From positions 12,920 through 76,919 of the forward strand of contig DIAR01000010.1 in the NCBI GenBank assembly GCA_002415845.1: a stretch of 64,000 bases of DNA, written 5' to 3'. The stretch is from Candidatus Woesebacteria bacterium UBA5073 (lineage in GTDB: Bacteria > Patescibacteriota > Microgenomatia > UBA8517). Both the position numbers and the translations under genes were made by a program. The number at the start of each line of letters is the position of its first letter. Position 1 is the stretch's first letter. A model generated the notes under the pieces. That model was given only the letters and a program-made list of their open reading frames with translations, was not told the origin of the DNA and did not search any database. Below, one piece after another: positions 1 through 64,000 of the stretch.

Positions 1-125
1 CTTTCCTCATAAACTCTGACGGCTTGAGCCAATAAGGCTAGATTTTCTTTTTCTTCAAAACCTTTAGGCAGAGTTGTCTCTTCCAATTTAGTTCCTTTAA
101 CGGAATAGGTTATAACTTTAAGCAT
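1..125 (-). CDS. rplD: 50S ribosomal protein L4, N-terminal part (runs off window start)
   Basis: Minus-strand ATG at 125-123 translates to MLKVITYSVKGTKLEETTLPKGFEEKENLALLAQAVRVYEE, an L4-like N-terminus. It overlaps the rplC stop by 8 nt (ATGCTTAA), the usual S10-operon order. Confidence 0.6.
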   Translation of the reverse strand, partial: MLKVITYSVKGTKLEETTLPKGFEEKENLALLAQAVRVYEE

Positions 126-903
126 TGGCAACTTCCTCCTTCTTTTCTTCCGGCTTTACGGCCTGACTTCCTTCAGTTTTTACTTCACCTTCGGCTTCCG
201 GTTCACCTTCAACAATGGCGGCCTGGACTTCAACGATACCTTCCAACTTGCCTTTGGAAACTCTTTTTAAGATTAAGGGGGCTCCGGTAACTCCAGGAAC
301 AGGGCCTGATACTTCCATCTCATTTGTCTCATCGTCTAAAGACACCACCTGTAGGTTTTTAACGGTTACCCGATCACTACCCATTCTGCCGGCCATGTGT
401 TTGCCTTTGTAAATTCTACCCGGAGTTGTTCCTGCACCAATTGAACCGGGAGCTCTTTCTCGATCAGATTGTCCGTGGGTTCTGGGACCACCATGAAAAT
501 GCCACCTTTTGACGGCTCCGGCAAAACCTTTGCCTTTGGATATTCCGGTGACATTGATAACATCCCCTAAACTAAAAATATCAGAGAGGGTTATTGTGTC
601 TCCGATTTTGATAGCTTCATTTTGTTTATTTTGGGGTTCTTTATCAAACTTAACTTCGAGAAGATAGCGGGGGGCGGTATTGTTCTTAATGATGGTTTTA
701 AGATGTCCCTGAAGAGCTTTACTTACATTCTTGGTCGTCCTTTCACCTACACCCAATTGCAGGCCCCAATAGCCGTCTTTTTCCATCGTTTTAACCTGGG
801 TAACCACGCAAGGGGCAACCTTGACCTTGGTGACGGTTACTCTTCGACCCTCAACAAAGGTTTGGCTCATTTTTTCTTTTAAACCGATAATGGTATTAAG
901 CAT
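118..903 (-). CDS. rplC: 50S ribosomal protein L3 with acidic C-terminal tail
   Basis: The six-frame ORF is 118-915. ATG at 903 gives MLNTIIGLKEKMSQTF, the typical L3 start; the alternative is GTG at 915. The GISKGKGFAG...HGGPRTHGQS...GRMGSDRVTVKNL core is conserved. The C-terminus carries an EGEPEAEGEVKTEGS...KKEEVANA low-complexity tail. Confidence 0.9.
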   Translation of the reverse strand: MLNTIIGLKEKMSQTFVEGRRVTVTKVKVAPCVVTQVKTMEKDGYWGLQLGVGERTTKNVSKALQGHLKTIIKNNTAPRYLLEVKFDKEPQNKQNEAIKIGDTITLSDIFSLGDVINVTGISKGKGFAGAVKRWHFHGGPRTHGQSDRERAPGSIGAGTTPGRIYKGKHMAGRMGSDRVTVKNLQVVSLDDETNEMEVSGPVPGVTGAPLILKRVSKGKLEGIVEVQAAIVEGEPEAEGEVKTEGSQAVKPEEKKEEVANA

Positions 904-922
904 GATTTTAAGCACAAAAAAA

Positions 923-945
923 GGTGCCGGAGCACCTTACCTTCC
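923..945 (-). terminator. Short GC hairpin (ggtgc-cgga-gcacc) followed by U7 on the minus strand, about 10 nt upstream of the rplC start; possible attenuator or partial terminator between rpsJ and rplC
   Basis: Plus strand aaaaaaaggtgccggagcacctt. The minus strand reads GGTGCTCCGGCACC TTTTTTT GTG: a 5-bp stem, a 4-nt loop, then a T-run. Confidence 0.3.
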
Positions 946-1047
946 TTAGGCACTTCCTGCTTACCTTAAGTGGTTAATCTTTTAAGATCACCTCCACGAT
1001 AGGGCAAATTATAGCAAAGCTGAGGCGGGTAAGCAAGTGAGGAACCC

Positions 1048-1356
1048 TTACATCTTGATCTCGATGGAGACTCCGGCGGGAAGTTCGAGATTGGACAAGG
1101 AATCAATGGTTCTTTCGGACGGATCGACCAGGTCGATGAGCCTTTTGTGAACCAAAACTTCAAAGTGTTCCTGAGCGTCTTTATCGGTAAAAGGCGATTC
1201 TTTAACCGCCATAACCGTTCTTTTTGTGGGTAAGGGGATGGGACCGACGATTTTTGCACCCGTTGCCAGAGCTGTATCCAATATTTTAGCCGCCGCTTCG
1301 TCGAGAACGCGGTGGTCATAACTCTTTAGTTTGACTCGAAGTCTACCTGCTGGCAT
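1048..1356 (-). CDS. rpsJ: 30S ribosomal protein S10
   Basis: 102 aa. RLRVKLKSYDHRVLDEAAAKI...GPIPLPT is the canonical S10 sequence. Confidence 0.95.
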   Translation of the reverse strand: MPAGRLRVKLKSYDHRVLDEAAAKILDTALATGAKIVGPIPLPTKRTVMAVKESPFTDKDAQEHFEVLVHKRLIDLVDPSERTIDSLSNLELPAGVSIEIKM

Positions 1357-1379
1357 TTTGGGTTAAGGTACTAAAAATA

Positions 1380-2579
1380 TTAAGCAATTATTTTGGTGAT
1401 GGCTCCGGCTCCAACCGTGCTGCCACCTTCTCTGATTGCAAATCTAAAGCCTTCTTCCATGGCGACCGGTGAAATCAATTTAACTTTCATTTTGGCACTG
1501 TCTCCAGGCATAACCATTTCAATTCCTTCAGGAAGAGTCACTTCTCCTGTTATATCAGAAGTCTTAATGTAGAATTGTGGTTTGTAACCGGTAAAGAAAG
1601 GTGTATGTCGTCCACCCTCTTCTTTGGAAAGAATATAAACTTCGGCTTCAAAATCGGTGTGAGGGGTAATTGAACCCGGTTTGGCCAAGACCTGACCACG
1701 TTCAACATCGTCTTTTTCAACACCTCGAAGAAGAACTCCGACGTTGTCGCCGGCCAAAGTTTCATCCAAGGTCTTTCTGAACATCTCAAGACCGGTAACA
1801 ACCGTTTTCTTGGTGTCTTTAAGACCGACAATCTCGATTTCCTCGTTAATCTTTAAGGTTCCTCTTTCAACTCTTCCGGTCACGACCGTGCCTCGTCCTT
1901 TAATAGCAAAGACGTCTTCAACCGGCATTAAGAACGGTTTTTCAGAATCACGAACAGGATCAGGAATGTAGTTATCAACCGCATCCATCAAAGCTACGAT
2001 TTGTTTTTCGGCTTCGGCATCACCCTCCAAGGCTTTCAAGGCGGAACCCCTGATTATCGGGACTTCATCGCCAGGAAACTCGTATTTCTTTAAAAGTTCC
2101 CTGACATCGGCTTCGACCAAATCAATGATTTCTGGATCGTCAACCGTGTCAACTTTGTTTAAGAAAACAACGATAGCCGGAACATTGACCTGTCTGGCCA
2201 AAATAACGTGCTCTCTGGTTTGAGGCATTGGACCGTCGGCGGCTGAGATAACCAAAATAGCACCGTCCATTTGGGCGGCACCGGTAATCATGTTTTTGAT
2301 GTAATCAGCATGACCAGGAGCATCAATATGAGCATAATGCCTCTTGGCTGTTTCATATTCAATGTGGGAAATGTTAATCGTAACGCCTCTTTCTTTTTCT
2401 TCAGGAGCGTTATCGATTTCGTCGAACTTGTAGGCTTTGGTGTTATTACCCGGTTGCTTGGATAAAACCGTGCTGATGGCGGCGGTTAAAGTGGTTTTTC
2501 CATGATCAACATGACCAATCGTACCGACATTTACGTGTGGTTTGGTTCTGTCAAATTTTTGTTTAGCTTCGCCTGCCAT
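1380..2579 (-). CDS. tuf: Elongation factor Tu
   Basis: 399 aa. [11 protein letters not shown]1 motif, DAPGHADY and NKVD G-domain motifs, full-length EF-Tu. Confidence 0.97.
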
Positions 2580-2683
2580 GATAGTGTATTATAATATCTT
2601 TCCTTTAAAGAAACAAGGGCACTAAAAGCCCTTACTAACTCATATTATAGCCAAGGCTAATTGTGCCTGTCAAGAAGAGGTTT

Positions 2684-4855
2684 TTACTGTCCCCTTGCCA
2701 TGACCACCTTGCCGGCTTTGGCCACAATACCTTCGGTAATATTCTTCGGAACTTCCTCATAGTGGGACGGCTCCATATAGTATGAAGCCCTGCCTTGAGA
2801 AAGAGATCTTAACTTCGTTGCATAACCGGACAGTTCGGCCAAAGGAGCCTGGGCGTTGATAATCGTCATCATGCCCTTCTTTTCCGTTCCCTGGATTTGA
2901 GCTCTCTTGGATGATAAATCACCAATGACATCACCCATAAATTCCTCTGGTGTTGAAACTTCAACCTTCATCACCGGCTCCAAAAGAATCATGTCGGCTC
3001 TTCTGGCCGCTTCTTCCAGTGCCAAGGATCCGGCAATCTTAAAGGCTATTTCTGAAGAATCAACATCATGGAAAGAACCGTCAAAGACGGCTACTTTCAT
3101 ATCAACCATCGGGAAACCGGCCAAAATACCGTTTTCCATCTTTTCTTTGACACCTTTTTCAATCGGTGAAATAAATTCCTGAGGAATGGCTCCACCTTTG
3201 ATTTCGCTTTTAAATTCAAAGCCTTCTCCTCGTCCTTTAGGTTCAATTCTGAGTAAACAATGTCCATACTGTCCCCGGCCTCCGGTTTGTCTGATATATT
3301 TACCTTCTCCTTCGGCAATCTTTTTGATTGTTTCTTTATAAGCAACCTGGGGCGCACCGGTTGTAGCTTCAACGTTAAATTCCCGCTTCATCCGGTCAAC
3401 CAAAACTTCCAGTTGTAATTCCCCCATTCCGGCAATAATCGTTTGTCCGGTTTCCTGATTGGATTTAATCCTGAAGGTCGGATCCTCATCAGATAATTTC
3501 CCTAAAGCGATACCCATCTTCTCCTGATCGGATTTGGTTGCCGGCTCAATGGCCAACGAGATAACCGGTTCGGGAAAATTAATCGATTCCAAAGTAATTA
3601 GATGCCCCGGATCGCAAACCGTATCTCCGGTGGTAGTTTCTTTAATACCGACCGCAGCCACGATTTCTCCGGCAAAAGCCGTTTCAATCAATTCTCTTTG
3701 ATCGGCATGCAAAAGGACCAATTTTCCGATTCTTTCTTCTTTTTGCCTGGTGGCATTGTAAATAACCTGACCGGATGACAGTTTGCCAGAGTAAATTCTC
3801 AAATAAACCAAACGGCCGACATGCGGATCGGTCATAACTTTAAAAGCCAAACCTGAAAAAGGAGCTTCATTTTTTCTTTCCCGAACTGCTTTCTCCCCGG
3901 TTTTGGTGTCAATTCCCTCAACAGCCGGTAAATCCAAAGGTGAAGGCAGAAATTCAACGACACCGTTTAAAAGAAGTTGAGCTTCGGCCGTTCTGTTGTC
4001 GCCACCGAAAATCGGGAAGAATTTGCCGGAAATAACGCCTTTTCGAATGGCGCCTTTAAGCTCGTCATCGGTTGGTTCCTGGCCTTCCAGGTATTTATTT
4101 AAGGTTACATCATCATATTCGGACACTTTTTCAATTAAAAGGTGGCGGTATTTTTTGGCTTCCTCTAAAAACTCAGCCGGAATTTCTTCCTCAGTTAAGG
4201 CTGCATCCTCAACGGCTTTATAAGTTAAAGCCTTCATCTTAATTAAATCAACCACACCCCGGTGTTCATGTTCCTGGCCAATCGGAATAATAACCGGTGC
4301 GGCATTGGCGCCTAATCTTTCCTTAATTGATTTAAGGCTGCCTTCAAAATCGGCCCCGATCAGATTTAATTTGTTCAAAACACAGATTCTGGGAACATTG
4401 TAGCGGTCGGCCTGTCGCCAAACGGTTTCCGATTGGGATTCAACTCCGGTTCGACCGTCAAAAACCATGATGGCGCCGTCCAAAACCCTCAAAGATCTTT
4501 CGACTTCAGCCGTAAAATCAATGTGTCCCGGGGTATCGATAATATTAATTCGGTAATGACCTTCGGGAACGGATGAAGCTTTCTTTAAATCCCAAAAAGT
4601 GGTGATAGCGGCCGAAACAATCGTAATTCCTCTTTCTCGCTCTTGTGCCATCCAGTCGGTAACGGTCGTTCCCTCGTCAACCGAACCTTGTTTGTAGGTT
4701 TTTCCGGTTTCAAAAAGAATTCGCTCTGTAGTGGTTGTTTTTCCGGCGTCGATATGGGCAATAATCCCGATGTTTCTGATTCTTTCCAAAGGAACTTCAC
4801 GATCCTTAGTGATCGTCATGACCATTGCCGATTTTTTCTTTTGTACTTCTGCCAT
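2684..4855 (-). CDS. fusA: Elongation factor G
   Basis: 723 aa. [20 protein letters not shown], and EF-G domains III-V are conserved. Confidence 0.97.
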
Positions 4856-4884
4856 TGTTCTATTCTATAAAAGGTGAATTATCT

Positions 4885-5364
4885 TTACCACCTGAAGTGG
4901 GCAAAAGCCCGATTGGCTTCGGCCATTTTTTCCATTTCCAGTCTTTTCTTAACGGCAGCCCCCTCACCTTTTTGGGCATCAATTATCTCGGCCGCCAATT
5001 TGGCAGCAAAAGTGTGGTATTCCGAATTGCTTCTGGCCCTGGCGGCTATAATCAACCATCTTAAGGCTAAAGAATCCCTTCTTTCTCCCCGGACACTCAT
5101 CGGGACCTGATAGGCGGCACCGCCGACTCTTCGGGGCCTGACTTCCATCGTCGGTCTGATTTTTTCCATGGCTTCATCAAAAACCTTTGTTGGCTCTTCT
5201 TTGGTTTTTTCGGCGATCAGCTCAAAAGCACCGTAAACTTCTTTTTGGGCAACCGATTTCTTGCCATCATGCATCGTCCGGTTAATAAGCTTGGTCACTA
5301 CTTTGCTTTTATAAATCGGGTCAACTTCAACGTCTCTGACTCGTGCTTGTCCACGTCTGGCCAT
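4885..5364 (-). CDS. rpsG: 30S ribosomal protein S7
   Basis: 159 aa. Typical S7 sequence (KLINRTMHDGKKSVAQK...AAYQVPMSVRGERR). Confidence 0.95.
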   Translation of the reverse strand: MARRGQARVRDVEVDPIYKSKVVTKLINRTMHDGKKSVAQKEVYGAFELIAEKTKEEPTKVFDEAMEKIRPTMEVRPRRVGGAAYQVPMSVRGERRDSLALRWLIIAARARSNSEYHTFAAKLAAEIIDAQKGEGAAVKKRLEMEKMAEANRAFAHFRW

Positions 5365-5367
5365 ATT

Positions 5368-5826
5368 TTACGGTGTAACCGGTGCTTCAGCGGCCGGAGC
5401 GGCTGCTTTTTTCGGTGCACTTCCTTTCTTTGTTCCATAACGGCTTCGACCCTGTTGTCGGCCAACCACACCCGTCGTGTCAAATTTACCCCGAACGACA
5501 TGGTATTTAACACCCGGTAAGTCTTTAACCCTTCCACCCCTGACCATGACAATTGAATGTTCGGCCAATTCATGACCTTCACCCATGATGTAGGCGGTAA
5601 TTTCCTGTTTATTGGATAATCTGACTCTGGCCACTTTCCGCAAAGCGGAATTTGGTTTCTTCGGGGTCATCGTTCTGACAGAAAGAACAACTCCTCTTTT
5701 AAACGGAGAGGACTGCTCGGAAAACTTTCGTTCTCTGGCATTAAACCACTTGCTCAAAGAGACGGTCTTTTTCTTTTTGAGAATTCTTTTTCGGCCTTTT
5801 CTGACTAATTGTGAGACGGTTGGCAT
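5368..5826 (-). CDS. rpsL: 30S ribosomal protein S12, with an N-terminal insertion and an Ala/Pro-rich C-terminal extension
   Basis: 152 aa. [12 protein letters not shown]...[20 protein letters not shown]...[19 protein letters not shown] is the S12 core. There is an extra K-rich segment after the N-terminus and a [18 protein letters not shown] tail. Confidence 0.93.
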
Positions 5827-5834
5827 AAAAATTA

Positions 5835-8800
5835 TTATATCTTACCTTCGGCAATCTTGGCCCGATCATAACTGACAGGAATCAACCTGCCGATAATAAC
5901 GTTCTCTTTAAGACCGACCAACCTGTCTTCTTTACCCTGAAGGGCGGCGTTGGCCAAAACATCGGTGGTTTGTTCAAATGATGCGGCCGACAGCCAGCTT
6001 TCGGTATATAAGGCACGTCTGGTGATGCCTAAAACAACCTGTTGAGCCGAAGCCGGTTCACCGCCAGCAGCCAACACTCTTTCGTTTTCTTCTTCAAAGG
6101 AAGCTTTGTCGGTTAAATCACTCGGTAAGAAATGAGTATCACCCGGTGTAACAATTCTGACCTCATCGCTCATTTTTCGGATAATCGTTTCAAAATGGCG
6201 ATCGTTAATCGGAATTCCCTGAGATTCATAAACTTTTTGGATTTCGTTAACAACATATTCTTGGGAAGCTCTTAAACCTTTAATCGAAAGGATTTCTTTG
6301 ATATCTAAGGCTCCGGCCGCCAGTTGAGCTCCGGCTTCAATTAATTGTTTATCTTCAACCGCCAGTTTAATCGTTTTGGGAATAATGTATTCTCTTTCCT
6401 CTTTTGGTTTGGTATTAACCGAGGTAACGGTTACTTTCCAACCCTCATCGGTTTCAAGAACTTTAACTTTTCCGGAAATTTCGGATAAGGGGGACAAGAC
6501 TTTCGGAATTCTGGCTTCAAATAATTCTTCCACCCGGGGAAGTCCCTGGGTCACGTCAAGACCGATAATTCCTCCCATGTGTTTGGTCTTTAAGGTCAAC
6601 TGTGTTCCCGGTTCTCCAATTGACTGGGCGGCAATAACCCCAACAGGAGTACCTATTTCAACCATCTTTTTATTTGACAAATCCAAACCGTAACAGGCGG
6701 CACACATACCGTATCTGGAAGTACAGGTTAAGGGCGATCTGATAATAACTTCAGCGATACCGTCAAGGTCGATTTGGTTGGCTTTGACTTCATCAATCAA
6801 TCCATCTTTTTCAACAATTACTTTTTTACTCTTGGGAGAAATAATCTCGTTTAGGGAAATTCGGCCAACGATTCTTTGCACAAAGCTGGCTGATCGGATA
6901 GACTTTTTAATAACCAAGCCTTCTTTGGTACCGCAGTCATATTGCCTGACAATCAAGTCGTGCGCCACATCGACCAATCTTCGGGTCAAATATCCGGCAT
7001 CGGCTGTCTTAATGGCCGTATCAGTTAAACCTTTTCTGGAACCTCTTGAGGAGGTAACGTATTCAAAAACCGAAAGACCTTCTCTAAAATTAGCCTTAAT
7101 CGGCAATTCGACAATTTTGCCTAAGGGGTCAACAATCAAACCTCTCATGGCGGCCAATTGTTTAACCTGATCCTTTGAAGCACGTCCGACCTTGGCTTCA
7201 ATAACCACCTTGATTGGTGAATTTTTGTCCATTGCCTCCCAGGTTTTGTCGGCCAAATCTTCAGAGACTTCAATCCAAACTTCCTGCGAAAGTCGTTTCT
7301 TTTCTTCAGCCGTAATCAAACCGGTGGCAAAATTATTTTCAATCTCAGAAACCCGATTTTCGGCCAACTTAATCAATTGGGCCTTTTCGGGTAAAACCTT
7401 GGCATCGAAAATACCAAAGGAAATACCGGATAAAGTACAACCGAAAAAGCCAAGCTGTTTAATAGCATCAATCATTTCAACAACCCTTTCTTTCGAAACA
7501 ACCGAATAGGCTTTGGTAAATAAAGTTTTAATAATCGTGGACGTAACCTGTTCATTAACAAAGTCAAAACTTTCGGGTAAAACTTCATTGAAAAGAACCC
7601 GACCGGCCGTGGTTTCGATAATTTTTCCGCCCAGGCGAACATTTATTTTTTGACGGGGATGAATTCTTCCCGTTTGATAGGCAAAAACAACTTCCTCTTT
7701 GTCGGCAAAAGTACCTTTATAAGCTTCGATTCTTGAATCCTCGCTGGTTAAATAGAACACACCCAAAGCCATTTCTTTGGAAGCCGGAGTTGAAACCGGT
7801 GCGCCGTCGGACGGTCTTAAAAGATTATGTTCCGGTAGCATCAGGTTCTTGGCTTCATCAATCGCTTTTTGCGATAAAGGAACATGAACGGCCATTTGGT
7901 CTCCGTCAAAGTCGGCATTGAAACCGGCACAGACGGCGGGATGAAGTCTGATGGCATTTCCTTCAATCAATAAAGGATAGAAAGCCTGCATGGAAAGCTT
8001 ATGTAAGGTCGGAGCACGGTTAAGAATAACCGGATGATTTTGGGTAATTTCTTCCAAGATATCAAAGACTTCGGGCGGACGTCTATCAAGCATGTTTTTG
8101 GCACTTCGAACGTTCGGGGCAATACCACGGGTTATCATCTCCCGCAAAACAAAAGGCTTAAACATTTCCAAGGCCATTTCCTTAGGCAAACCACATTGGG
8201 AAATCTTTAATTCCGGTCCAACGATAATAACAGAACGGCCCGAATAATCGACTCTTTTACCCAATAAGTTTTGTCTGAAACGTCCCTGTTTTCCACGAAG
8301 CATATCGGAAAGAGATCGAAGAGTCTGTTTGCCCCTGCCTCTTCTGACGGCTTTTCTTTGTGATGCATCGACCAAAGAATCAACGGCTTCCTGAAGCATT
8401 CTTTTTTCATTTCTCAAAATAATCTCCGGAGCACCCAAAGAAATTAAGTGTTTCAGACGGTTGTTGCGGTTAATTACCCTTCGGTAAAGATCATTTAAGT
8501 CGGAGGTGGCAAACCTGCCTCCCGACAACTGAACCATTGGTCGCAAGTCCGGAGGAAGTACCGGTAAAACTCTAAGAACCATCCAGGACGGATTAATCTT
8601 GGCTCTTTTCAAACCATCGGCCAATTTTAATCTCTTGGCCAATTTAACAAACTTGGCGCTTGAACCTTTGGTTTCTTCGATTTCCTTTCGCAAGGAAACA
8701 ACCAATTCTTCAACGTTAATTTTTTCGATAGCTGAAAGGACGGCATCGGCGCCCATCTTGGCGGTCACAAAGTCGGTGGCATCATAGTTAGCCAAACCGT

Positions 8801-9563
8801 CATATTCTTCTTCGGATAAAACGGAAAGAACGGCTACATTCTTAACAATGGAGGTTAAATTTTCAAAAACCTGACCGGTTTTATCCAAAGTGCTCTTTTC
8901 TTCCTCGGAAAGGGCCGTTTCTTTCTTCCTTAAATCCAAATCAACTTCCGACTTGGCCAGGGCCAATTGTTCTTTGTCTTTAATTTTGGCCGTAATTTTT
9001 TCTTTGGCTTCCTTTGATTCCGTTCCCAAAATCTCTTTGCGGGTTTTGAACTCTTCGTTGATTTCGGTAAATCTTTCGTCACAAACTTTTTGTAGGGCTT
9101 TAATGGTTTCTTTTCTCTTCTCTTCATCAACGGCCGTAACCAAATAACGGGCAAAATAAATAACCTGCTCGATGGCTCTGGGCGGAATACCCAAAATCAA
9201 AGAAATCTTGGAAGGTGCTCCTTTGAAAAACCAAACATGGGCAACCGGGGTGGCTAAGGTAATATGCCCCATTCTTTCCCGTCTGACTCTGGATTGAGTT
9301 ACCTCAACACCGCATTTATCACAAACCACTCCCTTATATCTGATCCTTTTGTATTTGCCGCAGTAACATTCCCAATCCTTGGTCGGACCAAAGATGCGTT
9401 CATCAAAAAGACCGTCTTTTTCCGGCTTTAAGGTTCGGTAATTAATTGTTTCCGGTTTGGTTACCTCACCACGCGACCAGGCCCTGATATCCTCCGGGGA
9501 GGCCAAGGTAATAACCAAACTCTTAAAATCGGCTAATGTTTTCAAATCTGATAATGGTTCCAT
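5835..9563 (-). CDS. rpoC: DNA-directed RNA polymerase subunit beta-prime
   Basis: 1242 aa. Zn-binding [27 protein letters not shown] catalytic motif, trigger loop and bridge helix are present. The start lies 2 nt after the rpoB stop (TAA-AT-ATG). Confidence 0.97.
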
Positions 9564-9565
9564 AT

Positions 9566-12500
9566 TTATTCAGCTTTCTCTGCAACGACTGGTTCTTCAA
9601 TTTCCATCGGACCTTCCGATTTTACCAGTTCTTCAGTGGCAATGATTTCAGCACCCGCAGCGACGGCTAATTCCTGCCCTTTTTCCACGTTTTCTTCATC
9701 TTCTTTGGCAACCACGGCTCCTTTGGCATCAACCAAAAGACCCAAAGAGTTTAATTCTCTGATCAAAACCTTAAAAGATTCCGGAACGGTGGCTTCAGGA
9801 ATATCCACACCTTTAACAATTGACTCGAAAGCTTTGGCCCGGCCTAAGACATCGTCTGATTTAATGGTCAACATTTCCTGCAAAATATAAGGGGCACGGT
9901 GTGCTTCCAAGGCCCAGACTTCCATTTCTCCGAGTCTTTGACCTCCCATTTGAGCTTTTCCGCCCAACGGCTGTTGAGTAACCAAAGAGTATGGACCGGT
10001 TGAACGGGCGTGAGTTTTATCTTCAACCATGTGGATAAGCTTCATGATGTAACCAATTCCGACAACTGTTTCTTCCTTAAAAGGTTCTCCGGTTCGGCCG
10101 TCAATCAACCTGGTCTTTCCGGATACCGGCAACCCGGCCTTTTTAAGTTGGTCGGAAATTAAATCTTCGGGAAGCTTGTCAAAAACCGGCAAACCGCCCT
10201 TTTCGTTCCCTTTGGATAAAGCCCAACCCAAGTGACACTCTAAAAGTTGTCCCAGGTTCATACGAGCCAAAACGGATAAGGGAGAAATAATAATATCAAT
10301 CGGTGTTCCGTCTTCCATATAAGGCATATTGGCCAGAGGCATAATCTTGGCGATAACGCCTTTATTGCCATGTCTGCCGGCGACTTTGTCTCCGACGGTA
10401 ATCTTTCTCATTTGGGCAACTCTGACAATCACTTTTTTGATAACTCCGGGGCCCAGCTCATCACCATTGTCTTTATCCAAAATCCGAACATCAACCACAA
10501 TACCCTTCTCACCATGAGGAATTCGAAGCGAAGTGTCTCTGACTTCCCTGGCTTTTTCACCGAAAATGGCTCTCAAAAGTCGCTCTTCAGAGGTTAATTC
10601 CGTTTCCCCTTTGGGAGCAATTTTTCCAACCAAAATATCATTTGGTCCGACTTCGGCACCGACAACGACAATTCCGTCTTCAGCTAAATTAGATAGCTCT
10701 GTTTCGGCTACATTGGGAATATCCCGGGTCAGTTCTTCCGGACCCAGCTTGGTATCAACGACATCGGCTTCGTATTCTTCAATATGAATTGAGGTTAAAA
10801 GGTCATCTTTAACCAACCTGTCCGAAACCATAATGGCGTCTTCAAAACCATATCCACTGTAGGACATATAACCGATTACCATGTTTCGGCCTAAAGAAAG
10901 CTCTCCGCCTTCAATAGCCGGTCCGTCGGCCAAAATATCGCCTTCTTTAACTTTTTGTCCTTCGGCCACGGTGGTTTTTTGGTTATAGCAGGTTGAATGG
11001 GCGGTTCTTTTGAATTTAGTCAAATGATAAACTTCGGTTTTGCCGTCGTCTTTAACTTCCGTATCTTCATAAGTCACATCATCCGTCTTTTTATCCAATT
11101 TAACTTCAATTCTTTCTCCGTCGGCAAAGACAACTTTTCCGGCGTGTCTGGCGGTTGTTACCCGACCCATCCCTTTGGCAATTTCGCTTTCAATACCTGT
11201 TCCAACCACCGGTGATTCAGGATTAACCAAAGGTACCGATTGACATTGCATGTTCGAACCCATTAAAGCTCGGTTACCTTCGTCGTGTGAGAGGAAAGGA
11301 ATAAGGGAAGCCGAAGCTCCAACCACCTGTCTCGGGGTAACATCGATATAGTCGATTAAATCGGCCGGCCCTTCGGTAAAAACACCCTTGTAACGGAAAG
11401 GAACTCTTTCGTCCAAAACCATACCGTCCGCATCAATGTTGATACCGGAATGGGTAATATGGAAATTTTCCTCATCGTCGGCTGCCAAGTAAACAATATC
11501 ATCCAAAATCTTAACCGAGGTCTTTTTGCCTTTTTGGATCTTTTCGACTTTGCGATAAGGGGTTTCGATAAAACCGAATTCATTAACCTTGGCATAAAGA
11601 GCCAAATAAGTAACCAAACCGATATTCGGTCCTTCGGGGGATCTGACCGGATCGATTTTACCGTATTGGGATGAATTAACGTCACGGATGGAGAATGAGG
11701 CTCTTTCCCGATTGATTCCGCCCTGTCCCAAAACCGAAACACGTCTTAAGTTGTCGATTTCCGATAAGGGATTAGTGTCGTCCAAAATGGTCGACAGCTG
11801 ATTTGAACGGAAAAATTCGTTTAAGGAAGCAATCAAAGGCCTGGCATTAATCAAATTAGCAGGTAGTGGTTTATCATCGGGTGAAATAAGGCTCATCTTT
11901 TCCTTAACCGATCTCTCCAACCTTAAAAGTCCGATTCTGAAAGCGTTAACAGCCACTAATTCTCCGACTCTTCTCAATCTTCGGTTGGCCAAATGATCAA
12001 TGTCGTCAACCCTGCCAATACCGTTTTGAAGTCCAATTAAGTATTTAAGGGTTTCGATAATGTCCTGTTTGGTCAAAATCCAGGTTGATTTCTCGTTCGG
12101 AAGAGTTAAGGATAGTCTTTTGTTAATCTTATATCTGCCAACTTTACCCAAATCATAACGCCTGGAATCAAAAAAGAGGGAATCAAAAAGGCTTTCGGCA
12201 TTTTCTAAAATAGCCGGTTCCCCGGGGCGCATCTTTCGGTAAATTTCCAAAATAGCGTCTTCCTGGCCTTTGGATGAATCTTTCGTGATAGTGGCGTTAA
12301 TGTATTTATGTTGGGCATCTTTATCGACATCTTTAAAGTAATTTAAAAGTTCACTGTCCGATTCAACACCCATGGCCCGAAGAAGGGCGGTAGCCGAGAC
12401 TTTTCTTTTTCTGTCGATTCTGGCGGCAATAACATCATTCCTGCCAACTTCAAATTCAAGCCAGGAACCATGAAGGGGTCTAACTTCTGCTTTATAAAGA

Positions 12501-12955
12501 ATCCGGCCGGATGACGGATCAAGCTCACCGGAAAAATAAACGCCAGGACTTCTGACGATTTGGTTGATAACGGCTCTTTCGATGCCGTTAACAATAAAGG
12601 TTCCTTTTGAGGTCATTTGCGGCAAATCACCCATAAAGACTTCTTGTTCGACTTCTTTACCGGTTTTTTTGTTGATTAATGTGGCTTGAATCTTGAGGGG
12701 AGAGGAAAAGTTAATACCTTTATCTTGAGCAATTCTGGGGGAAATTGAAGGTTCTCCAAGGGTATGTTTGCCTAAAATTAATTGCCAGTTTTTGCCGGTA
12801 AAATCATCAATTGGGGAAATATTAACCAATTCCTGGGCAATACCTTCAGTTAAAAACCAATTCCAAGACTCCCTTTGAACAAAGGAAAGGTCAAGTTTGG
12901 GTAAGTTTTTTTCTACTTTTCCGAAATTGATTCTGGCTTGGGTTTTTACCGACAT
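9566..12955 (-). CDS. rpoB: DNA-directed RNA polymerase subunit beta
   Basis: 1129 aa. Conserved rpoB blocks (GDKVAGRHGNKGV, NMQRQAVPL-like region, and others). Confidence 0.97.
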   Translation of the reverse strand: MSVKTQARINFGKVEKNLPKLDLSFVQRESWNWFLTEGIAQELVNISPIDDFTGKNWQLILGKHTLGEPSISPRIAQDKGINFSSPLKIQATLINKKTGKEVEQEVFMGDLPQMTSKGTFIVNGIERAVINQIVRSPGVYFSGELDPSSGRILYKAEVRPLHGSWLEFEVGRNDVIAARIDRKRKVSATALLRAMGVESDSELLNYFKDVDKDAQHKYINATITKDSSKGQEDAILEIYRKMRPGEPAILENAESLFDSLFFDSRRYDLGKVGRYKINKRLSLTLPNEKSTWILTKQDIIETLKYLIGLQNGIGRVDDIDHLANRRLRRVGELVAVNAFRIGLLRLERSVKEKMSLISPDDKPLPANLINARPLIASLNEFFRSNQLSTILDDTNPLSEIDNLRRVSVLGQGGINRERASFSIRDVNSSQYGKIDPVRSPEGPNIGLVTYLALYAKVNEFGFIETPYRKVEKIQKGKKTSVKILDDIVYLAADDEENFHITHSGINIDADGMVLDERVPFRYKGVFTEGPADLIDYIDVTPRQVVGASASLIPFLSHDEGNRALMGSNMQCQSVPLVNPESPVVGTGIESEIAKGMGRVTTARHAGKVVFADGERIEVKLDKKTDDVTYEDTEVKDDGKTEVYHLTKFKRTAHSTCYNQKTTVAEGQKVKEGDILADGPAIEGGELSLGRNMVIGYMSYSGYGFEDAIMVSDRLVKDDLLTSIHIEEYEADVVDTKLGPEELTRDIPNVAETELSNLAEDGIVVVGAEVGPNDILVGKIAPKGETELTSEERLLRAIFGEKAREVRDTSLRIPHGEKGIVVDVRILDKDNGDELGPGVIKKVIVRVAQMRKITVGDKVAGRHGNKGVIAKIMPLANMPYMEDGTPIDIIISPLSVLARMNLGQLLECHLGWALSKGNEKGGLPVFDKLPEDLISDQLKKAGLPVSGKTRLIDGRTGEPFKEETVVGIGYIMKLIHMVEDKTHARSTGPYSLVTQQPLGGKAQMGGQRLGEMEVWALEAHRAPYILQEMLTIKSDDVLGRAKAFESIVKGVDIPEATVPESFKVLIRELNSLGLLVDAKGAVVAKEDEENVEKGQELAVAAGAEIIATEELVKSEGPMEIEEPVVAEKAE

Positions 12956-13065
12956 CTTAAATTCATAGAAAATTCCCGCGGATAGACGCGGGGCGAGCGT
13001 AACAATGAGTACGCCTAAGCAGGGATTATATCTAAGTCACCTGCCTTGTCAAGCAGTAATTTTTC

Positions 13066-14064
13066 CTACTTTCCGATATATTTTCCAACGTTAAGGTTGT
13101 GTTCTTCCAGGGTTTTGGCATAGTGGATTACCCCTTTGGTATCATGGAGATAATAAAGATAATTAGAGTCTTCAGGATAAACGGCGGCTTTTATTGAAGA
13201 AAGGCCGGGATTACAGATCGGAGCCGGCGGTAAACCTTTAACCTTATAAGTATTAAAGGGTGAGCTGAATTGTCGGTCGCCCAAAAGAATGGTTGGCCAC
13301 CACTGGCAACCAATCGTTGTGGCTTTGCACCTTAAGTTGGCCAGCACATATTGAACAGAAGCGTCTACCTGTAGGGGCATCCCCAGCTTGATCCTACTAT
13401 ATAGTATGCCGGCCACGACCGGTCTTTCCGCATTTCCCCGGCTTTCCCTCTCCACCAAAGAAGCCATTGTCACAACCTGGCTTAAATCGTAATCAGATGA
13501 GGCAATATCATTTTTAACCTTATCGTCAACCCTTTTATCAAAAGTGTTAAGCATCATCTTAACAACAGCCGAAGCGGAAGCGTTTTTCGGAAAAAGGTAG
13601 GTATCGGGAAATAAATAACCTTCCTTACCGGATGAAGCCGTCAAGAACTCTTTTCTAAAAAGTTCTTTTTCCATCTCTTTAATCTCCAAGCCGGCCACAA
13701 ACTTCTCCATGATTTCCTCACGTCTTAAGCCCTCAGGAACGGTAACCCAAACTTCCTCCGGTCCGTGAGTTAGCCTCTCGACAATTTTAGGAATGGAAAG
13801 ATTTGGTGAAAGGTTAAACTCCCCGGCAAAAAGTTTAGTTTGTTTTCCCACCAATTGTACGTAAATCTTAAAAACTAAAGGACTTTTGATAAGATTGGCT
13901 TTTTGCAGTTTGGTTCCTACCTGCAGGGCCGAAAGACCTTTTGGAATAACAACGGTTACAACTGCTTTTTCAGAGGATATGGGTTTTAAATTAAGATAGA
14001 AATAGACACCGCCAATCGCCAATAGCAAGAAAAAAGAAAAAAAGACAATTAAAATCCGTTTCAT
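13066..14064 (-). CDS. mltG: Endolytic murein transglycosylase MltG/YceG family
   Basis: 332 aa. N-terminal TM helix, then a YceG-like domain (GYLFPDTY, LVERES...). Sits in the conserved alaS-ruvX-mltG synteny. Confidence 0.85.
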   Translation of the reverse strand: MKRILIVFFSFFLLLAIGGVYFYLNLKPISSEKAVVTVVIPKGLSALQVGTKLQKANLIKSPLVFKIYVQLVGKQTKLFAGEFNLSPNLSIPKIVERLTHGPEEVWVTVPEGLRREEIMEKFVAGLEIKEMEKELFRKEFLTASSGKEGYLFPDTYLFPKNASASAVVKMMLNTFDKRVDDKVKNDIASSDYDLSQVVTMASLVERESRGNAERPVVAGILYSRIKLGMPLQVDASVQYVLANLRCKATTIGCQWWPTILLGDRQFSSPFNTYKVKGLPPAPICNPGLSSIKAAVYPEDSNYLYYLHDTKGVIHYAKTLEEHNLNVGKYIGK

Positions 14065-14070
14065 TAAGAT

Positions 14071-14271
14071 TTAGACTTCTTCGAGAAGAGCCCGTCGGTA
14101 CTTTTTGGTTTTGGTATCGTGGATAAAGATTCGGCCACAAGCACAAACAACTTTTTCTTCACCTTCACTTTTTTTCTCGGCCTTACCTTCACTTAACTCT
14201 TTGCCACAACCGACACAGCGGCCTTGCGACAAGAGCCAAGCTTGAATCGGAGCGATAACGTTTTTGAACAT
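14071..14271 (-). CDS. Small zinc-ribbon protein (hypothetical)
   Basis: 66 aa. Two CxxC-type pairs (CVGCGK ... CACGR). Lies between ruvX and mltG. Confidence 0.4.
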   Translation of the reverse strand: MFKNVIAPIQAWLLSQGRCVGCGKELSEGKAEKKSEGEEKVVCACGRIFIHDTKTKKYRRALLEEV

Positions 14272-14315
14272 AAGTCAGATTAGTATACCATAATGTTCTT
14301 TTGTCAAAAGTGTTA

Positions 14316-14696
14316 TTATTTTTCCAAATAATTCTGAAGCATCACCGAAGCTGCAAAAGCATCCTCAAGAGCCGTTCTTTTTTGTCTTTTCATCCCTGCC
14401 TCTTTGGATAATTGTTGTGCTTCTTGGGTTGAAAGTGTTTCGTCAAAATATTCAATCGGGATGGCAATTTCTTTTTTTAATTTTTCGGTAAATTGCTTGG
14501 TCTTTTCGGCTGTCTTTTCCTCCGAAAGGCCGATAATTATTTTTTCTATTTTGTCTTCGGTAATTATTTCCACCAGCCGTTCAACAAATTTATCCCAGGT
14601 TTCAAACCTGACTACGCCCAAAGGCTCGGCAATTTTGGAGGTAGCCATGGCCAAACCAATTTTTGCCTCACCGTAATCAATCCCTAAGATATTCAT
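14316..14696 (-). CDS. ruvX: Putative pre-16S rRNA nuclease / Holliday junction resolvase-like YqgF
   Basis: 126 aa. MNILGIDYGEAKIGLAM start and the RNase H-like fold pattern of YqgF/RuvX. Confidence 0.85.
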   Translation of the reverse strand: MNILGIDYGEAKIGLAMATSKIAEPLGVVRFETWDKFVERLVEIITEDKIEKIIIGLSEEKTAEKTKQFTEKLKKEIAIPIEYFDETLSTQEAQQLSKEAGMKRQKRTALEDAFAASVMLQNYLEK

Positions 14697-14697
14697 C

Positions 14698-15360
14698 TTA
14701 ATCAGTATATATCCTGGCCCTGACGATTAATCTTTTTAATTTCCTCGGATCCCCAGGCGGAACACAGGTTACCAGAGTTAAAAAAGAATCGCTGGCATTT
14801 TGCTCCAAAACCTGAATATCGGTCGGAAGAACCTCAAACAGATCTTCAACTCTATATTTAAAAGTAATTCCATCGTAATTGAGAACAATATCATCACCTT
14901 TCTTTAAGGTCGGAATAGTCGAAAAAATGGAAATGTAATCCTTTGGATTATAAAAAATAGGCAGGATTGAATGACCAAAGATAACCGCATTACCTTTTTT
15001 CCCTGGCAGGGCAGTTCCTGGATATTGAATAAGGCTTTTGCCTAAATCATCGCCACCAATTGCCACCGTCGCATTGTCAATTTTAAGTTTTGGAATCGAA
15101 AGGGTATAAAAAGAAACATTGGAAGCATTAAACTCTGCCTGATCGGCTCCGCCCACAAACCAATTGCTGGCCCGGGTGTAATCAAGATTGTCATTTTCAA
15201 CAACGGCCTTATTTTCAACCTCTGGACTAATTAGTTTTGGGTATCTGACCTTAGAGGCAGTTTCATAACCAACAATGGGCAGAATCACGGCTGCCAGAAT
15301 TCCTAAACCCGAGAGGGCAAAAACAACGGCAAAAATACGAAAAAGGATTTTATTCTTCAT
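14698..15360 (-). CDS. Sortase-family transpeptidase
   Basis: 220 aa. N-terminal TM anchor. Catalytic His region (AVIFGHS) and active-site TLVTC motif (TLxTC). The start lies 3 nt after the upstream gene's stop. Confidence 0.75.
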   Translation of the reverse strand: MKNKILFRIFAVVFALSGLGILAAVILPIVGYETASKVRYPKLISPEVENKAVVENDNLDYTRASNWFVGGADQAEFNASNVSFYTLSIPKLKIDNATVAIGGDDLGKSLIQYPGTALPGKKGNAVIFGHSILPIFYNPKDYISIFSTIPTLKKGDDIVLNYDGITFKYRVEDLFEVLPTDIQVLEQNASDSFLTLVTCVPPGDPRKLKRLIVRARIYTD

Positions 15361-15363
15361 TAA

Positions 15364-17568
15364 TTATCTTTCGGCTGAAACAATCACGGTGATATTTTTC
15401 AAAACCCGAGGCATGGTTTTTAATTTACCGGGGAAGCTGGGTTTTATTTTAATATTGGCTCTGGTATATCCGGCAACAGCCGTGGCCAAATAAGGATCAA
15501 TTAGGGCCGGATATTTACCCAAAACACTACTTGTTATTTCATCAACCTTCACCTCAGGCAAAAGATTGACACTAAGAATTGTTGTTAGCTCGTAAACACC
15601 TTCTTCCCCTTTAACTAACTCATATTCCGTATCGATTTGCCCCTCTTTAAGAGCATAACCGGTTGGAATTTTACTGTTCAAAGCTTTTTTGGCCAGTTCA
15701 AACATATCGGTCTTGGCAACGGAAACACCGGAAACCGAAACTTTTAAGGATAATTTTAAATTGGTTGCTTCATCGCCAACCTTAGCGCTAAAAACTTTAC
15801 TGACAACCTCGGGTACAAAAGTGGCATTAATTAAAATCCGATCATCGGCTATTTGCTGACCTAAACTCTTAATCGCTTTTTCGGTCAATTCATTGGTTAA
15901 TTCTTTTTCCAACTTGGCCTGATCCTCAGAAGAGACGGAGGGAATTTCCCGGCTTGAACCTCCGGAAAAATTCTGGGTAGTAAGAGCATCAACTTCGCTT
16001 TTCGGATAGTTACCGATTTTAAAAACTTCATTTGCTCCCAGATTATATTCGGAGCCGATATCATAGGCAGCCACATCAACACTGCCCTCACCCGGCGTGC
16101 TGGGCGACAGTGCCGCCGAGACGGAAGCACTGGAAGTAGTGGTAAATTTCAAATCGGAAGCTGAATAAAGAATTGTTCCGGCCGGAAGATTGATAACCGC
16201 CGCTGTTCCGTTTTGGATTTTGACACTGCCTTTGGCTTTTTCTCCAATTGTCTTTGTTCCGGAAGTACTGGTTGTTTTTTCACCCGACTCTTCGGAGGTA
16301 TAGAGTTTTCCAGCCAAAAGACTGCCGTCAAAATCCGACTGGCTTTCGTTGATGTCAACCGAAAGGGTTAAATTTTCTTCCAAAATTTTGGGTGAAACAA
16401 AAATTTCCAGGGTGGCTTTGGGAATAAACCACCAGAAAAGAAAACCACCAACCAGAAAAACAACGGCTGCAATTAAGAGAGCAATTGTTGGTTTTTTCTT
16501 CACTACCCCTCCCAATCTTCTGTTTTCAACAATATTTTTTTTCTTAAAAGAAATCGGGAAGGCCGGTAGTTTTATCTTTTTCCAAAAAGCCAATTTCGAC
16601 AATATACCCGAAGGTTGGGTAGCAGTCGCCACTGGTTGAGACTGAGGTTGCTGGGGTACTTCTCCAATTGGCTCTGCTTTTGGTTTTTCGGTTATGTCTT
16701 CGTCAACCACAAAACCTAAATCTTCCGGGTGGACATCGGTCTCGGGAACTTGAACGTTGGCTGTTTCTTCCGGATAGGCTTCCATCTTTTCTTCTTCTTT
16801 CTTCACCCCTTCAACCTGAGAAATATTAGACATTTCGGAAGCCCCCGCCAGGGCAGTTGCCACTACTTTTTTATCGGCTTCAATGATTTCAATCTTGGGA
16901 GTATGTAAAAATTTAATCTTTTCATTTTCGTTCCAGGAAGCGGAAAGCAGGTTTTGCCTTATCTCCTCCAACTCTCCTCCCCGACCGTTATAAATTAAAA
17001 ACCTTGACGGCAGTGTTTCTCCGGTTACAAAACGGGAAAGGCCTTCAACCACATCGTCATAAACGGAAAGACTCCTTTGAACTGAAGCCGTACCAACCAA
17101 GTTGCCCAATTTAAAAACAGCCAATTCCAAATTTTCGCTACCGACTTCCAAAACAACTGCACTTAAAGGAGAGCCTTCTTCGGCTTTCATCAGGTGAGCT
17201 ATGGCTTCCGGCAGGACAACAAAGCCGGTTGGTTCCAGTGACAGTTCGGTACAGATTTTTTTAACCTGCTCCAAAAACTCGGGTTTAATCTGACCGTCGG
17301 TTACCCAAAAAGGAGGAACACCAAAAACCGTTTTTGATGGTTCCCCTACTTCTTCTGGTAAATTTTGAATGGCGGCCGACAAAACAGTGTCTGACGCAGA
17401 AATTAAATCATCCTCCGTTTCCCAAGGAGTGGCAGGAGAAACGGCCACCATTTCCGCCTTTTCGTTTTCAATTTTCCAAACACCGGCCTGAATCCAACCG
17501 GTTTCAATTACTAGTGCCCAATAATGTTCTTGGGCAGTACCTTTCGATAAAATACTTTTTAAATCCAT
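15364..17568 (-). CDS. Large single-pass membrane protein: N-terminal actin-fold (FtsA/PilM-like) cytoplasmic domain, one TM helix, about 350-aa extracytoplasmic domain
   Basis: 734 aa. The N-terminus (ALVIETGWIQAGVWKIE ... AVVLEVGSENLELAVFKLG) has the two glycine-rich phosphate-loop-like segments of the actin-fold (ASKHA) superfamily. The TM helix is IALLIAAVVFLVGGFLFWWFI, followed by a Ser/Thr-rich extracytoplasmic region. No recognisable C-terminal sorting signal. Confidence 0.35.
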   Translation of the reverse strand: MDLKSILSKGTAQEHYWALVIETGWIQAGVWKIENEKAEMVAVSPATPWETEDDLISASDTVLSAAIQNLPEEVGEPSKTVFGVPPFWVTDGQIKPEFLEQVKKICTELSLEPTGFVVLPEAIAHLMKAEEGSPLSAVVLEVGSENLELAVFKLGNLVGTASVQRSLSVYDDVVEGLSRFVTGETLPSRFLIYNGRGGELEEIRQNLLSASWNENEKIKFLHTPKIEIIEADKKVVATALAGASEMSNISQVEGVKKEEEKMEAYPEETANVQVPETDVHPEDLGFVVDEDITEKPKAEPIGEVPQQPQSQPVATATQPSGILSKLAFWKKIKLPAFPISFKKKNIVENRRLGGVVKKKPTIALLIAAVVFLVGGFLFWWFIPKATLEIFVSPKILEENLTLSVDINESQSDFDGSLLAGKLYTSEESGEKTTSTSGTKTIGEKAKGSVKIQNGTAAVINLPAGTILYSASDLKFTTTSSASVSAALSPSTPGEGSVDVAAYDIGSEYNLGANEVFKIGNYPKSEVDALTTQNFSGGSSREIPSVSSEDQAKLEKELTNELTEKAIKSLGQQIADDRILINATFVPEVVSKVFSAKVGDEATNLKLSLKVSVSGVSVAKTDMFELAKKALNSKIPTGYALKEGQIDTEYELVKGEEGVYELTTILSVNLLPEVKVDEITSSVLGKYPALIDPYLATAVAGYTRANIKIKPSFPGKLKTMPRVLKNITVIVSAER

Positions 17569-17583
17569 AGCAAAACTTCGGAA

Positions 17584-19341
17584 TTATTCTTTGGCAATGT
17601 AAATTCTGACTACCCCACCGCCAATTTTCTCCTGTTTAATTATTCTAACACGCCCGATTTCGGACGTATCTTCAACATGCGGTCCGCCACACACCTCTTT
17701 GGAGAAAAAGTCGGTGTTGGAATTGCCGATTGTATACACTTTAACCTTCTCTCCATATTTTTCACCAAAGAAGGCCAAAGCGCCTTTTTCCTTGGCTTCT
17801 TTAAGACTCATGGTTTCTACCTTAACAGGTAATTTTTTGGTAATTTGCTCGTTTATTAAATCGGAAACGGCTTTTAACTGCTCTTCGGTTAACTTTTCCG
17901 GATGGGAAAAATCAAATCTAAGCCGTTCGGAGGTAATATTGGAGCCTTTTTGCGAAATATGATTTCCCAATACTTTCCTTAAAGCCGCATGCAGTAAATG
18001 AGTTGTCGTATGAAATTGAGTTACTTCCTCCGACGCATCGGACAAACCGCCCTTAAACATGCCGGCCGAAGCTGTCTTGGATAGATTTTTGTGTTTGGCA
18101 AACTCTTCGGCAAAAACTTTTCGATTAATTTTCTGTCCCCGATCCAGCGCAATTTCTTCGGTTAATTCCAATGGAAAACCATAAGTTTCGTATAAGAAGA
18201 AAGCGTTTTTACCATCCAGCTCACCTATCTTTTCAATTTCTTTTAAACCCTTTTCCAGTGTCTGACTAAATTTATTCTCTTCTTCCTTAATTACAGCAAT
18301 AATCTCTTTTTCTTTTTCCTTTAAGGTTGGGTAGGCTTTTTTATAAGAATTAATAACCGCTTGAGCCACTTTCTCCAAGAATGGTTTGGCAATTTTTAAC
18401 TTTTTACCCCAGCGGACCGCCCTTCTTATTAATCTTCTTAACACATAGCCCTGAAGTTTATTGCCGGGAATTACCCCTTCAGCCGCTAAAAAAACGGAAG
18501 CTCTGATATGATCGGCAATAATCCGGAAAGCTTTAGTCTCGTCTTCATAATCCTTGCCTGAAATTTCTTTGATGGCCAAGATTATTTCACCCCATAAATC
18601 CTTAACTAAATAATCATCCGCTAAACCATTTAAAACAGCCGTAGTCCGGTCAACGCCCATCCCCGTATCAACATTGTTTTGTTTTAGAGGAATGTATTTC
18701 CCCTCACTGGTTTTGGCATACTGCATAAAAACGTTGTTCCAGATTTCCACAAACCGACCGCAGTTATCACCCGGACGACAATTACTGCTACAACTTTTCT
18801 CCCCTGTCTCAAAGAAAATCTCCGTATCCGGTCCACAAGGTCCCGTTTCCCCTGCCGGCCCCCACCAGTTATCTTCTTTGGATAGAAAATAAATTCTTTT
18901 TTCCGGAATACCAAGCTTTTTCCAAATCTCGGCCGATTCCGTATCTTTGGGAGCATCTTCATCACCCGCAAAACAAGTTATGGCCAGTTTATCTTTATTA
19001 ATTTTTAAAACCTCGGTTAAAAACTCAAAAGAATTTTTGATTGATTCTTCCTTCCAATAATCACCCAACGACCAATTACCAAGCATCTCAAAAAAAGTGT
19101 GGTGGGTGGTATCACCAACTTCATCAATATCGTCCGTGCGAAGACAAATTTGGTTGTTAGTTAACCTTTTTCCGGCAGGATGCTCCTCACCTAAAAAGTA
19201 AGGGACCAGAGGGTGCATGCCGGCGGTCGTAAATAAAACCGTCGGATCGTTTTCCGGAATTAAAGAAGCTGAGGGAATGACACTATGGCCCTTTTCTTTA
19301 AAAAATTGCAAATACTTTTCAACCAACTCTCTTGAAGTCAT
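17584..19341 (-). CDS. alaS: Alanine--tRNA ligase, short form (catalytic, tRNA-recognition and editing domains; no C-Ala domain)
   Basis: 585 aa. N-terminal class II AlaRS core (FTTAGMHPLVPYF, HHTFFEMLGNWS). Editing-domain HTTTHLLHAAL and CGGPHV motifs. Confidence 0.9.
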   Translation of the reverse strand: MTSRELVEKYLQFFKEKGHSVIPSASLIPENDPTVLFTTAGMHPLVPYFLGEEHPAGKRLTNNQICLRTDDIDEVGDTTHHTFFEMLGNWSLGDYWKEESIKNSFEFLTEVLKINKDKLAITCFAGDEDAPKDTESAEIWKKLGIPEKRIYFLSKEDNWWGPAGETGPCGPDTEIFFETGEKSCSSNCRPGDNCGRFVEIWNNVFMQYAKTSEGKYIPLKQNNVDTGMGVDRTTAVLNGLADDYLVKDLWGEIILAIKEISGKDYEDETKAFRIIADHIRASVFLAAEGVIPGNKLQGYVLRRLIRRAVRWGKKLKIAKPFLEKVAQAVINSYKKAYPTLKEKEKEIIAVIKEEENKFSQTLEKGLKEIEKIGELDGKNAFFLYETYGFPLELTEEIALDRGQKINRKVFAEEFAKHKNLSKTASAGMFKGGLSDASEEVTQFHTTTHLLHAALRKVLGNHISQKGSNITSERLRFDFSHPEKLTEEQLKAVSDLINEQITKKLPVKVETMSLKEAKEKGALAFFGEKYGEKVKVYTIGNSNTDFFSKEVCGGPHVEDTSEIGRVRIIKQEKIGGGVVRIYIAKE

Positions 19342-19370
19342 GGCTAAATTATACCTTTAATTTGAGGGCC

Positions 19371-19631
19371 TTATCCAGAAGAAGGTGGCGTAGGTTGGTC
19401 CTGGCCGTAAGATTCAAGCTTTTTATTCCTCTTTAAGATTTCCAAAACACCAGTTAACTTCTCGGGCCTTATCAATCCTCCACCCAAAATCGCATCTTCC
19501 AAAATTGAATTGAGTCTTTTAATGGCTTTTCTCAAGTCAACAATAATTAAAAAAACCTGAACACCAACGACCACCAAAAGAAAGGTCAGGGCGATAACAA
19601 CCACAATTAATAATGTTTGAACGTTATCCAT
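19371..19631 (-). CDS. Small membrane protein (hypothetical)
   Basis: 86 aa. One strongly hydrophobic helix (LLIVVVIALTFLLVVVGVQVFLIIV). Confidence 0.35.
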   Translation of the reverse strand: MDNVQTLLIVVVIALTFLLVVVGVQVFLIIVDLRKAIKRLNSILEDAILGGGLIRPEKLTGVLEILKRNKKLESYGQDQPTPPSSG

Positions 19632-19636
19632 GGTCT

Positions 19637-20260
19637 TTAAAGTTCAGGCCTTATTGTACGCTTTAAAGTAGTTTCTTTTCCAGACCGAGAAACAGCTTTA
19701 ACGACAATTTCAGTTGTTCCTTCATAAATCTGAATTTCGGTTTTAAATTGTCCTTCATCCTCAACCAAAACCGGCTGATTATTTACTTTTAAAACCACGT
19801 CCTGATCGGTTTTTCCCAAAACCCAAACATTACGGCTTCGAACCACTTCTCCCTCTTTGGGTTCAGTAATCTCTAGAGAAGGTGGTGAAACAAACTTTTT
19901 GTATTGATAACCCAGATAGCTAAAAACCAGAAGTAAAACCAAACTAATACCAACAACAAAAGTAATTTTTGGAGACCAGATAAACTTGTTAACCACATCC
20001 GGCTTCGGGTTAACCGAAAGATCTTTAGGCGGATAATCCCGCCTGAGAATGGCGGCCATTTGTTTTTCGTTTAAATCCAAAAACTTGGCAATGTTTTTAA
20101 CAAAACCTAAAACCACGGCAAAATCGGGTAAGGTCTGCCAATCGTTGTTTTCAAGACTTTCAATAAACTCCTTTTTTATCTTGGTCTCATCTTCAACTTT
20201 TGACAAAGAGAATCTTTTTTTCAAACGGGCTTCCTTTAAGTAGCTGCCGACGGTCTTCAT
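19637..20260 (-). CDS. RodZ-like HTH membrane protein
   Basis: 207 aa. N-terminal XRE/RodZ-type HTH (SLSKVEDETKIKKEFIESLENNDWQTLP), a central TM helix and a C-terminal beta-rich domain. Confidence 0.55.
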   Translation of the reverse strand: MKTVGSYLKEARLKKRFSLSKVEDETKIKKEFIESLENNDWQTLPDFAVVLGFVKNIAKFLDLNEKQMAAILRRDYPPKDLSVNPKPDVVNKFIWSPKITFVVGISLVLLLVFSYLGYQYKKFVSPPSLEITEPKEGEVVRSRNVWVLGKTDQDVVLKVNNQPVLVEDEGQFKTEIQIYEGTTEIVVKAVSRSGKETTLKRTIRPEL

Positions 20261-20273
20261 ATACTTTCTAAAA

Positions 20274-22376
20274 TTAGTTTAGTTCCGGTCCTTGGTTTGT
20301 TTTGGCGGATGAGGCAAAGAAATCTTCCGCATTTTTAATCATCACTTCTCTGGGTTTTGAGCCTTCAGCCGGACCAACCACACCGGCCGATTGCAGCTGG
20401 TCAATTAACCTAGCGGCTCTGGCATAGCCGATGGAAAGTCTTCTTTGTAAAAGTGAGGCTGAAGCCCTTTCGTATTGGCAAACTTCCCGAACCGCATCTT
20501 TAAAGAAGGGATCAATATCGCCGACTATTCCGGGAACAGCAGCCATACCGGATTTGGTCATCGTCGTCACCTCTTCGGTATATTGCGGCATAACGCCCTG
20601 GTTTTTAAGGAAGGCCACCAGTCCCGAAACTTCCTTGTCGGAAACAAAAGCGCCCTGAATTCTGACCGGCTTGGCCTGTTCCGGCGGCAGGAAAAGCATA
20701 TCACCTTTGCCTAAAAGTTTCTCTGCCCCTTGGGTATCCAAAATAACCCGTGAGTCAACCTGGGATGAAACGGCAAAAGCGATTCGGCAAGGAATGTTGG
20801 CTTTAATTAAACCGGTAATGACATCAACCGAAGGCCTCTGTGTGGCCAAAATCATATGAATTCCCGTCGCCCGGCTCATCTGGGCAATCCTCGTGATGGC
20901 ATCCTCAACTTCAACCGGAGAGAAAAGCATAATATCGGCCAACTCATCAATGAATAAAACAATGTAAGGCAAGGCCTGAAAACCGGACATTTCGTTATAG
21001 CCGTCAATGTTTCTGGCTCCGGCTTGAGCAAAGAGTTTATAGCGTCTGTCCATTTCGGCCAGAATCCATCGAAGAGCCGAAATAACTTTTTCCGGTTCGA
21101 CAATAACCGGCGTCAATAAATGCGGAATACCGTTGTAACCGGTCAGTTCAACTCTTTTCGGATCAACCAAAATTAATTTCACTTCGGAAGGCGAAGCCCT
21201 AAAAAGAAAAGAGTTTAAGAAAGCATTAATACAGACTGACTTGCCGGAGCCGGTTTGACCGGCAATCAAAACATGGGGCATTTTCCCGATATCGGCCACC
21301 ACTGGTTTTCCGGAAACATCCAACCCCAAAGAAACGGCCAACTTGGAACGATTGTTCTTCATCACTTCCGACTCCATCATCTTTTTTAGAGGCACAAATT
21401 CCGGAGCCCTGTTTGGCAGTTCAATTCCAACCAGTGCCCGGCCGGGAATGGGGGCTTCAATTCTGATTGTTCCGGTCGGAGCGGCAAGAGCTAAAGCCAA
21501 ATCTCTTTCCAGGGAAGTAATTTTGGAAAGCTTGGTCCCGAGAGCCACTTCCAGGGCATATTGGGTAACGGCCGGACCAAGATTAACCTCAACCACCCTG
21601 GCCGTAATACCAAAACTCTCCAGTGTTTTTTCAATAATGGCGGCATTGCCTTTGATATCACCCCTGTCGGCTTTACCCGATTCAACATCACTTAAGATGT
21701 CCAAGGGTGGATACTTCCACACTTTATCTTCTCCCGGAACATTACTGACCAATTTGGCCTCTAAAGCTTCTACGGCCACACTTGGTTTTCCACCTGGTTT
21801 AGGAGCTTGGTTTGGATAATTACTGCCACCCGAGACTTTCATTCCGCCTTTGGGCAGAATTTTCCCAAATCTTGCATCGCCAACTGAGTACTTCTTGACC
21901 TGACCAAAAAGAGAAATAAAGAAATTAATTACCTGTTCAAAAGAAGTATTAAAAAGAACAATCAAGCCGACAATTGATGTCCCAAGAAAAATGATGAAAG
22001 CACCGAAACCGGTGACCATTGAGGCAATCCCTTCCCAAGCCATCCTACCCACATTACCGGCCCGACCTAAGGTTGCAATGGAAATGAAAAACAATAAACT
22101 ACCCACCACCACATTGGGCTGGCTTAGGGGAATCTTTATTTTGGAAAGCATGAAGGCAAAAGAAAGAAAAACAAACGGGAAAAAAATAGTGGCCCAAGAG
22201 AAATTGGCCATCAGCAAATCGTTTAATTTAATTAAAGCCAAGCCTTGACGGGAAAAGGAAATAATAACTAAAGCAGCCAGGGCAAAAAAGAAAATTTGGA
22301 CAATGGAAAAAATAGTCGACTTCTTAAGTTTTAAATTAAATGCTCGTTTAACTAATTTTCTTTTCTTTCTTTGCAT
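20274..22376 (-). CDS. ftsK: DNA translocase FtsK/SpoIIIE
   Basis: 700 aa. N-terminal TM helices, Walker A LIAGQTGSGKSV, Walker B FIDELAD, C-terminal gamma winged-helix domain. Confidence 0.92.
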   Translation of the reverse strand: MQRKKRKLVKRAFNLKLKKSTIFSIVQIFFFALAALVIISFSRQGLALIKLNDLLMANFSWATIFFPFVFLSFAFMLSKIKIPLSQPNVVVGSLLFFISIATLGRAGNVGRMAWEGIASMVTGFGAFIIFLGTSIVGLIVLFNTSFEQVINFFISLFGQVKKYSVGDARFGKILPKGGMKVSGGSNYPNQAPKPGGKPSVAVEALEAKLVSNVPGEDKVWKYPPLDILSDVESGKADRGDIKGNAAIIEKTLESFGITARVVEVNLGPAVTQYALEVALGTKLSKITSLERDLALALAAPTGTIRIEAPIPGRALVGIELPNRAPEFVPLKKMMESEVMKNNRSKLAVSLGLDVSGKPVVADIGKMPHVLIAGQTGSGKSVCINAFLNSFLFRASPSEVKLILVDPKRVELTGYNGIPHLLTPVIVEPEKVISALRWILAEMDRRYKLFAQAGARNIDGYNEMSGFQALPYIVLFIDELADIMLFSPVEVEDAITRIAQMSRATGIHMILATQRPSVDVITGLIKANIPCRIAFAVSSQVDSRVILDTQGAEKLLGKGDMLFLPPEQAKPVRIQGAFVSDKEVSGLVAFLKNQGVMPQYTEEVTTMTKSGMAAVPGIVGDIDPFFKDAVREVCQYERASASLLQRRLSIGYARAARLIDQLQSAGVVGPAEGSKPREVMIKNAEDFFASSAKTNQGPELN

Positions 22377-22432
22377 AGTAGTTACTACTTAAATTACATT
22401 ATAGCGAAGAAGAAAAAAAGTAGATAGAGAAA

Positions 22433-24088
22433 TTATATTTCTACTACCACAGGAAGCACCATCGGTCTTCTGCCGATTTCTTCATAGAAGTAGCGCTCCA
22501 GAAAGTCTGAAGTCATTTCTCGCAGCATCTTGGCGTCAAGTTTATTTCTTTTAACGATTCTTTCTTCAAGAAGTCTGGCTCCTCTTTCCAAGAAGCCCTT
22601 TCCTTTTTTCTCAAAAACAAAGCCCCGACTGATAATTTCCGGAGTATCAACTAATTTGCCGGCAAATTTATCCAGGTGAAGCATGACAATGGCTACCCCT
22701 TCATGGGCCAAAACCTGTCTGTCCCGAAGAACTACACTTCCCACATCACCAATTCCCAAACCGTCAACCAAAACATTTTTGACATGAATCCGGCCCGAGA
22801 TTTTAGCGCTTTTATTGGAAAACTCGATGATATCACCGGCTCCCGGTTCAAAAATATTCTGTTTGGGAGCTCCCATCCTTTGGGCGATACCGGAATAGGC
22901 ATGCATGTGTCTGACGGTTCCACCTATCGGAATGAAATACTTGGGTCGAACTAAGGCAAAAAGCATTTCAACGTCTTTTTCCGAACCGTGTCCCGAAACA
23001 TGCAAATCTTCCTGCATATCGTAGTAATGAACTTCAACATCCAAAGCAATCAGTTTATCCACCACCGCGTCAACATTGGTTTTTGATCCGGGTGGTGCAG
23101 GATCGGAAGAGAAAACAACAACATCGCCTGGCTCAACTGATAAAAACTGATGTTCGCCTATCGCAACCCTATAAAGAGCGCTTCCCGGTTGACCATAACT
23201 GCCGGAAATAATGTACATAATCCGATCCTTTGGTAATTTATTGGCTTCTTTTTGGGTAACGACCAAATCGGCGGGGTAGCTTAAATAGCCTAGGTTCTTG
23301 GCAATTTCGGCTTTCCTATCAATTGACCTTCCGACAAAAACGACTTTTCGTCCCAACTTCATGGCGACATTTAAGGCCTGCTTCATTCTGGAAATATTTG
23401 AGGAAATGGTCGTGAAGTAAACCTGTCCTTTGGCTCCCCTGACAATGGTTTCGATTCTTGATTCGATTTCTCTTTCGCTTTCGGTATAGCCGGGTGCGGT
23501 TGAACCAATACAATCGGAGGCCAAGGCCAGTGCTCCACCAGAAGCTAATTGTGCCAGTTTGGCTACATCAAACGGTCTACCGTCAACCGGCGTCCAGTCA
23601 AATTTATAATCCGGAACATGAAATAATCTGCCTTCAGGTGTATCAATCGCAAAACCAACGCCATCGGGAACCGAATGCGAAACCCTGAAAGGGGTAACTT
23701 TAAAGACACCAAAAGTTAGGGTGTCTTTCTCCGGATCAAAAACATTAATTTTGTTCTTCGGCCCCTCTTCATAATCGGCTAATTTATCTTCAATAAAGCC
23801 GGCCACCAGTTTAGTGGCATAAATCGGAGCATTTATTTCGGGTGGCAAAAAAGGAATGGCTCCCAAATGATCTTCATGAGCATGAGAAATAAGAATGGCT
23901 CTAATCTTGCTGGCGTTTTCCTTCAGGTAGGTAAAATCGGGAATAACCAAATCAACGCCGTACATTTCCGACTCCGGAAAGCCGACACCACAGTCAACGA
24001 CAATAATATCGTTCCCGTATTCATAGACATAAAGGTTTTCCGTAACGTTGGTTGTACCCGAAAGGGCAATTAATTTAAGTGAACTCAT
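22433..24088 (-). CDS. rnj: Ribonuclease J
   Basis: 551 aa. Metallo-beta-lactamase HAHEDH motif, beta-CASP and C-terminal domain. Confidence 0.9.
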   Translation of the reverse strand: MSSLKLIALSGTTNVTENLYVYEYGNDIIVVDCGVGFPESEMYGVDLVIPDFTYLKENASKIRAILISHAHEDHLGAIPFLPPEINAPIYATKLVAGFIEDKLADYEEGPKNKINVFDPEKDTLTFGVFKVTPFRVSHSVPDGVGFAIDTPEGRLFHVPDYKFDWTPVDGRPFDVAKLAQLASGGALALASDCIGSTAPGYTESEREIESRIETIVRGAKGQVYFTTISSNISRMKQALNVAMKLGRKVVFVGRSIDRKAEIAKNLGYLSYPADLVVTQKEANKLPKDRIMYIISGSYGQPGSALYRVAIGEHQFLSVEPGDVVVFSSDPAPPGSKTNVDAVVDKLIALDVEVHYYDMQEDLHVSGHGSEKDVEMLFALVRPKYFIPIGGTVRHMHAYSGIAQRMGAPKQNIFEPGAGDIIEFSNKSAKISGRIHVKNVLVDGLGIGDVGSVVLRDRQVLAHEGVAIVMLHLDKFAGKLVDTPEIISRGFVFEKKGKGFLERGARLLEERIVKRNKLDAKMLREMTSDFLERYFYEEIGRRPMVLPVVVEI

Positions 24089-24708
24089 ATAATTTCTAAC
24101 TGTTCTGTTTGTGTTGTTTTTTCTTTGTTTTCTTTAATTTCATTTAATAATTCCGGAATTTTTAAAAAGTCTTCTTTAATCTGAAGCATGACATCGTTTC
24201 TTCTTAAAGCGGCTGCCGGATGATACATTGGCAATACAACAATTTCTTTACCGTTTAATTGTATACGATGAACTTTACCGTGAACAGAGCTAATCTTTAC
24301 CCCCGGGATAAACTTGCCCATCGAAAACCGGCCCAAGGTCACAATAATTTTTGGATCAATAACACTAATCATTTCATCGATATACGGTTTGAAAGCGGCA
24401 ATCTCGGCATCTTCAGGATCTCTGTTTTCGGGCGGTCTGAAACAAACGACATTGGAAATGAAAACTTCCTTTCTCTCTAATTCAATTGAATGAAGTAACT
24501 TATCTAATAGTATCCCTGCGTTACCGACAAACGGTCGGCCCTTCTGATCTTCCCAGTAGCCTGGGCCTTCACCCAAAAAGAAAACTTTCGTCTCCGGATT
24601 ACCTTCACCAAAAACCATACAGGTTGCCGTTTTCCTTAAAGGCAATGTTTTATCCGCAGCCATTTTGGCTCTTAATTTAAGCAGTTGGTCTTTTTTCGTT
24701 GAATTCAT
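24085..24708 (-). CDS. Uracil-DNA glycosylase, family 4-like (apparently lacking the full Fe-S cysteine set)
   Basis: 207 aa. GEGPG motif A and HPAAAL motif B. Only two Cys residues where family 4 normally has four. Confidence 0.75.
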   Translation of the reverse strand: MNSTKKDQLLKLRAKMAADKTLPLRKTATCMVFGEGNPETKVFFLGEGPGYWEDQKGRPFVGNAGILLDKLLHSIELERKEVFISNVVCFRPPENRDPEDAEIAAFKPYIDEMISVIDPKIIVTLGRFSMGKFIPGVKISSVHGKVHRIQLNGKEIVVLPMYHPAAALRRNDVMLQIKEDFLKIPELLNEIKENKEKTTQTEQLEII

Positions 24709-24720
24709 TAAATAATTATT

Positions 24721-25767
24721 TTACTGGGGAAGGAAAGTTTTAACATTCTCCGGAGTTATTTTAAACGTTTTTCCTTTTCCTTCAACTATCATCATCGCCA
24801 CCTTTCGAACAATGCTATCAATCGTTCTCTCCAGAGTTCTGATACCGGCATCATAACCCAGAGGCCTCACAATATTGGTCCAAACGGTCTCATCAATCGT
24901 TAAAACATCAGGTGTAATTCCGGCCGTTTTAATGGCTTTAGGCAAAACATATTTTTGGCCAATAGTAATTTTTTCGATATCAGAATAAGAAGGCATCATG
25001 ATCGGTTCAAGTCTGTCCAGAACGGCCGTTGAGATGTTAGTCGTATTATTGGCCGTGGCGATAAACAAAGCGTTAGAAAGATCAAAAGGATAATCAATGT
25101 AATGGTCAACAAAACTGTGATTTTGTTCCGGATCCAAAAGCTCAACCAACACACCCATGATGGAAGCCCTACCTAAATCAGTTACTCGGTCAATTTCATC
25201 CAGAAGGATTACCGGGTTGGCACTTTGGGTTAATTTTAAGGCTTTGATAATTTTCCCCGGTTCGGCTTCGGAATGCATCCTTGATTGGCCTCTTAAATCC
25301 AATGGATCACCCATTCCGCCGAAAGGAATACGGGCAAACTTGCGGCCCAGGGCTTCGGCAATTGAATAGGCAATGGTTGTTTTACCGGTACCCACCAGTC
25401 CCACAAAACAAAGAATCGGCGCCCGGTAAATATCGGCACTCTCGCCTTTCTCCTGTTTTAATTTCATAACCGAAATATATTCCAGAATTCTCTCTTTAAT
25501 TTCGGATAAACCAAAATGGTGTGTATCCAAAATCTGTCTGGCGTTATTAAGATCAAGGTTGTCCTGGGTTTTGGCACTCCACGGCAGAGCCGTAATCCAA
25601 TCAATGTATTTTTCAATCCGGTCAAATTCCGGTAAAAAAGTGGGTGAGTCAGTTAACTTGGTTAATTGGGAAAGTCTCACTAAAACACTCTCAGTTAGCT
25701 TATCAGGAAGTTTGGCCTTTTTAATAGTTTCGGCCAATATATCAATATCTTTTGCGGCAGTATCCAT
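24721..25767 (-). CDS. Lon-like AAA+ ATPase module, with no N-terminal LON domain and no S16 protease domain
   Basis: 348 aa. Aligns by eye to the Lon AAA+ region: HHFGLSEIKERILEYISV, Walker A GLVGTGKTT, RGQSRMHSEAEPGKIIKAL, Walker B ILLDEIDRV, LLDPEQNHSFVDHYID, LDRLEPI sensor region. The ORF ends at the end of the AAA lid, before where the S16 KDGPSAG domain would start. Confidence 0.7.
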   Translation of the reverse strand: MDTAAKDIDILAETIKKAKLPDKLTESVLVRLSQLTKLTDSPTFLPEFDRIEKYIDWITALPWSAKTQDNLDLNNARQILDTHHFGLSEIKERILEYISVMKLKQEKGESADIYRAPILCFVGLVGTGKTTIAYSIAEALGRKFARIPFGGMGDPLDLRGQSRMHSEAEPGKIIKALKLTQSANPVILLDEIDRVTDLGRASIMGVLVELLDPEQNHSFVDHYIDYPFDLSNALFIATANNTTNISTAVLDRLEPIMMPSYSDIEKITIGQKYVLPKAIKTAGITPDVLTIDETVWTNIVRPLGYDAGIRTLERTIDSIVRKVAMMIVEGKGKTFKITPENVKTFLPQ

Positions 25768-25794
25768 AACAACTTAACTTTAACACTTTTGGGC

Positions 25795-28080
25795 TTATCT
25801 TGAGAAGTCTTTCTTCTTGTCGTCTAAAAATCGGCTCGTCGGGAAATGAGGACCAGACGATCTTCGATTATCACTTCCAAATCTTCGCTCGCCTCCGCCC
25901 CTGTCATATCTTCTGGGAGCACTTCCTCCTCGGCCAAAACTTTGACCGGGACGTTCATAATGTCTTTCTCCGCCACCGAAACCTCCACCTTGTTTTTTCT
26001 CTTTGTCGTGTGCCGGATCCATCAGCATGGAAAGATTAATTCTGCCCAAATCGTCGATTTCCTTAACCCTAACTTGAACTTTGTCCCCGATTTGCACAAC
26101 TTCGTTCGGATCTTTGACAAAATCTTCCTTCATGTCGGAAACATGAACCAAACCGTCTTTCCCTGGAAGGATTTCGACAAAGGCACCAAAAGGCTGAATT
26201 CTTTTAACTTCGCCCTCATAAATTTCTCCGGCGACAACTTCTTTAATCAAGCCTTCAACCATAGCAACGGCTTTATCAACCGAATCGCTATCCATTCCGG
26301 AGATGTTGGCGCTGCCGTCATCTTCAACTTCAACCTGGGCTCCTGATTCGGCAATAATCTTTTTAATCATCTTGCCACCCGGACCAATAACTTCACCGAT
26401 TTTTTCAACCGGGATCTTAACCACTTTAATCTTCGGGGCAAAGTTGGAAATCTTGGTTCTTGGTTCACCTAAGGTTTCGAGCATGAACTTTAAAATGGTT
26501 TCTCGGGCAACTTTTGCCTGACTAATAGCATCTTTCAAAATAGCCGGCGTTAGGTTTAAAGTTTTTACATCCAACTGCATGGCCGTGACACCTTTTTTGG
26601 TACCGGTAACTTTAAAGTCCATGTCACCCAAATGATCTTCCATACCGATAATATCGGAAAGGACAGCATACTTTTTCGGTGTGTCGATAATCAAACCCAT
26701 GGCAATTCCGGAAACCGGTGAGGTTATAGGAACTCCCGCATCCATTAAAGAAAGGGTTGAACCGCAGGTCGAAGCCATTGAGGTTGAACCGTTGGAACTC
26801 ATAACTTCAGAAACTACCCTAATCGTATAGGGGAATTTATCGGAAGTTGGAATAACCGGCTCCAAAGCACGTTCAGCCAAGGCACCATGTCCAATTTCTC
26901 GTCTTGAAGGCGATCCGACTCTGCCCGCTTCACCGGAGGAAAAAGGCGGCATGGCATAGTGATGAATATATCTTTTTGATTCTTCGCCTTCGGCCGATTC
27001 AATCAACTGTTCCATGGCCGGCGTACCCAAGGTGGTAATGGTTAAAACTTGAGTCTGACCTCTTTGAAAAATAGCACTACCGTGAGTTCTGGGTAAAATT
27101 CCAACCTGACCGAAAAGTTTTCTGATTTCGGTGTGTTTTCTGCCATCCGGTCTTTTTCCGGCCAAAATAAGTTCCCTAACCCGATCCCGCATAATGGCAT
27201 CAAAGGCACCGACAACCACTTCAGGTTTTGTCTCTTCCAACTCTTCAATTAAAGCTTTTTTGGCTTCGTTGTATTCAACCTGTTCACCCTCATGACCGGC
27301 CCAGTCTTTAATTAAATCGTCTAATTTTTCTCCAATCAACTTTTTAACTTTTGACTTTAGCTCGGTGGTTATTTCCTCTGCAGGCAAGACTTCCTTTTTC
27401 TTGCCAACTTCAGCAGCAAAATCATTGATAAACTTTAAAACTTTATCAGCTTCCTTCTTGGCAAATTCAATACCACCCAAAATATCCTTTTCCGGGACTT
27501 CATTGGCACCGGCTTCAATCATGACGACGGCTTTATCGGTTGCAGAAACAACCAAATCCATATCGGAGAAAGCCATTTCCGAAACTACAGGATTAACAAA
27601 ATAGGTTCCTTCTTTAAGACCGACTCTTAAAGTGGCTGTCGGACCCATCCAAGGAATATTCGAAACGGAAAGGGCGGCCGAAGCTGCAATGGCTGAGAGA
27701 ATCATCGGATCATTTTCAATATCAACCGATAAAACGGTGATAATGACCTGAACTTCTTTTTTGTAAGTTGAAGGGAAAAGGGGTCTAATCGTTCGATCAA
27801 TGAGTCTAGCCGATAAAATCTCGTCATCGGAAGGTCGGCCTTCTCTTTTAACCCAGCGGCTGCCTTTAATACGACCTCCCGCATAGAGTTTTTCCATGTA
27901 ATCAACGGTTAAAGGAAAGTAACCCAAATCAACTTTCAGAGGAGCTCCAACAACCGTAGCCAAGACAACGGTTTCACCATATCGAGCCAAAACGGCACCT
28001 GAGGCTTGTTCAGCTAATAGTCCTGTGGAGAGGGTTAATTTTCTGCCCCCTAATTCAATTTCTTTTTCGATTTTTTTCAT
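25795..28080 (-). CDS. pnp: Polyribonucleotide nucleotidyltransferase (PNPase) with Gly/Arg-rich C-terminal tail
   Basis: 761 aa. Two RNase PH domains, KH and S1 domains. C-terminal roughly 70 aa are low-complexity: GGGFGGGERHYERPGQSFGRGGSAPRRYDRGGGERRFGSDNRR. Confidence 0.95.
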   Translation of the reverse strand: MKKIEKEIELGGRKLTLSTGLLAEQASGAVLARYGETVVLATVVGAPLKVDLGYFPLTVDYMEKLYAGGRIKGSRWVKREGRPSDDEILSARLIDRTIRPLFPSTYKKEVQVIITVLSVDIENDPMILSAIAASAALSVSNIPWMGPTATLRVGLKEGTYFVNPVVSEMAFSDMDLVVSATDKAVVMIEAGANEVPEKDILGGIEFAKKEADKVLKFINDFAAEVGKKKEVLPAEEITTELKSKVKKLIGEKLDDLIKDWAGHEGEQVEYNEAKKALIEELEETKPEVVVGAFDAIMRDRVRELILAGKRPDGRKHTEIRKLFGQVGILPRTHGSAIFQRGQTQVLTITTLGTPAMEQLIESAEGEESKRYIHHYAMPPFSSGEAGRVGSPSRREIGHGALAERALEPVIPTSDKFPYTIRVVSEVMSSNGSTSMASTCGSTLSLMDAGVPITSPVSGIAMGLIIDTPKKYAVLSDIIGMEDHLGDMDFKVTGTKKGVTAMQLDVKTLNLTPAILKDAISQAKVARETILKFMLETLGEPRTKISNFAPKIKVVKIPVEKIGEVIGPGGKMIKKIIAESGAQVEVEDDGSANISGMDSDSVDKAVAMVEGLIKEVVAGEIYEGEVKRIQPFGAFVEILPGKDGLVHVSDMKEDFVKDPNEVVQIGDKVQVRVKEIDDLGRINLSMLMDPAHDKEKKQGGGFGGGERHYERPGQSFGRGGSAPRRYDRGGGERRFGSDNRRSSGPHFPTSRFLDDKKKDFSR

Positions 28081-28089
28081 CTAAAACTT

Positions 28090-28359
28090 TTATTTTTCTA
28101 ATTTCAAATCTTTAATGAGGTTCTTGTAGCGGTCCTCATCACGCTTTCGAAGATAACTTAACAGTCTTCTTCTTTTGGCTACCATACTCAAAAGTCCTCT
28201 TCTTGAATGAACATCTTTGGAGTGTTCTTTTAAGTGAGCAATGAGTTTGTCAATCTGGGCTGAAAGAAGGGCGATTTGTACTTCCGGAGAACCGGTGTCG
28301 CCTCTTTCCCGCGCATACTTTTTTATTAAGCCGATTTTTTCGTCACCTTTAAGTGCCAT
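28090..28359 (-). CDS. rpsO: 30S ribosomal protein S15
   Basis: 89 aa. [38 protein letters not shown] is the S15 sequence. Confidence 0.95.
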
Positions 28360-28462
28360 AGCGTCATGTTTGACAAAGTAGATCTTTAAAAGGTTAAAGG
28401 ATAAACCTTGTCGACATCAGGGTGTATTCTAACATACCAAAACGGGAATTACAAAAGGCAAT

Positions 28463-29362
28463 TTAACTGACTGAGGTTCCCTTATAAATCTTGGGCTCCA
28501 GCCAATCCTTCGGAGCCGGCTTTGCATCTTCGGGTTCTTCCTGAATTGGTGCAGCCTGGCTAAAAACCGGCTGTTCAGGAACCGTTTTTTCAAAAACAGG
28601 TTTTTCACCGGGAATTGAACCCATCGGATAATTATCCCGGGAAATTCTTTCCGACAAAACTCTTCGCCCCCCGGCTTTCATTAAGTTGGCCATAGCAACA
28701 AAGGTTTCGGCCGTCACTTCAAAGCTTTTCAAGCCCCGGCTGCCCTCTTCAATTCCGGCAATCAGGTTGGTCGCAATATCCGCTCCCAGATCAAAATTAC
28801 CTTCAAAGATAAGGGCTGAGACAATCTCAGAAACCGACGCGGCGGGCCTGGCAAAAGAAAGAACATTTTCATTTCCGGTTAAAGCCAGGGCTTTCGTTCC
28901 AATATGTAAAATTTTGGCATCAGCCAAATCTTTACCAAGAATCGGAAAGTGGGAAGAATTGGCTCCACCAACCAAAATAATCGTATCGGCCGAAATACCC
29001 GAATAGGAAATATCGACCTGGTCTTTGGTTGGAGCCATAAAACCGCTTTTCGGAACAACCGTTAACTTAAACTCACCGTTCTCAATATCATAGCTGACCT
29101 TCTCAATATCGGCCGCTTTATAGCCGGCAAATTTCATGGTCATGTTTTTATTTCCCAAATCCTGGGTAATCTTATCAACCCCAACCAGGCGGTGAAACTC
29201 AACCAGCATGTCAGCCGGACAGGAAATGCTTGTTTCTTTTTTGGTTGAAAGGGAAAGATAAAGTCCCAACGCAGCCGCCACTTGGTCAAAATAAGGCTTG
29301 GTTGGGAGCATAACAAGAACAGAGTTGGAGGCATTTATGATCTGCGAGAATGAATTTTCCAT
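28463..29362 (-). CDS. Hypothetical protein in the infB-rpsO operon; possibly a degenerate DHH-family (NrnA/CnpB-like) protein
   Basis: 299 aa. Sits where rbfA, truB or a DHH phosphoesterase lie in other bacteria. N-terminal LVMLPTKPYFDQVAAALGLYLSL and central TIILVGGANSSH resemble DHH motifs I and II with the catalytic Asp/His positions substituted. This is a weak, by-eye assignment. Confidence 0.3.
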   Translation of the reverse strand: MENSFSQIINASNSVLVMLPTKPYFDQVAAALGLYLSLSTKKETSISCPADMLVEFHRLVGVDKITQDLGNKNMTMKFAGYKAADIEKVSYDIENGEFKLTVVPKSGFMAPTKDQVDISYSGISADTIILVGGANSSHFPILGKDLADAKILHIGTKALALTGNENVLSFARPAASVSEIVSALIFEGNFDLGADIATNLIAGIEEGSRGLKSFEVTAETFVAMANLMKAGGRRVLSERISRDNYPMGSIPGEKPVFEKTVPEQPVFSQAAPIQEEPEDAKPAPKDWLEPKIYKGTSVS

Positions 29363-29370
29363 GATTTGTC

Positions 29371-30771
29371 TTAGGCGACCGATACTAACATATCGCCTTT
29401 AGCAAAATCAAGCTGGGGCTCAATTAAGACCCCAAATTCCTCACCCTGGGAAACTTCGGACACTTCCTGTTTTTGTTTTTTGAGGGAGATCGCTCTGACT
29501 TTTCCGATTTCTTTCTCATCGCGCATTAATAAGAGTTTGGTATTTTTGCTGATTTTCCCGCTCAAAATCTTACAGCCGGCAATTTTTTTGTTGTTGAAGG
29601 GGAAAATGGCCACAATTTCAGCCTTCCCCAAGATAACCGTTTTACCTTTTTGAACCAAAGCTTCCAATGCCTCAAAAAGTTCATAAATAATATCAAAGCT
29701 CTTAATGGTTACGCCTTCGGCTTCGGCCAATTTTGAAACGCCGGATGAAGCTTTGGCCTCAAAAGCAAAAATTAAACCGCCCGAGGATTTAGCCATTAAA
29801 ACATCCGATTCATAAATATCACCGACGCTGGCTTCAACCACAATTGCACCGGCAGGAAGATTATTTAAAACCGCTTCCAAGGCCCCTTTATTTTCAGCTT
29901 TGATAACCACGCCAACTTCTTCTTTGCCAACCTTAATTCGGTTTTGTTTCTCCTCTTTTTTAGCAAAGGCCGTTTCTGAAGATGCGATTCTCGAACCAAC
30001 CTCGGGTAGAATTTCAAAACCCAGAACTTGTCCGGCAAAACCGGGAAGAATTTCTTTAGCCCCGCCCTTTTCAGTTAAAATTCCCCTCACCTTAAAACTG
30101 CCCGCATCGGAAAAGAGGCTATCGCCGACCTTGACACTGCCGTTTCGAACAATAACACTGGCCGAAATTCCCCTTTGGTCTTTAACACTTTCAATAACCA
30201 AAGCTTCCAGCGCATCTTCCTTATTGGCTTTAATCTCGTTAACATCAGCCACTAAGGAGATTAATTCCAAGAGTTCTTCAATCCCTTTCCCGGTTTTAGC
30301 CGAAACACCTAAATAAGGCGTGTCACCACCCCGGCCTTCAAACAAAACATTTTCTTTCTCAAGTTGTCCTAAAACCGATTCGATGTTGGTCGACGGCAAA
30401 TCGATTTTAGTTAAAGCAACAATAAAAGGAATTTCGGCTTCTCTTATAAAGGACAGGGCTTCTTTAGTTTGCGGCATCACTCCATCCCCGGCAGCTACAA
30501 CCAAAATAGCAATATCGGCCACCTTGGCCCCACGTGATCTCATCTTGGAAAAAGCAGCATGACCGGGAGTATCAATAAAGGTAATCATCTTTCCCTCTTT
30601 GGTTTTGACTTCCGAAGCTCCGATTTTTTGGGTAATGCCACCTTTTTCTTTTAAGGCCACGCGGGTTTTCCGGATGGTATCCAAAAGAGTGGTTTTGCCA
30701 TGATCAACATGTCCGAGGATGGTGACAATCGGCGGACGAACAGAACTACTGGTTTTTTTATCTTTTTCCAT
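29371..30771 (-). CDS. infB: Translation initiation factor IF-2, short form (G domain onward)
   Basis: 466 aa. [27 protein letters not shown] and the downstream beta-barrel domains. The long N-terminal region of classical bacterial IF2 is absent. Confidence 0.9.
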   Translation of the reverse strand: MEKDKKTSSSVRPPIVTILGHVDHGKTTLLDTIRKTRVALKEKGGITQKIGASEVKTKEGKMITFIDTPGHAAFSKMRSRGAKVADIAILVVAAGDGVMPQTKEALSFIREAEIPFIVALTKIDLPSTNIESVLGQLEKENVLFEGRGGDTPYLGVSAKTGKGIEELLELISLVADVNEIKANKEDALEALVIESVKDQRGISASVIVRNGSVKVGDSLFSDAGSFKVRGILTEKGGAKEILPGFAGQVLGFEILPEVGSRIASSETAFAKKEEKQNRIKVGKEEVGVVIKAENKGALEAVLNNLPAGAIVVEASVGDIYESDVLMAKSSGGLIFAFEAKASSGVSKLAEAEGVTIKSFDIIYELFEALEALVQKGKTVILGKAEIVAIFPFNNKKIAGCKILSGKISKNTKLLLMRDEKEIGKVRAISLKKQKQEVSEVSQGEEFGVLIEPQLDFAKGDMLVSVA

Positions 30772-30851
30772 ATTATTTTTAAACTTATCTGAAGAAACAG
30801 AAGGTTAATTAACGAAAACTAAAGAATCTTTTTAAAGAAACATTAAGTTTT

Positions 30852-32018
30852 TCATTTGGCTTCGTCGGTTTTAACTTCTTCCGTAACCTCAGGAACTATC
30901 TCTTCCTGTTTTTCTTCTTTTTCCTTAACTTCTTCTTTCACTTCTTTTTTAGCCTTTTTGGCTTTTGGTTCTTTCTTGACCTTTTCTTCTTTCACTTCTT
31001 CTTTTTCCTCAGTTTCCTTTTTGACTTTCTTGACGCCTTTAACGGGGAGGGCTTCAACTTCAATTCTCCAGCCGGTTAATTTGGCAGCCAACCTGACGTT
31101 TTGTCCGTCTTTACCGATAGCCATCGACAATTGGTCTTCAGGAGCCTTAACTTTGGCAATCATATTTTCTTTGTCCAGGGTAACGACCAAATTTTCGGCC
31201 GGGGAAAGGGCACCGGCAATCAATTCTTTGACATCTTCGGAGTATGGAATCAAATCAACTCTTTCGCCACCCAATTCGTTGGTGACGGCCTGAACTCGAA
31301 CGCCTTTTTGGCCGACACAGCTGCCGACCGGATCAACCCCGGACTGGGTTGAGGTAACGGCAATTTTGGTTCTGATGCCTGCTTCTCTGGCAATAGTCTT
31401 AATAGAAACGCTACCCGAAGCAATTTCCGGTACTTCTCTGGCAAACAGTTTTTCAACGAAGAGTGGATCGGCTCTTGAAAGAATCAACTCTTTCCCTTTA
31501 AGGGTTTCTTCAATCGCTTTCAAAAGAAAAGTTTGCCTTTGGTTGGCGGTTAGTCTTTCATTGGGAATTCGTTCTTCGGCCGGCATGATGGCTTCGGTTC
31601 GACCGATATCAACGCGAACGTTGGGGCCATCAAATCTCAAGATCATTCCGGAAATTAAGCTTCCAATCCGATCGGAAAAGTCGGCCATAATGGCACCTTT
31701 TTCGGCTTCTCTGATTTTTTGGTGAATAACCTGCTTGGCGGTCTGGGCGGCAATGCGTCCAAAACCTGGAGGTGTCACATCTTTCTTGGCTTCTGGCTTC
31801 TCAAGTGGCCAGGCAAAAACTTTGGCTTCACCGTTGATGGGGTTTATCTCAACGTCAAAATCCATTTCTTCCGTTTCCTCACCCCGTTCTTTGGCGTCTC
31901 TTCGGTAAGCTGCAATAATCGCTTGCTTAATCGTGTCGATAATCACGTTAGCATCAAGACCCCGCTCGGTCGCGATGGCCTTTAAAGCTTGAGCAAATTC
32001 TGTTCTTGGCGTTTGCAT
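30852..32018 (-). CDS. nusA: Transcription termination/antitermination factor NusA with K/E-rich C-terminal tail
   Basis: The track ORF extends to 32066, but that extension translates a terminator hairpin. MQTPRTEFAQALKAIATERGL at 32018 is the typical NusA start. S1 and two KH domains follow, then a KKVKKETEEKEEVKEEKVKKEPKAKKAKKE tail. Confidence 0.9.
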   Translation of the reverse strand: MQTPRTEFAQALKAIATERGLDANVIIDTIKQAIIAAYRRDAKERGEETEEMDFDVEINPINGEAKVFAWPLEKPEAKKDVTPPGFGRIAAQTAKQVIHQKIREAEKGAIMADFSDRIGSLISGMILRFDGPNVRVDIGRTEAIMPAEERIPNERLTANQRQTFLLKAIEETLKGKELILSRADPLFVEKLFAREVPEIASGSVSIKTIAREAGIRTKIAVTSTQSGVDPVGSCVGQKGVRVQAVTNELGGERVDLIPYSEDVKELIAGALSPAENLVVTLDKENMIAKVKAPEDQLSMAIGKDGQNVRLAAKLTGWRIEVEALPVKGVKKVKKETEEKEEVKEEKVKKEPKAKKAKKEVKEEVKEKEEKQEEIVPEVTEEVKTDEAK

Positions 32019-32035
32019 GTTTATATTTTTAAAAA

Positions 32036-32064
32036 AAAGGGTGGGACTTTCTTCCCACCACCCC
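32036..32064 (-). terminator. Rho-independent terminator downstream of dnaJ, upstream of nusA
   Basis: Minus strand reads gGTGGGAagaaagTCCCACCc followed by TTTTTTTT: a 7-bp GC stem, a 6-nt loop, then a T8 run. Confidence 0.7.
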
Positions 32065-32121
32065 ACAAACCTAAATAATCTAACGCTTAGTTTACCTTAG
32101 AAGGAAAAAGAAGTCAAACCT

Positions 32122-32994
32122 CTAGAAGCCACGGTCTTTGAGTTCCTCAATCACCTTTTTTTGTTCTCTGTTTAGTTTTTCGGGCGTTATGACGTTAATT
32201 TTGACATACTCATCACCATGTCCCCGGTGTCTTAAACTTTTAATGCCTCTTTCCCGAAGTCTAACCATGATACCGGATTGGGTTCCCGGCCTGATTTTTA
32301 GTTTTAACTCCCCGTCAATCGTCGGAACTTTAATGTCGCCACCAAAAACGGCCATGGAAAAGGGGATCCCGACCTTAACATAAACGTCTTCACCATCTCT
32401 TTCAAAAAGTTCATCCTGCTTAACATTCAGGGAAAGAATAAAATCGTTAAAGTTAATCCGGGATCCCTCATCGACTCCGGCCGGTATTTTAATCTTTCTC
32501 TTTTTTCCCTCAACGATCACTTCCCGTTCACACCCCTTAACCGCTTCCATAAAATCAAGCGTTAGGGAATAGCGGGGAATTTGTCTTGCCTGCCTAAAAG
32601 GACTGCCTCCTCCGAAAAATTGTTCAAATATATCAAAGGGGTCACCGAAATCAAAACTGGCAAAAGGATTTCCCTGTCCTCCACCACTGTTGGAATAATA
32701 AGTATAGGAAGAAAAAGGATTTCCCTGTCCTCCACCTGAGAAAGGACTGCCTCCACCGGGCGCAAAAGCACTGTGTCCATACTGGTCATAAGCACTTCTT
32801 TTTTGGGTATCGGATAACACCTGATAGGCTTCGTTTATCTCTTTGAAGCGTTTTTCGGCAGCTTCCTTCTCGTCTTTGTGTCGATCGGGGTGCCATTCAA
32901 GAGCTTGTTTCCTATATGCTTTTTTTATTTCTTCAGCTGAGGCGCCTTTAGAAACCCCTAAAATATCGTAGTAATCTGATTTTGAAGCGGCCAC
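32122..32994 (-). CDS. dnaJ: DnaJ-family co-chaperone (J domain, G/F region and C-terminal domains; no zinc-finger repeats; CbpA/type II-like)
   Basis: 290 aa. DYYDILGVSKGASAEEIKKAYRKQALEWHPDR with the HPD motif, a Gly/Phe-rich linker, and no CxxCxGxG repeats. Confidence 0.85.
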   Translation of the reverse strand: MAASKSDYYDILGVSKGASAEEIKKAYRKQALEWHPDRHKDEKEAAEKRFKEINEAYQVLSDTQKRSAYDQYGHSAFAPGGGSPFSGGGQGNPFSSYTYYSNSGGGQGNPFASFDFGDPFDIFEQFFGGGSPFRQARQIPRYSLTLDFMEAVKGCEREVIVEGKKRKIKIPAGVDEGSRINFNDFILSLNVKQDELFERDGEDVYVKVGIPFSMAVFGGDIKVPTIDGELKLKIRPGTQSGIMVRLRERGIKSLRHRGHGDEYVKINVITPEKLNREQKKVIEELKDRGF

Positions 32995-32998
32995 ACTA

Positions 32999-34891
32999 TT
33001 ATTCTACAACTTCCCCTTCTTCAACCTTTTCGTCCTTTTTGTCTTCTTTTTTTTCTTCCTTTTTATCCTCTTTACTCTCTTCCTTCTTTTCTTCCGGTTT
33101 TTGATACATCGCTTGACCGATTTGAGAAAGAGTCTCGGAGAGATCTTTGACTTTAGTTTCAATTTCTTCTTTGCTTCCCTTTTCCAAAGTCTCTTTAACG
33201 GCTTTAATTTTTTCTTCCACTTTCTCTTTAATATCCTTCGGAGCTTTCTCTCCTGCATCTTTTAAGGCTTTCTCGGCGGTTGATACCATAGCATCAGCCT
33301 GGTTCTTGGTTTGAATGAGTTCCGCTTTCTTGGTGTCTTCCTCTTTGTGCTTTTCGGCTTCTTCCTGCATTCTTTTAACCTCATCGTCAGAAAGTCCAAC
33401 CGCACCTGTTATCTTGATGTTTTGGGTTTTACCTGTCGCTTTGTCTTTGGCCGTAACCGTTAAGATTCCCGAGGCATCCATATCAAAAGTAACTTCAACC
33501 TGAGGTACACCTCTGGGGGCCGGGGGAATTCCGTCTAAGATAAATCTGCCTAATGATTTATTGTCCGGTGAAAGTGGTCTTTCTCCCTGAGTGACATTGA
33601 TTTCCACCTGGGTCTGATTATCGGCTGCGGTTGAAAACACTTCGGTCTTGCTGGTTGGAATAGTCATGTTTCTTGGAATCATGGGAGTGGCTACATTGCC
33701 CAAGGTTTCAATCGCTAAAGTTAAGGGGGTCACATCCAATAAAAGAATGTCTTTGACTTCCCCACCCAATACTCCGGCCTGAATGGCGGCCCCAACCGCT
33801 ACGACTTCATCCGGGTTAACGCTTTTATTCGGTTCTTTGCCAAAGAAACTTTTAACGGTTTCTATAACTTTAGGCATTCTGGTCATTCCGCCAACCAAAA
33901 TAACTTCATCAATGTCTTTGGTTTCCAGTTTGGCATCTTTAAGACATGCATTAACCGGAGCCATTGTTTTTTCAATTAAGTCTTCGACCAAACCTTCCAA
34001 TTTAGCTCTGGTTAACTTCATAGACAAATGAAGCGGGTTGCCGTCTTTCTGGGTAATGTAGGCCTGATTAATTTCGACTTCGTTGGCAGCCGAGAGTTCA
34101 ATCTTGGCTTTTTCGGCGGCGTCTCTGACTCGCTGTAGGGCTTGTTTGTCGGCTTTCAAATCAACGGCAAACTCTTTTTTAAATTCAGACACAATGTAGT
34201 CAACAATGACTTCATCAAAATCATCGCCTCCGAGGTGGGTATCACCGTTGGTGGCTTTAACTTCAAAAACACCATCCCCCAATTCAAGAATAGAAATATC
34301 AAAAGTGCCTCCACCCAAATCATAAACGGCAATCTTTTCGTTTTTCTTTTTATCAAGGCCATATGCCAAGGCAGCGGCTGTTGGTTCATTAATGATTCGC
34401 TCCACCTTTAAGCCCGCTATCTCTCCTGCTTGTTTGGTCGCCTGTCTTTGCGCATCATCAAAATAAGCCGGAACGGTAATAACGGCTCCCGTTACTTCTT
34501 CACCCAAATGGGCTTCGGCATCTTTTTTGAGCTTCATTAAAATTCTGGCTGAAATTTCCTGAGGGGTATAGTTTTTACCTTCAACTTCAACATCAGCCAT
34601 ACCGTCTTTTCCGCTTTTAACTTCATAAGGAACCATCTCAATCGTTCTTTTGACTTCTTTGTCTTCAAACCTTCGGCCCATGATTCTTTTAATGGAGTAA
34701 ATCGTGTTTTTGGGGTTTAAGATAACCTGTCTTTTGGCCACATCGCCAACTAAATTTTTAACCGGTTCAACAACCGACGGCGTAATGTTACGGCCCGTAT
34801 CGGCAGCCGGAATAACTTTTGGTCGGCCACCTTCCATAACGGCCACGCAAGAATTGGTTGTTCCTAAATCAATACCGATAATTTTTCCCAT
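32999..34891 (-). CDS. dnaK: Chaperone DnaK (Hsp70) with K/E/D-rich C-terminal tail
   Basis: 630 aa. [21 protein letters not shown] and other Hsp70 signatures. Tail [29 protein letters not shown]. Confidence 0.97.
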
Positions 34892-34893
34892 TT

Positions 34894-35331
34894 TTATTTT
34901 TCCTCCTTTTTAACTCTCACTTTGGTGTGTCTGATCACCGGGCCTTCGATAAATCTCCAGCCGGTTAATAATATCTCGTCAACCTTAGCTTTTCCTTTAG
35001 AAAGTGGGTTACCAACAACTTCGATAGCTTCGTGAATTTCCGGATTAAACTCATCCCCAACCTTAACTTTAATTTCTTCAATCCCTTCACTTATTAGGGC
35101 TTTCTCAAATTCCTCAACCGTTAAGGCAATGCCCGGATCTTTAACATGAGCCTGTGACTTTTTAATTATATCCAAAACCGGCAATAATTTAACAACCAGT
35201 CGCAAATTGGAAACCTTTTCAAAGATTTGTTTTTCTTTCTCAACTCTTTTTCGCAAATTATCATAATCAGCCAGGGCCCTAGCCAATTGACCGCTTAACA
35301 TTATTTCTTTAGTTTTTATATCTTTTTTCAT
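34894..35331 (-). CDS. grpE: Nucleotide exchange factor GrpE (short)
   Basis: 145 aa. GrpE coiled-coil and beta-domain pattern (ADYDNLRKR...). Position fits the hrcA-grpE-dnaK-dnaJ operon. Confidence 0.8.
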
Positions 35332-35364
35332 ATTGGTTTTATTATTTATTTATTATATTTAATC

Positions 35365-36090
35365 TTAACCGATTTCTTCAATTAAGCCCTTAAAATACCG
35401 TAAAATCGGAATAACCGTTGGGTAACTTAATCTGACCGGTCCGATTATGCCCAAAGCACCCTTTTTCCCTTTAACGTCAAAGTGGGTAGTGACCACACCA
35501 ATCGGTGATAATTCCGGCCAACCCATTTCTTCACCGAATAAAACATCGATCGGGCTTCCAGATGGGGCTTTTTGAAAAAAAAGTTCCCTGACCCGGTCAA
35601 CTTCTTCCAACATACCAAACAAGCTGGCACAAACCCGAATATCGGCAAACTCGGGATTAACAAAAATATTGGCATAACCTGCATGCCAAATCTTCCCTTC
35701 ATCGGTAGCGGCAATCGCCAGACTTTTAGTTCTTTCAGCCAAAGCATGGGTAGCTTCTTCCAAAAGGGAATCTAAATTGTTTCTTGAGTCCCAAACCTCT
35801 TCTTTGGTTTTAACCTCGTCGGCCAAACTCATTTGCCGTTCTTCCATTAATTGGTCAATGTAAAATTTCATGGCGGTGGGGGTCGGAATTCGACCGGCTG
35901 AAGTATGGGGTTGCTTTAAATAATTTAATTTGGTCAGTTCAACCATTTCATTTCTAATGGTTGCGGGAGAAACTCCTAAATTATATTTTTTGTCCAGGTT
36001 TTCCGAACCAACCGGACCAGCTTGTTCAATGTATTCGTCAATTAAAGCTTTTAAGATTTGTGTTTGTCTGGCACTTAATCCTTCAGTCAT
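35365..36090 (-). CDS. hrcA: Heat-inducible transcription repressor HrcA (short)
   Basis: 241 aa. LSARQTQILKALIDEYIEQAGPVGSE winged-helix N-terminus. A CIRCE operator lies immediately upstream. Confidence 0.85.
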   Translation of the reverse strand: MTEGLSARQTQILKALIDEYIEQAGPVGSENLDKKYNLGVSPATIRNEMVELTKLNYLKQPHTSAGRIPTPTAMKFYIDQLMEERQMSLADEVKTKEEVWDSRNNLDSLLEEATHALAERTKSLAIAATDEGKIWHAGYANIFVNPEFADIRVCASLFGMLEEVDRVRELFFQKAPSGSPIDVLFGEEMGWPELSPIGVVTTHFDVKGKKGALGIIGPVRLSYPTVIPILRYFKGLIEEIG

Positions 36091-36092
36091 AA

Positions 36093-36119
36093 TTAGCAGT
36101 AATGTAGCATGAGTGCTAA
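36093..36119 (-). promoter_or_regulatory. CIRCE operator (HrcA binding site) overlapping the hrcA promoter
   Basis: Minus strand reads TTAGCACTC-atgctacat-TACTGCTAA; the plus strand reads TTAGCAGTA-N9-GAGTGCTAA. The consensus is TTAGCACTC-N9-GAGTGCTAA. The ATG follows 2 nt downstream. Confidence 0.85.
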
Positions 36120-36129
36120 GTCATGTCAA
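36101..36129 (-). promoter_or_regulatory. Sigma-70-type promoter for the hrcA operon (-35 TTGACA, 17-nt spacer, -10 TACATT)
   Basis: Minus strand reads cTTGACAtgacttagcactcatgcTACATTactgctaatt ATG. The CIRCE half-sites sit in the spacer and at -10/+1, implying a nearly leaderless transcript. Confidence 0.5.
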
Positions 36130-36136
36130 GAGGTTT

Positions 36137-37855
36137 TTAATCAGTGTCGCCTGTCGGTGGGGCTATCGGCTCTTCTTCTTTAGTCGAAATCGGCCCGACT
36201 TTTCGGGAAATGAAGCGTTTCATTAGATTAAAGAAAAAACCAACCTCTTTGGACTTTAACAAAACCGAAATGCCCAAATAAACGATTCCGCCCAGGATAA
36301 TAACAACAATTGTTAGGATTAAAAGGTTGGTGGTGTAGCGGGTATCCAAAACAAATTTCTCAAAATGGATATTCTCAATCCCTAAGCCACCCATAAAAGA
36401 AAGTCTTTTAACCCAAACCGAACGGTCAAAAAATTTCAGGATAAAAAACATGACCAAACCGGAACAAACCGAAGAAAAAATAACTTTTAAGATTTCTAAT
36501 AATTGTTTGGCAACTATCCCATCACCAACTCTTTTTAGAATTAAGCAAAACAGTGTGGTTGCCTGAATAAAAGAACCCAAGGTGAAAGCTGCCGCCAGTC
36601 CCCAAGCGGGAAGGTGAAAAACCCGAATGAGAACAAAGTCGGCAATGATGTTAACGGTAATGGCGGATAAAGAAATGATGACTGGCGTCTTGGTGTCATG
36701 CAGGGCATAAAAGGCTCTAGCCAATAAAGCGGAGGTGACCTGAAAGACAACTCCAACGGCAAAGGCTGATACAACCATCCCCGTTTGAACCGTCGCCTCC
36801 CAGGAAAAAAGGTCCGTTCCATAAATAAGTCTGACAATCGGAATTCTTAAAACAATCAAGGTAACGGCAATTGGAGTAACCAAAAAAACCATCTGATTGA
36901 GGGCATTAAAAAGGGTTTTTTTGAATTCCACCGGATTGTCGGCTTGTCTGGAAAGAGTCGGCAGGGCCGCTTTGGCAATTGAGGTTCCAAAGAGACCAAC
37001 CGGCAAAAGCTGGATTGAATTACCAAAAGTAAAAAAAGTATATGAGGCAGTGGAAATCATGGAAGCCAAGAAAAGTTCGACTGATTTGGCTACTTGTAAA
37101 AAGGACACTTCAATAATCCTAGGAAGTGCCAACTTCCCGATCTTTCTAACTTCATCTGTCAATTTTAAACTAAAATGAAAACGAAAACCGAGTTTAATCG
37201 CCAGGGGCAACTGAATTAAAAAGTGAAGACCGGCCCCAATCACCACGCCGTAAACCGGCGCCATCAAGCCATATTTGGGAGCAAAAAAGATGGTTCCCAA
37301 AATAATCCCCAAGTTATAAAAAAGAGGGGCAATAGCCGGAACCAGAAAGCGCCGCAAGGATTCCAACACGGCCGTCATGACATAGGAGATAACAAAAAAA
37401 CCCTGAGCCGCAAATAATAATCGGGTCATTAAAACAATCTTGTCCCGATGTTCCAAACTAAACCCCGGCGTCAAAATACCGTACAGCTGGTTGGCGAAAA
37501 CAATAATAACAACGGCCAGAACCAAAAAGATGAGCATCCCGATATTGGCCACCGTTGAAGCAATTTGCCAGGCTTCTTTCCGACCTTTTTTCAAAGCTCT
37601 GGTAAAAACCGGAATAAAGGCCGAAGAAAAAGTGCCGAAAATCAAAACCTCAAAAACCAGATCGGGTAAACGGAAGGCAGCAAAAAACAAAGACAAATCA
37701 CCGGGAACAAAAAAATGGGCCAGTGTTCTTTGCCTTACCAGGCCTAAAACTCGGGAGGCCACTACCATCAACATAATAATGGTGGCGGCTGATAAGACCG
37801 AAGACTGTTGGGAAAGAAAAATCTTTTTTCCTTTGTTAATAAGTTTATTGACCAT
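36137..37855 (-). CDS. murJ: Lipid II flippase MurJ/MviN
   Basis: 572 aa. Polytopic, with a typical MurJ N-terminus (LSAATIIMLMVVASRVLGLVRQRTLAHFF) and 14 predicted helices. Confidence 0.85.
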   Translation of the reverse strand: MVNKLINKGKKIFLSQQSSVLSAATIIMLMVVASRVLGLVRQRTLAHFFVPGDLSLFFAAFRLPDLVFEVLIFGTFSSAFIPVFTRALKKGRKEAWQIASTVANIGMLIFLVLAVVIIVFANQLYGILTPGFSLEHRDKIVLMTRLLFAAQGFFVISYVMTAVLESLRRFLVPAIAPLFYNLGIILGTIFFAPKYGLMAPVYGVVIGAGLHFLIQLPLAIKLGFRFHFSLKLTDEVRKIGKLALPRIIEVSFLQVAKSVELFLASMISTASYTFFTFGNSIQLLPVGLFGTSIAKAALPTLSRQADNPVEFKKTLFNALNQMVFLVTPIAVTLIVLRIPIVRLIYGTDLFSWEATVQTGMVVSAFAVGVVFQVTSALLARAFYALHDTKTPVIISLSAITVNIIADFVLIRVFHLPAWGLAAAFTLGSFIQATTLFCLILKRVGDGIVAKQLLEILKVIFSSVCSGLVMFFILKFFDRSVWVKRLSFMGGLGIENIHFEKFVLDTRYTTNLLILTIVVIILGGIVYLGISVLLKSKEVGFFFNLMKRFISRKVGPISTKEEEPIAPPTGDTD

Positions 37856-37861
37856 ACGCGA

Positions 37862-37890
37862 TTGAATTTACGATTATTTTCGATTATACT
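37862..37890 (+). promoter_or_regulatory. Candidate sigma-70-type promoter for rpsT (TTGAAT, 17 nt, TATACT)
   Basis: TTGAAT at 37862-37867 and TATACT at 37885-37890, about 50 nt upstream of the rpsT ATG, in the divergent murJ/rpsT intergenic region. Confidence 0.35.
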
Positions 37891-37939
37891 TCCATTTTGG
37901 AGAAACAAGAATAAGAAATTCTCTAAAAATTTTATAAAA

Positions 37940-38236
37940 ATGCCAGTAACCAAAACAGCCAAAAGAGCCCTCAGAAGCTCAAAAAGAAAGAGTGAAGTTA
38001 ACGCCAAAATTGCCGCCCAATTGGCGGTTTTAATGCGTCAAGCCAAAAAAACCAAATCGGCCGAAAAAATTAGAATGGCTATGTCCTTGGCCGATCGTGC
38101 CGCCAAGAAAAAGGCCATTCATGCCAATAAAGCTTCACGAATTAAAAAGGTTTTGGCCAAATTAATGCCTAAGGTTTCCGTTAAAACCGCTGCTAAAAAA
38201 ACCGTTAAAAAGACCCCTGTTAAGAAAAGTAAATAA
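37940..38236 (+). CDS. rpsT: 30S ribosomal protein S20 with Lys-rich C-terminal extension
   Basis: The track ORF starts at 37808, but MPVTKTAKRALRSSKRKSEVNAKIAAQL at 37940 is the S20 N-terminus. Tail KVSVKTAAKKTVKKTPVKKSK. Confidence 0.85.
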   Translation: MPVTKTAKRALRSSKRKSEVNAKIAAQLAVLMRQAKKTKSAEKIRMAMSLADRAAKKKAIHANKASRIKKVLAKLMPKVSVKTAAKKTVKKTPVKKSK

Positions 38237-38282
38237 TCCCCTTTTTCCCTTTCGGTCAGCCTCAGCAATATGATATAGTGGT

Positions 38283-38858
38283 TTGATGGCTGCCCTTAAA
38301 AAAGTAATTAAAATTAATCTTTTACCCCAAGAAGAATTTGCCAAAAGTACTTTTGGGCGAATCTTAACTTGGGCCTTATCCGGTTTCAGAGTCATCGTTA
38401 TTGCCGTGGAACTGATAGTGATGGCGGCTTTCCTTTCCCGCTTTTGGCTCGACGCTAAAATTAACGATTTAAACGATGTTATCCGGCAAAAACAAGCTTT
38501 AATTTCTTCCCAAGGCGAGTTTGAAAAGAAATTCAGGGATATTCAAACCAGAATCACCATTTTTAGCGGAGCCAAAGCCATGGCTTCTACCCCCTCAACC
38601 GAACTGGAAAAAATTGCCGCTTTTCTGCCAATGGATGTTGCCCTTTCTTCATTTACCTTTAATGAAGGAAAGGTTCAGATAAAAGGTGTTGCCGGCAGTG
38701 AAATTTCGGTTGCCCAATTAATGGCCAATTTGGAAGGAACCAAGCAATACAAAGAGGTTCTTTTAACTTCCGTCGGCAATGACCCAAAAAATGAAGCCAT
38801 GATTACTTTTATCCTGGATTTAACACTGGGAACAACCGAACAAAAGAAAGGAACTTAA
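38283..38858 (+). CDS. pilN: Type IV pilus assembly protein PilN-like
   Basis: 191 aa. N-terminal KINLLPQEE motif characteristic of PilN, a single TM helix, a coiled-coil segment and a periplasmic domain. Confidence 0.5.
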   Translation: MMAALKKVIKINLLPQEEFAKSTFGRILTWALSGFRVIVIAVELIVMAAFLSRFWLDAKINDLNDVIRQKQALISSQGEFEKKFRDIQTRITIFSGAKAMASTPSTELEKIAAFLPMDVALSSFTFNEGKVQIKGVAGSEISVAQLMANLEGTKQYKEVLLTSVGNDPKNEAMITFILDLTLGTTEQKKGT

Positions 38859-38861
38859 AGA

Positions 38862-39512
38862 ATGGCACCTAATTGGCGAAAAGAATATTCCCGTTATCAA
38901 ATCATCTTTGCAAAGGTTTTGGAAGTTTATCGAAAAAGACCGGACGTCAAAACTTTTCTTGAACTACTTCTGACTCTTTCGACTGTGGCTATTTTTACTG
39001 TTTTTGCTTTAAAACCAACTGTCATTACCATTATTCAACTTCTAAAAGACATTAAAACCAAGGAAACGGTCATTGTACAAATGGATACCAAAATCAAAGC
39101 CTTGGCTAGTGCCCAAAACCTTTTTTCCCAAGAAGCCAGAAGAATCGTTTATGTTACCAAGTCAGTTCCGGAAAAAGCCTTACCGGAAAACCTTGTCCGT
39201 GAATTGGAGGGTTTGGCCCAAAAGAACGCCGTCACCCTAAACAGTGTTTCAATTAACGAATTAACCCTTCTTGGGGTAAGTACCGAAAAGGTTAATCCAA
39301 AGGAACAAATTTTTCTTCAGGGAGCCAGTGGGCTAGCTTTTACCGCCAACACAAATGCCGACTTTACCGTCCTGCTACCTTTCTTAAAAGATTTGGAAAA
39401 GTTTTTGCGGCCGGTTGTTCTTGACAGCTTTTCCATAGCCACGGGTGTCAATCAAGAAACCAAAACAATCAACATGTCTATTTCAGGCAAGGTTCCGTAT
39501 TTGAGTAAATAA
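38862..39512 (+). CDS. pilO: Type IV pilus assembly protein PilO-like
   Basis: 216 aa. Short N-terminus, TM helix (LLLTLSTVAIFTVFAL), coiled-coil and a C-terminal alpha/beta domain. Lies immediately after the pilN-like gene, separated by 3 nt. Confidence 0.4.
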   Translation: MAPNWRKEYSRYQIIFAKVLEVYRKRPDVKTFLELLLTLSTVAIFTVFALKPTVITIIQLLKDIKTKETVIVQMDTKIKALASAQNLFSQEARRIVYVTKSVPEKALPENLVRELEGLAQKNAVTLNSVSINELTLLGVSTEKVNPKEQIFLQGASGLAFTANTNADFTVLLPFLKDLEKFLRPVVLDSFSIATGVNQETKTINMSISGKVPYLSK

Positions 39513-39514
39513 TT

Positions 39515-39847
39515 ATGCCCAAAAAACAAAAACCATTTTTTGTAAGAATTGTTATCCTTTCAACCGTCACGGCCATTGTCTGGGTTGGATCAACTATTTA
39601 TAAAACCGTTTCAAAAAAAGAGGAGCCGAACATTCCCGTCCAGATATTAGAACCCCTGACTCCGACTTTAGACAAAAAGGTACTTGACGAATTAGAGAAT
39701 CGGGTGTTTCTTGAAGAGAGCACAATCCCTGAAACAAGGGTTGAGGTTGGTGTTCAAGCAGCAACACCAAAACCGGTTGAAACGATTGCCCCGGAGGAAA
39801 CACCTGTGGCGACCGAATCAGGAGAAGAAGCAGGAGAAGAAATATGA
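39515..39847 (+). CDS. Small single-pass membrane protein, acidic Pro/Glu-rich C-terminus (hypothetical; PilP-like position)
   Basis: 110 aa. N-terminal TM helix (FFVRIVILSTVTAIVWVG). Overlaps the next gene by 4 nt. Confidence 0.35.
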   Translation: MPKKQKPFFVRIVILSTVTAIVWVGSTIYKTVSKKEEPNIPVQILEPLTPTLDKKVLDELENRVFLEESTIPETRVEVGVQAATPKPVETIAPEETPVATESGEEAGEEI

Positions 39848-41166
39848 AAAAAAGAAATAAAATCCCGACGGTTATTGGTTTCTTTGTCCTTGTCTTTGGA
39901 CTGGCAGCCGGAGTTTTTCTGGTTCAAACTAAACAACTTTTTAAGACCAGTGCCTCGCTTGATACTACCCCCTCTTCGGTTCAGATTTCCAACACGACCG
40001 ACAGTTCTTTTACAATTACCTGGCTTACTTCCAAGGAAACAACGGCTTTTGTTAAGTTGGGTGACAGTGCCAGTCTTGATCAAACTTTAACCGATGAAAT
40101 TGCCAACCCGTCTTTTACCCATTCGATAACCGCAAAGAATTTAACACCGGGGACTCCCTACTTTTTTAAAATCAATTCCGACGGAACTGATTTTGACAAC
40201 AACACTACTCCCTGGCAAGCCCAAACCGGACCTACCTTAACGGGAACGGCCGGCTTTAGCGTTAATGCTTCCGGAACGGTTTTGGACCAAACTTCAACTC
40301 CGGTTGAAAAGGCTTTGGTTTTCTTAAATATCGGTGGAGGGGTAACTCTTTCCGGAGTAACTTCCCAAAATGGCACCTGGGTTATTCCTATTAACGGCGT
40401 TAGATTATCCGATCTGTCGGGTTATCTTAATGTTGACCCGACCCAAACTTTAATTGAGATTTCGGTTAATGCCGGACCAAACGGAATTTCAACCGCCCAA
40501 ATATATCCTCAATCGGTGGCGGCCGTCTCAACTATGGTTTTGGGGCAAGTTCATGATTTCCGAAACCTGGCCCCGGCCAATGCCGGAGGCGTTCCTTCAT
40601 CCTCACTGGAAGCACCGCTTGAAACAACCGAGTCTTCAAGTTTTAATGTTGGTGATAAAGTTTCGACACCCTCGGCCAAAAAAGTAACTCTGGATAACAT
40701 TGATAACGGTGAAATCGTTAATACCCAAGACCCAGAATTCTTTGGTAAAGCACCGGCCGGAACAACCCTAACCATTACCGTTGAATCGGACGATCCGGTA
40801 ACCGAAACGGTTAAAGCTTCCGCAACTGGAACGTGGAATTGGGATCCGCCTAAAGATTTAACTCCGGGAGAACATAAAATTACCGTTAAATGGAAAGACA
40901 CCAGCGGTATTTGGCAAACCATAACCCGCACCTTTATTGTTTCAGCATCCGAAGGTCCGGCTTTTGTTTCCACCCCTTCAGCTACTTTAAAAGCAACTAA
41001 AACGGCAACACCAACAGCGACAAAAAAACCAACCGCTAAACCCTCTCCCACCGGGGCAGCCGACATCCCCGAATCTGGCAGCTTGACACCTACTCTCATC
41101 CTTTCTATTATGGGGGTAGGCGCAATTGCTATGGCTTTATTGTTTTGGAAGAAAGCCGAATATTAA
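39844..41166 (+). CDS. Secreted multidomain surface protein (FN3-like, carboxypeptidase-regulatory/CnaB-like and Ig-like domains) with C-terminal IPESG sorting-signal-like tail
   Basis: 440 aa. N-terminal signal or anchor helix. An FN3-like segment (SVQISNTTDSSFTITWLT...PGTPYFFKI), then a SGTVLDQTSTPVEKALVFL transthyretin-like domain, then an Ig-like domain. The C-terminus reads IPESGSLTPT, a 20-residue hydrophobic helix, then KKAEY. Confidence 0.6.
   Translation: MKKRNKIPTVIGFFVLVFGLAAGVFLVQTKQLFKTSASLDTTPSSVQISNTTDSSFTITWLTSKETTAFVKLGDSASLDQTLTDEIANPSFTHSITAKNLTPGTPYFFKINSDGTDFDNNTTPWQAQTGPTLTGTAGFSVNASGTVLDQTSTPVEKALVFLNIGGGVTLSGVTSQNGTWVIPINGVRLSDLSGYLNVDPTQTLIEISVNAGPNGISTAQIYPQSVAAVSTMVLGQVHDFRNLAPANAGGVPSSSLEAPLETTESSSFNVGDKVSTPSAKKVTLDNIDNGEIVNTQDPEFFGKAPAGTTLTITVESDDPVTETVKASATGTWNWDPPKDLTPGEHKITVKWKDTSGIWQTITRTFIVSASEGPAFVSTPSATLKATKTATPTATKKPTAKPSPTGAADIPESGSLTPTLILSIMGVGAIAMALLFWKKAEY
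41065..41163 (+). other. C-terminal tripartite sorting-signal-like segment: IPESG, hydrophobic helix, KKAEY
   Basis: Read directly from the translation. The DNA atccccgaatctgg is nearly identical to the equivalent site in the 43368-44039 gene. Confidence 0.5.
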
Positions 41167-41173
41167 AAACTAA

Positions 41174-42778
41174 ATGCCCAACGACCAGCCCGATCAAACC
41201 AACCCAATAAACACACTGCCCGTTAATCCACAACCGGTCACCCCACCAATTCCAGAACCAGCTGTTGTTACACCGCCAATGGATATTCCCCCAATGCCGG
41301 AACAATCAATGGAAACACCGATGGCAGACGGTTCAGCCGCTCCGTCAGTTGATATGCCACCAATGGTGACAGGCGGAGGACCAACCAAAACCAAGAAAAA
41401 ATTCGGAGGGGGAAAGTTTATTCCTACTATCTTAGGACTATTAATTCTCACCGGAGCCGTTAGTGCCGGAGCATATCTTGTTAGACAAAATCAGGATGTA
41501 AGAGAAAAAGCAGCTGGTGCTTGCGATGCTAGTCATGTTGGCGACAGGGAAATTACTAGTTGTACAACCACCGATGGATGTTCGGGGCAAATGACAAGTA
41601 CTTGCATTATGAATGGTCCAAATCTTTATTATTGGGTTGACGGCACTTGTGTCAAAAATGATGCAAATTGTCCAGAACCTGAGGTAACTTGTGTAAATAA
41701 AAATCAGAGTTGTGCCACACAACCCTGTTGTGAAGGCCAAGGAACTTGCCAAACTACCCCTTATGGAAAAGTCTGTGCAGATCCAACCTGTACTGCCGGA
41801 CAAACCAAATGTCAGGCCGAGGGATCGTCGTTCTTTGAATATACATGTCAGAATGGAGGTTTTGTTAAAACAAAGACTTGTCCTGAAGGATGTAGCGGAA
41901 ACGTTTGTGCAAATACGGCAACTTGTGTAAATCTTAGCCAAACTTGTAGTGATTCAAAACCCTGTTGTGAAGGCCAAGGAACTTGCCAAACTACCCCTTA
42001 TGGAAAAGTCTGTGCACAACCAACCTGTACTGCCGGACAAACCAAATGTCAGGCCGAGGGATCGTCTTATTTCCAATATAATTGTGACAATGGAGGTTTT
42101 GTTAAAACAAAAAATTGTGGAACTGCAGGATGCAATGGAAACGTTTGTGCGACAAGTTCGAACACTTGTACAACTACTGGTGATTGTGTGTCTTTCTGCA
42201 ATCCGGACAACCCAGCATGTTGTGGTGGCGGAAGCGACTTGCAAAATTGTAGCGAACCTGGGTGTAAGTCGGCCAGTTGTCAGTTAAACCAGGGGAAAAA
42301 GGAATGTTATTGCACCGGCACAAATTTATGTACAAATTGGATCGAAAATTGGAGTGTTTGTACGACAGCCGGAAACACGAATTCTTGTACGCCAAACAGT
42401 AAAAAATGTTATCAAACCAGATTTTGTGCCACCCCGGGAATTAATGAATATCAAATTGCTGAATGTGATTGTGGAACTGTTGTAGTTTATCCACAGTGTA
42501 GTGCCGTTAAAGCTTATAAAACCGACTGGACTGCCCTTAATACGACTCAGCTTTCAGCTCTTGCTCCCGGAACAGTGGTTAGATTTACGGTTTTAGGAGC
42601 CAACGGTACTTTTACCCAAGCCAGATTTAAAATAACCGGAGACACTACCTGGAGAACACCGGTTACGACCAAGAAACTTAGTACCGATGAGTTTTATACG
42701 GAATACACTATACCGACAACAGGTGGAACAATTACGGTTGAAGCCCAGGTGGGAACATCAACCGATGCTTGGTATTAA
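41174..42778 (+). CDS. Cysteine-rich type II membrane protein: Pro-rich cytoplasmic N-terminus, one TM helix, large extracellular Cys-rich domain with two tandem roughly 80-aa repeats
   Basis: 534 aa. N-terminal MPNDQPDQ...PPMVTGGG...KKKFGGGK, then the TM helix FIPTILGLLILTGAVSAGAYLV, then the YLVRQNQDVREKAAGA motif. About 60 Cys residues follow. Repeat 1 is CVNKNQSCATQPCCEGQGTCQTTPYGKVCADPTCTAGQTKCQAEGSSFFEYTCQNGGFVKTKTC; repeat 2 is CVNLSQTCSDSKPCCEGQGTCQTTPYGKVCAQPTCTAGQTKCQAEGSSYFQYNCDNGGFVKTKNC. Confidence 0.6.
   Translation: MPNDQPDQTNPINTLPVNPQPVTPPIPEPAVVTPPMDIPPMPEQSMETPMADGSAAPSVDMPPMVTGGGPTKTKKKFGGGKFIPTILGLLILTGAVSAGAYLVRQNQDVREKAAGACDASHVGDREITSCTTTDGCSGQMTSTCIMNGPNLYYWVDGTCVKNDANCPEPEVTCVNKNQSCATQPCCEGQGTCQTTPYGKVCADPTCTAGQTKCQAEGSSFFEYTCQNGGFVKTKTCPEGCSGNVCANTATCVNLSQTCSDSKPCCEGQGTCQTTPYGKVCAQPTCTAGQTKCQAEGSSYFQYNCDNGGFVKTKNCGTAGCNGNVCATSSNTCTTTGDCVSFCNPDNPACCGGGSDLQNCSEPGCKSASCQLNQGKKECYCTGTNLCTNWIENWSVCTTAGNTNSCTPNSKKCYQTRFCATPGINEYQIAECDCGTVVVYPQCSAVKAYKTDWTALNTTQLSALAPGTVVRFTVLGANGTFTQARFKITGDTTWRTPVTTKKLSTDEFYTEYTIPTTGGTITVEAQVGTSTDAWY
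41690..42170 (+). repeat. Intragenic tandem direct duplication, two copies of about 240 bp with long identical nucleotide stretches
   Basis: For example, ccctgttgtgaaggccaaggaacttgccaaactaccccttatggaaaagtctgtgca occurs at about 41721 and again at about 41961. actgccggacaaaccaaatgtcaggccgagggatcgtc also occurs twice. This explains the near-duplicate spurious ORFs at 41712-41930 and 41949-42287. Confidence 0.85.
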
Positions 42779-42784
42779 AAATAT

Positions 42785-43342
42785 ATGAATAATTCTAAAA
42801 AGAAAATCTCAAGTTTTGTAATTCTGTTTGCCACGGTTATTTTGGCAGGTGTTGCCATCTTTACGGCTGTAAGACTTTATCAATTAAGACAACAGGCCGT
42901 TGCCCCTAATGTTCCTACCAGTAAACCAAAGGCAGCTGATAATGCCAGCAGTTGTCTTTTAACTTTTACCATTTCCGTTTCCTCGACTTCCCCGTCGCCG
43001 ACGGCAACATCGTCCTCTCAACCGACACCAACGGCTACGGCAGTGGCGACAGTGACCCCCACTCCAACCTCAACCGGTGGAACACCAAACAATTGTGGTG
43101 GCACCTGCGGCTCAAATGCCAACTGCAACTCGGCCCTTATTTGTTATTCCGGTTTTTGCCGAAATCCATCTTGTACTTCAGACACCGATTGTGTCTGCGG
43201 AACAACAGCGCCGACACCCACTAAAACAGCTGCACCAACCGAAGAACCTTCCTTACCAGATGCCGGAGTATCAACACCAACCCTCTTTGGCTTTGGAGCA
43301 GGCATAATTCTTCTGATTGTCTCTCTTGCTCTTGCCCTTTAG
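42785..43342 (+). CDS. Small secreted Thr/Pro-rich protein with an 8-Cys knot-like module and C-terminal LPDAG sorting-signal-like tail
   Basis: 185 aa. N-terminal anchor or signal (FVILFATVILAGVAIFTAV) followed by RLYQLRQQA. A T/P-rich linker. The Cys-rich module is NNCGGTCGSNANCNSALICYSGFCRNPSCTSDTDCVCG. The C-terminus is LPDAGVSTPTLFGFGAGIILLIVSLALAL. Confidence 0.55.
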   Translation: MNNSKKKISSFVILFATVILAGVAIFTAVRLYQLRQQAVAPNVPTSKPKAADNASSCLLTFTISVSSTSPSPTATSSSQPTPTATAVATVTPTPTSTGGTPNNCGGTCGSNANCNSALICYSGFCRNPSCTSDTDCVCGTTAPTPTKTAAPTEEPSLPDAGVSTPTLFGFGAGIILLIVSLALAL

Positions 43343-43367
43343 TCTCTTTTATCGGTATAGTTAAAAC

Positions 43368-44039
43368 ATGCCAACAGATAATCAGAATCCTGCCAATCCT
43401 CTGCCACCTGAAGCACCGATGATGGTAACGGGTGGAGGGAAAGCTAAACAAAAAGTAAATTTCAAAACCATTGCCCTGATTATCGGTATATTTGTCCTTT
43501 TGGGTGGAATCGGTACCGGCTATTACCTTCTTCAACAAAATCAAGACATCAGAAAAAGAGCCCAGGGTGGTGAGGAACAGTGCACCGTATCCCAATGTCC
43601 ATCTGACGACGATCCAAATCGTCTGGCTGAATGTTCTGATTTGGATAATACATATAATATTTCTGTTTGTAGCGAAGAAAGGGCGGGTCAAATTGTTACT
43701 TGTGACGGAGAACCTTTTTGTTGTCCTTATGCTGGTGGAGACTGGACAAACGACACAACTGAATGTGGAAGCTCCCGAACAGCAACACCCACGGCAACGG
43801 CAAAACCAACTGCTACAGCTACCGCTGCATCTGGTGCAACTTTAACTCCTACCCCGACATCAACCGGCTCAAGCGGTGTTAAAACCCCTACCCCAACACC
43901 AACACCAAGAAAAACCGGGTCGACCACCACAACCGCAACACCCGCACCCATCCCCGAATCCGGTGTTTCTACTCCAACCATTGTCGGACTTGGTTTAGGA
44001 GCCCTGCTTCTTCTTGTTTCGCTTGCCCTAGCTATCTAA
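43368..44039 (+). CDS. Small secreted Cys-rich, Thr/Pro-rich protein; paralogous N-terminal anchor module (MVTGGG, TM, YLLQQNQDIRKRAQGG) and C-terminal IPESG sorting-signal-like tail
   Basis: 223 aa. N-terminal MPTDNQNPANPLPPEAPMMVTGGGKAKQK, the TM helix, then YLLQQNQDIRKRAQGG; compare the 41174 gene. A Cys-rich module with 10 Cys, a T/P/A-rich linker, and the C-terminus IPESGVSTPTIVGLGLGALLLLVSLALAI. Confidence 0.55.
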   Translation: MPTDNQNPANPLPPEAPMMVTGGGKAKQKVNFKTIALIIGIFVLLGGIGTGYYLLQQNQDIRKRAQGGEEQCTVSQCPSDDDPNRLAECSDLDNTYNISVCSEERAGQIVTCDGEPFCCPYAGGDWTNDTTECGSSRTATPTATAKPTATATAASGATLTPTPTSTGSSGVKTPTPTPTPRKTGSTTTTATPAPIPESGVSTPTIVGLGLGALLLLVSLALAI

Positions 44040-44043
44040 AGAG

Positions 44044-46497
44044 TTATCTCCAGGAGATTAACCAATAATATGATTTATCCAACCAAAGAGGAATTTGAAG
44101 TCCTGCCCAATGGGGATAAAAATAGAAAAACAACAGAAGGGTAATTCCCAGAACCGGAAGGATCAGTTTTTCATTTTTTCTTAAAACAAAACCGGACGCC
44201 AGACACATAAAAGGAACCGCGGGCAAATAGTGATAGAAAAACATAATCCTGGGCGACATCATCCAGGGAACAAAAAAGATCAGATAAGAAAAGATAACCA
44301 AAGCCAGCTTTTTATTCTTTTCGATAAAAGCATAATAAAAAGACATGATAACGGAAGTTAAACCAAACCAAAAGACGGCCGGATTCCCGAGATTATAGAT
44401 TCTGGCTACATATCCATTAACTTCATCGCTGGTATACAAATAGACCGGCCGAATCAAGAAAGGCCAACTTAAAGCCTGTGAGGTATACGGATGTGTCGCT
44501 TTCAAACCGGTATGGTACCACCACATCTGTTTTTGGACTCCCCAAAAAATATCCAAGCCGTGGCCCGTTAAAAACATGGGCGTATAAGAAGCCAAATAAA
44601 TAAGAAGCGGCACAACAGCAAAAGAAAAAAGGGACAGATCAAATTTTTTCTTTCTGGATAACCAAATCAGAAAAAGAATCGGCAGACAATACAAAGATGA
44701 CCACTTGGAAGCAAGGGCTAAACCAAAGGCAACGGCTGAAAGAAAATTCTTTTTTTGTAAGAAGAGATAAACCGTCAAAAGAATGAAAAACAAAACATAA
44801 CTGTCATTCATCCCTATCCGGCTCATCGTTAAAAACAAACCGTCCATAGAAAAAAAGAATGAGGCAATAAGCGCCAGTATTTCATCTTTGAATAATTTCT
44901 TGGCCAAGAAGTAAACCAGGATTGTGCTTCCGACGCCCAAAAGAGCTCCCGGAATTCGCCAGCCAAAAGCGTTCTCACCAAAGACAAGCATCCCCAACCA
45001 CATCCCCAATTTAGCCAACGGCGGATGCGTCCATTCATAGGCAAAACCTTCCGGTGGTGTGTTCCACCATTCCCAAGCAGCTACATTACCATTAAGCATT
45101 TGTCTGGCGGTAAAAGCATGATAAACCTCATCAAAATACTCGCTCTCTGGTTTATTCAAAAACAAAACTCGGGAAAAAAAAGCAAAGACAACAATTAAAA
45201 CAAAAAAGATTTTGATTAGTTTGGGATTTAATTTAATTTTGGGGAATCCTGCTTTTTCTTTGGGTAGCTTAAAACTTTTATTTTTAATGGAAAGATAAAA
45301 GTTTTTAATTTTCAACAGATAATTGGCCTTTTGTCCCAAAATTACTTCTTTTAAAAGAAGAGAGAAAGCAGCCAAATTAGCGATAATAAAAAGCTTGATA
45401 ATCGGTTCTGAGAAAATCTCCTTAAAATCATTAGTAATCCAAACATAGGAATAGGCCAGATTGGCAACATAAGTTAGTGATAAAACCAGATAAACCAGAA
45501 TCAGGTTGGGTAGGGAAATTGCAGCCACTAAAAGCGGTGCCAAAATTGGCAAAAGGTGTCTTTCGTGCATACGGGTCAAAAACAAAAAGGCCGACAAAAG
45601 AACTAAGGCAACCGGCAAATATTTATCTTCCCTATTCTTGGACTTTAAAAGATAAACGCCAAAAGTTAATGAAACCAAAAAGAGGCCAACGTACGATAAC
45701 GGTATTTGGGTCAGGTCTGATTTCCAGAAACCAAAAAGGCCCCAGAAATTAAAGGCATTAACCGAACCGTACGGATACTGGTTCAAAGTTACGGAAAGTC
45801 TTTCCGCTATAAAAGATAAAAGCGGTTGTCCATCCAGGAATGGAACAAAGCCTAAAGAAAAAATTGCTAAACCAACAACCCCATATAAGACAAGGTTGAC
45901 TATTTTTGTTTTGTTTTTAATTAAAAAATAAATTATGACCGGTAAAATAAATCCTGCCTGTGGTTTAATCAGCGTTCCCAACGATAAGGTAATGGCCGAG
46001 AAAAGCCAGTTCTTTTCCAAAAGATAAACGGCCAAAAGAATAAACAGAGCCGAAAGAGAATCAACCTGACCCCAAAGAGTTGAGTTGGTAATAATCGCCG
46101 GATTAAAAAAATAAAGACTGGCTAAAATTAGACTCCATTTCTCCTCCAGTTTTTTTCTGGCAATTTTAAAAATCAAAAAGCCGGTCAATAAATCCGCCAT
46201 AATCGCCGGCAATTTATAAAGTAGCACTTGGGGAAGAATTGATAGTTGGTTTATCTTTCCTAAAAGAAACAACAAATAGGGATACCCCGGAAGGTAATCC
46301 GACCAGCCCAAATAATATTTAGAAAAACCTTCATCAACCAAAATATTGCTCCAGGCCAAAAAGGTATTGAAGTCAAGTTGTAGCGTTCCGAAAAAGGAAA
46401 GAACAATCCTTAAGGTAAGAGCCGTCAGGATTAAAAACAGAATCTTGCTTTCAAGCAGTTTATTTAACTTCGTAAATTTTAACGCTATTGTTTTCAT
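44044..46497 (-). CDS. Two-module polytopic membrane protein; the C-terminal half is a GT-C glycosyltransferase of the PMT/ArnT (GT39/GT83) type
   Basis: 817 aa with more than 20 predicted helices. The second half carries a PMT-like first-loop motif (SEYFDEVYHAFTARQM ... EWTHPPLAKLG ... RIPGALLGVGSTILVYFLAKKLF ... MNDSY). The N-terminal half is another polytopic domain (NILVDEGFSKYYLGWSDYLPGYPY). Confidence 0.55.
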   Translation of the reverse strand: MKTIALKFTKLNKLLESKILFLILTALTLRIVLSFFGTLQLDFNTFLAWSNILVDEGFSKYYLGWSDYLPGYPYLLFLLGKINQLSILPQVLLYKLPAIMADLLTGFLIFKIARKKLEEKWSLILASLYFFNPAIITNSTLWGQVDSLSALFILLAVYLLEKNWLFSAITLSLGTLIKPQAGFILPVIIYFLIKNKTKIVNLVLYGVVGLAIFSLGFVPFLDGQPLLSFIAERLSVTLNQYPYGSVNAFNFWGLFGFWKSDLTQIPLSYVGLFLVSLTFGVYLLKSKNREDKYLPVALVLLSAFLFLTRMHERHLLPILAPLLVAAISLPNLILVYLVLSLTYVANLAYSYVWITNDFKEIFSEPIIKLFIIANLAAFSLLLKEVILGQKANYLLKIKNFYLSIKNKSFKLPKEKAGFPKIKLNPKLIKIFFVLIVVFAFFSRVLFLNKPESEYFDEVYHAFTARQMLNGNVAAWEWWNTPPEGFAYEWTHPPLAKLGMWLGMLVFGENAFGWRIPGALLGVGSTILVYFLAKKLFKDEILALIASFFFSMDGLFLTMSRIGMNDSYVLFFILLTVYLFLQKKNFLSAVAFGLALASKWSSLYCLPILFLIWLSRKKKFDLSLFSFAVVPLLIYLASYTPMFLTGHGLDIFWGVQKQMWWYHTGLKATHPYTSQALSWPFLIRPVYLYTSDEVNGYVARIYNLGNPAVFWFGLTSVIMSFYYAFIEKNKKLALVIFSYLIFFVPWMMSPRIMFFYHYLPAVPFMCLASGFVLRKNEKLILPVLGITLLLFFYFYPHWAGLQIPLWLDKSYYWLISWR

Positions 46498-48424
46498 AGA
46501 CTTTTTTTATATTTTGGTTGTTGTCAAAAAGAGTTTCGCTGTTCGGATTTTTATCCCTTTCCTCACCACCCAAGTAAATATACCTTGCATTATACTTGGC
46601 AAGAACGGTTTTTGTGTAATTAAAATCATCGGCTTTTTGATACAGGGACTCAATATCTTCAAGCCTGGCAAAAACATTATCCTCACCCGTATTATAACCG
46701 TGTGAATACGGCCAGTTAATATAGGAAAGAACCCTCAGCCTTCCCCCGATTTCCGAAACGGCCGAATGAACGGTCGGGTAAGTTATAAAAACCGATTTCT
46801 GGGGCGTAGCCCTTCTTATAAAAAGACCGGCCGCAAGTTCATCAAGAGAATAGCCCATGTTTTTATTTAAGGTGCTGTTAGTCAGGGTTAAAAAGGAGGA
46901 AAAGGTGGTCACCAAAATAAGAAGGCCGAACAAAATTTCCAAAACCAATTTCTTTCTAAAAATAAGATCCAAAAACCAAAAAGAAACAATCGACATAAAA
47001 ACAACCATGAAATAAAAAAACTTAAACATGTCGCCTTTGTAAATCGTAAAGCGAACGAAATACGGTATAGCGAAAAAAACTAAAGACAACGAAACAAGAA
47101 GGAAGAATTCTTTTTTAATTGGTTTCTTTTGAAAAAATCGGACAATTACCCAAAATAAAGACAAAAGGGTCAGGAAAAAAGGCAAACCGAAATTAGAAGC
47201 AATAAACCTTAAGTGCCAAAAAATGTTTTTCTCTCTTTCCCAAGGACCAAAGGAAAAATTTTCTTTAACCAGACTAAAAAAGGATTGCTGATTAACGCTT
47301 CTGTTCGAAAATAAAAGATAGCAGGAAGCAAAAACAGCCAAAAAGATTAAGGCACTCTTAACAAAAAACTTAAATTTCTTTTTTTGAAAGAAAAAAAGGG
47401 TGGTAATCGTAAAGACAATCAAAGAAACAACAACCGCAAAAAATTGAAACTTAATTAAAAAACCGGCGATCAAACCAGCTAGAAAAATAATTCTAAGATC
47501 CTTCTTCTTATAAGCGAAAATTGATAAAAGTAAAATGATAATTACGGCCGGAAGGCCAATCATCATCGGTCGATTTTGCAAAAAGTAATCAGCCATGTTG
47601 GCCATCTGAAAAAGCTGATCATATTCCATCGAATATTCATGACTGGAAAGAAGCCCAACTATATTTTTTATTAGAGACAATTTGCCAAAGTTCTGCCAAA
47701 AATCGTAAATGAATTTAACAAAAAGATAACTACTGAAAAGAGTTCCAGAAAAGGCCGAGGCCAAAGCAATTATTTTCTTTTTGGTTAACTCATACACCAA
47801 GCCGTAAATTGAAAGAGTAAAAATCAGGGCAAAAAAGGGATTGTCATAAACTAAAATTCTTGGGAAAAAACGGCCATAAAGAGTGGAAATAATGGCCGAA
47901 TGAAAATCGGCAAAGTAGTAATAAGACAGGGAAACACCGCTGTAATAGGGCGCTTGGGGTGGAAAATTGCCCTGGGTAAGACTTTGAATAATTCCCTGAT
48001 GCATGGCCGTGTCCTGCCAATTAACCGAGGCCATAACAATGTAACCTTCATACTCAGTGAAGATGGCGGGATATAAAGCCAGAAAGAACAAGAGAAAGAT
48101 AAAAACGCCCATAAACAAAGCCTCTTTATGATTTTGAAAATATTTTTTAAAAACCCGTCCGATACTTTTGTAAGAACAAACCAGCCAGGGAATAAAAAAG
48201 GCGAAAGAAAGAAGAATTGAATAACGGGAAAAACCAACCAATAAACTAACCAAGTACACCAAATAAGAGGACAGAATCACGCTTAAAAGAAAGATCGATG
48301 GTAGTTTAATCCTTACCGGAAGCTTAGGAAAAAACGTTTCGATTACATAGAAACCCGGAATGAAAAAGGTAAAGATAAAACCCAAGATTAAAAGACTGTG
48401 GTCTATGATATTGCCGGCCATCAT
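46460..48424 (-). CDS. Polytopic membrane protein with C-terminal soluble domain; probable GT-C-fold glycosyltransferase-like (family undetermined)
   Basis: 654 aa. About 13 hydrophobic helices, then a roughly 140-aa hydrophilic C-terminal domain. Overlaps the downstream gene by 38 nt. Confidence 0.35.
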   Translation of the reverse strand: MMAGNIIDHSLLILGFIFTFFIPGFYVIETFFPKLPVRIKLPSIFLLSVILSSYLVYLVSLLVGFSRYSILLSFAFFIPWLVCSYKSIGRVFKKYFQNHKEALFMGVFIFLLFFLALYPAIFTEYEGYIVMASVNWQDTAMHQGIIQSLTQGNFPPQAPYYSGVSLSYYYFADFHSAIISTLYGRFFPRILVYDNPFFALIFTLSIYGLVYELTKKKIIALASAFSGTLFSSYLFVKFIYDFWQNFGKLSLIKNIVGLLSSHEYSMEYDQLFQMANMADYFLQNRPMMIGLPAVIIILLLSIFAYKKKDLRIIFLAGLIAGFLIKFQFFAVVVSLIVFTITTLFFFQKKKFKFFVKSALIFLAVFASCYLLFSNRSVNQQSFFSLVKENFSFGPWEREKNIFWHLRFIASNFGLPFFLTLLSLFWVIVRFFQKKPIKKEFFLLVSLSLVFFAIPYFVRFTIYKGDMFKFFYFMVVFMSIVSFWFLDLIFRKKLVLEILFGLLILVTTFSSFLTLTNSTLNKNMGYSLDELAAGLFIRRATPQKSVFITYPTVHSAVSEIGGRLRVLSYINWPYSHGYNTGEDNVFARLEDIESLYQKADDFNYTKTVLAKYNARYIYLGGEERDKNPNSETLFDNNQNIKKVYENNSVKIYEVK

Positions 48425-48442
48425 ATTATTATATAAAGAATC

Positions 48443-49603
48443 ATGTTAAAAAAATGGGGTTTTTGGTTTCTTTTGTTTTTGGGACTCCTTTTAATTATTT
48501 ATTGGGCTACTTCGCCCGGTAATACACCGTATAACTATTTTGTTAAGTTGAGTGAAGCTTTCCTGAAAGGCCAATACTGGTTAACCGATAACCCGCCCTG
48601 GCTTAACGAATTAATTAGCGGTCCAAACGGTAAATACTTTATTCCATATCCGCCCATGCCGGCGATACTTGCCCTTCCTTTTGTTTTTATTTTCGGTGGG
48701 GAATTCCCCCAGCAAATTCTTGGCCACCTGCTGGGTGTCGGCATTGTTCTTTTCACCGTTAAATCCGCCCTTCTTGTTAAGAAAAATTATAAAATTGCCG
48801 TTTATATTGGTCTTTTAACCGGTCTTGGAACAATTGTTTGGTATTTGGCCTCCAACGGTTCCGTCTGGTATCTGGGACAAATTTCGGCGGCTTTTTTCCT
48901 CACTGTGGCCATCAACGAAACCCTGGATAAAAAAAGGCCTTTTGTTGTAGGCCTTCTTATCGGAGCAGCCTACCTTTCCCGGGTTAATACTTTTGTCTGT
49001 CTACCTTTTTTCTTTTTCCTAATGATTAAAGACAAACGTTTTTTCAAGAAAAGTATTCTGCTTGCCCTGGGATTATTGCCTTTTTTGGGTTTTAATTTTC
49101 TCTATAATTTTCTGCGTTTCGATGTTATTTGGGATAAAGGTTATAGCCTAATCCCCGGTGTTTTATCAGAACCATGGTATCAAAAAGGTCTTGTTTCCCT
49201 TTCTTATATTCCCAGGCACTTAAAAATTCTTTTTCTTTCCTTACCAAAATTCATAAATAAATTTCCTTTTGTTTATCCTTCCTGGGGAGGCCTAGCAATT
49301 TGGATAACGACACCGGCTTTTATTTATGCTTTATGGGCTCCCTGGAAAGAAAAACTGACAAAACTTTCTTGGTTGGCTATCGCCTTAATCTCAATTATCA
49401 TTTTCTCCCACGGAACAACCGGCTTTACTCAATTCGGATATCGCTTTGCGGTTGATTTTTATCCTTTCCTTCTTCTCTTAACCATTAAAGGAATTGCTAA
49501 AACGGGCTTAAAATGGCATCACTGGGTTTTACTCACCTTAAGTATATTGGTTAATTTCTGGGGTGTTCTTTTTATTAATAAATTAGGGTTTGTCAGTTTC
49601 TAG
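48443..49603 (+). CDS. Polytopic membrane protein, possible GT-C/DUF2029-like glycosyltransferase (hypothetical)
   Basis: 386 aa with roughly 9-11 predicted TM helices. No soluble domain. Confidence 0.3.
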   Translation: MLKKWGFWFLLFLGLLLIIYWATSPGNTPYNYFVKLSEAFLKGQYWLTDNPPWLNELISGPNGKYFIPYPPMPAILALPFVFIFGGEFPQQILGHLLGVGIVLFTVKSALLVKKNYKIAVYIGLLTGLGTIVWYLASNGSVWYLGQISAAFFLTVAINETLDKKRPFVVGLLIGAAYLSRVNTFVCLPFFFFLMIKDKRFFKKSILLALGLLPFLGFNFLYNFLRFDVIWDKGYSLIPGVLSEPWYQKGLVSLSYIPRHLKILFLSLPKFINKFPFVYPSWGGLAIWITTPAFIYALWAPWKEKLTKLSWLAIALISIIIFSHGTTGFTQFGYRFAVDFYPFLLLLTIKGIAKTGLKWHHWVLLTLSILVNFWGVLFINKLGFVSF

Positions 49604-50666
49604 TCAGAAGATCGCTTACCCAAGCGTTCACTTTCGTCCAATCTCCGTCTTTGGGAATAAAAACATATTGATTGTCATATTCTGTGGTTGGTTTGGGATT
49701 AACTAAAAAGTCCTCGGATAAAACAACCGATCGGATATGACTACTCGCCTCTAAAAACTTTCGTCCCAAGATAGCCACCGCCGATGAATCAATATCCGTC
49801 TCGACCGAATTTACAAAAACTTTCCAAATACCAAACATTTTTTTAGGCGAAAGAAAAACAGACGGGTTTAACATTTTTGTTTTAATGGCCGAAAGCATTT
49901 TTTGCTGACGGGCTTCCCTGGCTAAATCCGTTCCCTCAACACCTGAAGAGTTCCTCGACCGGACATACTTTAAAGCCGTTGTTCCATCCATATGCATTTT
50001 TCCTTTTTCAAAAGTTATTGTTTCATAACGGCACTTATATTCCTTATCCCCGTCACATAAATCGTTTTCTTTACCATAAATGGGATATTTTTCATCGGTA
50101 AAAGAATTTTCAACCATGACGTCAATTCCTCCGATCACATCGATTGCTTTGGTAAAACCGGAAAAATCAATTACCAGCCCGTAATGAATCGGTTGTCCCA
50201 CAATTTCCCCAACCAGTGATTTAGCTAAATCCATTCCGCCCCATTCTTCTTTTTGTTTTCCCCAAAAATAGGCACTGTTTAACTTGGCCCTAATTTCCGG
50301 TACCCAGATATCTCTTGGTAAAGAAACCATTACGAGGGATGGTTTCTCAATGGAAAGCGAGGCGAAAATAATCGTGTCGGTTAAGTCGGGGGCCGTAAAA
50401 CCAGTTCCGCTTCGTCCCAGAATTAAAATATTGGTTCTCCCGGCAAAAGTTTTAATTTTTGTTTCCGGCGTAAACAAGAAATCGGTGATCAGGTGGCGAT
50501 TATTATATTTACCAAAAAAGAAACCGGCAAAAAGAAGAACGGAAACAAGGGAAACAAAAATGAGAAGAATTAGATTGAGCATCGCCTGTTTTTTTCTTCC
50601 CCCAATAGCCCCAACATCACCCTGCCTTTGATCTTTAGAATTGCTATACTGCATCGATATGACCAT
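49593..50666 (-). CDS. LytR-CpsA-Psr (LCP) family phosphotransferase (cell-wall glycopolymer ligase)
   Basis: 357 aa. N-terminal TM helix, then the LCP core: NILILGRSG...DTIIFASL...SLPRDIWV...KLNSAYFWG...IHYGLVIDFSGF..IDVIGGIDV. The true start may be an internal Met, since the annotated 5' end overlaps the divergent pcrA start. Confidence 0.8.
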   Translation of the reverse strand: MVISMQYSNSKDQRQGDVGAIGGRKKQAMLNLILLIFVSLVSVLLFAGFFFGKYNNRHLITDFLFTPETKIKTFAGRTNILILGRSGTGFTAPDLTDTIIFASLSIEKPSLVMVSLPRDIWVPEIRAKLNSAYFWGKQKEEWGGMDLAKSLVGEIVGQPIHYGLVIDFSGFTKAIDVIGGIDVMVENSFTDEKYPIYGKENDLCDGDKEYKCRYETITFEKGKMHMDGTTALKYVRSRNSSGVEGTDLAREARQQKMLSAIKTKMLNPSVFLSPKKMFGIWKVFVNSVETDIDSSAVAILGRKFLEASSHIRSVVLSEDFLVNPKPTTEYDNQYVFIPKDGDWTKVNAWVSDLLTRN

Positions 50667-52560
50667 TTTATCGCATCAGGAGAGGATTACAAAGCTCCTT
50701 TTAGGCCTCAATAAAGAACAGGAAGAAGCCGTTACAACCAAAGAAAGATTGCTTTTAATTCTGGCAGGGGCCGGCAGCGGCAAAACCAAGGTTCTCACCC
50801 ACCGAATGGCTTATTTTTTAGCCAACGGTTTAAGCCCTGAAAACGTTCTTCTTTTAACTTTCACCAATAAAGCGGCTGAGGAAATGAAAAAAAGAGTGGT
50901 TAACCTGGTTGAAATTGCTCCTTTTTTTGCCGGAACATTTCACTCTTTTTGTGCCAGAATCTTAAGGCTTGATGGTCGAGACATTGGTATTCCCCCCGGC
51001 TTTTTAATTTATGACGAGCAGGATCAAAAAGATGCCGTTAAGGAAATCCTGAAAAATCTAAATTATTCATCCGATTCCTTTAACCCGAAATCAATTCTAA
51101 ATTCAATCTCGGAAATCAAAAATCAAATGCTTTCCCCCACACAGTACGCTGAATTTGCCCAGGGCGACTGGCAGGAAACGGTTCTTAAGGTTTACATTGA
51201 ATACGAAAAGTTCTTAAAAGAAGTCGGGGCCTTGGACTTTGACGACTTGCTCATTAAAACGGTCAAACTTTTTAAAGAAAGTCCCCAAACCTTAAATAAA
51301 TGGCAAAAGCGATTAACCAATATTTTTGTTGATGAATGGCAGGACACCAATAAAATCCAATACACCTTGATTAAACTCTTAATGACCCCAAACACTGACT
51401 TAAGTGTTGTGGGAGACGCTTCCCAATCAATTTATTCCTGGCGCGGAGCCGATTTTAGGAATATCACCAATTTAGTTAAAGACTTTCCAAAAATAAAAAT
51501 CATTAACCTGGAACAAAATTACCGTTCCACCCAAAACATCCTCGATGCCGCCAACGCCGTTATTTCCAAAAATACCGGGCACCCCATCCTTAAACTCTGG
51601 ACCGAAAACGACAAGGGTGAAAAGATAAATATCTACACAGCCAAAAACGGACTGGACGAAGCTGACTTTTTAGTCAATCGAATCGACGAGTTGGTAAAAA
51701 ACAAAATGGCCCTCTCCGATATGGCTGTGTTATTTCGCACCAATGCTCAATCCAGAGTTATTGAAGAAGCCTTTCTGCATAGCGGTATCCCTTATGTTTT
51801 AATCGGGGGTACCCGCTTTTATGACCGTAAGGAAATCAAAGATGTTTTAGCTTACCTTAAACTCTTGGTTAGACCAAAAGACAAAGTTTCCGAAAAAAGA
51901 TTAATCAAACTTGGAAAAAGAAGATTTGATAAATTTCTACTGTTTAAAGACGGGGTGAAAGATCCCGAGAATATGAAGACCTTGGATTTATTGGATTTGA
52001 TTTTGGAAAAAACGGATTATCTCTCGCTTTTTGAAAGAGAGTCGGAAGAAAATTTAGCCCGGTTGGAAAACATCAAGGAACTCCGTTCCGTCGCTACCGA
52101 GTTTTCAGATATCACCGAATTTTTGGAAAACGTAGCTTTAGTTGAAGCCGAACAAAACGCCAAAGGCAGACTTAAAAGAAATCTGGATGCCAATGCCGTT
52201 ACCTTAATGACCCTCCATGCCGCTAAAGGTCTTGAGTTTCCGGTCGTTTTTATTATTGGCTTAGAGGAGGGCTTATTTCCTCACGCCAAAGCTTTAATGG
52301 ACACGGGGCAATTGGAAGAAGAAAGAAGGTTGGCCTATGTCGGTATTACCCGAGCCAAGGATTTGTTGTATCTGTCATACGCCTCTCGAAGGCTTTATTT
52401 TGGCGAAAATGTTTCCAACCCGCCTTCCCGTTTTATAATGGATATACCGGAAAAACTAATAAAAGAAGTCGGAAGCTTTAAGGAGAAAAAAGGAAAAGTT
52501 TCTTCTGAGGATTCCGATTTCTATAGTTTTGACGATATAATCGATAAGTACATCAAATAA
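50641..52560 (+). CDS. pcrA: UvrD/PcrA-family superfamily-1 DNA helicase
   Basis: 639 aa. LNKEQEEAV, Walker A AGAGSGKTKVL, motifs II-VI (DEWQDTN, VGDASQSIYSWRGA, YRST, LMTLHAAKGLEFP, VGITRAK). An alternative start is MTILSHQ at 50659. Confidence 0.9.
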   Translation: MLYCIDMTILSHQERITKLLLGLNKEQEEAVTTKERLLLILAGAGSGKTKVLTHRMAYFLANGLSPENVLLLTFTNKAAEEMKKRVVNLVEIAPFFAGTFHSFCARILRLDGRDIGIPPGFLIYDEQDQKDAVKEILKNLNYSSDSFNPKSILNSISEIKNQMLSPTQYAEFAQGDWQETVLKVYIEYEKFLKEVGALDFDDLLIKTVKLFKESPQTLNKWQKRLTNIFVDEWQDTNKIQYTLIKLLMTPNTDLSVVGDASQSIYSWRGADFRNITNLVKDFPKIKIINLEQNYRSTQNILDAANAVISKNTGHPILKLWTENDKGEKINIYTAKNGLDEADFLVNRIDELVKNKMALSDMAVLFRTNAQSRVIEEAFLHSGIPYVLIGGTRFYDRKEIKDVLAYLKLLVRPKDKVSEKRLIKLGKRRFDKFLLFKDGVKDPENMKTLDLLDLILEKTDYLSLFERESEENLARLENIKELRSVATEFSDITEFLENVALVEAEQNAKGRLKRNLDANAVTLMTLHAAKGLEFPVVFIIGLEEGLFPHAKALMDTGQLEEERRLAYVGITRAKDLLYLSYASRRLYFGENVSNPPSRFIMDIPEKLIKEVGSFKEKKGKVSSEDSDFYSFDDIIDKYIK

Positions 52561-52562
52561 TT

Positions 52563-53525
52563 ATGGAGGAAACAAATAAAGAGGCATTTAACCAAGTAGC
52601 TACCCATCCACTACAGTCCTGGGCTTGGGGCGAATTTCGAAAAGCCTGGGGTAATCAGGTTGTTCGATTCCCCTTCGGTCAAATAACTGTTCACAAACTT
52701 CCTTTCTTACCCTTTTCGATTGCCATGTTTATTAAGGGTCCGAAACCAAACAAAGAAATGTTTTCAGTTTTAAAAGAATATGCCGCCAAAAACAAAATTA
52801 TCTTTATTCGAATGGAACCGAATATTGAAAAGGACGAAAAAATAATCTCTTTCCTAAAACAAAATCGTTGTCAGCCGGGACGAAGGCTTTTTACACCAAC
52901 CACTTTCTTAATTGATTTGGCCAAATCCGAGGAAGAACTTCTGAAAAGTTTCTCTTCCAAAACCCGCTATAACATCAGACTAGCCCAAAAACACGGCGTT
53001 ACTGTTTCCGAAGATAATTCCGAGAAAGCTTTTAAGGCTTATTTAAGATTAACCGAAGAAACAACAACCAGACAAGGTTTTTATGCCCATTCACAAAAAT
53101 ATCATCAGTTAATGTGGAATACTTTGCGGAAGGAAAACATTGCCCACCTTCTCACTGCTTCTTATAAAGGAGAATTTATTACCACCTGGATTCTTTTTGT
53201 CTGGAAAGATCATCTTTATTACCCTTATGGCGCCTCAACCGAAAAGTTTAAAAACGTTATGGCTAATAATTTAATGATGTGGGAAGCCATAAAACTTGGG
53301 AGGAAATTAAACCTTACCACTTTTGATTTGTGGGGCCGGGAAGAGGGCAAGGGCTTCACTAAATTTAAAGAAGGTTACAACCCCAAAGTGTTTGCATTTA
53401 TCGGCACTTGGGATTTAATCACTAGCCCACTTTATTACCCCTACACCATCCTGGAAAAGTTAAGGTGGGTTGTCTTAAAAGCTTTAGCCAAATTAGGTTT
53501 TGCCAAAGCCAAATTTAATGCCTGA
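52563..53525 (+). CDS. FemABX-family aminoacyl-tRNA-dependent peptidyltransferase (peptidoglycan cross-bridge formation)
   Basis: 320 aa. SKTRYNIRLAQKHGV motif, then the WGREEGKGFTKFKEGYNPKV C-terminal motif, similar to the GLYRFKKGFGG motif of Fem proteins. Confidence 0.6.
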   Translation: MEETNKEAFNQVATHPLQSWAWGEFRKAWGNQVVRFPFGQITVHKLPFLPFSIAMFIKGPKPNKEMFSVLKEYAAKNKIIFIRMEPNIEKDEKIISFLKQNRCQPGRRLFTPTTFLIDLAKSEEELLKSFSSKTRYNIRLAQKHGVTVSEDNSEKAFKAYLRLTEETTTRQGFYAHSQKYHQLMWNTLRKENIAHLLTASYKGEFITTWILFVWKDHLYYPYGASTEKFKNVMANNLMMWEAIKLGRKLNLTTFDLWGREEGKGFTKFKEGYNPKVFAFIGTWDLITSPLYYPYTILEKLRWVVLKALAKLGFAKAKFNA

Positions 53526-54315
53526 TATTCGTCAAACCCCGGCCTATGCCCAATATTTAACAAAGATTGGTTGGACAGTTGAAACCAACAAAGATGTTAA
53601 TTACTTCATAAAAAAACTGCCTTTGTTGGGAAGCGTCCTTAAAATTCAAAGACCGGAAAAACTGGATTTTAAATTTATTAAAAGTCTGGGAAAAAAATAT
53701 CACGTTTTTCAAACTATTATCGAACCCCATAAAAAGTTATTTTCGCAACATGGTTTTAAACAAATAAAATCTACTTATTTACCCTCAAAGACTTTAATCC
53801 TTGATTTAACCAAATCGGAAAAGGAAATCTTTAACAATTTCCAAAAAGACGCCAAATCGGCCATTAATAAAAACAAAAAAACAAAAGTTACAGAAATTAA
53901 AAACCTTAAAGCTTTTAGAATTTCTTGGAAGAAGACCGTTACAAATAAAAGATATGTTCCACCTCTTACCCACCTTCAAGCCTTAAAAGAATCTTTTAAG
54001 AAAAAATCATTATTTTTATTGGATTCCGATAATTCTGCCGGGGCCATCTTTTTAATTGGTGATAAAACCGGTTATTACTGGCAAGCCTTCACTAACAAAG
54101 ACGGTAGAAAAAAACAAAAACAATATAAAATCGTTTGGGAAGGAATTGCTTGGGCCAAGAAAAACAAATGCAAAAGGTTTGATTTCGAAGGTATATATGA
54201 CGAAAGGTTTCCTAATAAATCCTGGAAGGGTTTTTCCCACTTCAAAAAAAGTTTTAGTGGAGAAGAAATAAGTTATCCCGGCTGTTTTGTGAAATATAAT
54301 CTATTTAAATTATGA
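53518..54315 (+). CDS. Second FemABX-like peptidyltransferase paralog
   Basis: About 265 aa from MPDIRQ. FQKDAKSAINKNKK corresponds to the K-x-RYNIR region. The C-terminal motif is KGFSHFKKSFSGEEI. Overlaps the upstream Fem gene by 8 nt (ATGCCTGA). Confidence 0.5.
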   Translation: MPDIRQTPAYAQYLTKIGWTVETNKDVNYFIKKLPLLGSVLKIQRPEKLDFKFIKSLGKKYHVFQTIIEPHKKLFSQHGFKQIKSTYLPSKTLILDLTKSEKEIFNNFQKDAKSAINKNKKTKVTEIKNLKAFRISWKKTVTNKRYVPPLTHLQALKESFKKKSLFLLDSDNSAGAIFLIGDKTGYYWQAFTNKDGRKKQKQYKIVWEGIAWAKKNKCKRFDFEGIYDERFPNKSWKGFSHFKKSFSGEEISYPGCFVKYNLFKL

Positions 54316-54635
54316 AGGCCATATCATTAAAACAACCCTGGGCCAATTTGGTTGCTTCTGGTAAAAAAACTATCGAAACCAGAAAATGGTCAACCAATTA
54401 CCGGGGCGATTTGATCATTTGTTCTTCCAAAAAACCTGATATTTATCCCGCCGGTTATGCTCTTTGTATCGTTGAGCTTTATGACGTCAAACCCATGACC
54501 GTTAAAGATGAGAAAAAGGCCTGTATCAAAGTTTACCCTAAAGCCCACAGCTGGTTTTTAAGAAACATCAGATCAATTAAGCCAATCGCACTAGTTAAGG
54601 GTCATCTGGGAATTTATGACTTGAGGTTAAAGTAG
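54312..54635 (+). CDS. ASCH-domain protein
   Basis: 107 aa. MKAISLKQPWANLVASGKKTIETR is typical of the ASCH/PUA-like beta-barrel N-terminus. Confidence 0.55.
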   Translation: MKAISLKQPWANLVASGKKTIETRKWSTNYRGDLIICSSKKPDIYPAGYALCIVELYDVKPMTVKDEKKACIKVYPKAHSWFLRNIRSIKPIALVKGHLGIYDLRLK

Positions 54636-55105
54636 GATAAGATTTTCTCTTTGTTCTCTTCGATTAATTGTTTTTGTTCCGGCCAAAAGAAGGAGGGTAT
54701 ATCATCTAAATCAAACCACTCTAAAATTAAATCTTCTTCACCATCTTGCAGCTTTTGATTTCCTTCCATCTGTTCCGTTGAAAAAAGAAAATAATCTATA
54801 ACTGCCCAAAAACTCTTGTCAAAAGTTAATCGTCCCTTCTGACCTAAATAGGTCAAATATTTTAGTTTGTTTAACCCTGTTTCTTCCTCTATCTCTCTTT
54901 CTGCCGCCTGTTTAACCGACTCGGCATTTTCAATACCACCTTTGGGAATCATGTAATCATGAAATTTTGTATCCCTTATTAAGGCAATTTTAATTTGCTT
55001 ATTTTCCCTTCTTGCCACAATACCCCCCGCAGCCTTTCTCGTTTCAATTCCATCAGGTTTTACAAACCAACTATTATCAATTTTTGTATCAGCCTTCATA
55101 TCCAC
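54614..55105 (-). CDS. NUDIX hydrolase
   Basis: 163 aa. Nudix box GGIENAESVKQAAEREIEEETGL (Gx5Ex7REUxEExGU). Confidence 0.85.
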   Translation of the reverse strand: MDMKADTKIDNSWFVKPDGIETRKAAGGIVARRENKQIKIALIRDTKFHDYMIPKGGIENAESVKQAAEREIEEETGLNKLKYLTYLGQKGRLTFDKSFWAVIDYFLFSTEQMEGNQKLQDGEEDLILEWFDLDDIPSFFWPEQKQLIEENKEKILSYFNLKS

Positions 55106-58037
55106 AGATTAAAGAATACTCACAACTTTTGCAAAGGATGCTTTTGGAACAGGCAAAATCCGAGGTTTCAATTTCTTTTTTGGTTTTGAATATTTCCGTA
55201 ATCGTTTTTTCAAGTTCTTCTTTAGTTCTCACACTTTGAATCTTTTTTTGATTGTCAAAATAATAAAGGGTTAAAACAACATCTTTGGGATCTTTTTCGA
55301 AAGGTTGTCCTTTGATCTTCATTGCCGCCAGCGCATAGAAGTTAAGTTGTAGGTCCTTATCAACATCTTTTTGTGTCGGGACATTAGCACCGGTTTTATA
55401 ATCGATAATTTCGATTCTACCATCAGGTAGGGCGTCAACCCTGTCAATTTTCCCACCGATTTTTAAATATTCTCCATTTAAAGTTAACGGAACAACAAAC
55501 TGCTGTTCCAATAAAAGCGGTAAGTTTTTGGGGTTAAATTCTTTTTTCAAGAAATCGGATAAAAACATCTTCCCTTTTTCCAAAAACTTTTTCTCATGTA
55601 TCTTTCCTTTGTAACCATCCTTAATCCAGTCATCTTTTAAAATTTCGAATAGTAGCTTTTCGGAAGGTTTGGCCCCCTCTTTTACTTTTAAATAAAAATC
55701 CTTCAGGGTTACGTGAATAGTTGAACCAAAACTTAAAGAGGCCGATTGGGGCGTTGGAATTTTATAGAGGTATTTTAATTTATAATGCAAAGGACAATTT
55801 TTAAAAGTTTCAATTTGGGAATAAGACAAATAATCAACATGTAAGGGGGCCTTAGTAATTTTACTTAAAGGTTGTGTTTTATAATCCAAAAAGCTTAATT
55901 GTTTGAGGTTGTCGAGTTTTTGTTCTGATGAAACGGCCTTATCACCTAAAGCTTCAAAAATAAAAGGCGAGAGACGTTTTTCTCTTTTGGCCTCTCCGTA
56001 ATAGTCGGCGGCCGTTAAAAAAAGCCTTTCTTTGGCTCGGGTCATACCAACATAGAAAAGTCGGCGTTCTTCTTCCATATGATAATCCCCAACTGGTAAA
56101 ACTTCTTTAATCAACTCATCCGGTATGGGAATGGTTTCTCTTCGCTCCACTGTTGGGAACCTTTGTCCAACCAGGTTAACCAAAAAAACCACCGGAAATT
56201 CCAATCCCTTGGCGCTGTGAACGGTTAAGATGTTCACGGCGTCAACTTCCGTCCAGTCGTTATCCGAAGCCAACGGTGATTCACCCAGTTCCCGGGATAG
56301 TTCCAAAAAATCAACAACAACAAAGACACTGGCATCTTCATGGTCGACTTCATAGCTTTTCAGCTTGTCAAAAAACTTGGCAACGTTCTTGGCTTTTCTT
56401 TCGGCTTCAACGGAAGCAGGGTTTAAAAGTTTGGGTAAAAGTTTTGTCTCTTCCAGAAAATAGTAAAGAAGTTGTCCGGCCGTTTCTTTTTTCATTAGTC
56501 CCAGGTGTTTATTAATTAAAGCCGTTAGGTATTTAATTTTCTCTTTCCCCTTTTCGGACAGATAAAGTTGGTCGGCTTTCTCACAGGCTTCAAATAAAGA
56601 GAGGTTTGACCTTTTGGCAAAAGCTCCTAAGGTTGCCAAATCACGACCCGGAATATCAAAATATTCAATTGATAATAATCTGAAAAAAGAAACCGAATCT
56701 TCAAAATTGTATAAAACCTTCAAATAAGAAATCAGATCAATGACTTCAGCCTGTTTATACAATCTCCCCGGTCCTAAAAATTGGAAAGGTAAGCCTTTCC
56801 GAGATAAAGCCCTGCCAAAGGGTTCGGCATGATTGTTGGCCCTGACCAAAATCGCAAAATCACGAAAGTCATACTTTTCCTCTCTTATAAGATCGCTAAT
56901 TGTTTTAGCAACTAATTCAGCTTCGTTTTCGACCCGGTCGCAGTGGATAAATTTAACTTCCTCACCGTCTTTGGCCACCAGCGATTTTAATTTCTTGTCG
57001 ATATTTTCAACCACTTCAAGCCGGTCCGGATTATTTTTCTGAATTAAATCATATGAGCGATCCAAAATTTCCTGGGTTGAGCGGTAGTTCTTGGTTAAAA
57101 CGACAATTTTAAGTTTGGGAAAACTTTTCCGAAACTGAACAATATTGGAAACGGCGGCACCGCGGAAACGATAAACGCTTTGATCATCATCGCCGCAAAC
57201 GGTAATGTTTTGGTCTTTACCAACCAATAATTTGGCTAATTCATTTTGAGCAAAGTTAGTATCCTGAAATTCATCAATCAAAATATATTTAAACTGATCA
57301 CGATAAGTTTTTAAAATGTTCTTCCTCTGTCGAAAAAGGTTTAAGGTTTTAATAATCAAATCGCCAAAATCCAAATAACCTTCTTTAATTTTTAATTCGT
57401 CATATGTTTTATAAGCGTTTGAGAGTTCAATTAATTTTTTTAACTCCAACTTATCTTCTTCAGAAAGGTTCTTTTTTGTTTTTTTCTTCTGGATATATTT
57501 GGCGTAATCATCCGGAGTTACATCTTCATCCTGCAGTCGGGAAAAGTGTTGCAACATGCCTTCAATAAATTTATTGGGGTTGCCCAGTGGCCTAAAATAA
57601 TTAAGATTAAAAGAAAATAAATTCTTTCGGATTAAAGCCACAGCTTCGGCTTCGGATAAAAGTTTATAGCGGGGATTTAAACCAATATGCAAGGCTTCTC
57701 TACGCAAGATTCTGTCACAGAAGGAATGGAAAGTGGAAATCCACATTTGGGTATAACCATATGGCATGGCCAGATCAACTCTTTCTTCCATTTCCTTGGC
57801 TGCTTTTTCGGTAAAGGTTAAAGCTAAAATTTCTTCGGGTTTGGCTAACTTGCCGAAAATAAGGTATTTTATTCGCTCGGTAATAACCGTCGTTTTCCCG
57901 GTTCCGGCCCCGGCAATGATTAAGAGCGGCCCGTTTTTGTGTTTAACGGCTTCTAATTGTTCCTTGTTTAATTTCTGTGAGGAAGATACTTTTGCGGCCA
58001 TGTTATTCTTCTGACCTTCCAATTTCTTTTTTAACAT
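55089..58037 (-). CDS. AddA-like helicase-nuclease: UvrD-family SF1 helicase fused to a C-terminal PD-(D/E)xK nuclease with an iron-staple Cys cluster
   Basis: 982 aa. N-terminal LNKEQLEAV and AGAGTGKTTV, then the full UvrD motif set. The C-terminal domain has a Cys upstream (FKNCPLHY), the nuclease motifs GKIDRVD...IIDYKTG, and a terminal C-x5-C-x2-C-x5-C cluster (CSKSILCKSCEYSLIC), as in AddB/Cas4/RecB-family nucleases. Confidence 0.85.
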   Translation of the reverse strand: MLKKKLEGQKNNMAAKVSSSQKLNKEQLEAVKHKNGPLLIIAGAGTGKTTVITERIKYLIFGKLAKPEEILALTFTEKAAKEMEERVDLAMPYGYTQMWISTFHSFCDRILRREALHIGLNPRYKLLSEAEAVALIRKNLFSFNLNYFRPLGNPNKFIEGMLQHFSRLQDEDVTPDDYAKYIQKKKTKKNLSEEDKLELKKLIELSNAYKTYDELKIKEGYLDFGDLIIKTLNLFRQRKNILKTYRDQFKYILIDEFQDTNFAQNELAKLLVGKDQNITVCGDDDQSVYRFRGAAVSNIVQFRKSFPKLKIVVLTKNYRSTQEILDRSYDLIQKNNPDRLEVVENIDKKLKSLVAKDGEEVKFIHCDRVENEAELVAKTISDLIREEKYDFRDFAILVRANNHAEPFGRALSRKGLPFQFLGPGRLYKQAEVIDLISYLKVLYNFEDSVSFFRLLSIEYFDIPGRDLATLGAFAKRSNLSLFEACEKADQLYLSEKGKEKIKYLTALINKHLGLMKKETAGQLLYYFLEETKLLPKLLNPASVEAERKAKNVAKFFDKLKSYEVDHEDASVFVVVDFLELSRELGESPLASDNDWTEVDAVNILTVHSAKGLEFPVVFLVNLVGQRFPTVERRETIPIPDELIKEVLPVGDYHMEEERRLFYVGMTRAKERLFLTAADYYGEAKREKRLSPFIFEALGDKAVSSEQKLDNLKQLSFLDYKTQPLSKITKAPLHVDYLSYSQIETFKNCPLHYKLKYLYKIPTPQSASLSFGSTIHVTLKDFYLKVKEGAKPSEKLLFEILKDDWIKDGYKGKIHEKKFLEKGKMFLSDFLKKEFNPKNLPLLLEQQFVVPLTLNGEYLKIGGKIDRVDALPDGRIEIIDYKTGANVPTQKDVDKDLQLNFYALAAMKIKGQPFEKDPKDVVLTLYYFDNQKKIQSVRTKEELEKTITEIFKTKKEIETSDFACSKSILCKSCEYSLICGYEG

Positions 58038-59001
58038 TTCCGCCCAAATTTTTGGTTGAGGAAATCTTCTGTCCCAATTGCCTGAAAGAAGTCGTTACCG
58101 TACTAATGGTGTTATAAGCGTTGTTAACGTGTTTTTGCAAAACGCCTAAGTTATCCTCAACTTTGTAATAATCTTTTTGAATGGCCCGAAGGGATGCCAA
58201 AATTTCCCTGGCTTTGGCTTCAATCTTTTGACCTTCAAAACTCATAAGGATGGCTCGGAGATATGCATAAAAAGTAGTTGGGGAGACGGGAAGAACTCTT
58301 TTCTCGCTACCATAATCAAACAGTCTTTGGTTGTTAACAACTTCGTAATAAACCGACTCCGACGGAATATACATCAGGGCATAATCAATCGTTCCCTCTT
58401 CGGTTAAGATGTATTTTCGGGAAATATCATCAATGTGTCCCTTAACGTCACCCTCGAAGGCTTTCTCATAAACTTTCTTTTCGGCTTCCGTTTGGGCCGC
58501 ATTTAGTTTCCGGAAGTTTTCCATCGGAAACTTGGAATCAACCGGAATAATACCGCCCGAGGTTTTAATGGCCGCATCAACTTTTTCACCTGACTTAAAA
58601 GTGTATTGAAGATTAAAGGAGGCTTTTGGCAGGAATTGTCCCAAAAGTTCTTTTAAAACCTGTTCGCCGATATTGCCCCTAAGTTTTGGGCTTTGCAAAA
58701 ATTCCTGCAGGTCTTTCATTCCCCGTCCGATTTCGCTCATTTCCCCAATGTTTCTTTTAACATCAGAAATGACCCTGGCTGCATTATCCAGTCTTTCGTT
58801 TAAGGATTGGGTGTTTCTGTCCAGCGAGTCCATCATGATTTTGCGGTCTTCCTTGCCTCCAACCTGAAGCATTTTGATAACTTCCAGGAGTTCGTCCGAA
58901 GGTTTCTGGGACTCCTTCAATTCTGTTAATTTTTTGTTGATAAAAATAGCCAAGATAACCAAAACGGCTAAGACAATTACTAAAACAATAACCGGGTCCA
59001 T
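58003..59001 (-). CDS. rmuC: DNA recombination protein RmuC
   Basis: 332 aa. N-terminal TM helix, coiled coil, then the RmuC core (GNIGEQVLKELL, IPVDSKFPMENF, YALMYIPSESVYYE). Confidence 0.8.
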   Translation of the reverse strand: MDPVIVLVIVLAVLVILAIFINKKLTELKESQKPSDELLEVIKMLQVGGKEDRKIMMDSLDRNTQSLNERLDNAARVISDVKRNIGEMSEIGRGMKDLQEFLQSPKLRGNIGEQVLKELLGQFLPKASFNLQYTFKSGEKVDAAIKTSGGIIPVDSKFPMENFRKLNAAQTEAEKKVYEKAFEGDVKGHIDDISRKYILTEEGTIDYALMYIPSESVYYEVVNNQRLFDYGSEKRVLPVSPTTFYAYLRAILMSFEGQKIEAKAREILASLRAIQKDYYKVEDNLGVLQKHVNNAYNTISTVTTSFRQLGQKISSTKNLGGNVKKEIGRSEE

Positions 59002-59034
59002 AATCTTGCCATTTTAACACCGCTTTGGTTTAAA

Positions 59035-59391
59035 ATGAAACCAGTGAATAAACAAAAACAAAGACAGGAAAACAGAAAAAAAAGAAAAAACTTTCTACCG
59101 ACTCTTCTTTTAACAATCCTTCTTTGGATTTCTCTCTTTTTTTTAATTTATTTTGTTGAACCGGATACTTTTGGCGTTGTTCCTCTCTTTTTCTTTTTAA
59201 TCTTCTTTGCTTTTCTTTTTTCCTTTGCCACTCTTTTAGCCGATTCCAGACGCGGTTTATCAATTTCCGTTTTTTTAACCCTCTTTTTAATCCTGAGGTA
59301 CTTTGGTATTGGGAATATCCTAAATTTACTTTTGTTACTTGGTCTTTTTATCACTTCTGAAGTCTACTTTTTGAAAAACAAATCCTCTTGA
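59035..59391 (+). CDS. Small hydrophobic membrane protein (hypothetical)
   Basis: 118 aa. K/R-rich N-terminus followed by about three TM helices. The stop overlaps the next gene's start (ATGA). Confidence 0.35.
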   Translation: MKPVNKQKQRQENRKKRKNFLPTLLLTILLWISLFFLIYFVEPDTFGVVPLFFFLIFFAFLFSFATLLADSRRGLSISVFLTLFLILRYFGIGNILNLLLLLGLFITSEVYFLKNKSS

Positions 59392-59783
59392 CGGGAAAAC
59401 TTGGGTTGTTATACTTGACGCCAAGTATGAGAACTTCAGGTTTCAAATTAAATCCATCATTTAAAAATCAAATTGAGGTAACCTTCTGTCAGTTAATATC
59501 GGATATCAAAACACCAAAAGAAGCGGAAATCTTTTTTAAAGACTTTTTAAACGAAACCGAATATGAAACCTTTGTTAAAAGATTGGCTATCGCCTACTGG
59601 CTAAAGAAAAAAAGAAGCTATGCAAACATCAAACAAAACCTCAAAGTCTCCAGTGCCACCATTGCCGTTATCCAAACCCTGATGCAGAAACCGGGTTTTA
59701 AGATGGCCCTCAAGAAAATCGAGGCTGACGAGTGGGCCAATGTCTGGGCAGAAAAGATTAAAAAAATAACCCGCCACAAGTAA
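59388..59783 (+). CDS. TrpR-like YerC/YecD-family DNA-binding protein
   Basis: 131 aa. LTPSMRT...FVKRLAIAYWLKKKRSYANIKQNLKVSSATIAVIQ matches the YerC/YecD (Trp repressor-like) pattern. Confidence 0.5.
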   Translation: MTGKLGLLYLTPSMRTSGFKLNPSFKNQIEVTFCQLISDIKTPKEAEIFFKDFLNETEYETFVKRLAIAYWLKKKRSYANIKQNLKVSSATIAVIQTLMQKPGFKMALKKIEADEWANVWAEKIKKITRHK

Positions 59784-59820
59784 TTTGTTTTAAGCCTCAA
59801 ATAAAGCTAAAATACAAGCG

Positions 59821-59846
59821 AACCTCCTTAAAAAGGGAGGTTTTTT
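59821..59846 (+). terminator. Rho-independent terminator
   Basis: aacctcc-ttaaaaag-ggaggtt followed by tttt: a 7-bp stem and an 8-nt loop. Located downstream of the yerC-like gene, before metG. Confidence 0.65.
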
Positions 59847-59875
59847 AATACCAAACTAGTTATACTTATATTGCC

Positions 59876-61294
59876 ATGACTAAAAAATTTTACATTACTG
59901 CCGCCATTCCATACGTTAACGCCGCTCCCCATATCGGCCATGCGCTGGAATTTGTACAAGTGGATGCCTTAAAAAGATACCACCAACTTCAGGGCGTTGA
60001 TGTTATTTCCCTCTCGGGTGGAGACGAAAACGCCCTGAAAAACGTTCAGGCGGCGGAGGCCAAGGGCATTGATATTCAAAGCTTTGTTGACACCAATACC
60101 GAACTCTTTCGTCTTTTGGCCGTTAAACTGAATGCCGAATTTGATGTCTGGCAAAAGGGCAGCGATAAGAAGAACCACTACCCATCCGTTCAGAAACTAT
60201 GGAACCTTTGTAAAAAAGACATTTACAAAAAAACCTATGAGGGCCTTTATTGTGTCGGTTGTGAGGCTTTCTACACCAAGGAAGAATTAAACGACCAGGG
60301 TGAATGCTTTGAACACCCGGGTAAGAAATTAGAAACCGTGGCTGAAGAGAACTACTTCTTTGCCCTGTCCAAATACCAAAACCAATTAATTAAACTAATT
60401 GAAAGCGACAAGCTAAAAATTACCCCCGAAACCAGAAAAAACGAAGCTTTGTCTTTCTTAAAAAATGGTCTTTTGGATATTTCAGTTTCCAGAAGTATCA
60501 AAAGAGCCAAAAACTGGGGCGTACCGGTTCCCGATGATCCTGAGCAGATTATTTATGTTTGGTTTGACGCTTTAAATATTTATCAGTCGGGGATTGGCTT
60601 TGGTTGGGACGAAGTCAAATACGAAAAGTACTGGCCGGCCGATGTTCATGCCATCGGCAAAGGCATCTCTCGCTTCCATACCGTTTACTGGCCGGCTTTT
60701 CTTCTTTCGGCCGGACTCCCCTTGCCAAAAAATATTTTCGTCCACGGTTACCTAACCGTTAACGGCGAGAAAATTTCAAAGACGGTCGGCAACGTCATCG
60801 ATCCCCTACCGTTAATTGAAAAATTTGGTGCTGACCCTATTCGTTATTATTTGCTTTCCAAAGTCTCGCCTTTTTTGGATGGAGATTTTTCCGAAAAAAA
60901 GTTGATCGAAAGTTATAATTCCGATCTGGCTAACGGCTTGGGCAATTTGGTTTCCCGAGTGGCTAAACTATGCGAAAAGGTAAATTTCGAAGTTAAACCC
61001 CAGACAAATGCAGTTTTCCCGGAGGTTACAAAAGCTATTGGGGAATATAAATTTGACGAAACTCTAAAGGCCATCTGGCAAAAAATTTCAGAGGTTGATA
61101 AGAAAATAAATGTTGATGAACCCTGGAAACTGGAAGAAAAAGAGCTTAAAGAAGCTTTAGCTTTTTATGTCTCCCAAATAAAACAAATTGCGTATAACTT
61201 AAAGCCTTTTCTTCCCGAAACAGCCGAAGCAATCGAGAGTATTTTTGCCGGTCCTAAAGTATCAATTGTCAAACCTCTCTTCCCGAGGATTTAA
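59876..61294 (+). CDS. metG: Methionine--tRNA ligase, short (minimal) form
   Basis: 472 aa. HIGH motif (PHIGHALEF), a CVGCE zinc-knuckle remnant, and a KMSKS-like motif (KISKTVGN). Confidence 0.9.
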   Translation: MTKKFYITAAIPYVNAAPHIGHALEFVQVDALKRYHQLQGVDVISLSGGDENALKNVQAAEAKGIDIQSFVDTNTELFRLLAVKLNAEFDVWQKGSDKKNHYPSVQKLWNLCKKDIYKKTYEGLYCVGCEAFYTKEELNDQGECFEHPGKKLETVAEENYFFALSKYQNQLIKLIESDKLKITPETRKNEALSFLKNGLLDISVSRSIKRAKNWGVPVPDDPEQIIYVWFDALNIYQSGIGFGWDEVKYEKYWPADVHAIGKGISRFHTVYWPAFLLSAGLPLPKNIFVHGYLTVNGEKISKTVGNVIDPLPLIEKFGADPIRYYLLSKVSPFLDGDFSEKKLIESYNSDLANGLGNLVSRVAKLCEKVNFEVKPQTNAVFPEVTKAIGEYKFDETLKAIWQKISEVDKKINVDEPWKLEEKELKEALAFYVSQIKQIAYNLKPFLPETAEAIESIFAGPKVSIVKPLFPRI

Positions 61295-61304
61295 TTTTTT
61301 ATTA

Positions 61305-62798
61305 ATGTTTAGAAATTTTATAATTAAACACGACAAAGGCGTTCTGCGGGCCCTGGAGATTTTACCCGGGTTTGTTTCCTGGAACGTGATTCTTTTTCCT
61401 TACTGGGGTATCTTAATTATTCCTAACGTTGTTGCCTATTTTATTCTTCTTTTTAACCTCTATTGGTTTTACCAGTCTTTTCAGACAGCCATTTCGGCCG
61501 TTTTGTCCCATTTAAAAATCCAGGCTTCAATGAACTTTAATTGGTTGGCTGATTTAAAATCTTTTCCCGATTGGAAAAAGGTTCATCACGTTGTCATTAT
61601 TCCTACCTACAAAGAACCGCTGCATATCTTGGAGCGAACCCTTAATTCTTTAGCCGAGCAGGATTTACCCAAAAACCAAATTACGGTTTGTCTGGCGATG
61701 GAGAAAAAAGAACCTGAAGAAGACCGGATAAGAAAGGTTGCCGCCTTAAAAGAAACGTTTGGTAAAACCTTTGCCAATCTCTTTGTCACCGTCCACGAAC
61801 TCGTTTCCGGTGAAGTAGCCGGTAAATCTTCAAACGAAAAGTTTGCCGCCATTTGGCTGAAAAAAGAATTTATCGATAAAGGCAAATTGGATATTAACTA
61901 CATTACCGTTACAAGCTGTGATGCCGATCATAAATACCATCCCAAGCATTTTTCTTGTCTTACTTTTAAATTTCTTGATAACCCAAACCGCTATAAACAT
62001 TTTTGGCAGCCGGCCGTTATGTTTTACAACAATATTTGGGAAATTCCGGCAATCTCTCGGGTTACCAATACCTTTACTTCCATTTGGAACCTGGCCAATC
62101 TTTCCCGGAAAGACAGGCTTATTAATACCGCCAATTATTCCCTTTCCTTTTCCCTTTTGGATAAAGTGGGTTATTGGGACGCCGATAAAATTCCTGAAGA
62201 TTGGGGAATCTTCTTTAAAACTTATTACAAGATGCGGGGTGGAATTGAAGTTGAGCCGATTTATTTGCCCCTCATGGCCGATGCCGCCCAGTCAACCACT
62301 TCTTTTGGCACAATCAAAAGCCAGTATGAACAAATTAAGCGCTGGGCTTGGGGCGTATCGGATGATCCCTGGATAATCAAAAATTACTTTTTAACCCCAG
62401 GAATTCCCTTCTGGGAAAAAACGGCCCGTTTAATCTATGTTATCTGGGCTCATTTTTCCTGGCCGATTAACTGGTTTATTATCACCATCGGCCTAACCTT
62501 ACCTTCACTTTTAAATCCCGCCTTTGCCAGAACGGCTCTTGGTTATTCGGTTCCGAAATTGTCATCTTTTGTCCTAACAATCGCCCTGGCCTTCTTGGCT
62601 ACAACTATCGTAATCGACAGCTTTTATAAACCGAAAAAATCGGAGCATTTGCCTAAATGGCGGATTGTCATTTCGCCTTTGGAATTTATCCTTATGCCGA
62701 TTGCCGGTTTTATCTTCACCGCCCTTCCCGGTCTTGATGCACACACAAGACTGATGCTTGGCAAATACATTGAGTACAAAGTCACGGAGAAAGTTTAA
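61305..62798 (+). CDS. Family-2 membrane glycosyltransferase, processive synthase type (D,D,D,QxxRW)
   Basis: The track ORF starts at 61245, inside metG; ATG at 61305 gives MFRNFIIK. Motifs VVIIPTYKEP, TSCDADH and QIKRWAWG (QxxRW). TM helices flank the catalytic domain. Confidence 0.8.
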   Translation: MFRNFIIKHDKGVLRALEILPGFVSWNVILFPYWGILIIPNVVAYFILLFNLYWFYQSFQTAISAVLSHLKIQASMNFNWLADLKSFPDWKKVHHVVIIPTYKEPLHILERTLNSLAEQDLPKNQITVCLAMEKKEPEEDRIRKVAALKETFGKTFANLFVTVHELVSGEVAGKSSNEKFAAIWLKKEFIDKGKLDINYITVTSCDADHKYHPKHFSCLTFKFLDNPNRYKHFWQPAVMFYNNIWEIPAISRVTNTFTSIWNLANLSRKDRLINTANYSLSFSLLDKVGYWDADKIPEDWGIFFKTYYKMRGGIEVEPIYLPLMADAAQSTTSFGTIKSQYEQIKRWAWGVSDDPWIIKNYFLTPGIPFWEKTARLIYVIWAHFSWPINWFIITIGLTLPSLLNPAFARTALGYSVPKLSSFVLTIALAFLATTIVIDSFYKPKKSEHLPKWRIVISPLEFILMPIAGFIFTALPGLDAHTRLMLGKYIEYKVTEKV

Positions 62799-63730
62799 GC
62801 GCTTCTGAAGTATTCAATCGTTTTTACAAGTCCCTCATCAACTTTAATTCTTGGTTCCCAACCCAAAAGCGTTTTGGCTTTTGAGATATCCGGACAGCGT
62901 TGTTTAGGATCATCGGCCGGAATGTCTTTAAAAACAATCTCCGAAGAACTCCCCGTAATGGCTTTTATTTTCTCGGCCAAAGAAAGCATAGTGTATTCCT
63001 CGGGATTGCCCAAATTAACCACTTCGCCCTTAAGGCCTTCAGTAAACATCAATTTCATTAAGCCCTCTACCAAATCGGAAACAAAACAAAAAGATCTGGT
63101 TTGCTTGCCTTCACCGTAAATCGTTAACGGTTTTTGTTCCAAAGCCTGGTTAATGAAATTTGAGACTACCCGACCGTCGTCTTTTTGCATTCTGGGGCCA
63201 TAGGTATTAAAAATTCTGACAATCCGAGTGTCCAAATCATATTTTTGCCGATAAATATAAACCATTGTTTCGGCAAATCTTTTACCTTCGTCATAACAGC
63301 TTCTGGGACCGTAGGAATTAACATTGCCCCAATAGGTTTCTTTTTGCGGATGTTCTTTAGGGTCACCATAGACTTCCGAAGTTGAAGCCATTAAAAATCT
63401 GGCTTTAGCCTTAACGGCTTCTTTTAAGAGGTTAATTGTGCCCAAACTGTTGGCCAGGGCTGTTTCTTCGGGGTGTTTTTGATAATCAACCGGTGAAGCC
63501 GGAGAGGCTAAATGAAAAATATATGAAGCGCCCGAGCAGTCAATTTGATCACGGGTTACATCAAGGTTTTTGAACTCAAAATTGGAATTACCCTTAAAAG
63601 ATTCCAAATTCTTTTCGCTTCCGGTAATCAGGTTATCGACACATAAAACCTGATAGCCTCTGTTCAAAAGTGCCTCACAAAGATGGCTCCCGATAAACCC
63701 GGCTCCGCCCGTAATCACAATTTTTTCCAT
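62795..63730 (-). CDS. uxs: UDP-glucuronate decarboxylase (UDP-xylose synthase), SDR family
   Basis: 311 aa. ITGGAGFIGSHL Rossmann motif, STSEVYGDP, YDEGKR, and a near-collinear match to eukaryotic and bacterial UXS1 (HPQKETYWGNVNSYGPRSCYDEGKRFAETM, DGRVVSNFI). Confidence 0.85.
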   Translation of the reverse strand: MEKIVITGGAGFIGSHLCEALLNRGYQVLCVDNLITGSEKNLESFKGNSNFEFKNLDVTRDQIDCSGASYIFHLASPASPVDYQKHPEETALANSLGTINLLKEAVKAKARFLMASTSEVYGDPKEHPQKETYWGNVNSYGPRSCYDEGKRFAETMVYIYRQKYDLDTRIVRIFNTYGPRMQKDDGRVVSNFINQALEQKPLTIYGEGKQTRSFCFVSDLVEGLMKLMFTEGLKGEVVNLGNPEEYTMLSLAEKIKAITGSSSEIVFKDIPADDPKQRCPDISKAKTLLGWEPRIKVDEGLVKTIEYFRSA

Positions 63731-63785
63731 ATTTTTCTCTCGCTTATTATATACGAAAGTTAAGCCCCTATGCTAAACTAAATTA

Positions 63786-64000
63786 ATGGAAAAATTGACC
63801 AAACTCCTTCATAAAATCCATACACCTTTATGGCTAACCATCCTTTTAGCCATTATTCTTCTCCTTCGAATTCCCTCCCTTTTTGAACCCTATTATTACG
63901 GTGATGAGATGATTTATCTCTCGCTCGGTCAAGGCATCAGGCAAGGTCTTCACCTCTATAGTCAAATCTTTGACAACAAGCCGCCCTTAATTTACCTGGT
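63786..64000 (+). CDS. GT-C glycosyltransferase (ArnT/PMT-like), N-terminal fragment that runs off the window end
   Basis: ATG at 63786. A TM helix, then YYGDEMIYLSLGQ, which is the DE-x-x-Y first-loop motif of GT39/GT83 enzymes. Confidence 0.5.
   Translation, partial: MEKLTKLLHKIHTPLWLTILLAIILLLRIPSLFEPYYYGDEMIYLSLGQGIRQGLHLYSQIFDNKPPLIYL

Follow-up and report, generated by a model that had tools for sequence, protein, structure and literature searches.

Recent homogenisation of the core of an old in-frame tandem duplication in the gene for a Cys-rich protein of a Woesebacteria bacterium

The stretch of DNA analysed here, called the window throughout, is 64,000 nucleotides long and comes from an uncultured Woesebacteria/Microgenomates (CPR) bacterium. 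On its forward strand, at 41174–42778, the ORF list and the translation delimit a coding sequence for a Cys-rich, membrane-anchored protein of 534 amino acids. This protein contains 48 Cys (9.0% of residues), the highest Cys share of any protein encoded in the window. Protein records include one identical sequence (P0030) and one that differs by a single substitution (P0001).

The gene lies within a cluster whose order (MurJ, then S20, PilN, PilO-like, p110, fn3/Big_13, the gene under study and p185, with PMT further on) is kept in approximately 35 genomes. Upstream and on the same strand are genes for a PilN-like protein (38283–38858) and a PilO-like protein (38862–39512), each assigned by Pfam and synteny, for a 110-aa protein designated p110 (39515–39847, by synteny), and for an fn3/Big_13 protein that ends in IPESG and a helix (39844–41166, by Pfam and synteny). 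Immediately downstream, also on the forward strand, positions 42785–44039 encode p185 and p223, two small proteins rich in Cys and in Pro/Thr that both end in LPDAG/IPESG and a helix. The cluster is flanked on the reverse strand by a PMT-family glycosyltransferase gene (44044–46497; Pfam PMT_2/PMT/PMT_4TMC) whose position is conserved. The rest of the window is ordinary chromosome, with rpoBC and genes for EF-Tu/G, DnaK/J, GrpE, NusA, IF-2, FtsK and others. It also encodes a sortase and three recombination functions, namely RuvX, an AddA-like helicase-nuclease and RmuC; RecA was not seen within the 64 kb, no mobile element was found there, and a tRNA scan was empty.

The protein begins with a Pro-rich tail (aa 1–81; 41174–41416, forward strand) that ends in KTKKKFGGGK, is kept across the family alignment and is presumed to be cytoplasmic from the positive-inside rule. 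It is followed by a transmembrane helix (aa 82–103) and the juxtamembrane motif RQNQDVREKAAG (aa 104–115), together at 41417–41518, which occupy invariant or nearly invariant columns of the family alignment; the motif is also present in other proteins. A first Cys-rich module (aa 117–171; 41522–41686), identified by tblastn, is shared with the orthologue at locus L003. After the two repeat units described below comes a further Cys-rich region without a repeat (aa 331–435; 42164–42478). This region is lineage-specific, having no counterpart in the orthologues at L002 or L003, and gives no match to the HMM of the repeat unit. The protein closes with a conserved domain of approximately 95 aa (42479–42775), which defines the orthologous family in alignments and at 33 genome loci and for which searches of Pfam, NCBIfam and PDB gave no match. 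Likewise, the 534-aa protein as a whole matches nothing in Pfam or NCBIfam. Judged from its sequence, the protein is probably type-II-anchored, with its N-terminus inside, its C-terminus outside and a disulfide-bonded extracellular part.

Family members are recognised by an N-terminal stretch rich in Pro that closes with KKKFGGGK, by a transmembrane helix followed by QxQDIREKA, and by the C-terminal domain of approximately 95 aa. The family HMM matched 33 loci, and a scan using one genome per species located the family in assemblies of Candidatus Woesebacteria/Microgenomates/Patescibacteria. The protein studied here has the N-terminal anchor, the C-terminal domain and the gene neighbourhood of this Woesebacteria cluster family. 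Its closest relatives (P0002 at L002 and P0003 at L003) are positional orthologues from lineages in which DnaK is 94–97%, MurJ 87–90% and the Big_13 protein 70–80% identical. The protein itself aligns with these two only over aa 1–118/170 and 426/440–534. Against L003, identity over aa 1–170 is 59% (tblastn), and homology stops where the first repeat unit starts. The positional orthologues as a group (P0002–P0015; L002–L039) thus resemble the protein in the N-terminal tail, helix, QxQDIREKA motif, C-terminal domain and neighbouring genes, but differ in having central Cys-rich regions that cannot be aligned with it. The unit is absent from 33 of 33 positional orthologues, and none of these contains an internal DNA repeat. 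The setting of the repeat is the hypervariable centre of a protein from a conserved envelope cluster.

Within this centre, two consecutive, in-frame units of 78–81 aa (∼79 aa), each with 12 Cys, were detected by repeat search, MAFFT alignment and HMM. Unit 1 comprises aa 172–249 (41687–41920, forward strand; E = 1.3e-25) and consists of two modules, A and B. Unit 2 comprises aa 250–330 (41921–42163, forward strand; E = 1.2e-24). The repeat search returned a 173-nt ungapped pair at 90% identity with a spacing of 237 nt; mean column identity of the two units was 90% by MAFFT, and self-blastn gave 84.6% over 234 nt. Smaller pairs on either side of it are 234 and 240 nt apart, owing to three single-codon indels between the units, so the period of about 240 bp given by a sequence-only reading of this locus is a fair description. 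That reading had placed an in-frame tandem duplication at 41690–42170, and both the location and the peptide motif that it reported (corresponding to aa 185–219 and 264–298, the core defined below) proved correct. A 57-mer from the core occurs exactly twice in the window and was not found in 100 shuffles. Note that Tandem Repeats Finder left the 237-nt repeat undetected.

Identity between the units is distributed very unevenly. Over the whole pair there are 37 differences and three codon indels in 237 aligned nt. The core, at 41721–41829 in unit 1 and 41958–42066 in unit 2 (both forward strand), straddles the boundary between modules A and B and consists of two exact runs, one of 59 nt (41721–41779) and one of 47 nt (41783–41829), split by a single codon that reads GAT in one copy and CAA in the other. 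In a codon-aware alignment, this Asp/Gln codon is the only one that differs among codons 14–48 of the unit, and it holds both of the differences found in the 105 coding nt of the 109-nt tract. In the flanks, 24 of 44 aligned codons differ (35 differences in 132 nt), 18 of them with a change of amino acid. The claim that the copies share identical stretches longer than 50 nt is thus borne out by the 59-nt run. The description of the whole duplication as near-identical holds for the 109-nt core, with its two mismatches, and fails for the other 132 aligned nt.

Rates of synonymous and nonsynonymous divergence between the units were estimated by the method of Nei and Gojobori. For the core, dS was 0 and dN 0.025; for the flanks, dS was 0.75 and dN 0.25 (dN/dS ∼0.33), values that derive from approximately 24–27 synonymous sites per class and from a single pair of copies. 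The excess of nucleotide differences in the flanks over the core was significant by Fisher's exact test (p = 3.5e-8), as was the excess of synonymous differences (none at ∼24 sites of the core versus 13 at ∼27 sites of the flanks, p = 4.7e-5). When the 37 differences were permuted, an identical run of at least 59 nt arose with a probability of 3e-4, and a tract of at least 108 nt with two or fewer differences was never seen in 100,000 trials (p < 1e-5). The identity tract is therefore longer than the divergence of the pair predicts. It also reaches synonymous sites, beyond what constraint on the protein would require: across 13 homologous units from other proteins, family-wide conservation was 0.43 in the core and 0.45 in the flanks (p = 0.71). 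Codon bias is not the cause of the identity, because the same amino acid is written with different codons inside the core (GGC/GGA, ACT/ACC). Concerted evolution, which the sequence-only reading had offered as one of two options, is supported by this absence of synonymous differences from a core that protein conservation does not explain.

A profile of the two units was used to search 1.84 billion representative proteins and matched 15, including the source. One of these (P0021) has no Cys and matches the profile in part, and another (P0027) matches it in module B only; the others carry the full 79-aa unit in 1–3 copies each, which leaves about a dozen credible proteins. Units cluster by protein, with 67–77% identity within proteins versus 30–50% between most proteins, rising to 65% among the closest carriers. 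Several other carriers contain 2–3 tandem blocks with a period of 411–426 nt and 76–87% DNA identity, which points to recurrent, lineage-specific duplication of the module. The unit is thus a true domain: new, rare, Cys-rich and built from two modules. The earlier statement that no family could be assigned to the repeat stands, since searches of Pfam, NCBIfam and PDB with the unit gave no match.

Each of the two modules has six Cys. Module A reads C-x6-C-x4/5-CC-x5-C-x8-C in both units, followed by a conserved TPYG..C, and module B follows the pattern C..G..KC...G...Y.Y.C..(N)G......C..GC.GN.C. An AlphaFold2 model built from the 15-sequence alignment (pLDDT 82) predicts that module A folds as a beta-hairpin and module B as a three-stranded sheet. 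Foldseek searches with the two-unit model gave no match to PDB at E ≤ 0.001 and nothing among viral structures. Module A is likened to knottins by its spacing of six Cys, which is that of knottins in both units, by the paired loss of Cys among family members, and by weak sequence matches to the cactus knottin Ep-AMP1 (PDB 2mfs, E = 0.31) and to Pfam Cys_Knot_tox (E = 0.005, for 2 of 15 family members). None of its matches to a known knottin family, in sequence or in structure, was significant. Cys 2 and Cys 5 are jointly absent from five family members, and Cys 1 together with one Cys of the CC pair from three, with no loss of a single Cys. These joint losses are consistent, though indirectly, with the knottin pairing 1–4, 2–5 and 3–6. 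For module B, the profile reached the thyroglobulin-type domain of IGFBP-1 in PDB at E = 0.12 over 36 residues, with Cys not aligned throughout, and there was no significant profile match to the thyroglobulin type-1/IGFBP C-domain.

All sequences available for this gene are short-read metagenome assemblies, apparently from one nearly clonal population, and the gene in this form was found in that population only. Over 2059 nt, an independent JGI contig (L001, sample 3300000311) departs from the window at a single SNP, which is at 41241 and outside the repeat; in a third sample, the 534-aa protein recurs with its synteny intact on an 84-kb JGI contig. Another contig (L042) is 100% identical to 41830–44420 and spans the junction of units 1 and 2. 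Its start falls directly behind the core of unit 1, evidence that assembly graphs are indeed broken by the repeat. This contig, from the same population, was the only further one that a metagenome scan for the unit added. Clustering of proteins at 90% identity placed two members together, both of 534 aa and one of them identical to the window protein; the two distinct full-length sequences (P0001 and P0030), located on approximately four contigs in what is a small sample of assemblies, thus agree in length. All gene copies recovered, from the source of the window and at least three other metagenome samples, have the two-unit form, and no variant with one or three units was found in a search of 5.8 billion proteins.

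The flank dS of ∼0.75 makes the in-frame tandem duplication at this locus old, and the core dS of 0 makes the homogenisation of its 109-nt tract recent. The explanation that we favour, at a probability of roughly 0.7, is an old duplication followed by recent intragenic gene conversion within disulfide-rich modules of an extracellular, anchored protein, with no programmed switch. A unit of 78–81 aa with 12 Cys was duplicated in frame long ago, after which its flanks diverged. More recently, a 109-nt segment in the middle of the unit was made identical, most likely when the copies paired out of register and recombined non-reciprocally by homologous recombination. The recombination functions encoded in the window are in keeping with this. 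Intragenic gene conversion is the most likely mechanism on this evidence, with no polarity of donor and recipient assignable; there may also be an ectopic third copy elsewhere in the genome. In the centre of the surface protein, which evolves fast and is specific to the lineage, the units would act as rigid modules, stabilised by disulfides, for spacing or binding; such a function, be it structural or adhesive, is suggested by the architecture and by analogy with Cys-rich proteins of other CPR bacteria. The protein belongs to a conserved cell-envelope or pilus-like gene cluster, and duplication and conversion would be ordinary by-products of module shuffling in such proteins.

The sequence-only reading had regarded the repeat as a hot spot of copy-number change and hence of phase or antigenic variation. 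A contingency locus of this kind would change the number of units by slippage or recombination between them and so generate antigenic or length variants. The minimum for RecA-dependent recombination in Escherichia coli is about 25–50 bp, and the 47–59 nt of identity found here are probably above it; the unit length is a multiple of three, and tandem blocks occur in other carriers as well. Cys-rich extracellular proteins of CPR bacteria have moreover been reported to be strain-variable (PMC4736985). We nevertheless consider this unlikely. Only two copies are present, at 85–90% identity, and no length variant is on record, all recovered contigs being in agreement and all full-length records being of 534 aa. 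The 33 positional orthologues are free of internal DNA repeats, and changes that remain in frame cannot produce on/off phase variation. Tandem Repeats Finder located no tract of short repeats (1–10 nt) within the gene or just upstream of it, where a frame- or promoter-shifting tract would be expected of a phase-variable locus. Copy-number variation, for which a comparison of assemblies had been proposed as a check, was not seen in this small sample.

Also unlikely is a very recent duplication of the whole 237-nt unit, the other option offered by the sequence-only reading, in which the flanks would have diverged rapidly under diversifying selection. The exact runs of 59 and 47 nt, and the preponderance of nonsynonymous changes among the differing flank codons (18 of 24), are what such a history would leave behind. 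The flanks, however, have diverged at synonymous sites too (dS ∼0.75), their dN/dS of ∼0.33 is not above 1, and three codons have been gained or lost between the copies. For calibration, dS between neighbouring genes and those of the nearest sampled relatives is 1.0–1.3 (L003) and 1.3–1.9 (L002), so that flank dS between the units is more than half of that to the nearest sister lineage. A very recent duplication of the whole unit is therefore not supported.

An artefact of assembly, in which one unit was expanded into two or two diverged cores were collapsed to a single consensus, is very unlikely. The data are short-read metagenomes, from which a de Bruijn assembler could in principle homogenise near-identical cores, and the start of L042 does coincide with the 3' end of the identical stretch in unit 1. 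However, 35 flank differences and three indels tell the units apart, which speaks against the expansion of a single sequence, and reads are typically longer than the identical runs of 59 and 47 nt; for both reasons an artefact is improbable. Four records, drawn from the source of the window and from other samples, either match in every base of the repeat or code for the same protein of 534 aa. Retention of the 2-nt difference within the core also speaks against bubble popping.

The core might instead be conserved at the nucleotide level for its own sake, whether because it forms an RNA element, because a recombinase acts on it or because the two copies are the template and variable repeats of a diversity-generating retroelement (DGR, a kind of element common in CPR genomes). 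This would account for an identity that protein constraint leaves unexplained, but it is extremely improbable, as the two copies are tandem coding sequences, Rfam found nothing in the window, the core is not predicted to fold more stably than shuffled sequences (z = −0.21), the mismatches (G/C and T/A in one codon) are not adenine-specific, and no reverse transcriptase was present among the scanned window ORFs of at least 120 aa. With adenine-specific mismatches and a reverse transcriptase both absent, the core was rejected as a DGR target.

Among the closest known counterparts are surface proteins with tandem repeats, such as those of the alpha C/Rib (streptococci), Esp and Aap/SasG types, which contain in-frame repeats that undergo concerted evolution by recombination or gene conversion; they have many repeats (up to more than 10) that are Ig-like, almost 100% identical over their full length and variable in number among isolates. 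The protein described here resembles them in having extracellular in-frame repeats of ∼80 aa whose DNA identity is probably kept by recombination or gene conversion. It differs in having two units rather than three or more that are near-identical over their full length, at 85–90% identity and with a converted tract of only 109 nt, and in having a disulfide-rich fold. It differs also in that repeat number does not vary among the available assemblies, which are a small sample. A second likeness, drawn from their description, is to the large Cys-rich extracellular proteins of Peregrinibacteria, which vary among strains and species and for which a role in attachment has been proposed (Anantharaman et al. 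2016, PMC4736985). With these the protein here shares a CPR host, a predicted extracellular location, a very high Cys content, variation between strains or species and a proposed role in attachment, but they average ∼1650 aa and carry signal peptides (PMC4736985), whereas it has 534 aa, an N-terminal anchor and a conserved domain at the C-terminus and keeps its position in a cluster with PilN/PilO-like genes. Both kinds are known, tandem modules that evolve in concert and surface proteins of CPR bacteria that are rich in Cys, and the protein here is a new member of each.

A wider reading links two claims, and taken together they are speculative and in our judgement doubtful. The first is that the unit would found an undescribed family, knottin-like in one module and a six-Cys beta fold in the other, confined to CPR bacteria of the Microgenomates type and shuffled among surface-anchored proteins, some of which have C-termini resembling those of polymorphic toxins. 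The second is that the cluster protein would be a putative adhesin by which an episymbiont recognises its host or another surface, its centre being diversified by cassette replacement between species and by duplication and conversion within a lineage.

Taken alone, the find is a textbook example of tandem paralogous modules that evolve partly in concert, and it sets right the idea that the duplication is brand-new or acts as a switch. It also marks a Cys-rich domain that is rare in public data and had been unannotated. Beyond this, it draws attention to one gene of a strongly conserved Woesebacteria envelope cluster, the centre of which has been fully replaced between species whose DnaK proteins are 94–97% identical. 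The product of this gene is a candidate for surface recognition in organisms about whose machinery for attaching to hosts little is known.

The centre of the 534-residue Cys-rich membrane-anchored protein (41174-42778, forward strand) is subject to cassette-like turnover at a fixed position within a conserved operon. Compared with the positional orthologues of the closest relatives (L002:8385-8951 and L003:8496-9290), the segment at 41687-42478 was found to be wholly replaced, between species whose DnaK proteins are 94% to 97% identical, and the left breakpoint relative to L003 is the start of unit 1, the first copy of the 79-residue, 12-Cys repeat module. Position 1 of an independent contig (L042, JGI20213J14113_1004057) corresponds to window position 41830, exactly where unit 1's identical core stops on its 3′ side, so in at least one assembly graph the repeat causes a break.

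Among positional orthologues from loci L004-L039, the number of Cys residues is almost always odd (counts of 5, 7, 9, 11, 13, 15, 17, 19, 21, 23, 25, 27 and 43 were seen); the protein in the window has 48. The C-terminal domain of this family opens with one invariant Cys, and the odd counts may reflect one unpaired or intermolecular Cys. Other unit-carrying proteins were considered from loci L043-L046 (P0016, P0017, P0019, P0020 and P0022-P0026). These are 600-1000 residues in length and all combine an anchor at the N terminus with a Cys-rich stalk and a hydrophobic segment rich in Gly and Ala. Their C-terminal ends differ, with HExxH-type motifs and weak matches to Peptidase_M90 and PRTase-CE. 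The overall layout is similar to that of polymorphic toxins or effectors.

The cluster is headed, immediately after rpsT, by PilN-like and PilO-like genes (38283-39512), near which no PilM, pilin or ATPase genes were found in the window. Three neighbouring cluster proteins carry [IL]P[ED][SA]G and then a hydrophobic helix at their C-terminal ends (41065-41166, 43253-43342 and 43950-44039). These ends look like non-canonical sortase signals; the basic tail is absent from two of the three, and the LPXTG model gave no better than E = 0.92. A sortase gene lies 24 kb upstream (14698-15360, reverse strand). Note that the 734-residue protein encoded next to it (15364-17568, reverse strand) has a weak Baseplate_J-like match (E = 2.6e-6, barely over the Pfam gathering score), which is unexpected given the chromosomal surroundings.

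A conserved juxtamembrane motif, Q-x-Q-D-I-R-E/x-K-A, is located C-terminal to the N-terminal transmembrane helix (41483-41518 in the Cys-rich protein). The motif recurs in secreted proteins that have nothing else in common in these organisms, namely the Cys-rich family, the small downstream protein p223 (gene 43368-44039, residues ∼55-66) and the unit carriers P0016, P0018, P0022, P0023 and P0029, and a variant, VQTKQLFKTSA, occurs in the upstream Big_13 protein (gene 39844-41166). It is present in 16 of the loci retrieved (within L002-L045) and has no model in Pfam or NCBIfam. It could be a lineage-specific signal for sorting or processing.

Follow-up and report, generated by a model that had tools for sequence, protein, structure and literature searches.

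A PMT-family protein of two GT-C modules encoded beside Thr/Pro-rich proteins with sorting signals: a candidate protein O-glycosylation locus in Patescibacteria

Genes and features of the locus

The window analysed here, a stretch of 64,000 nucleotides, belongs to an uncultivated, Woesebacteria-like member of Patescibacteria, not an actinobacterium, with a genomic G+C content of about 42%. Its locus of interest, flanked by MurJ and FemAB, encodes an 817-residue PMT-family protein, two further polytopic proteins, an LCP enzyme and a string of Thr/Pro-rich (T/P-rich) proteins (Table 1).

Table 1. Positions in the window of the genes and protein modules discussed.
Feature	Position	Strand	Basis
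Sortase, 220 aa, TLVTC motif	14698..15360	-	Pfam Sortase, E 3.8e-23
PilN, PilO-like protein (unverified), 110-aa small membrane protein	38283..39847	+	PilN, Pfam E 1.5e-12
440-aa surface protein: fn3-like, CarboxypepD_reg and Big_13 domains, T/P/K stalk	39844..41166	+	Pfam
534-aa protein: Pro-rich N-terminus, membrane helix, 48 Cys in internal repeats	41174..42778	+	
185-aa T/P-rich protein: Cys-knot-like core, C-terminal LPDAG signal and hydrophobic helix	42785..43342	+	
223-aa T/P-rich protein: N-terminal membrane helix, small Cys-containing domain, TPTPT stalk, C-terminal IPESG and hydrophobic helix	43368..44039	+	
817-aa PMT-family protein, two GT-C modules	44044-46497	-	ORF list, Pfam
C-terminal module, minimal protein O-mannosyltransferase (GT39/PMT) lacking MIR domains	44044..45225 (residues ~425-817)	-	Pfam, PDB sequence matches, Foldseek
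Lys-rich linker between the modules	residues 388-424		
N-terminal module, compact GT-C of ALG3 / ALG6 / GPI-mannosyltransferase-I / PimE structural type	45283..46497 (residues 1-405)	-	
654-aa polytopic protein, DUF2298, Chlor_Arch_YYY C-terminus	46460..48424	-	Pfam / NCBIfam
386-aa polytopic GT-C-like protein	48443..49603	+	profile comparison only
357-aa LCP (LytR-CpsA-Psr) phosphotransferase, N-terminal membrane helix	49593..50666	-	Pfam, TIGR00350

The T/P-rich neighbours named in the original prediction are genuine: by a criterion of at least 44% T+P in a 25-residue stretch, only four of the 53 ORFs in the window qualify, and all lie at 39844-44039. The last of them nearly abuts the PMT gene, as had been claimed, but the gap is 4 nt, not 5. 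The PMT and T/P-rich genes are convergent and therefore not co-transcribed; the lack of a single operon counts against a pairing of enzyme and substrate. Heading the same-strand gene string that holds the T/P-rich genes are those for PilN, the PilO-like protein and the 110-aa protein, the last two matching no family in the family search; this order is kept in related loci, where the 534-aa gene also keeps its position and the PMT gene has the gene of the 185-aa protein as its conserved convergent neighbour.

An LPxTG-like signal, made up of [LI]Px[SA]G and a membrane helix, forms the C-terminus of three of the four T/P-rich proteins and had been missed in the original prediction; in the 440-aa protein it consists of IPESG, a helix and a basic tail (WKKAEY), and only the 534-aa protein has no sorting signal. 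These three neighbours of the PMT gene are the only sorting-signal ORFs in the 64-kb window. Orthologs of the 185-aa protein at related loci (67 ORFs) have the C-terminal pattern LP[x][SAV]G-x-x-[WT]PT and then ~17 hydrophobic residues. The 220-aa sortase (TIGR01076, 57.6 bits against a cut-off of 39.35) likely processes these signals.

Two GT-C modules in one polypeptide

The original prediction had read the 817-aa protein as PMT-like from YFDEVYHA, HPPL and R-x-x-GALLG, all of which are present (residues 454-461, 491-494 and, from R514, GALLG at 517-521), and had overlooked that the protein is a two-module fusion. The PMT signature belongs to its C-terminal half: residues 430-800 score above the Pfam gathering cut-offs for PMT (54 bits against 22.7), PMT_2 (68.8 against 26.1) and PMT_4TMC (63.4 against 32.4). 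The only PDB sequence matches of this module are Pmt4 (9i5k) and Pmt1 (6p25), its FDEV aligning with FDEVHF of Pmt1 and its SPRIMFFYHYLP with QRQMFLHHYLP. Residues D456, E457, R750 and F753 are invariant across 50 homologs, which answers the suggested check for a catalytic Asp in loop 1, and a beta-hairpin is predicted at residues 686-701. In M. tuberculosis PMT, the equivalent residues D74 and R441-x2-Y444 are essential, and the hairpin of loop 4 is where Pro-rich acceptor peptides bind (PMC12331936). The best Foldseek matches are Pmt4 (E 4.5e-11), Pmt1 and Pmt2, ahead of ArnT (E ~2e-3) and the Emb/Aft enzymes (E > 0.1). An identity as ArnT or an arabinan transferase, considered for this module, is disfavoured, the best solved-structure matches being protein O-mannosyltransferases. 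Together these results support the C-terminal half as a PMT-family enzyme with a loop-1 catalytic Asp-Glu. Functional orthology with Pmt is not established, since the NCBI actinobacterial Pmt equivalog model has a cut-off of 800 bits and the module reaches only 74.6.

The N-terminal module by itself is structurally far closer to ALG3, ALG6, GPI mannosyltransferase I and PimE than to PMTs, and its nearest structures are all enzymes that act on lipid-linked glycans. GPI mannosyltransferase 1 is also its sequence-profile match (E 6.5e-8). The loop-1 Asp, D42, is invariant and is retained in stand-alone forms, the Glu of the DE motif is absent, and Pfam finds neither PMT nor PMT_4TMC in the module. 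Among 33 N-halves the commonest Pfam match is PMT_2 (14), and two match GT87; stand-alone N-like proteins of ~400 aa, which have no PMT partner, are common. The module thus appears to be of the glycan-extending type, a fold from which the acceptor, glycan or protein, cannot be read, and its profile relation to the PMT module counts against this assignment. By profile the two halves are homologous (hhalign 97.8%, E 7e-13, 248 columns), with YPY[GT]S aligned to HPYTS and R..HERH..LP to R..YHYLP.

Both modules are fused in about 70 Woesebacteria loci; complete Woesebacteria genomes with the gene include CP011214.1, CP066693.1 and CP055308.1. The 817-aa protein arose by gene fusion, because three distant relatives (L074, L079 and L080) encode the modules in two neighbouring genes, arranged in the same order. 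As evidence on orientation, Lys-rich segments stand before the first helix of each module, and in two homologs a LysM domain is inserted within loop 1 of the PMT module. The predicted model reaches a pTM of 0.67 for the whole protein against 0.89 for the N-terminal module alone, so the relative placement of the two modules in it is uncertain.

Conserved neighbourhood and variable slot

A convergent T/P-rich ORF lies no more than 1.5 kb from the PMT gene in 59 of 63 usable loci, in line with the co-localisation looked for by the original prediction, and in 53 of the 63 the convergent neighbour has an LPxTG-like C-terminus. T/P-rich ORFs concentrate on one flank of the PMT gene (1 of 473 ORFs upstream against 192 of 694 downstream), about 60 related genomes share the layout, and the pairing is also seen in lineages with a split enzyme or the C-terminal module only (L079, L081). 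Gene order is likewise kept across the entire ~20 kb, UvrD and FemAB included, so that adjacency is weaker evidence than the counts suggest and may be inherited order, not selected linkage.

Upstream of the PMT gene, on the same strand and 0-3 genes away, lies the LCP gene, correctly assigned at the outset (Pfam E 1.5e-29; TIGR00350, 91.8 bits against a cut-off of 62.3). Its product matches TagV, MsrR, TagU, TagT and Cps2A in the PDB by sequence. An ortholog was called near the PMT gene in 64 of 80 related loci, and the motifs PRD, RSR and D-x-AR-x-x-RQ are conserved in 64 orthologs. The intervening slot holds 0-3 variable polytopic genes and is empty, with the two genes directly adjacent, in 11 of the 58 loci where it could be scored. 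The 654-aa gene, which shares 38 nt with the start of the 817-aa gene, is accessory (13 of 58 related loci); its product scores barely above the cut-off for DUF2298 (29.2 against 27.8 bits), has no relative in a sequence search of solved structures, and is weak as a GT-C protein (hhalign 63% to the 386-aa family). The 386-aa gene, also accessory, is present in about 40 related loci, with one or two copies per locus. Pfam assigns its product in the window to no family and the NCBIfam LA_3751/2 family reaches just 27.6 bits against a cut-off of 200, but hhalign relates it to the PMT module (97.5%, E 6e-12) and to the N-terminal module (93.9%). The GT-C 'trio' of the original prediction therefore stands as three polytopic proteins, with four GT-C modules, as the 817-aa protein has two; the variable nature of both extra genes had gone unnoticed.

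Proposed mechanism and alternatives

In the explanation that we consider best, and to which we give about an even chance, the 817-aa protein would be a bifunctional, outward-facing, polyprenyl-phosphate-sugar-dependent glycosyltransferase that initiates and extends O-mannose on the stalks of neighbouring surface proteins. The C-terminal module would add the first hexose, most likely mannose, to Thr/Ser of unfolded T/P-rich segments as these emerge from the membrane; the N-terminal module, shaped like mannose/glucose chain extenders (ALG3, ALG6, GPI mannosyltransferase I, PimE), would lengthen this first sugar. The split and fused gene pattern, together with the Pmt-PimE precedent, suggests that the modules are functionally coupled. 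Preferred substrates would be the T/P-rich stalks of the convergent sortase-signal proteins next door, whose O-glycosylation we infer, as the original prediction did, although stalks of this kind commonly serve as linkers across the wall, with or without glycans. The 386-aa and 654-aa proteins may be strain-variable accessory transferases that modify the glycan. The LCP enzyme, whose acceptor could be peptidoglycan or a protein, would transfer a pyrophosphate-lipid-linked polymer to peptidoglycan or, less likely, to the T/P-rich proteins. Within the window, no gene for a polyprenyl-phosphate-mannose synthase (Ppm1-type GT2) or the GDP-mannose pathway was identified; a 517-aa GT2 at 61245-62798 matched no NCBIfam family. 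The locus represents a testable enzyme-substrate pairing for protein glycosylation beyond actinobacteria.

It is unlikely, in our estimate, that the GT-C and LCP genes serve to make a wall glycopolymer or lipoglycan and fix it in place, with membrane transferases adding or decorating sugars, outside the membrane, on a polymer linked to lipid or wall, the LCP enzyme ligating it to peptidoglycan, and the T/P-rich proteins mere neighbours. Such a role would suit an LCP enzyme, as these normally join polymers to peptidoglycan and this one matches TagT/U/V, MsrR and Cps2A; in Firmicutes, PMT_2-type GT-C enzymes add sugars to teichoic acids; the closest structures of the N-terminal module all act on lipid-linked glycans; the LCP and 817-aa genes share a strand and adjoin in 11 loci; MurJ and FemAB flank the locus; and synteny covers the entire region. 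The C-terminal module, however, has PMT_4TMC, an HPYTS..WP region and the loop-4 hairpin, none of which ArnT/YkcB-type enzymes possess; PMTs match best in structure, the ArnT E-value being about eight orders of magnitude weaker; and the locus has no genes for making a polymer in the cytoplasm, be it an initiating phosphotransferase, Wzx/Wzy or an ABC exporter.

The enzyme might also O-mannosylate secreted proteins at large, as does actinobacterial Pmt with its many Sec substrates (PMC12757957), its T/P-rich neighbours reflecting inherited gene order. The convergent arrangement, the equally conserved order of UvrD and FemAB, an inversion in one locus (L047) that breaks exactly the PMT-T/P-rich junction, and the loci devoid of a T/P-rich neighbour (L076, L082, L060) all agree with this. 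We nevertheless think it improbable: the junction persists while the LCP-PMT slot varies from 0 to 3 genes, lineages that have split genes or only the C-terminal module retain it at 38-47% identity, and no further T/P-rich ORF occurs anywhere in the 64-kb window. Very doubtful is a covalent counterpart of the eukaryotic Pmt1-Pmt2 dimer, in which both modules would be protein O-mannosyltransferases of differing acceptor preference. Against the profile homology of the halves, YPY[GT]S and HPYTS included, the dimeric action of eukaryotic PMTs (6p25 and 9i5k being among the top matches) and the prevalence of PMT_2 among N-halves stand the structural distance of the N-terminal module from any PMT, its missing DE-motif Glu and PMT or PMT_4TMC match, and the frequency of ~400-aa stand-alone relatives that have no PMT partner.

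Comparison with known systems

In the actinobacterial pathway, Pmt (GT39; M. tuberculosis Rv1002c/MtPMT) acts first, followed by the GT87 extender PimE, and polyprenyl-phosphate-mannose comes from Ppm1. In mycobacteria, PimE lengthens O-mannose after Pmt as a separate protein (PMC12757957, PMC12331936). The C-terminal module resembles Pmt in having PMT and PMT_4TMC, the loop-1 Asp-Glu, the R-x2-aromatic motif and the loop-4 hairpin, and in lacking MIR domains as bacterial Pmt does; both systems have Thr/Pro-rich secreted proteins as acceptors, candidate ones here, and a second compact GT-C of glycan-extending type tied functionally, as we suggest, to the PMT. Here, however, the two enzymes form one polypeptide, or adjacent genes in some lineages; the N-terminal module is no clear GT87 by sequence (2 of 33), its best PDB sequence match being GPI mannosyltransferase I; and the PMT module spans only about 390 aa and falls far under the Pmt equivalog cut-off. 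Also different are the host, which belongs to Patescibacteria, and the setting: synteny ties the gene to candidate substrates and to an LCP gene, and the window showed no Ppm1.

Eukaryotic PMT dimers (S. cerevisiae Pmt1-Pmt2, 6p25; Pmt4 homodimers, 9e61 and 9i5k) are the best structural matches of the whole 817-aa protein. The catalytic motifs align and each functional unit has two GT-C modules, but the 817-aa protein has no MIR domains, its second module is not PMT-like in structure, and its inter-module geometry is not reliably predicted.

Firmicutes YfhO / YkcB-type GT-C enzymes decorate teichoic acids outside the cytoplasm with C55-P-sugar donors. Polytopic GT-C enzymes, lipid-phosphate sugars outside the membrane, a monoderm envelope and LCP ligases in the same genomes are common ground; PMT_4TMC and the PMT loop-4 hairpin are missing from the Firmicutes enzymes, and the best structural matches here are PMTs, not ArnT-like enzymes.

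A precedent for LCP action on a protein comes from the LcpA-GspA-SrtA system of Actinomyces oris, in which LcpA is the LCP enzyme that glycosylates a surface protein anchored by sortase (PMC6381275). As there, an LCP enzyme, surface proteins with sortase signals and a sortase occur in one genome, and the LCP gene lies near the surface-protein genes. The sorting motif differs, being [LI]Px[SA]G with no basic tail in two of three proteins, and the glycosylating candidates here are GT-C enzymes, a protein acceptor for the LCP enzyme being only possible.

Organization of the locus

The gene for the 817-aa protein converges, across a 4-nt gap on its downstream side, with a plus-strand string encoding ribosomal protein S20 (rpsT), PilN, a PilO-like protein, a 110-aa membrane protein, a 440-aa Ig/fn3 protein, a 534-aa Cys-rich protein, and two Thr/Pro-rich (T/P-rich) proteins of 185 and 223 residues. 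Of the 53 open reading frames (ORFs) identified across the window, four reach at least 44% Thr+Pro in any 25-residue stretch, and these are the last four genes of the string. The G+C content of the window is ~42%, and tRNA and Rfam scans of it returned no RNA genes. The identical 817-aa protein is found on metagenome contigs. Records of its relatives bear the names Woesebacteria, Microgenomates or Patescibacteria, so the host is not an actinobacterium; complete Woesebacteria genomes with the gene include CP011214.1, CP066693.1, CP055308.1 and OZ246419.1.

Features of the locus and related genes, in window positions
Feature	Position	Strand	Remark
817-aa protein	44044-46497	-	ORF call
654-aa protein	46460-48424	-	38-nt overlap with start of 817-aa gene
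386-aa protein	48443-49603	+	ORF call
357-aa LCP protein	49593-50666	-	LCP domain by profile
PilN	38283-38858	+	Pfam E 1.5e-12
534-aa Cys-rich protein	41174-42778	+	
223-aa T/P-rich protein	43368-44039	+	
Sortase	14698-15360	-	TLVTC motif; ~25 kb from cluster
GT2 (517 aa)	61245-62798		
GT2 and adjoining dehydratase/epimerase	61245-63730		
S20, PilN and PilO-like genes	37808-39847	+	
MurJ and two FemAB-family genes	36137-37855 and 52563-54315		flank the locus
Starts of 654-aa and 386-aa genes	48424-48443		divergent
Starts of LCP and UvrD genes	50641-50666		divergent, overlapping

The PilN and PilO-like genes directly follow the S20 gene, with no PilM, PilB or PilC nearby, an arrangement that is kept in ~60 related genomes, where it heads the same-strand string of surface-protein genes. 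A complete type IV pilus operon was considered and rejected, since S20 stands where PilM is expected upstream of PilN; the conservation of the arrangement without PilM, PilB and PilC suggests that the PilN and PilO-like proteins may have a role other than in a classical type IV pilus. The locus is bordered by genes for MurJ (a lipid II flippase) and two FemAB-family proteins, which together with the LCP and surface-protein genes make up a conserved envelope-assembly region of ~18 kb. The divergent 654-aa and 386-aa genes have 18 nt between their starts, and the starts of the divergent LCP and UvrD genes overlap as called. The near absence of intergenic DNA in these pairs would place promoters inside coding sequence, unless start codons are miscalled.

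Conserved pairing with T/P-rich genes

A single scan of species-representative genomes recovered 80 loci (handles L003-L082) at 35-58% identity. Almost everywhere among them, a string running PilN, PilO-like, 110-aa, 440-aa, Cys-rich and 185-aa converges with the gene for the 817-aa fusion (PMT gene), followed by zero to three polytopic genes and the LCP gene on the same strand as the PMT gene, with UvrD, FemA and FemB beyond in constant order. Downstream sequence is long enough for scoring at 63 loci, where T/P-rich ORFs make up 192 of the 694 ORFs in the downstream flank and 1 of the 473 in the upstream flank. A convergent T/P-rich ORF lies within 1.5 kb of the PMT-gene stop at 59 of these loci, and in 53 it carries a sorting-type C-terminus. 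The pairing survives where the enzyme is split (L079) or reduced to its C-module (L081), and is broken in L076 (Phycisphaerales), L082 and L047; L060 and L080, in which the PMT gene adjoins the 440-aa gene directly, are further exceptions. UvrD and FemAB are equally fixed in position, so part of the pairing signal reflects inherited gene order.

The original prediction had read this block as a candidate module for O-glycosylation and wall-polymer attachment, an interpretation that is partly supported: the pairing of a PMT-type enzyme with T/P-rich surface proteins proves real and conserved, and the neighbours are putative substrates of O-glycosylation.

In L047, an inversion has separated the PMT gene from the surface-protein string, its breakpoint falling exactly at their junction; the PMT gene now adjoins DnaJ-DnaK-GrpE-HrcA-MurJ, followed ~7 kb beyond by the 440-aa ortholog. 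Public records give the title ‘uncultured Gammaproteobacteria bacterium’ to many contigs that are clearly Woesebacteria-like; such labels look like placeholders or errors. L034 and L071 contain in-frame stops, and the list used for alignment was filtered.

Surface proteins and sortase

The 185-aa, 223-aa and 440-aa neighbours are sortase-type surface proteins. Their C-termini read LPDAG, IPESG and IPESG, respectively, each followed by a hydrophobic helix. In the related loci, C-termini of the 185-aa family consist of LP-x-[SAV]-G-x-x-[WT]-P-T and ~17 hydrophobic residues, and those of the 440-aa family of [LI]P-x-[ST]-G-x-L-T-P-T, a helix and a basic tail (WKKAEY); 60-67 orthologs of each family conserve the motif. 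The T/P stretch directly precedes the sorting signal, and wall-spanning stalks normally stand just ahead of such signals. No basic residue follows the helix in the 185-aa and 223-aa proteins, whose last residues are ...LALAL and ...LALAI; both lack the usual positively charged tail.

The sortase of the window passes the general sortase cut-off and falls under every class-specific one. Its predicted motif, [LI]Px[SA]G, departs from the usual LPxTG, and two of the substrates lack a basic tail. Sortases have been reported to be near-ubiquitous in Microgenomates (PMC6744442).

The 534-aa protein contains 48 Cys and internal repeats of the form …PCCEGQGTCQTTPYGKVCA.PTCTAGQTKCQAEGSS…, and matches no family in Pfam or NCBIfam. 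Two independent metagenome assemblies terminate within its gene. The 223-aa protein resembles a chimera of the N-terminus of the 534-aa protein and the C-terminus of the 185-aa protein.

The C-module as a probable PMT

The C-module (residues ~425-817) very probably belongs to the PMT family. Residues 430-800 pass the cut-offs of the Pfam models PMT (PF02366, the N-terminal domain, 54 bits against 22.7), PMT_2 and PMT_4TMC (PF16192, the C-terminal domain, 63.4 bits against 32.4), whereas matches in the first ~400 residues are all weak. When the whole protein was searched against the sequences of solved structures, the only matches were fungal Pmt4 (9i5k) and Pmt1 (6p25). In the alignment, YFDEVYHA pairs with the Pmt1 catalytic motif FDEVHF, SPRIMFFYHYLP with QRQMFLHHYLP, and R750-I-M-F753 with RQMF. 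The catalytic Asp anticipated in loop 1 is present as D456 of the DE motif (D456-E457, first external loop) and, like E457, R750, F753 and the HPY.S...W block, is invariant among 50 homologs of 54-80% identity; the DE motif is likewise invariant in the split and C-module-only forms. The counterparts of these conserved residues in the M. tuberculosis enzyme, D74 and R441-x2-Y444, are essential; R-x2-[Y/F] is a donor/acceptor-binding motif of loop 5 (MtPMT R441/Y444, ScPmt1 R649/F652) (PMC12331936).

Structure comparison agrees with this assignment. In Foldseek against the PDB, the best matches were PMTs rather than ArnT or arabinosyltransferases: Pmt4 (E 4.5e-11), Pmt1 (5e-6) and Pmt2 (4e-5) ranked far ahead of ArnT (~2e-3), and Emb/AftA were not significant (>0.1). 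The structural outcome named as refuting in the original prediction, a best match to lipid-A or arabinan transferases, therefore did not arise. In M. tuberculosis PMT, Pro-rich acceptor peptides are bound by a hairpin that ends loop 4 (PMC12331936); the AlphaFold model of the 817-aa protein (pLDDT 83.8) has two short strands in loop 4 between residues 686 and 701 (686-689 and 699-701), preceded by residues 667-672 at pLDDT <50. In two homologs, loop 1 of the PMT module contains a LysM domain, consistent with an extracytoplasmic position of this loop. Membership is at family rather than ortholog level, as the C-module scores 74.6 bits on the actinobacterial Pmt equivalog model NF058602, whose cut-off is 800. 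These proteins already carry the public label ‘glycosyltransferase family 39 protein’.

No Ppm1-like synthase for the donor polyprenyl-phosphate-mannose was recognized within the 64-kb window. The GT2 gene was considered and not assigned to this function, having a weak Glyco_trans_2_3 match only and no NCBIfam model; it adjoins a gene for an NAD-dependent sugar 4,6-dehydratase/epimerase.

The N-module as a candidate extender

The two halves of the protein are related by profile comparison (97.8%, E 7e-13, 248 columns), an alignment that first suggested a second PMT in the N-half, as a covalent mimic of Pmt1-Pmt2. That reading is now a minor rival, because the fold of the N-half and two independent structure searches lead instead to ALG3, ALG6, GPI mannosyltransferase I and PimE. 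Folded alone (pLDDT 88.7, pTM 0.89), the N-half gave 27.8 with ALG3, 27.1 with ALG6, 26.4 with GPI mannosyltransferase I, 22.8 with PIG-U and 21.9 with PimE, against 17.3 with Pmt4 and 12-13 with Pmt1/Pmt2, and Foldseek agrees with this ranking. The best matches are compact GT-C enzymes that extend lipid-linked glycans, and the structural match spans nearly the entire chain. By sequence, the N-module profile best matches GPI mannosyltransferase 1 in the PDB (E 6.5e-8, residues 84-198 only). Pfam assignments of 33 orthologs are scattered over PMT_2 (14/33), PIG-U (9/33), Mannosyl_trans4 (3/33) and GT87 (2/33); the named families compared were GT87, GT50, GT58 and GT57. An extending role for the N-module is reasonably likely.

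All 33 orthologs share D42 (first external loop), W65-x-x-Y68-x-P70 and H311-E312-R313, and at least 90% of them have R309; D42 is also present in each of five N-like proteins that stand alone. Each module has a Lys-rich stretch ahead of its first helix (residues 1-17 and 388-424), and by the positive-inside rule the first loops of both modules are predicted to face outwards.

The two modules also occur apart. In three more distant genomes, L074, L079 (Amesbacteria) and L080, each module has its own gene, the two lying side by side in unchanged order with the division at the linker; L081 and L082 have the C-module alone (367 and 407 aa), and L058 has two additional stand-alone N-like genes. 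Catalytic residues are retained in all of these forms. The N-like family comprises 4,510 cluster representatives at E <= 1e-3, including stand-alone proteins of ~400 aa, fusions of ~800 aa and longer proteins, so the fusion is one architecture of a broader family.

The accessory slot and the LCP enzyme

The original prediction had counted a trio of GT-C enzymes beside the LCP gene. Its 817-aa member is very probably a PMT-family protein; the window's two extra GT-C-like genes are variable additions. Between the LCP and PMT genes, the related loci hold no gene of at least 250 aa in 11 cases, one in 20, two in 22 and three in 5, nearly all polytopic. The 386-aa family occurs 39 times and DUF2298 13 times; 24 of the 79 genes counted across L003-L082 match none of the four profiles built and have 6-12 predicted helices each. 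The 386-aa family, for which Pfam holds essentially nothing, aligns with the PMT module by hhalign (97.5%, E 6e-12). The 654-aa protein matches DUF2298 at cut-off, a family also matched by 12 of 15 orthologs, and reaches only 63% against the 386-aa profile (hhalign). Profile searches with both families against solved-structure sequences gave chance-level matches only. Given this variability, the conserved core consists of the LCP gene, the fusion gene and the surface-protein string. The slot itself is hypervariable, with the look of a cassette for glycan diversity.

By its profile scores, the LCP protein is an ordinary member of its family (PF03816, 103.5 bits; TIGR00350, 91.8 bits). It has an N-terminal membrane helix, and its Arg-rich pyrophosphate-binding motifs PRD, RSR and AR..RQ are conserved in 64 orthologs; the named equivalogs TagU, CpsA and LytR all score far under their cut-offs. 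LCP enzymes usually carry R-S-D-T, in place of which these orthologs read L-T-D-T; they also share a conserved Cys pair (END.C…..CRYE, C203/C212).

Peptidoglycan is the default acceptor, and A. oris LcpA is an LCP enzyme able to glycosylate a sortase substrate (PMC6381275). An alternative places the LCP enzyme and the fused transferase, whose genes have a common strand and are directly adjacent in 11 genomes, in one pathway. O-mannose would prime the T/P stalks, and the LCP enzyme would transfer a lipid-pyrophosphate-linked polymer onto the primed stalk of a sortase-anchored protein, yielding protein-anchored glycopolymers; the variable GT-C slot would determine which glycan type each strain makes, and the string headed by PilN/PilO would position the proteins in the envelope. 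We regard this one-pathway reading as improbable; if true, it would describe a bacterial ‘proteoglycan’ on the surface of ultrasmall cells.

Implications and comparison with known systems

Full-text literature searches found, to our knowledge, no earlier paper that connects PMT or GT39 with Patescibacteria or Woesebacteria. Bacterial protein O-mannosylation has been studied almost only in actinobacteria, and debate continues over what its natural substrates and purpose are (PMC12757957, PMC11727336). The locus offers a minimal PMT (~390 aa) and a natural fusion of an initiator with an extender-type GT-C, constantly paired in the genome with candidate substrates that are short and simple and bear sortase signals, and hence concrete, clonable enzyme-substrate pairs for a lineage not yet culturable. 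It also suggests that surface glycoproteins are conserved in the Microgenomates envelope. From the variable transferase slot, glycans may be expected to differ between strains, with possible consequences for host attachment or phage recognition.

In the full model, the 817-aa protein would start O-mannose chains on the T/P stalks of its neighbours through the C-module and extend them through the N-module, the LCP enzyme would move polymer, and the 386-aa and 654-aa proteins would serve as variable accessory transferases. We judge the chances of this functional scheme, taken as a whole, to be evenly balanced. The fusion argues for cooperation of the two modules, and the 817-aa protein is best explained as an initiator joined to an extender. 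Mycobacteria use Pmt for the first mannose and a separate GT-C enzyme, PimE, to lengthen the chain (PMC12757957, PMC12331936); this succession of Pmt and PimE is the closest known parallel to the fused two-module enzyme.

What the first reader, a model, noticed from the sequence alone, without database searches (positions are those of the whole stretch)
52563..54315. Tandem FemABX-like peptidyltransferases in a reduced genome; possible link to sortase anchoring
Two adjacent, overlapping genes carry the Fem-family motifs K-x-RYNIR-x-A-x-K-x-G and the C-terminal GF-x-x-FK-x-x-F. Fem enzymes build the peptidoglycan interpeptide bridge, which is also the acceptor nucleophile for sortase-anchored proteins. 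Finding two paralogs, which implies a bridge of more than one residue or two different residues, is notable in a genome that is otherwise minimal. The same region holds a sortase and candidate sorting-signal proteins.
Basis: partly seen in the sequence, partly recalled or inferred. Interest (0 to 1): 0.5.

Follow-up and report, generated by a model that had tools for sequence, protein, structure and literature searches.

The report
Conserved FemX-like gene pair, Woesebacteria
Two adjacent genes in this small Candidatus Woesebacteria-type (CPR) genome encode real Fem-family enzymes, which most likely add amino acids from charged tRNAs to the cell-wall peptide. The pair is conserved in most related genomes and is already annotated this way in public databases, so it is a sound but fairly ordinary finding.

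Summary
Both ORFs are real, intact and translationally coupled. Fem1 is 52563..53525 (320 aa). Fem2 most likely starts at ATG 53518 rather than TTG 53500, giving 265 aa and an ATGCCTGA overlap.

Both pass Pfam's FemAB cutoff (90 and 31 bits; cutoff 24). Both give confident AlphaFold models (pLDDT ~94) whose best PDB matches are S. aureus FemX/FemA and Weissella FemX. Both keep the catalytic Phe-Lys dyad. Neither has the staphylococcal coiled-coil arm.

Fem2 is a divergent, shorter paralog (23% identity) with a changed acceptor pocket.

The order LCP | PcrA→Fem1→Fem2 recurs in 70 of 80 Microgenomates loci.

The sortase is intact but lies 37 kb away. Three surface proteins 9–13 kb upstream end in an [IL]P[ED][SA]G + TM tail.

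Best explanation: sequential aminoacyl-tRNA-dependent building of a peptidoglycan side chain, as in MurM/MurN or BppA1/BppA2. The acceptor, the amino acids and any sortase link are inferred, not shown.

The exact proteins are already labelled "lipid II:glycine glycyltransferase" or "FemAB family". They are new members of a known kind, and interest is low to moderate.

The parts
52563..53525 (+). Fem1: a 320-aa FemX-like aminoacyl-tRNA-dependent transferase with two GNAT domains and no coiled-coil arm
   Evidence: Pfam FemAB 90.4 bits. The family profile hits S. aureus FemX 6snr at E 1.1e-23. The AF2 model has pLDDT 94.6. Foldseek top hits are 6snr (TMq 0.80) and Weissella FemX (0.77).
52959..52997 (+). 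Fem1 basic helix KTRYNIRLAQKHG (aa 133-145) at the start of GNAT domain 2.
   Evidence: K133, T134, R135, Y136, N137 and I138 are invariant in 40 orthologues. The segment aligns with RRNRSKVRLALKRG of FemX(Sa) and SKTKSKIKRPFRDG of FemX(Wv). A positively charged helix in GNAT domain 2 of FemX(Wv) was proposed to bind the tRNA acceptor stem (PMC12945691); equating it with this motif is my inference.
53352..53378 (+). Fem1 catalytic motif GFTKFKEGY (F268-K269)
   Evidence: It aligns with F373-K374 of FemX(Sa), F382-K383 of FemA and F292-K293 of Sbb17. G264, F265, F268 and K269 are invariant across 79 Fem1 and Fem2 sequences. The Lys is taken to correspond to catalytic Lys305 of FemX(Wv) (PMC12945691) by motif position; the Wv segment available here stops at residue 294.
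53518..54315 (+). Fem2: a 265-aa divergent, minimal Fem-fold paralog. The mechanical ORF begins at TTG 53500, but ATG 53518 is the likely start.
53845..53886 (+). Fem2 basic helix KDAKSAINKNKKTK, the degenerate counterpart of the Fem1 KTRYNIR helix
   Evidence: BLASTP and hmmalign pair K113 with R135, I116 with I138 and K121 with K143. The family consensus is KKDARxAIxK.
54229..54255 (+). Fem2 catalytic motif GFSHFKKSF (F242-K243)
   Evidence: G238, F239, H241, F242, K243, S245 and F246 are invariant in 40 Fem2 orthologues. The motif aligns with the F-K dyads of FemX(Sa), FemA and Sbb17.
53518..53525 (+). ATGCCTGA junction: the Fem2 start codon overlaps the Fem1 stop codon (translational coupling)
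   Evidence: Sequence read directly. In related loci the Fem1-Fem2 gap is mostly -4 to +10 nt.
50641..52560 (+). UvrD/PcrA-type helicase gene directly upstream (stop, 2 nt, then the Fem1 ATG). It is a conserved neighbour and probably in the same transcription unit.
   Evidence: Pfam UvrD-helicase 284 bits. It lies upstream of Fem1 in nearly all 80 loci. No terminator-like site lies between the genes on the + strand.
54312..54635 (+). ASCH-domain gene whose ATG overlaps the Fem2 stop (ATGA)
   Evidence: Pfam ASCH 48 bits. Sequence read directly. It is found downstream of Fem2 (not always directly adjacent) in 10 of the 80 loci.
49593..50666 (-). LytR-CpsA-Psr (LCP) family gene, divergent from the pcrA-fem operon. 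This family is annotated as ligating wall glycopolymers to peptidoglycan.
   Evidence: Pfam LytR_cpsA_psr 103.5 bits. It is conserved upstream in most of the 80 loci.
14698..15360 (-). Intact sortase with a TLVTC motif, 37 kb from the Fem pair
   Evidence: Pfam Sortase 82 bits. NCBIfam TIGR01076 57.6 bits against a cutoff of 39.35; no class-specific model is reached. TLVTC at aa 195.
39844..44039 (+). Surface-protein cluster. Three proteins (39844..41166, 42785..43342, 43368..44039) end in [IL]P[ED][SA]G-xxTP plus a hydrophobic tail, which is a candidate sortase signal.
   Evidence: Translations. A pattern scan of all window ORFs finds exactly these three with a hydrophobic tail. None reaches the LPXTG_anchor cutoff.
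36137..37855 (-). MurJ lipid II flippase, which shows the organism makes lipid II-based peptidoglycan
   Evidence: Pfam MurJ 240 bits. A YceG/MltG gene at 13066..14064 scores 263 bits.

Best explanation
Fem1 and Fem2 are two cytoplasmic, aminoacyl-tRNA-dependent aminoacyl transferases of the Fem (FemABX) family, made from one translationally coupled operon. Fem1 resembles FemX and most likely adds the first amino acid to the side-chain amino group at position 3 of the peptidoglycan stem peptide, on lipid II or on UDP-MurNAc-pentapeptide. Fem2 has the same catalytic Phe-Lys but a different acceptor pocket, and most likely adds the next residue or residues. Together they would give a branched precursor and indirectly cross-linked peptidoglycan, as with MurM/MurN, BppA1/BppA2 or FemX/FemA/FemB.

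Shown: family membership, the Fem fold, conservation of the catalytic dyad, and conservation of the gene pair. Inferred: peptidoglycan as the acceptor, the order of action, which amino acids are used, and that the free end of the branch is the nucleophile used by the genome's sortase.
For: - Pfam FemAB above cutoff for both proteins.
- The Fem1 family profile hits FemX(Sa) at E 1.1e-23, FemA at 3.7e-8 and FemX(Wv) at 5.1e-8.
- Both AF2 models have pLDDT ~94.
- F-K is invariant in 79 sequences and aligns with the F-K of FemX(Sa), FemA and Sbb17. Lys305 is the catalytic residue of FemX(Wv) (PMC12945691).
- Fem1 keeps Tyr at the positions of FemX(Wv) Y215, Y254 and Y256, which are peptidoglycan-precursor-binding residues listed in PMC8280954.
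- The pair is conserved and tightly spaced in 70 of 80 Microgenomates loci.
- Each family has its own invariant core, which indicates purifying selection on both.
- The genome encodes MurJ, MltG/YceG, an LCP ligase next to the operon, and a sortase.
- In a rough NJ tree, Fem1 groups with staphylococcal FemX/FemA while Fem2 forms a separate clade.
Against: - No biochemical or muropeptide data exist for any CPR bacterium in the searched literature.
- Neither protein reaches any NCBIfam equivalog cutoff: FemX(Wv) model 39 bits against 500, and PEP-CTERM FemAB model 54 bits against 260.
- Fem1 has an invariant His (H176) where FemX(Wv) and FemX(Sa) have Arg (R211/R208).
- Fem2 has Gln (Q189) at the Y256(Wv) position.
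- MurE (Lys or DAP type) could not be recovered for this genome.
- Nine related loci have Fem1 but no Fem2 within 6 kb.
Confidence: 0.62

Rival explanations
1. One or both enzymes, most plausibly Fem2, are aminoacyl-tRNA-dependent transferases that act on a non-peptidoglycan acceptor. Candidates are a lipid-linked wall glycopolymer, a membrane lipid or a small molecule, as seen with the PEP-CTERM-associated FemAB proteins or the natural-product Fem-like enzymes VlmA, PacB, DhpH, Orf11 and Sbb17.
For: - Fem2 barely passes Pfam FemAB (31 bits) and only over its C-terminal half.
- It matches Sbb17 about as well as FemX.
- Its acceptor-pocket residues differ from those of FemX (Q189 instead of Tyr).
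- The best NCBIfam hit for Fem1 is the PEP-CTERM FemAB model.
- The neighbourhood is rich in glycopolymer genes: LCP, PMT-type GT-C, DUF2298 and GT2 in the window, and UbiA and GT4 just past the window's right end on the same contig.
- Natural-product Fem-like enzymes share the same fold and the same Lys (PMC12945691).
Against: - CPR genomes of about 0.8 Mb have few or no secondary-metabolite pathways, and no biosynthetic cluster surrounds the pair.
- The NCBIfam PEP-CTERM hit is far below its cutoff (54 against 260).
- Fem1 keeps three Tyr residues of the FemX(Wv) precursor pocket.
- Tandem Fem paralogs acting in turn on peptidoglycan are the established pattern (femAB, murMN, bppA1/A2).
Confidence: 0.2
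2. Fem2 is not an independent enzyme. It would be a structural or regulatory partner that forms a heterodimer with Fem1 and tunes its specificity or localisation.
For: - Tight translational coupling (ATGCCTGA) favours equimolar co-synthesis.
- Fem2 is truncated: the predicted C-terminal helix seen in Fem1 (H291-310) is absent from the Fem2 model, and part of the basic helix motif is degenerate.
- Fem2 is dispensable in nine related loci.
Against: - The catalytic G-F-x-H-F-K-x-S-F motif is invariant in 40 Fem2 orthologues.
- The whole two-GNAT fold is predicted with confidence.
- A basic helix is retained.
- Pseudoenzymes usually lose such residues.
Confidence: 0.1
3. The two are redundant isozymes doing the same first-residue addition with different amino-acid or tRNA specificity, giving alternative single-residue branches rather than a longer bridge.
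For: Both have the full catalytic apparatus. Fem enzymes are known to differ in aa-tRNA specificity (PMC2655667 abstract).
Against: Only 23% identity and different acceptor-pocket residues. The two families have stayed separate across Microgenomates, which suggests different acceptors rather than only different donors.
Confidence: 0.08

Closest known systems
S. aureus FemX (FmhB; lipid II:glycine glycyltransferase; PDB 6snr)
   Same: It is the best sequence and structure match for both proteins. It shares the two-GNAT fold, the basic helix, the Tyr-Tyr strand and the G-x-x-x-F-K catalytic motif.
   Different: Fem1 and Fem2 lack the ~60-residue coiled-coil arm (6snr residues 235-297, PMC8280954); the alignment jumps from about 233 to 288/308. 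Identity is only 15-22%. Fem1 has His where FemX has R208. Donor and acceptor are untested.
Weissella viridescens FemX (UDP-MurNAc-pentapeptide:L-Ala transferase; PDB 1ne9/4ii9)
   Different: The NCBIfam equivalog model scores only 39 and 15 bits against a cutoff of 500. R211 is replaced by His in Fem1. Fem2 lacks the Y256 equivalent. Whether the acceptor is soluble or lipid-linked is unknown.
Tandem Fem paralog operons: S. aureus femAB, S. pneumoniae murMN, E. faecalis bppA1/bppA2
   Same: Adjacent, co-transcribed Fem paralogs that act one after the other to extend the peptidoglycan side chain (general knowledge; FemXAB roles in PMC6428869).
   Different: The Firmicutes paralogs are ~400-aa proteins with coiled coils and are closer to each other. 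Here the second paralog is a 265-aa minimal form that falls outside the Fem1+FemX/FemA group in a rough tree. The host is a CPR bacterium.
Fem-like aa-tRNA-dependent peptide synthases of natural-product pathways (Sbb17/Sba18, PDB 9wqw-9wqy; Orf11, PacB, VlmA, DhpH)
   Same: Same double-GNAT fold, similar size (~290-310 aa), the same F-K motif and the same mechanism (PMC12945691).
   Different: Those enzymes sit in biosynthetic gene clusters and acylate small molecules. No such cluster is present here, and Fem1 scores far better against FemX (87 bits) than against Sbb17 (21 bits).

Membership tests
Fem (FemABX) aminoacyl-tRNA-dependent transferase family (Pfam PF02388) | Significant match to the family profile above the curated cutoff | tested here: met
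   Fem1 scores 90.4 bits and Fem2 31.4 bits against a cutoff of 24. Fem2 is matched only over aa 180-266 of the 271-aa ORF.
Fem (FemABX) aminoacyl-tRNA-dependent transferase family (Pfam PF02388) | Two tandem GNAT-like domains forming the Fem fold | tested here: met
Fem (FemABX) aminoacyl-tRNA-dependent transferase family (Pfam PF02388) | Catalytic Lys preceded by Phe (Lys305 in FemX(Wv)) in the C-terminal G-x-x-x-F-K motif | tested here: met
   Fem1 has F268-K269 and Fem2 has F242-K243. Both are invariant across 79 sequences and align with the F-K of FemX(Sa), FemA and Sbb17. The role of the Lys is from PMC12945691.
Fem (FemABX) aminoacyl-tRNA-dependent transferase family (Pfam PF02388) | Positively charged helix in GNAT domain 2, proposed to bind the tRNA acceptor stem | tested here: met
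   Fem1 has KTRYNIRLAQKHG and Fem2 has KDAKSAINKNKKTK (family consensus KKDARxAIxK), aligned with the basic helices of FemX(Sa), FemX(Wv) and Sbb17. Actual tRNA binding was not tested.
Fem (FemABX) aminoacyl-tRNA-dependent transferase family (Pfam PF02388) | Uses aminoacyl-tRNA as donor | not testable with these tools
   This needs an enzyme assay. It is inferred from the fold and the catalytic residues.
Peptidoglycan-branching Fem enzymes (FemX/MurM/BppA1 type) | Acceptor is the position-3 side-chain amine of lipid II or UDP-MurNAc-pentapeptide, with the precursor-binding residues of FemX(Wv) (K36, N38, W39, Y103, T209, R211, Y215, Y256) | tested here: inconclusive
   In Fem1, Y180 pairs with Y215 and Y222 with Y256, and Y220 with Y254, but H176 replaces R211. 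Fem2 has Q189 at Y256. The N-terminal residues could not be mapped because no full FemX(Wv) sequence was available. The residue list is from PMC8280954.
Peptidoglycan-branching Fem enzymes (FemX/MurM/BppA1 type) | The organism makes peptidoglycan with a Lys- or LL-DAP-type stem and indirect cross-links | not tested
   MurJ, YceG/MltG and LCP are present. MurE was not found in the window or on its flanks. No CPR muropeptide data were found.
NCBIfam equivalogs: FemX(Wv) NF047883 and PEP-CTERM FemAB TIGR03019 | Score at or above the curated equivalog cutoff | tested here: not met
   NF047883 scores 39.2 and 15.4 bits against a cutoff of 500. TIGR03019 scores 53.7 bits against a cutoff of 260. Neither protein is an equivalog of either.
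Staphylococcal-type FemX/FemA/FemB | Antiparallel coiled-coil arm inserted in domain 1B (6snr residues 235-297) | tested here: not met
   Alignments skip this segment. The predicted secondary structure shows no long helical hairpin.

The most novel reading that the evidence does not exclude
The short Fem2 clade (~265-300 aa; 307 clusters at 50% identity with E<=1e-30) may be a distinct minimal Fem-fold enzyme, seen here only in Patescibacteria records, with its own acceptor. For example, it could aminoacylate a lipid-linked wall polymer, or build a dedicated nucleophile for the non-canonical [IL]P[ED][SA]G sortase signal. That would make the CPR envelope chemically different from known Gram-positive walls. 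One Fem2-clade protein fused to a VTT/DedA membrane domain hints at work on a lipid-linked substrate at the membrane.
Probability: 0.15. Interest if true: 0.55.

Novelty: new member of a known kind. Interest (0 to 1): 0.3.

Why it matters
CPR (Patescibacteria) bacteria lack most biosynthetic pathways but keep peptidoglycan synthesis. A Fem gene pair present in most examined Microgenomates loci predicts that these uncultivated, ultra-small cells make branched, indirectly cross-linked peptidoglycan of the Gram-positive type. That would affect their antibiotic susceptibility, how surface proteins are anchored by sortase, and how they attach to hosts.

The prediction can be tested directly with muropeptide analysis of enrichments or with recombinant enzymes. 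However, it follows from standard annotation, and it does not reveal a new mechanism.

Tried and rejected
1. Split pseudogene: rejected. Each ORF covers a complete two-domain Fem fold and matches full-length orthologues.
2. TTG 53500 as the Fem2 start: rejected in favour of ATG 53518.
3. Sortase adjacency: rejected. The sortase is 37 kb away.
4. Recovering MurE or the mur operon by walking off both window ends: only ribosomal genes on one side and a GT4/UbiA/GroEL region on the other.
5. Classifying the C-terminal tails with NCBIfam anchor models: no hit above cutoff.
6. NCBIfam equivalog assignment: none reached.
7. AFDB50 fold search for taxonomic spread: the library was unavailable.
8. Cluster look-up of distant Fem2-clade members for taxonomy: almost no names returned, apart from one "Patescibacteria group" record.
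9. Promoter and terminator scan: nothing above chance, and no terminator within the operon.
10. Residue-level mapping of FemX(Wv) K36/N38/W39/Y103 and K305: not possible, because only partial reference sequences could be recovered from HMMER printouts.
11. Rfam and tRNA scans of the window: nothing found, so no dedicated tRNA lies near the pair.
Full report
**What is there.** The window has the gene content of a CPR (Patescibacteria) genome. The closest homologues of both focal proteins that carry an organism name come from Candidatus Woesebacteria or other Microgenomates MAGs. ORF listing shows two same-strand ORFs at 52563..53525 (320 aa, Fem1) and 53500..54315. The junction reads ...AAATTTAATGCCTGATATT.... 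An in-frame ATG at 53518 overlaps the Fem1 TGA stop as ATGCCTGA. The identical database protein P0121 is 265 aa, the length given by that ATG (query MPDIRQ...; 100% identity and coverage). I therefore take Fem2 as 53518..54315. Upstream, a UvrD/PcrA helicase gene ends 2 nt before the Fem1 ATG. Downstream, an ASCH-domain gene starts with an ATGA overlap on the Fem2 stop. No terminator-like site separates these four genes on the + strand, and promoter-like matches are not above chance. Both Fem ORFs lack internal stops.

**Checking the observation.**
- Pfam places both proteins in FemAB (PF02388) above the gathering cutoff of 24 bits. Fem1 scores 90.4 bits (E 1.5e-25). Fem2 scores 31.4 bits (E 1.2e-7), matched only over its C-terminal half. 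The related Acetyltransf_6 domain is second in both.
- The motif claims are only partly right. K-x-RYNIR-x-A-x-K-x-G is present only in Fem1 (KTRYNIRLAQKHG, aa 133-145). Fem2 has KDAKSAINKNKKTK at the aligned place. GF-x-x-FK is in both, but the trailing F is a Y in Fem1.
- The two proteins share 23% identity over 250 residues (E 3e-8). Their family profiles align at 98.2% probability, E 3.8e-14.

**Structure and catalytic residues.**
- AlphaFold2 models built on a 79-sequence alignment are confident, with pLDDT 94.6 and 94.1.
- Foldseek against the PDB ranks S. aureus FemX (6snr, TMq 0.80 and 0.79) first. Next come Weissella FemX (0.77 and 0.73), FemA, the newly solved Fem-like aa-tRNA-dependent peptide synthases Sbb17/Sba18, and then the MprF aminoacyl-phosphatidylglycerol synthase domains.
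- All of these top matches (Fem transferases, Sbb17/Sba18 and MprF) use aminoacyl-tRNA as donor, so that part of the mechanism is well supported.
- Neither protein has the coiled-coil arm of the staphylococcal enzymes (6snr residues 235-297, PMC8280954). The alignments skip it and no helical hairpin is predicted. Both therefore have the compact architecture of Weissella FemX.
- The literature gives Lys305 of FemX(Wv) as the catalytic residue, with an equivalent Phe-Lys in DhpH (PMC12945691). By motif position, the corresponding F-K dyad is Fem1 F268-K269 and Fem2 F242-K243. It aligns with F373-K374 of FemX(Sa), F382-K383 of FemA and F292-K293 of Sbb17, and it is invariant across 79 Fem1 and Fem2 sequences.
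A positively charged helix in that domain of FemX(Wv) was proposed to bind the tRNA acceptor stem, and I infer it is the same one. Fem2 keeps a basic helix there with a different sequence.
- Some precursor-binding residues listed for FemX(Wv) in PMC8280954 could be mapped. Fem1 keeps Tyr at Y215, Y254 and Y256 (Y180, Y220, Y222), but has an invariant His (H176) where FemX(Wv) and FemX(Sa) have Arg. Fem2 keeps only the Y254 equivalent and has Gln at Y256. Fem2 thus has a different acceptor pocket, as expected for an enzyme acting on a different, possibly already branched, substrate.

**Conservation.**
- Fem1 has 5192 homologues and Fem2 has 1262 in the word-indexed search. The top hits are 60-87% identical, and those that carry a name are called "FemAB family protein", "Methicillin resistance protein", [quoted passage not shown] or "lipid II:glycine glycyltransferase".
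- An exhaustive profile search finds 307 clusters at 50% identity with E<=1e-30 for the Fem2 profile, mostly 265-300 aa. The short form is therefore a real, sizeable subfamily.
- I examined 80 loci from species-representative genomes. Most are Woesebacteria; Blackburnbacteria, Gottesmanbacteria, Shapirobacteria and Levybacteria also appear, and many records are mislabelled "uncultured Gammaproteobacteria". HMM scans find Fem1 followed by Fem2 on the same strand in 70 of them, mostly -4 to +10 nt apart. One exception ends at a contig edge, and nine have no Fem2 within 6 kb.
- The wider block LCP(-) | PcrA→Fem1→Fem2 ... AddA-like helicase-nuclease(-) is also conserved.
- Each family has its own set of invariant residues, which indicates purifying selection on both.
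- I built a rough bootstrapped NJ tree on 77 shared C-terminal columns, using partial reference sequences. It groups Fem1 with staphylococcal FemX/FemA and places Fem2 as a separate clade. This suggests an old split rather than a recent duplication, but the data are thin.

**Context and the sortase idea.**
- The window encodes MurJ, YceG/MltG, an LCP ligase divergent from the operon, and several GT-C/PMT-type glycosyltransferases. The organism therefore makes lipid II-based peptidoglycan with attached glycopolymers.
- A sortase exists (Pfam 82 bits; NCBIfam sortase_fam above cutoff; TLVTC motif), but at 14698..15360, 37 kb from the Fem genes.
- Three surface proteins at 39844..44039 end in [IL]P[ED][SA]G-xxTP followed by a hydrophobic tail. 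A scan of all window ORFs finds only these three. No curated anchor model recognises them.
- It is established for Gram-positives that sortase attaches proteins to the free amine of the peptidoglycan side chain, so the link is reasonable. Nothing in the sequence tests it.

**Mechanism and rivals.**
- The best-supported reading (0.62) is sequential, tRNA-dependent construction of a peptidoglycan side chain: Fem1 as initiator and Fem2 as extender, analogous to MurM/MurN, BppA1/BppA2 or FemX/FemA/FemB.
- The main rival (0.2) is that Fem2, or both proteins, acts on a non-peptidoglycan acceptor. Fem2 matches Sbb17 almost as well as it matches FemX. No NCBIfam equivalog cutoff is reached. The neighbourhood is rich in glycopolymer genes.
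- Less likely rivals are a non-catalytic partner role for Fem2 (0.1), which the invariant catalytic motif argues against, and redundant isozymes (0.08).
- One Fem2-clade protein is fused to a VTT/DedA-type membrane domain. This weakly suggests action at the membrane on a lipid-linked substrate.

**Novelty.** The exact proteins are already in public databases with Fem-type names. femX has been listed among Patescibacteria peptidoglycan genes (PMC12992704), and a sortase has been noted in a Microgenomates genome (PMC7143001). I found no study of the Fem pair, of CPR cross-bridge chemistry, or of CPR muropeptides in the searchable library. This is a new, uncharacterised member (or pair of members) of a known enzyme family. 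Fem2 is a divergent minimal subfamily. Interest is low to moderate (0.3).

Noticed in passing
window 39844..41166, 42785..43342, 43368..44039 (+): Three secreted or surface proteins share a C-terminal [IL]P[ED][SA]G-[SV][LS]TP motif followed by a ~20-aa hydrophobic tail. Only the first has a basic end (KKAEY). No curated LPXTG or anchor model recognises them. This could be a non-canonical CPR sortase signal.
   Followed up: partly
window 14698..15360 (-): An intact sortase (TLVTC) passes the general sortase model but reaches none of the class A-F cutoffs; class C and class E score best. The adjacent 734-aa protein (15364..17568) has only a weak Baseplate_J hit and no sorting tail.
   Followed up: partly
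P0271 (492 aa, JGI metagenome; not in window): A Fem2-clade domain (aa 1-270) is fused to a VTT/DedA-type membrane domain (PF09335, aa 336-452). Another protein, P0363 (508 aa), fuses a Fem2-like domain to a SAM-methyltransferase/spermine-synthase-like domain.
   Followed up: partly
loci L001-L080: Many GTDB representative MAGs that carry this Woesebacteria-type locus are titled "uncultured Gammaproteobacteria bacterium", and a few "Alphaproteobacteria" or "Anaerolineaceae". These record titles look mislabelled.
   Followed up: no
window 49593..58037 and loci L001-L080: The block LCP(-) | PcrA→Fem1→Fem2 ... AddA-like UvrD/PDDEXK helicase-nuclease(-) is conserved across Microgenomates. Two DNA-repair helicases flank cell-wall genes, and PcrA ends only 2 nt before Fem1. 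The reason for this linkage is unknown.
   Followed up: partly
L025, L030, L036, L038, L043, L045, L049, L066, L080: Nine related genomes have Fem1 but no Fem2 within 6 kb. In most of them the Fem1 ORF is longer (about 346-368 aa against about 310-330). Similarly long Fem1 ORFs also occur in some loci that do have Fem2.
   Followed up: no
window 41174..42778 (+): A 534-aa Cys-rich protein with two near-identical repeats (…CCEGQGTCQTTPYGKVCA.PTCTAGQTKCQAEGSS…) sits between the sorting-signal proteins. It has no family hit.
   Followed up: no
window 17584..19341 (-): The alanyl-tRNA synthetase is only 585 aa and ends right after the tRNA_SAD domain, so it is shorter than typical bacterial AlaRS. 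This may matter if Ala-tRNA is a Fem donor.
   Followed up: no
window 44044..49603: Three large polytopic membrane proteins sit just upstream of the LCP gene: a PMT/GT-C mannosyltransferase-like protein (817 aa), a DUF2298 protein (654 aa) and an LA_3751-like putative glycosyltransferase (386 aa). Together they suggest a wall-glycopolymer or protein-glycosylation cluster.
   Followed up: no
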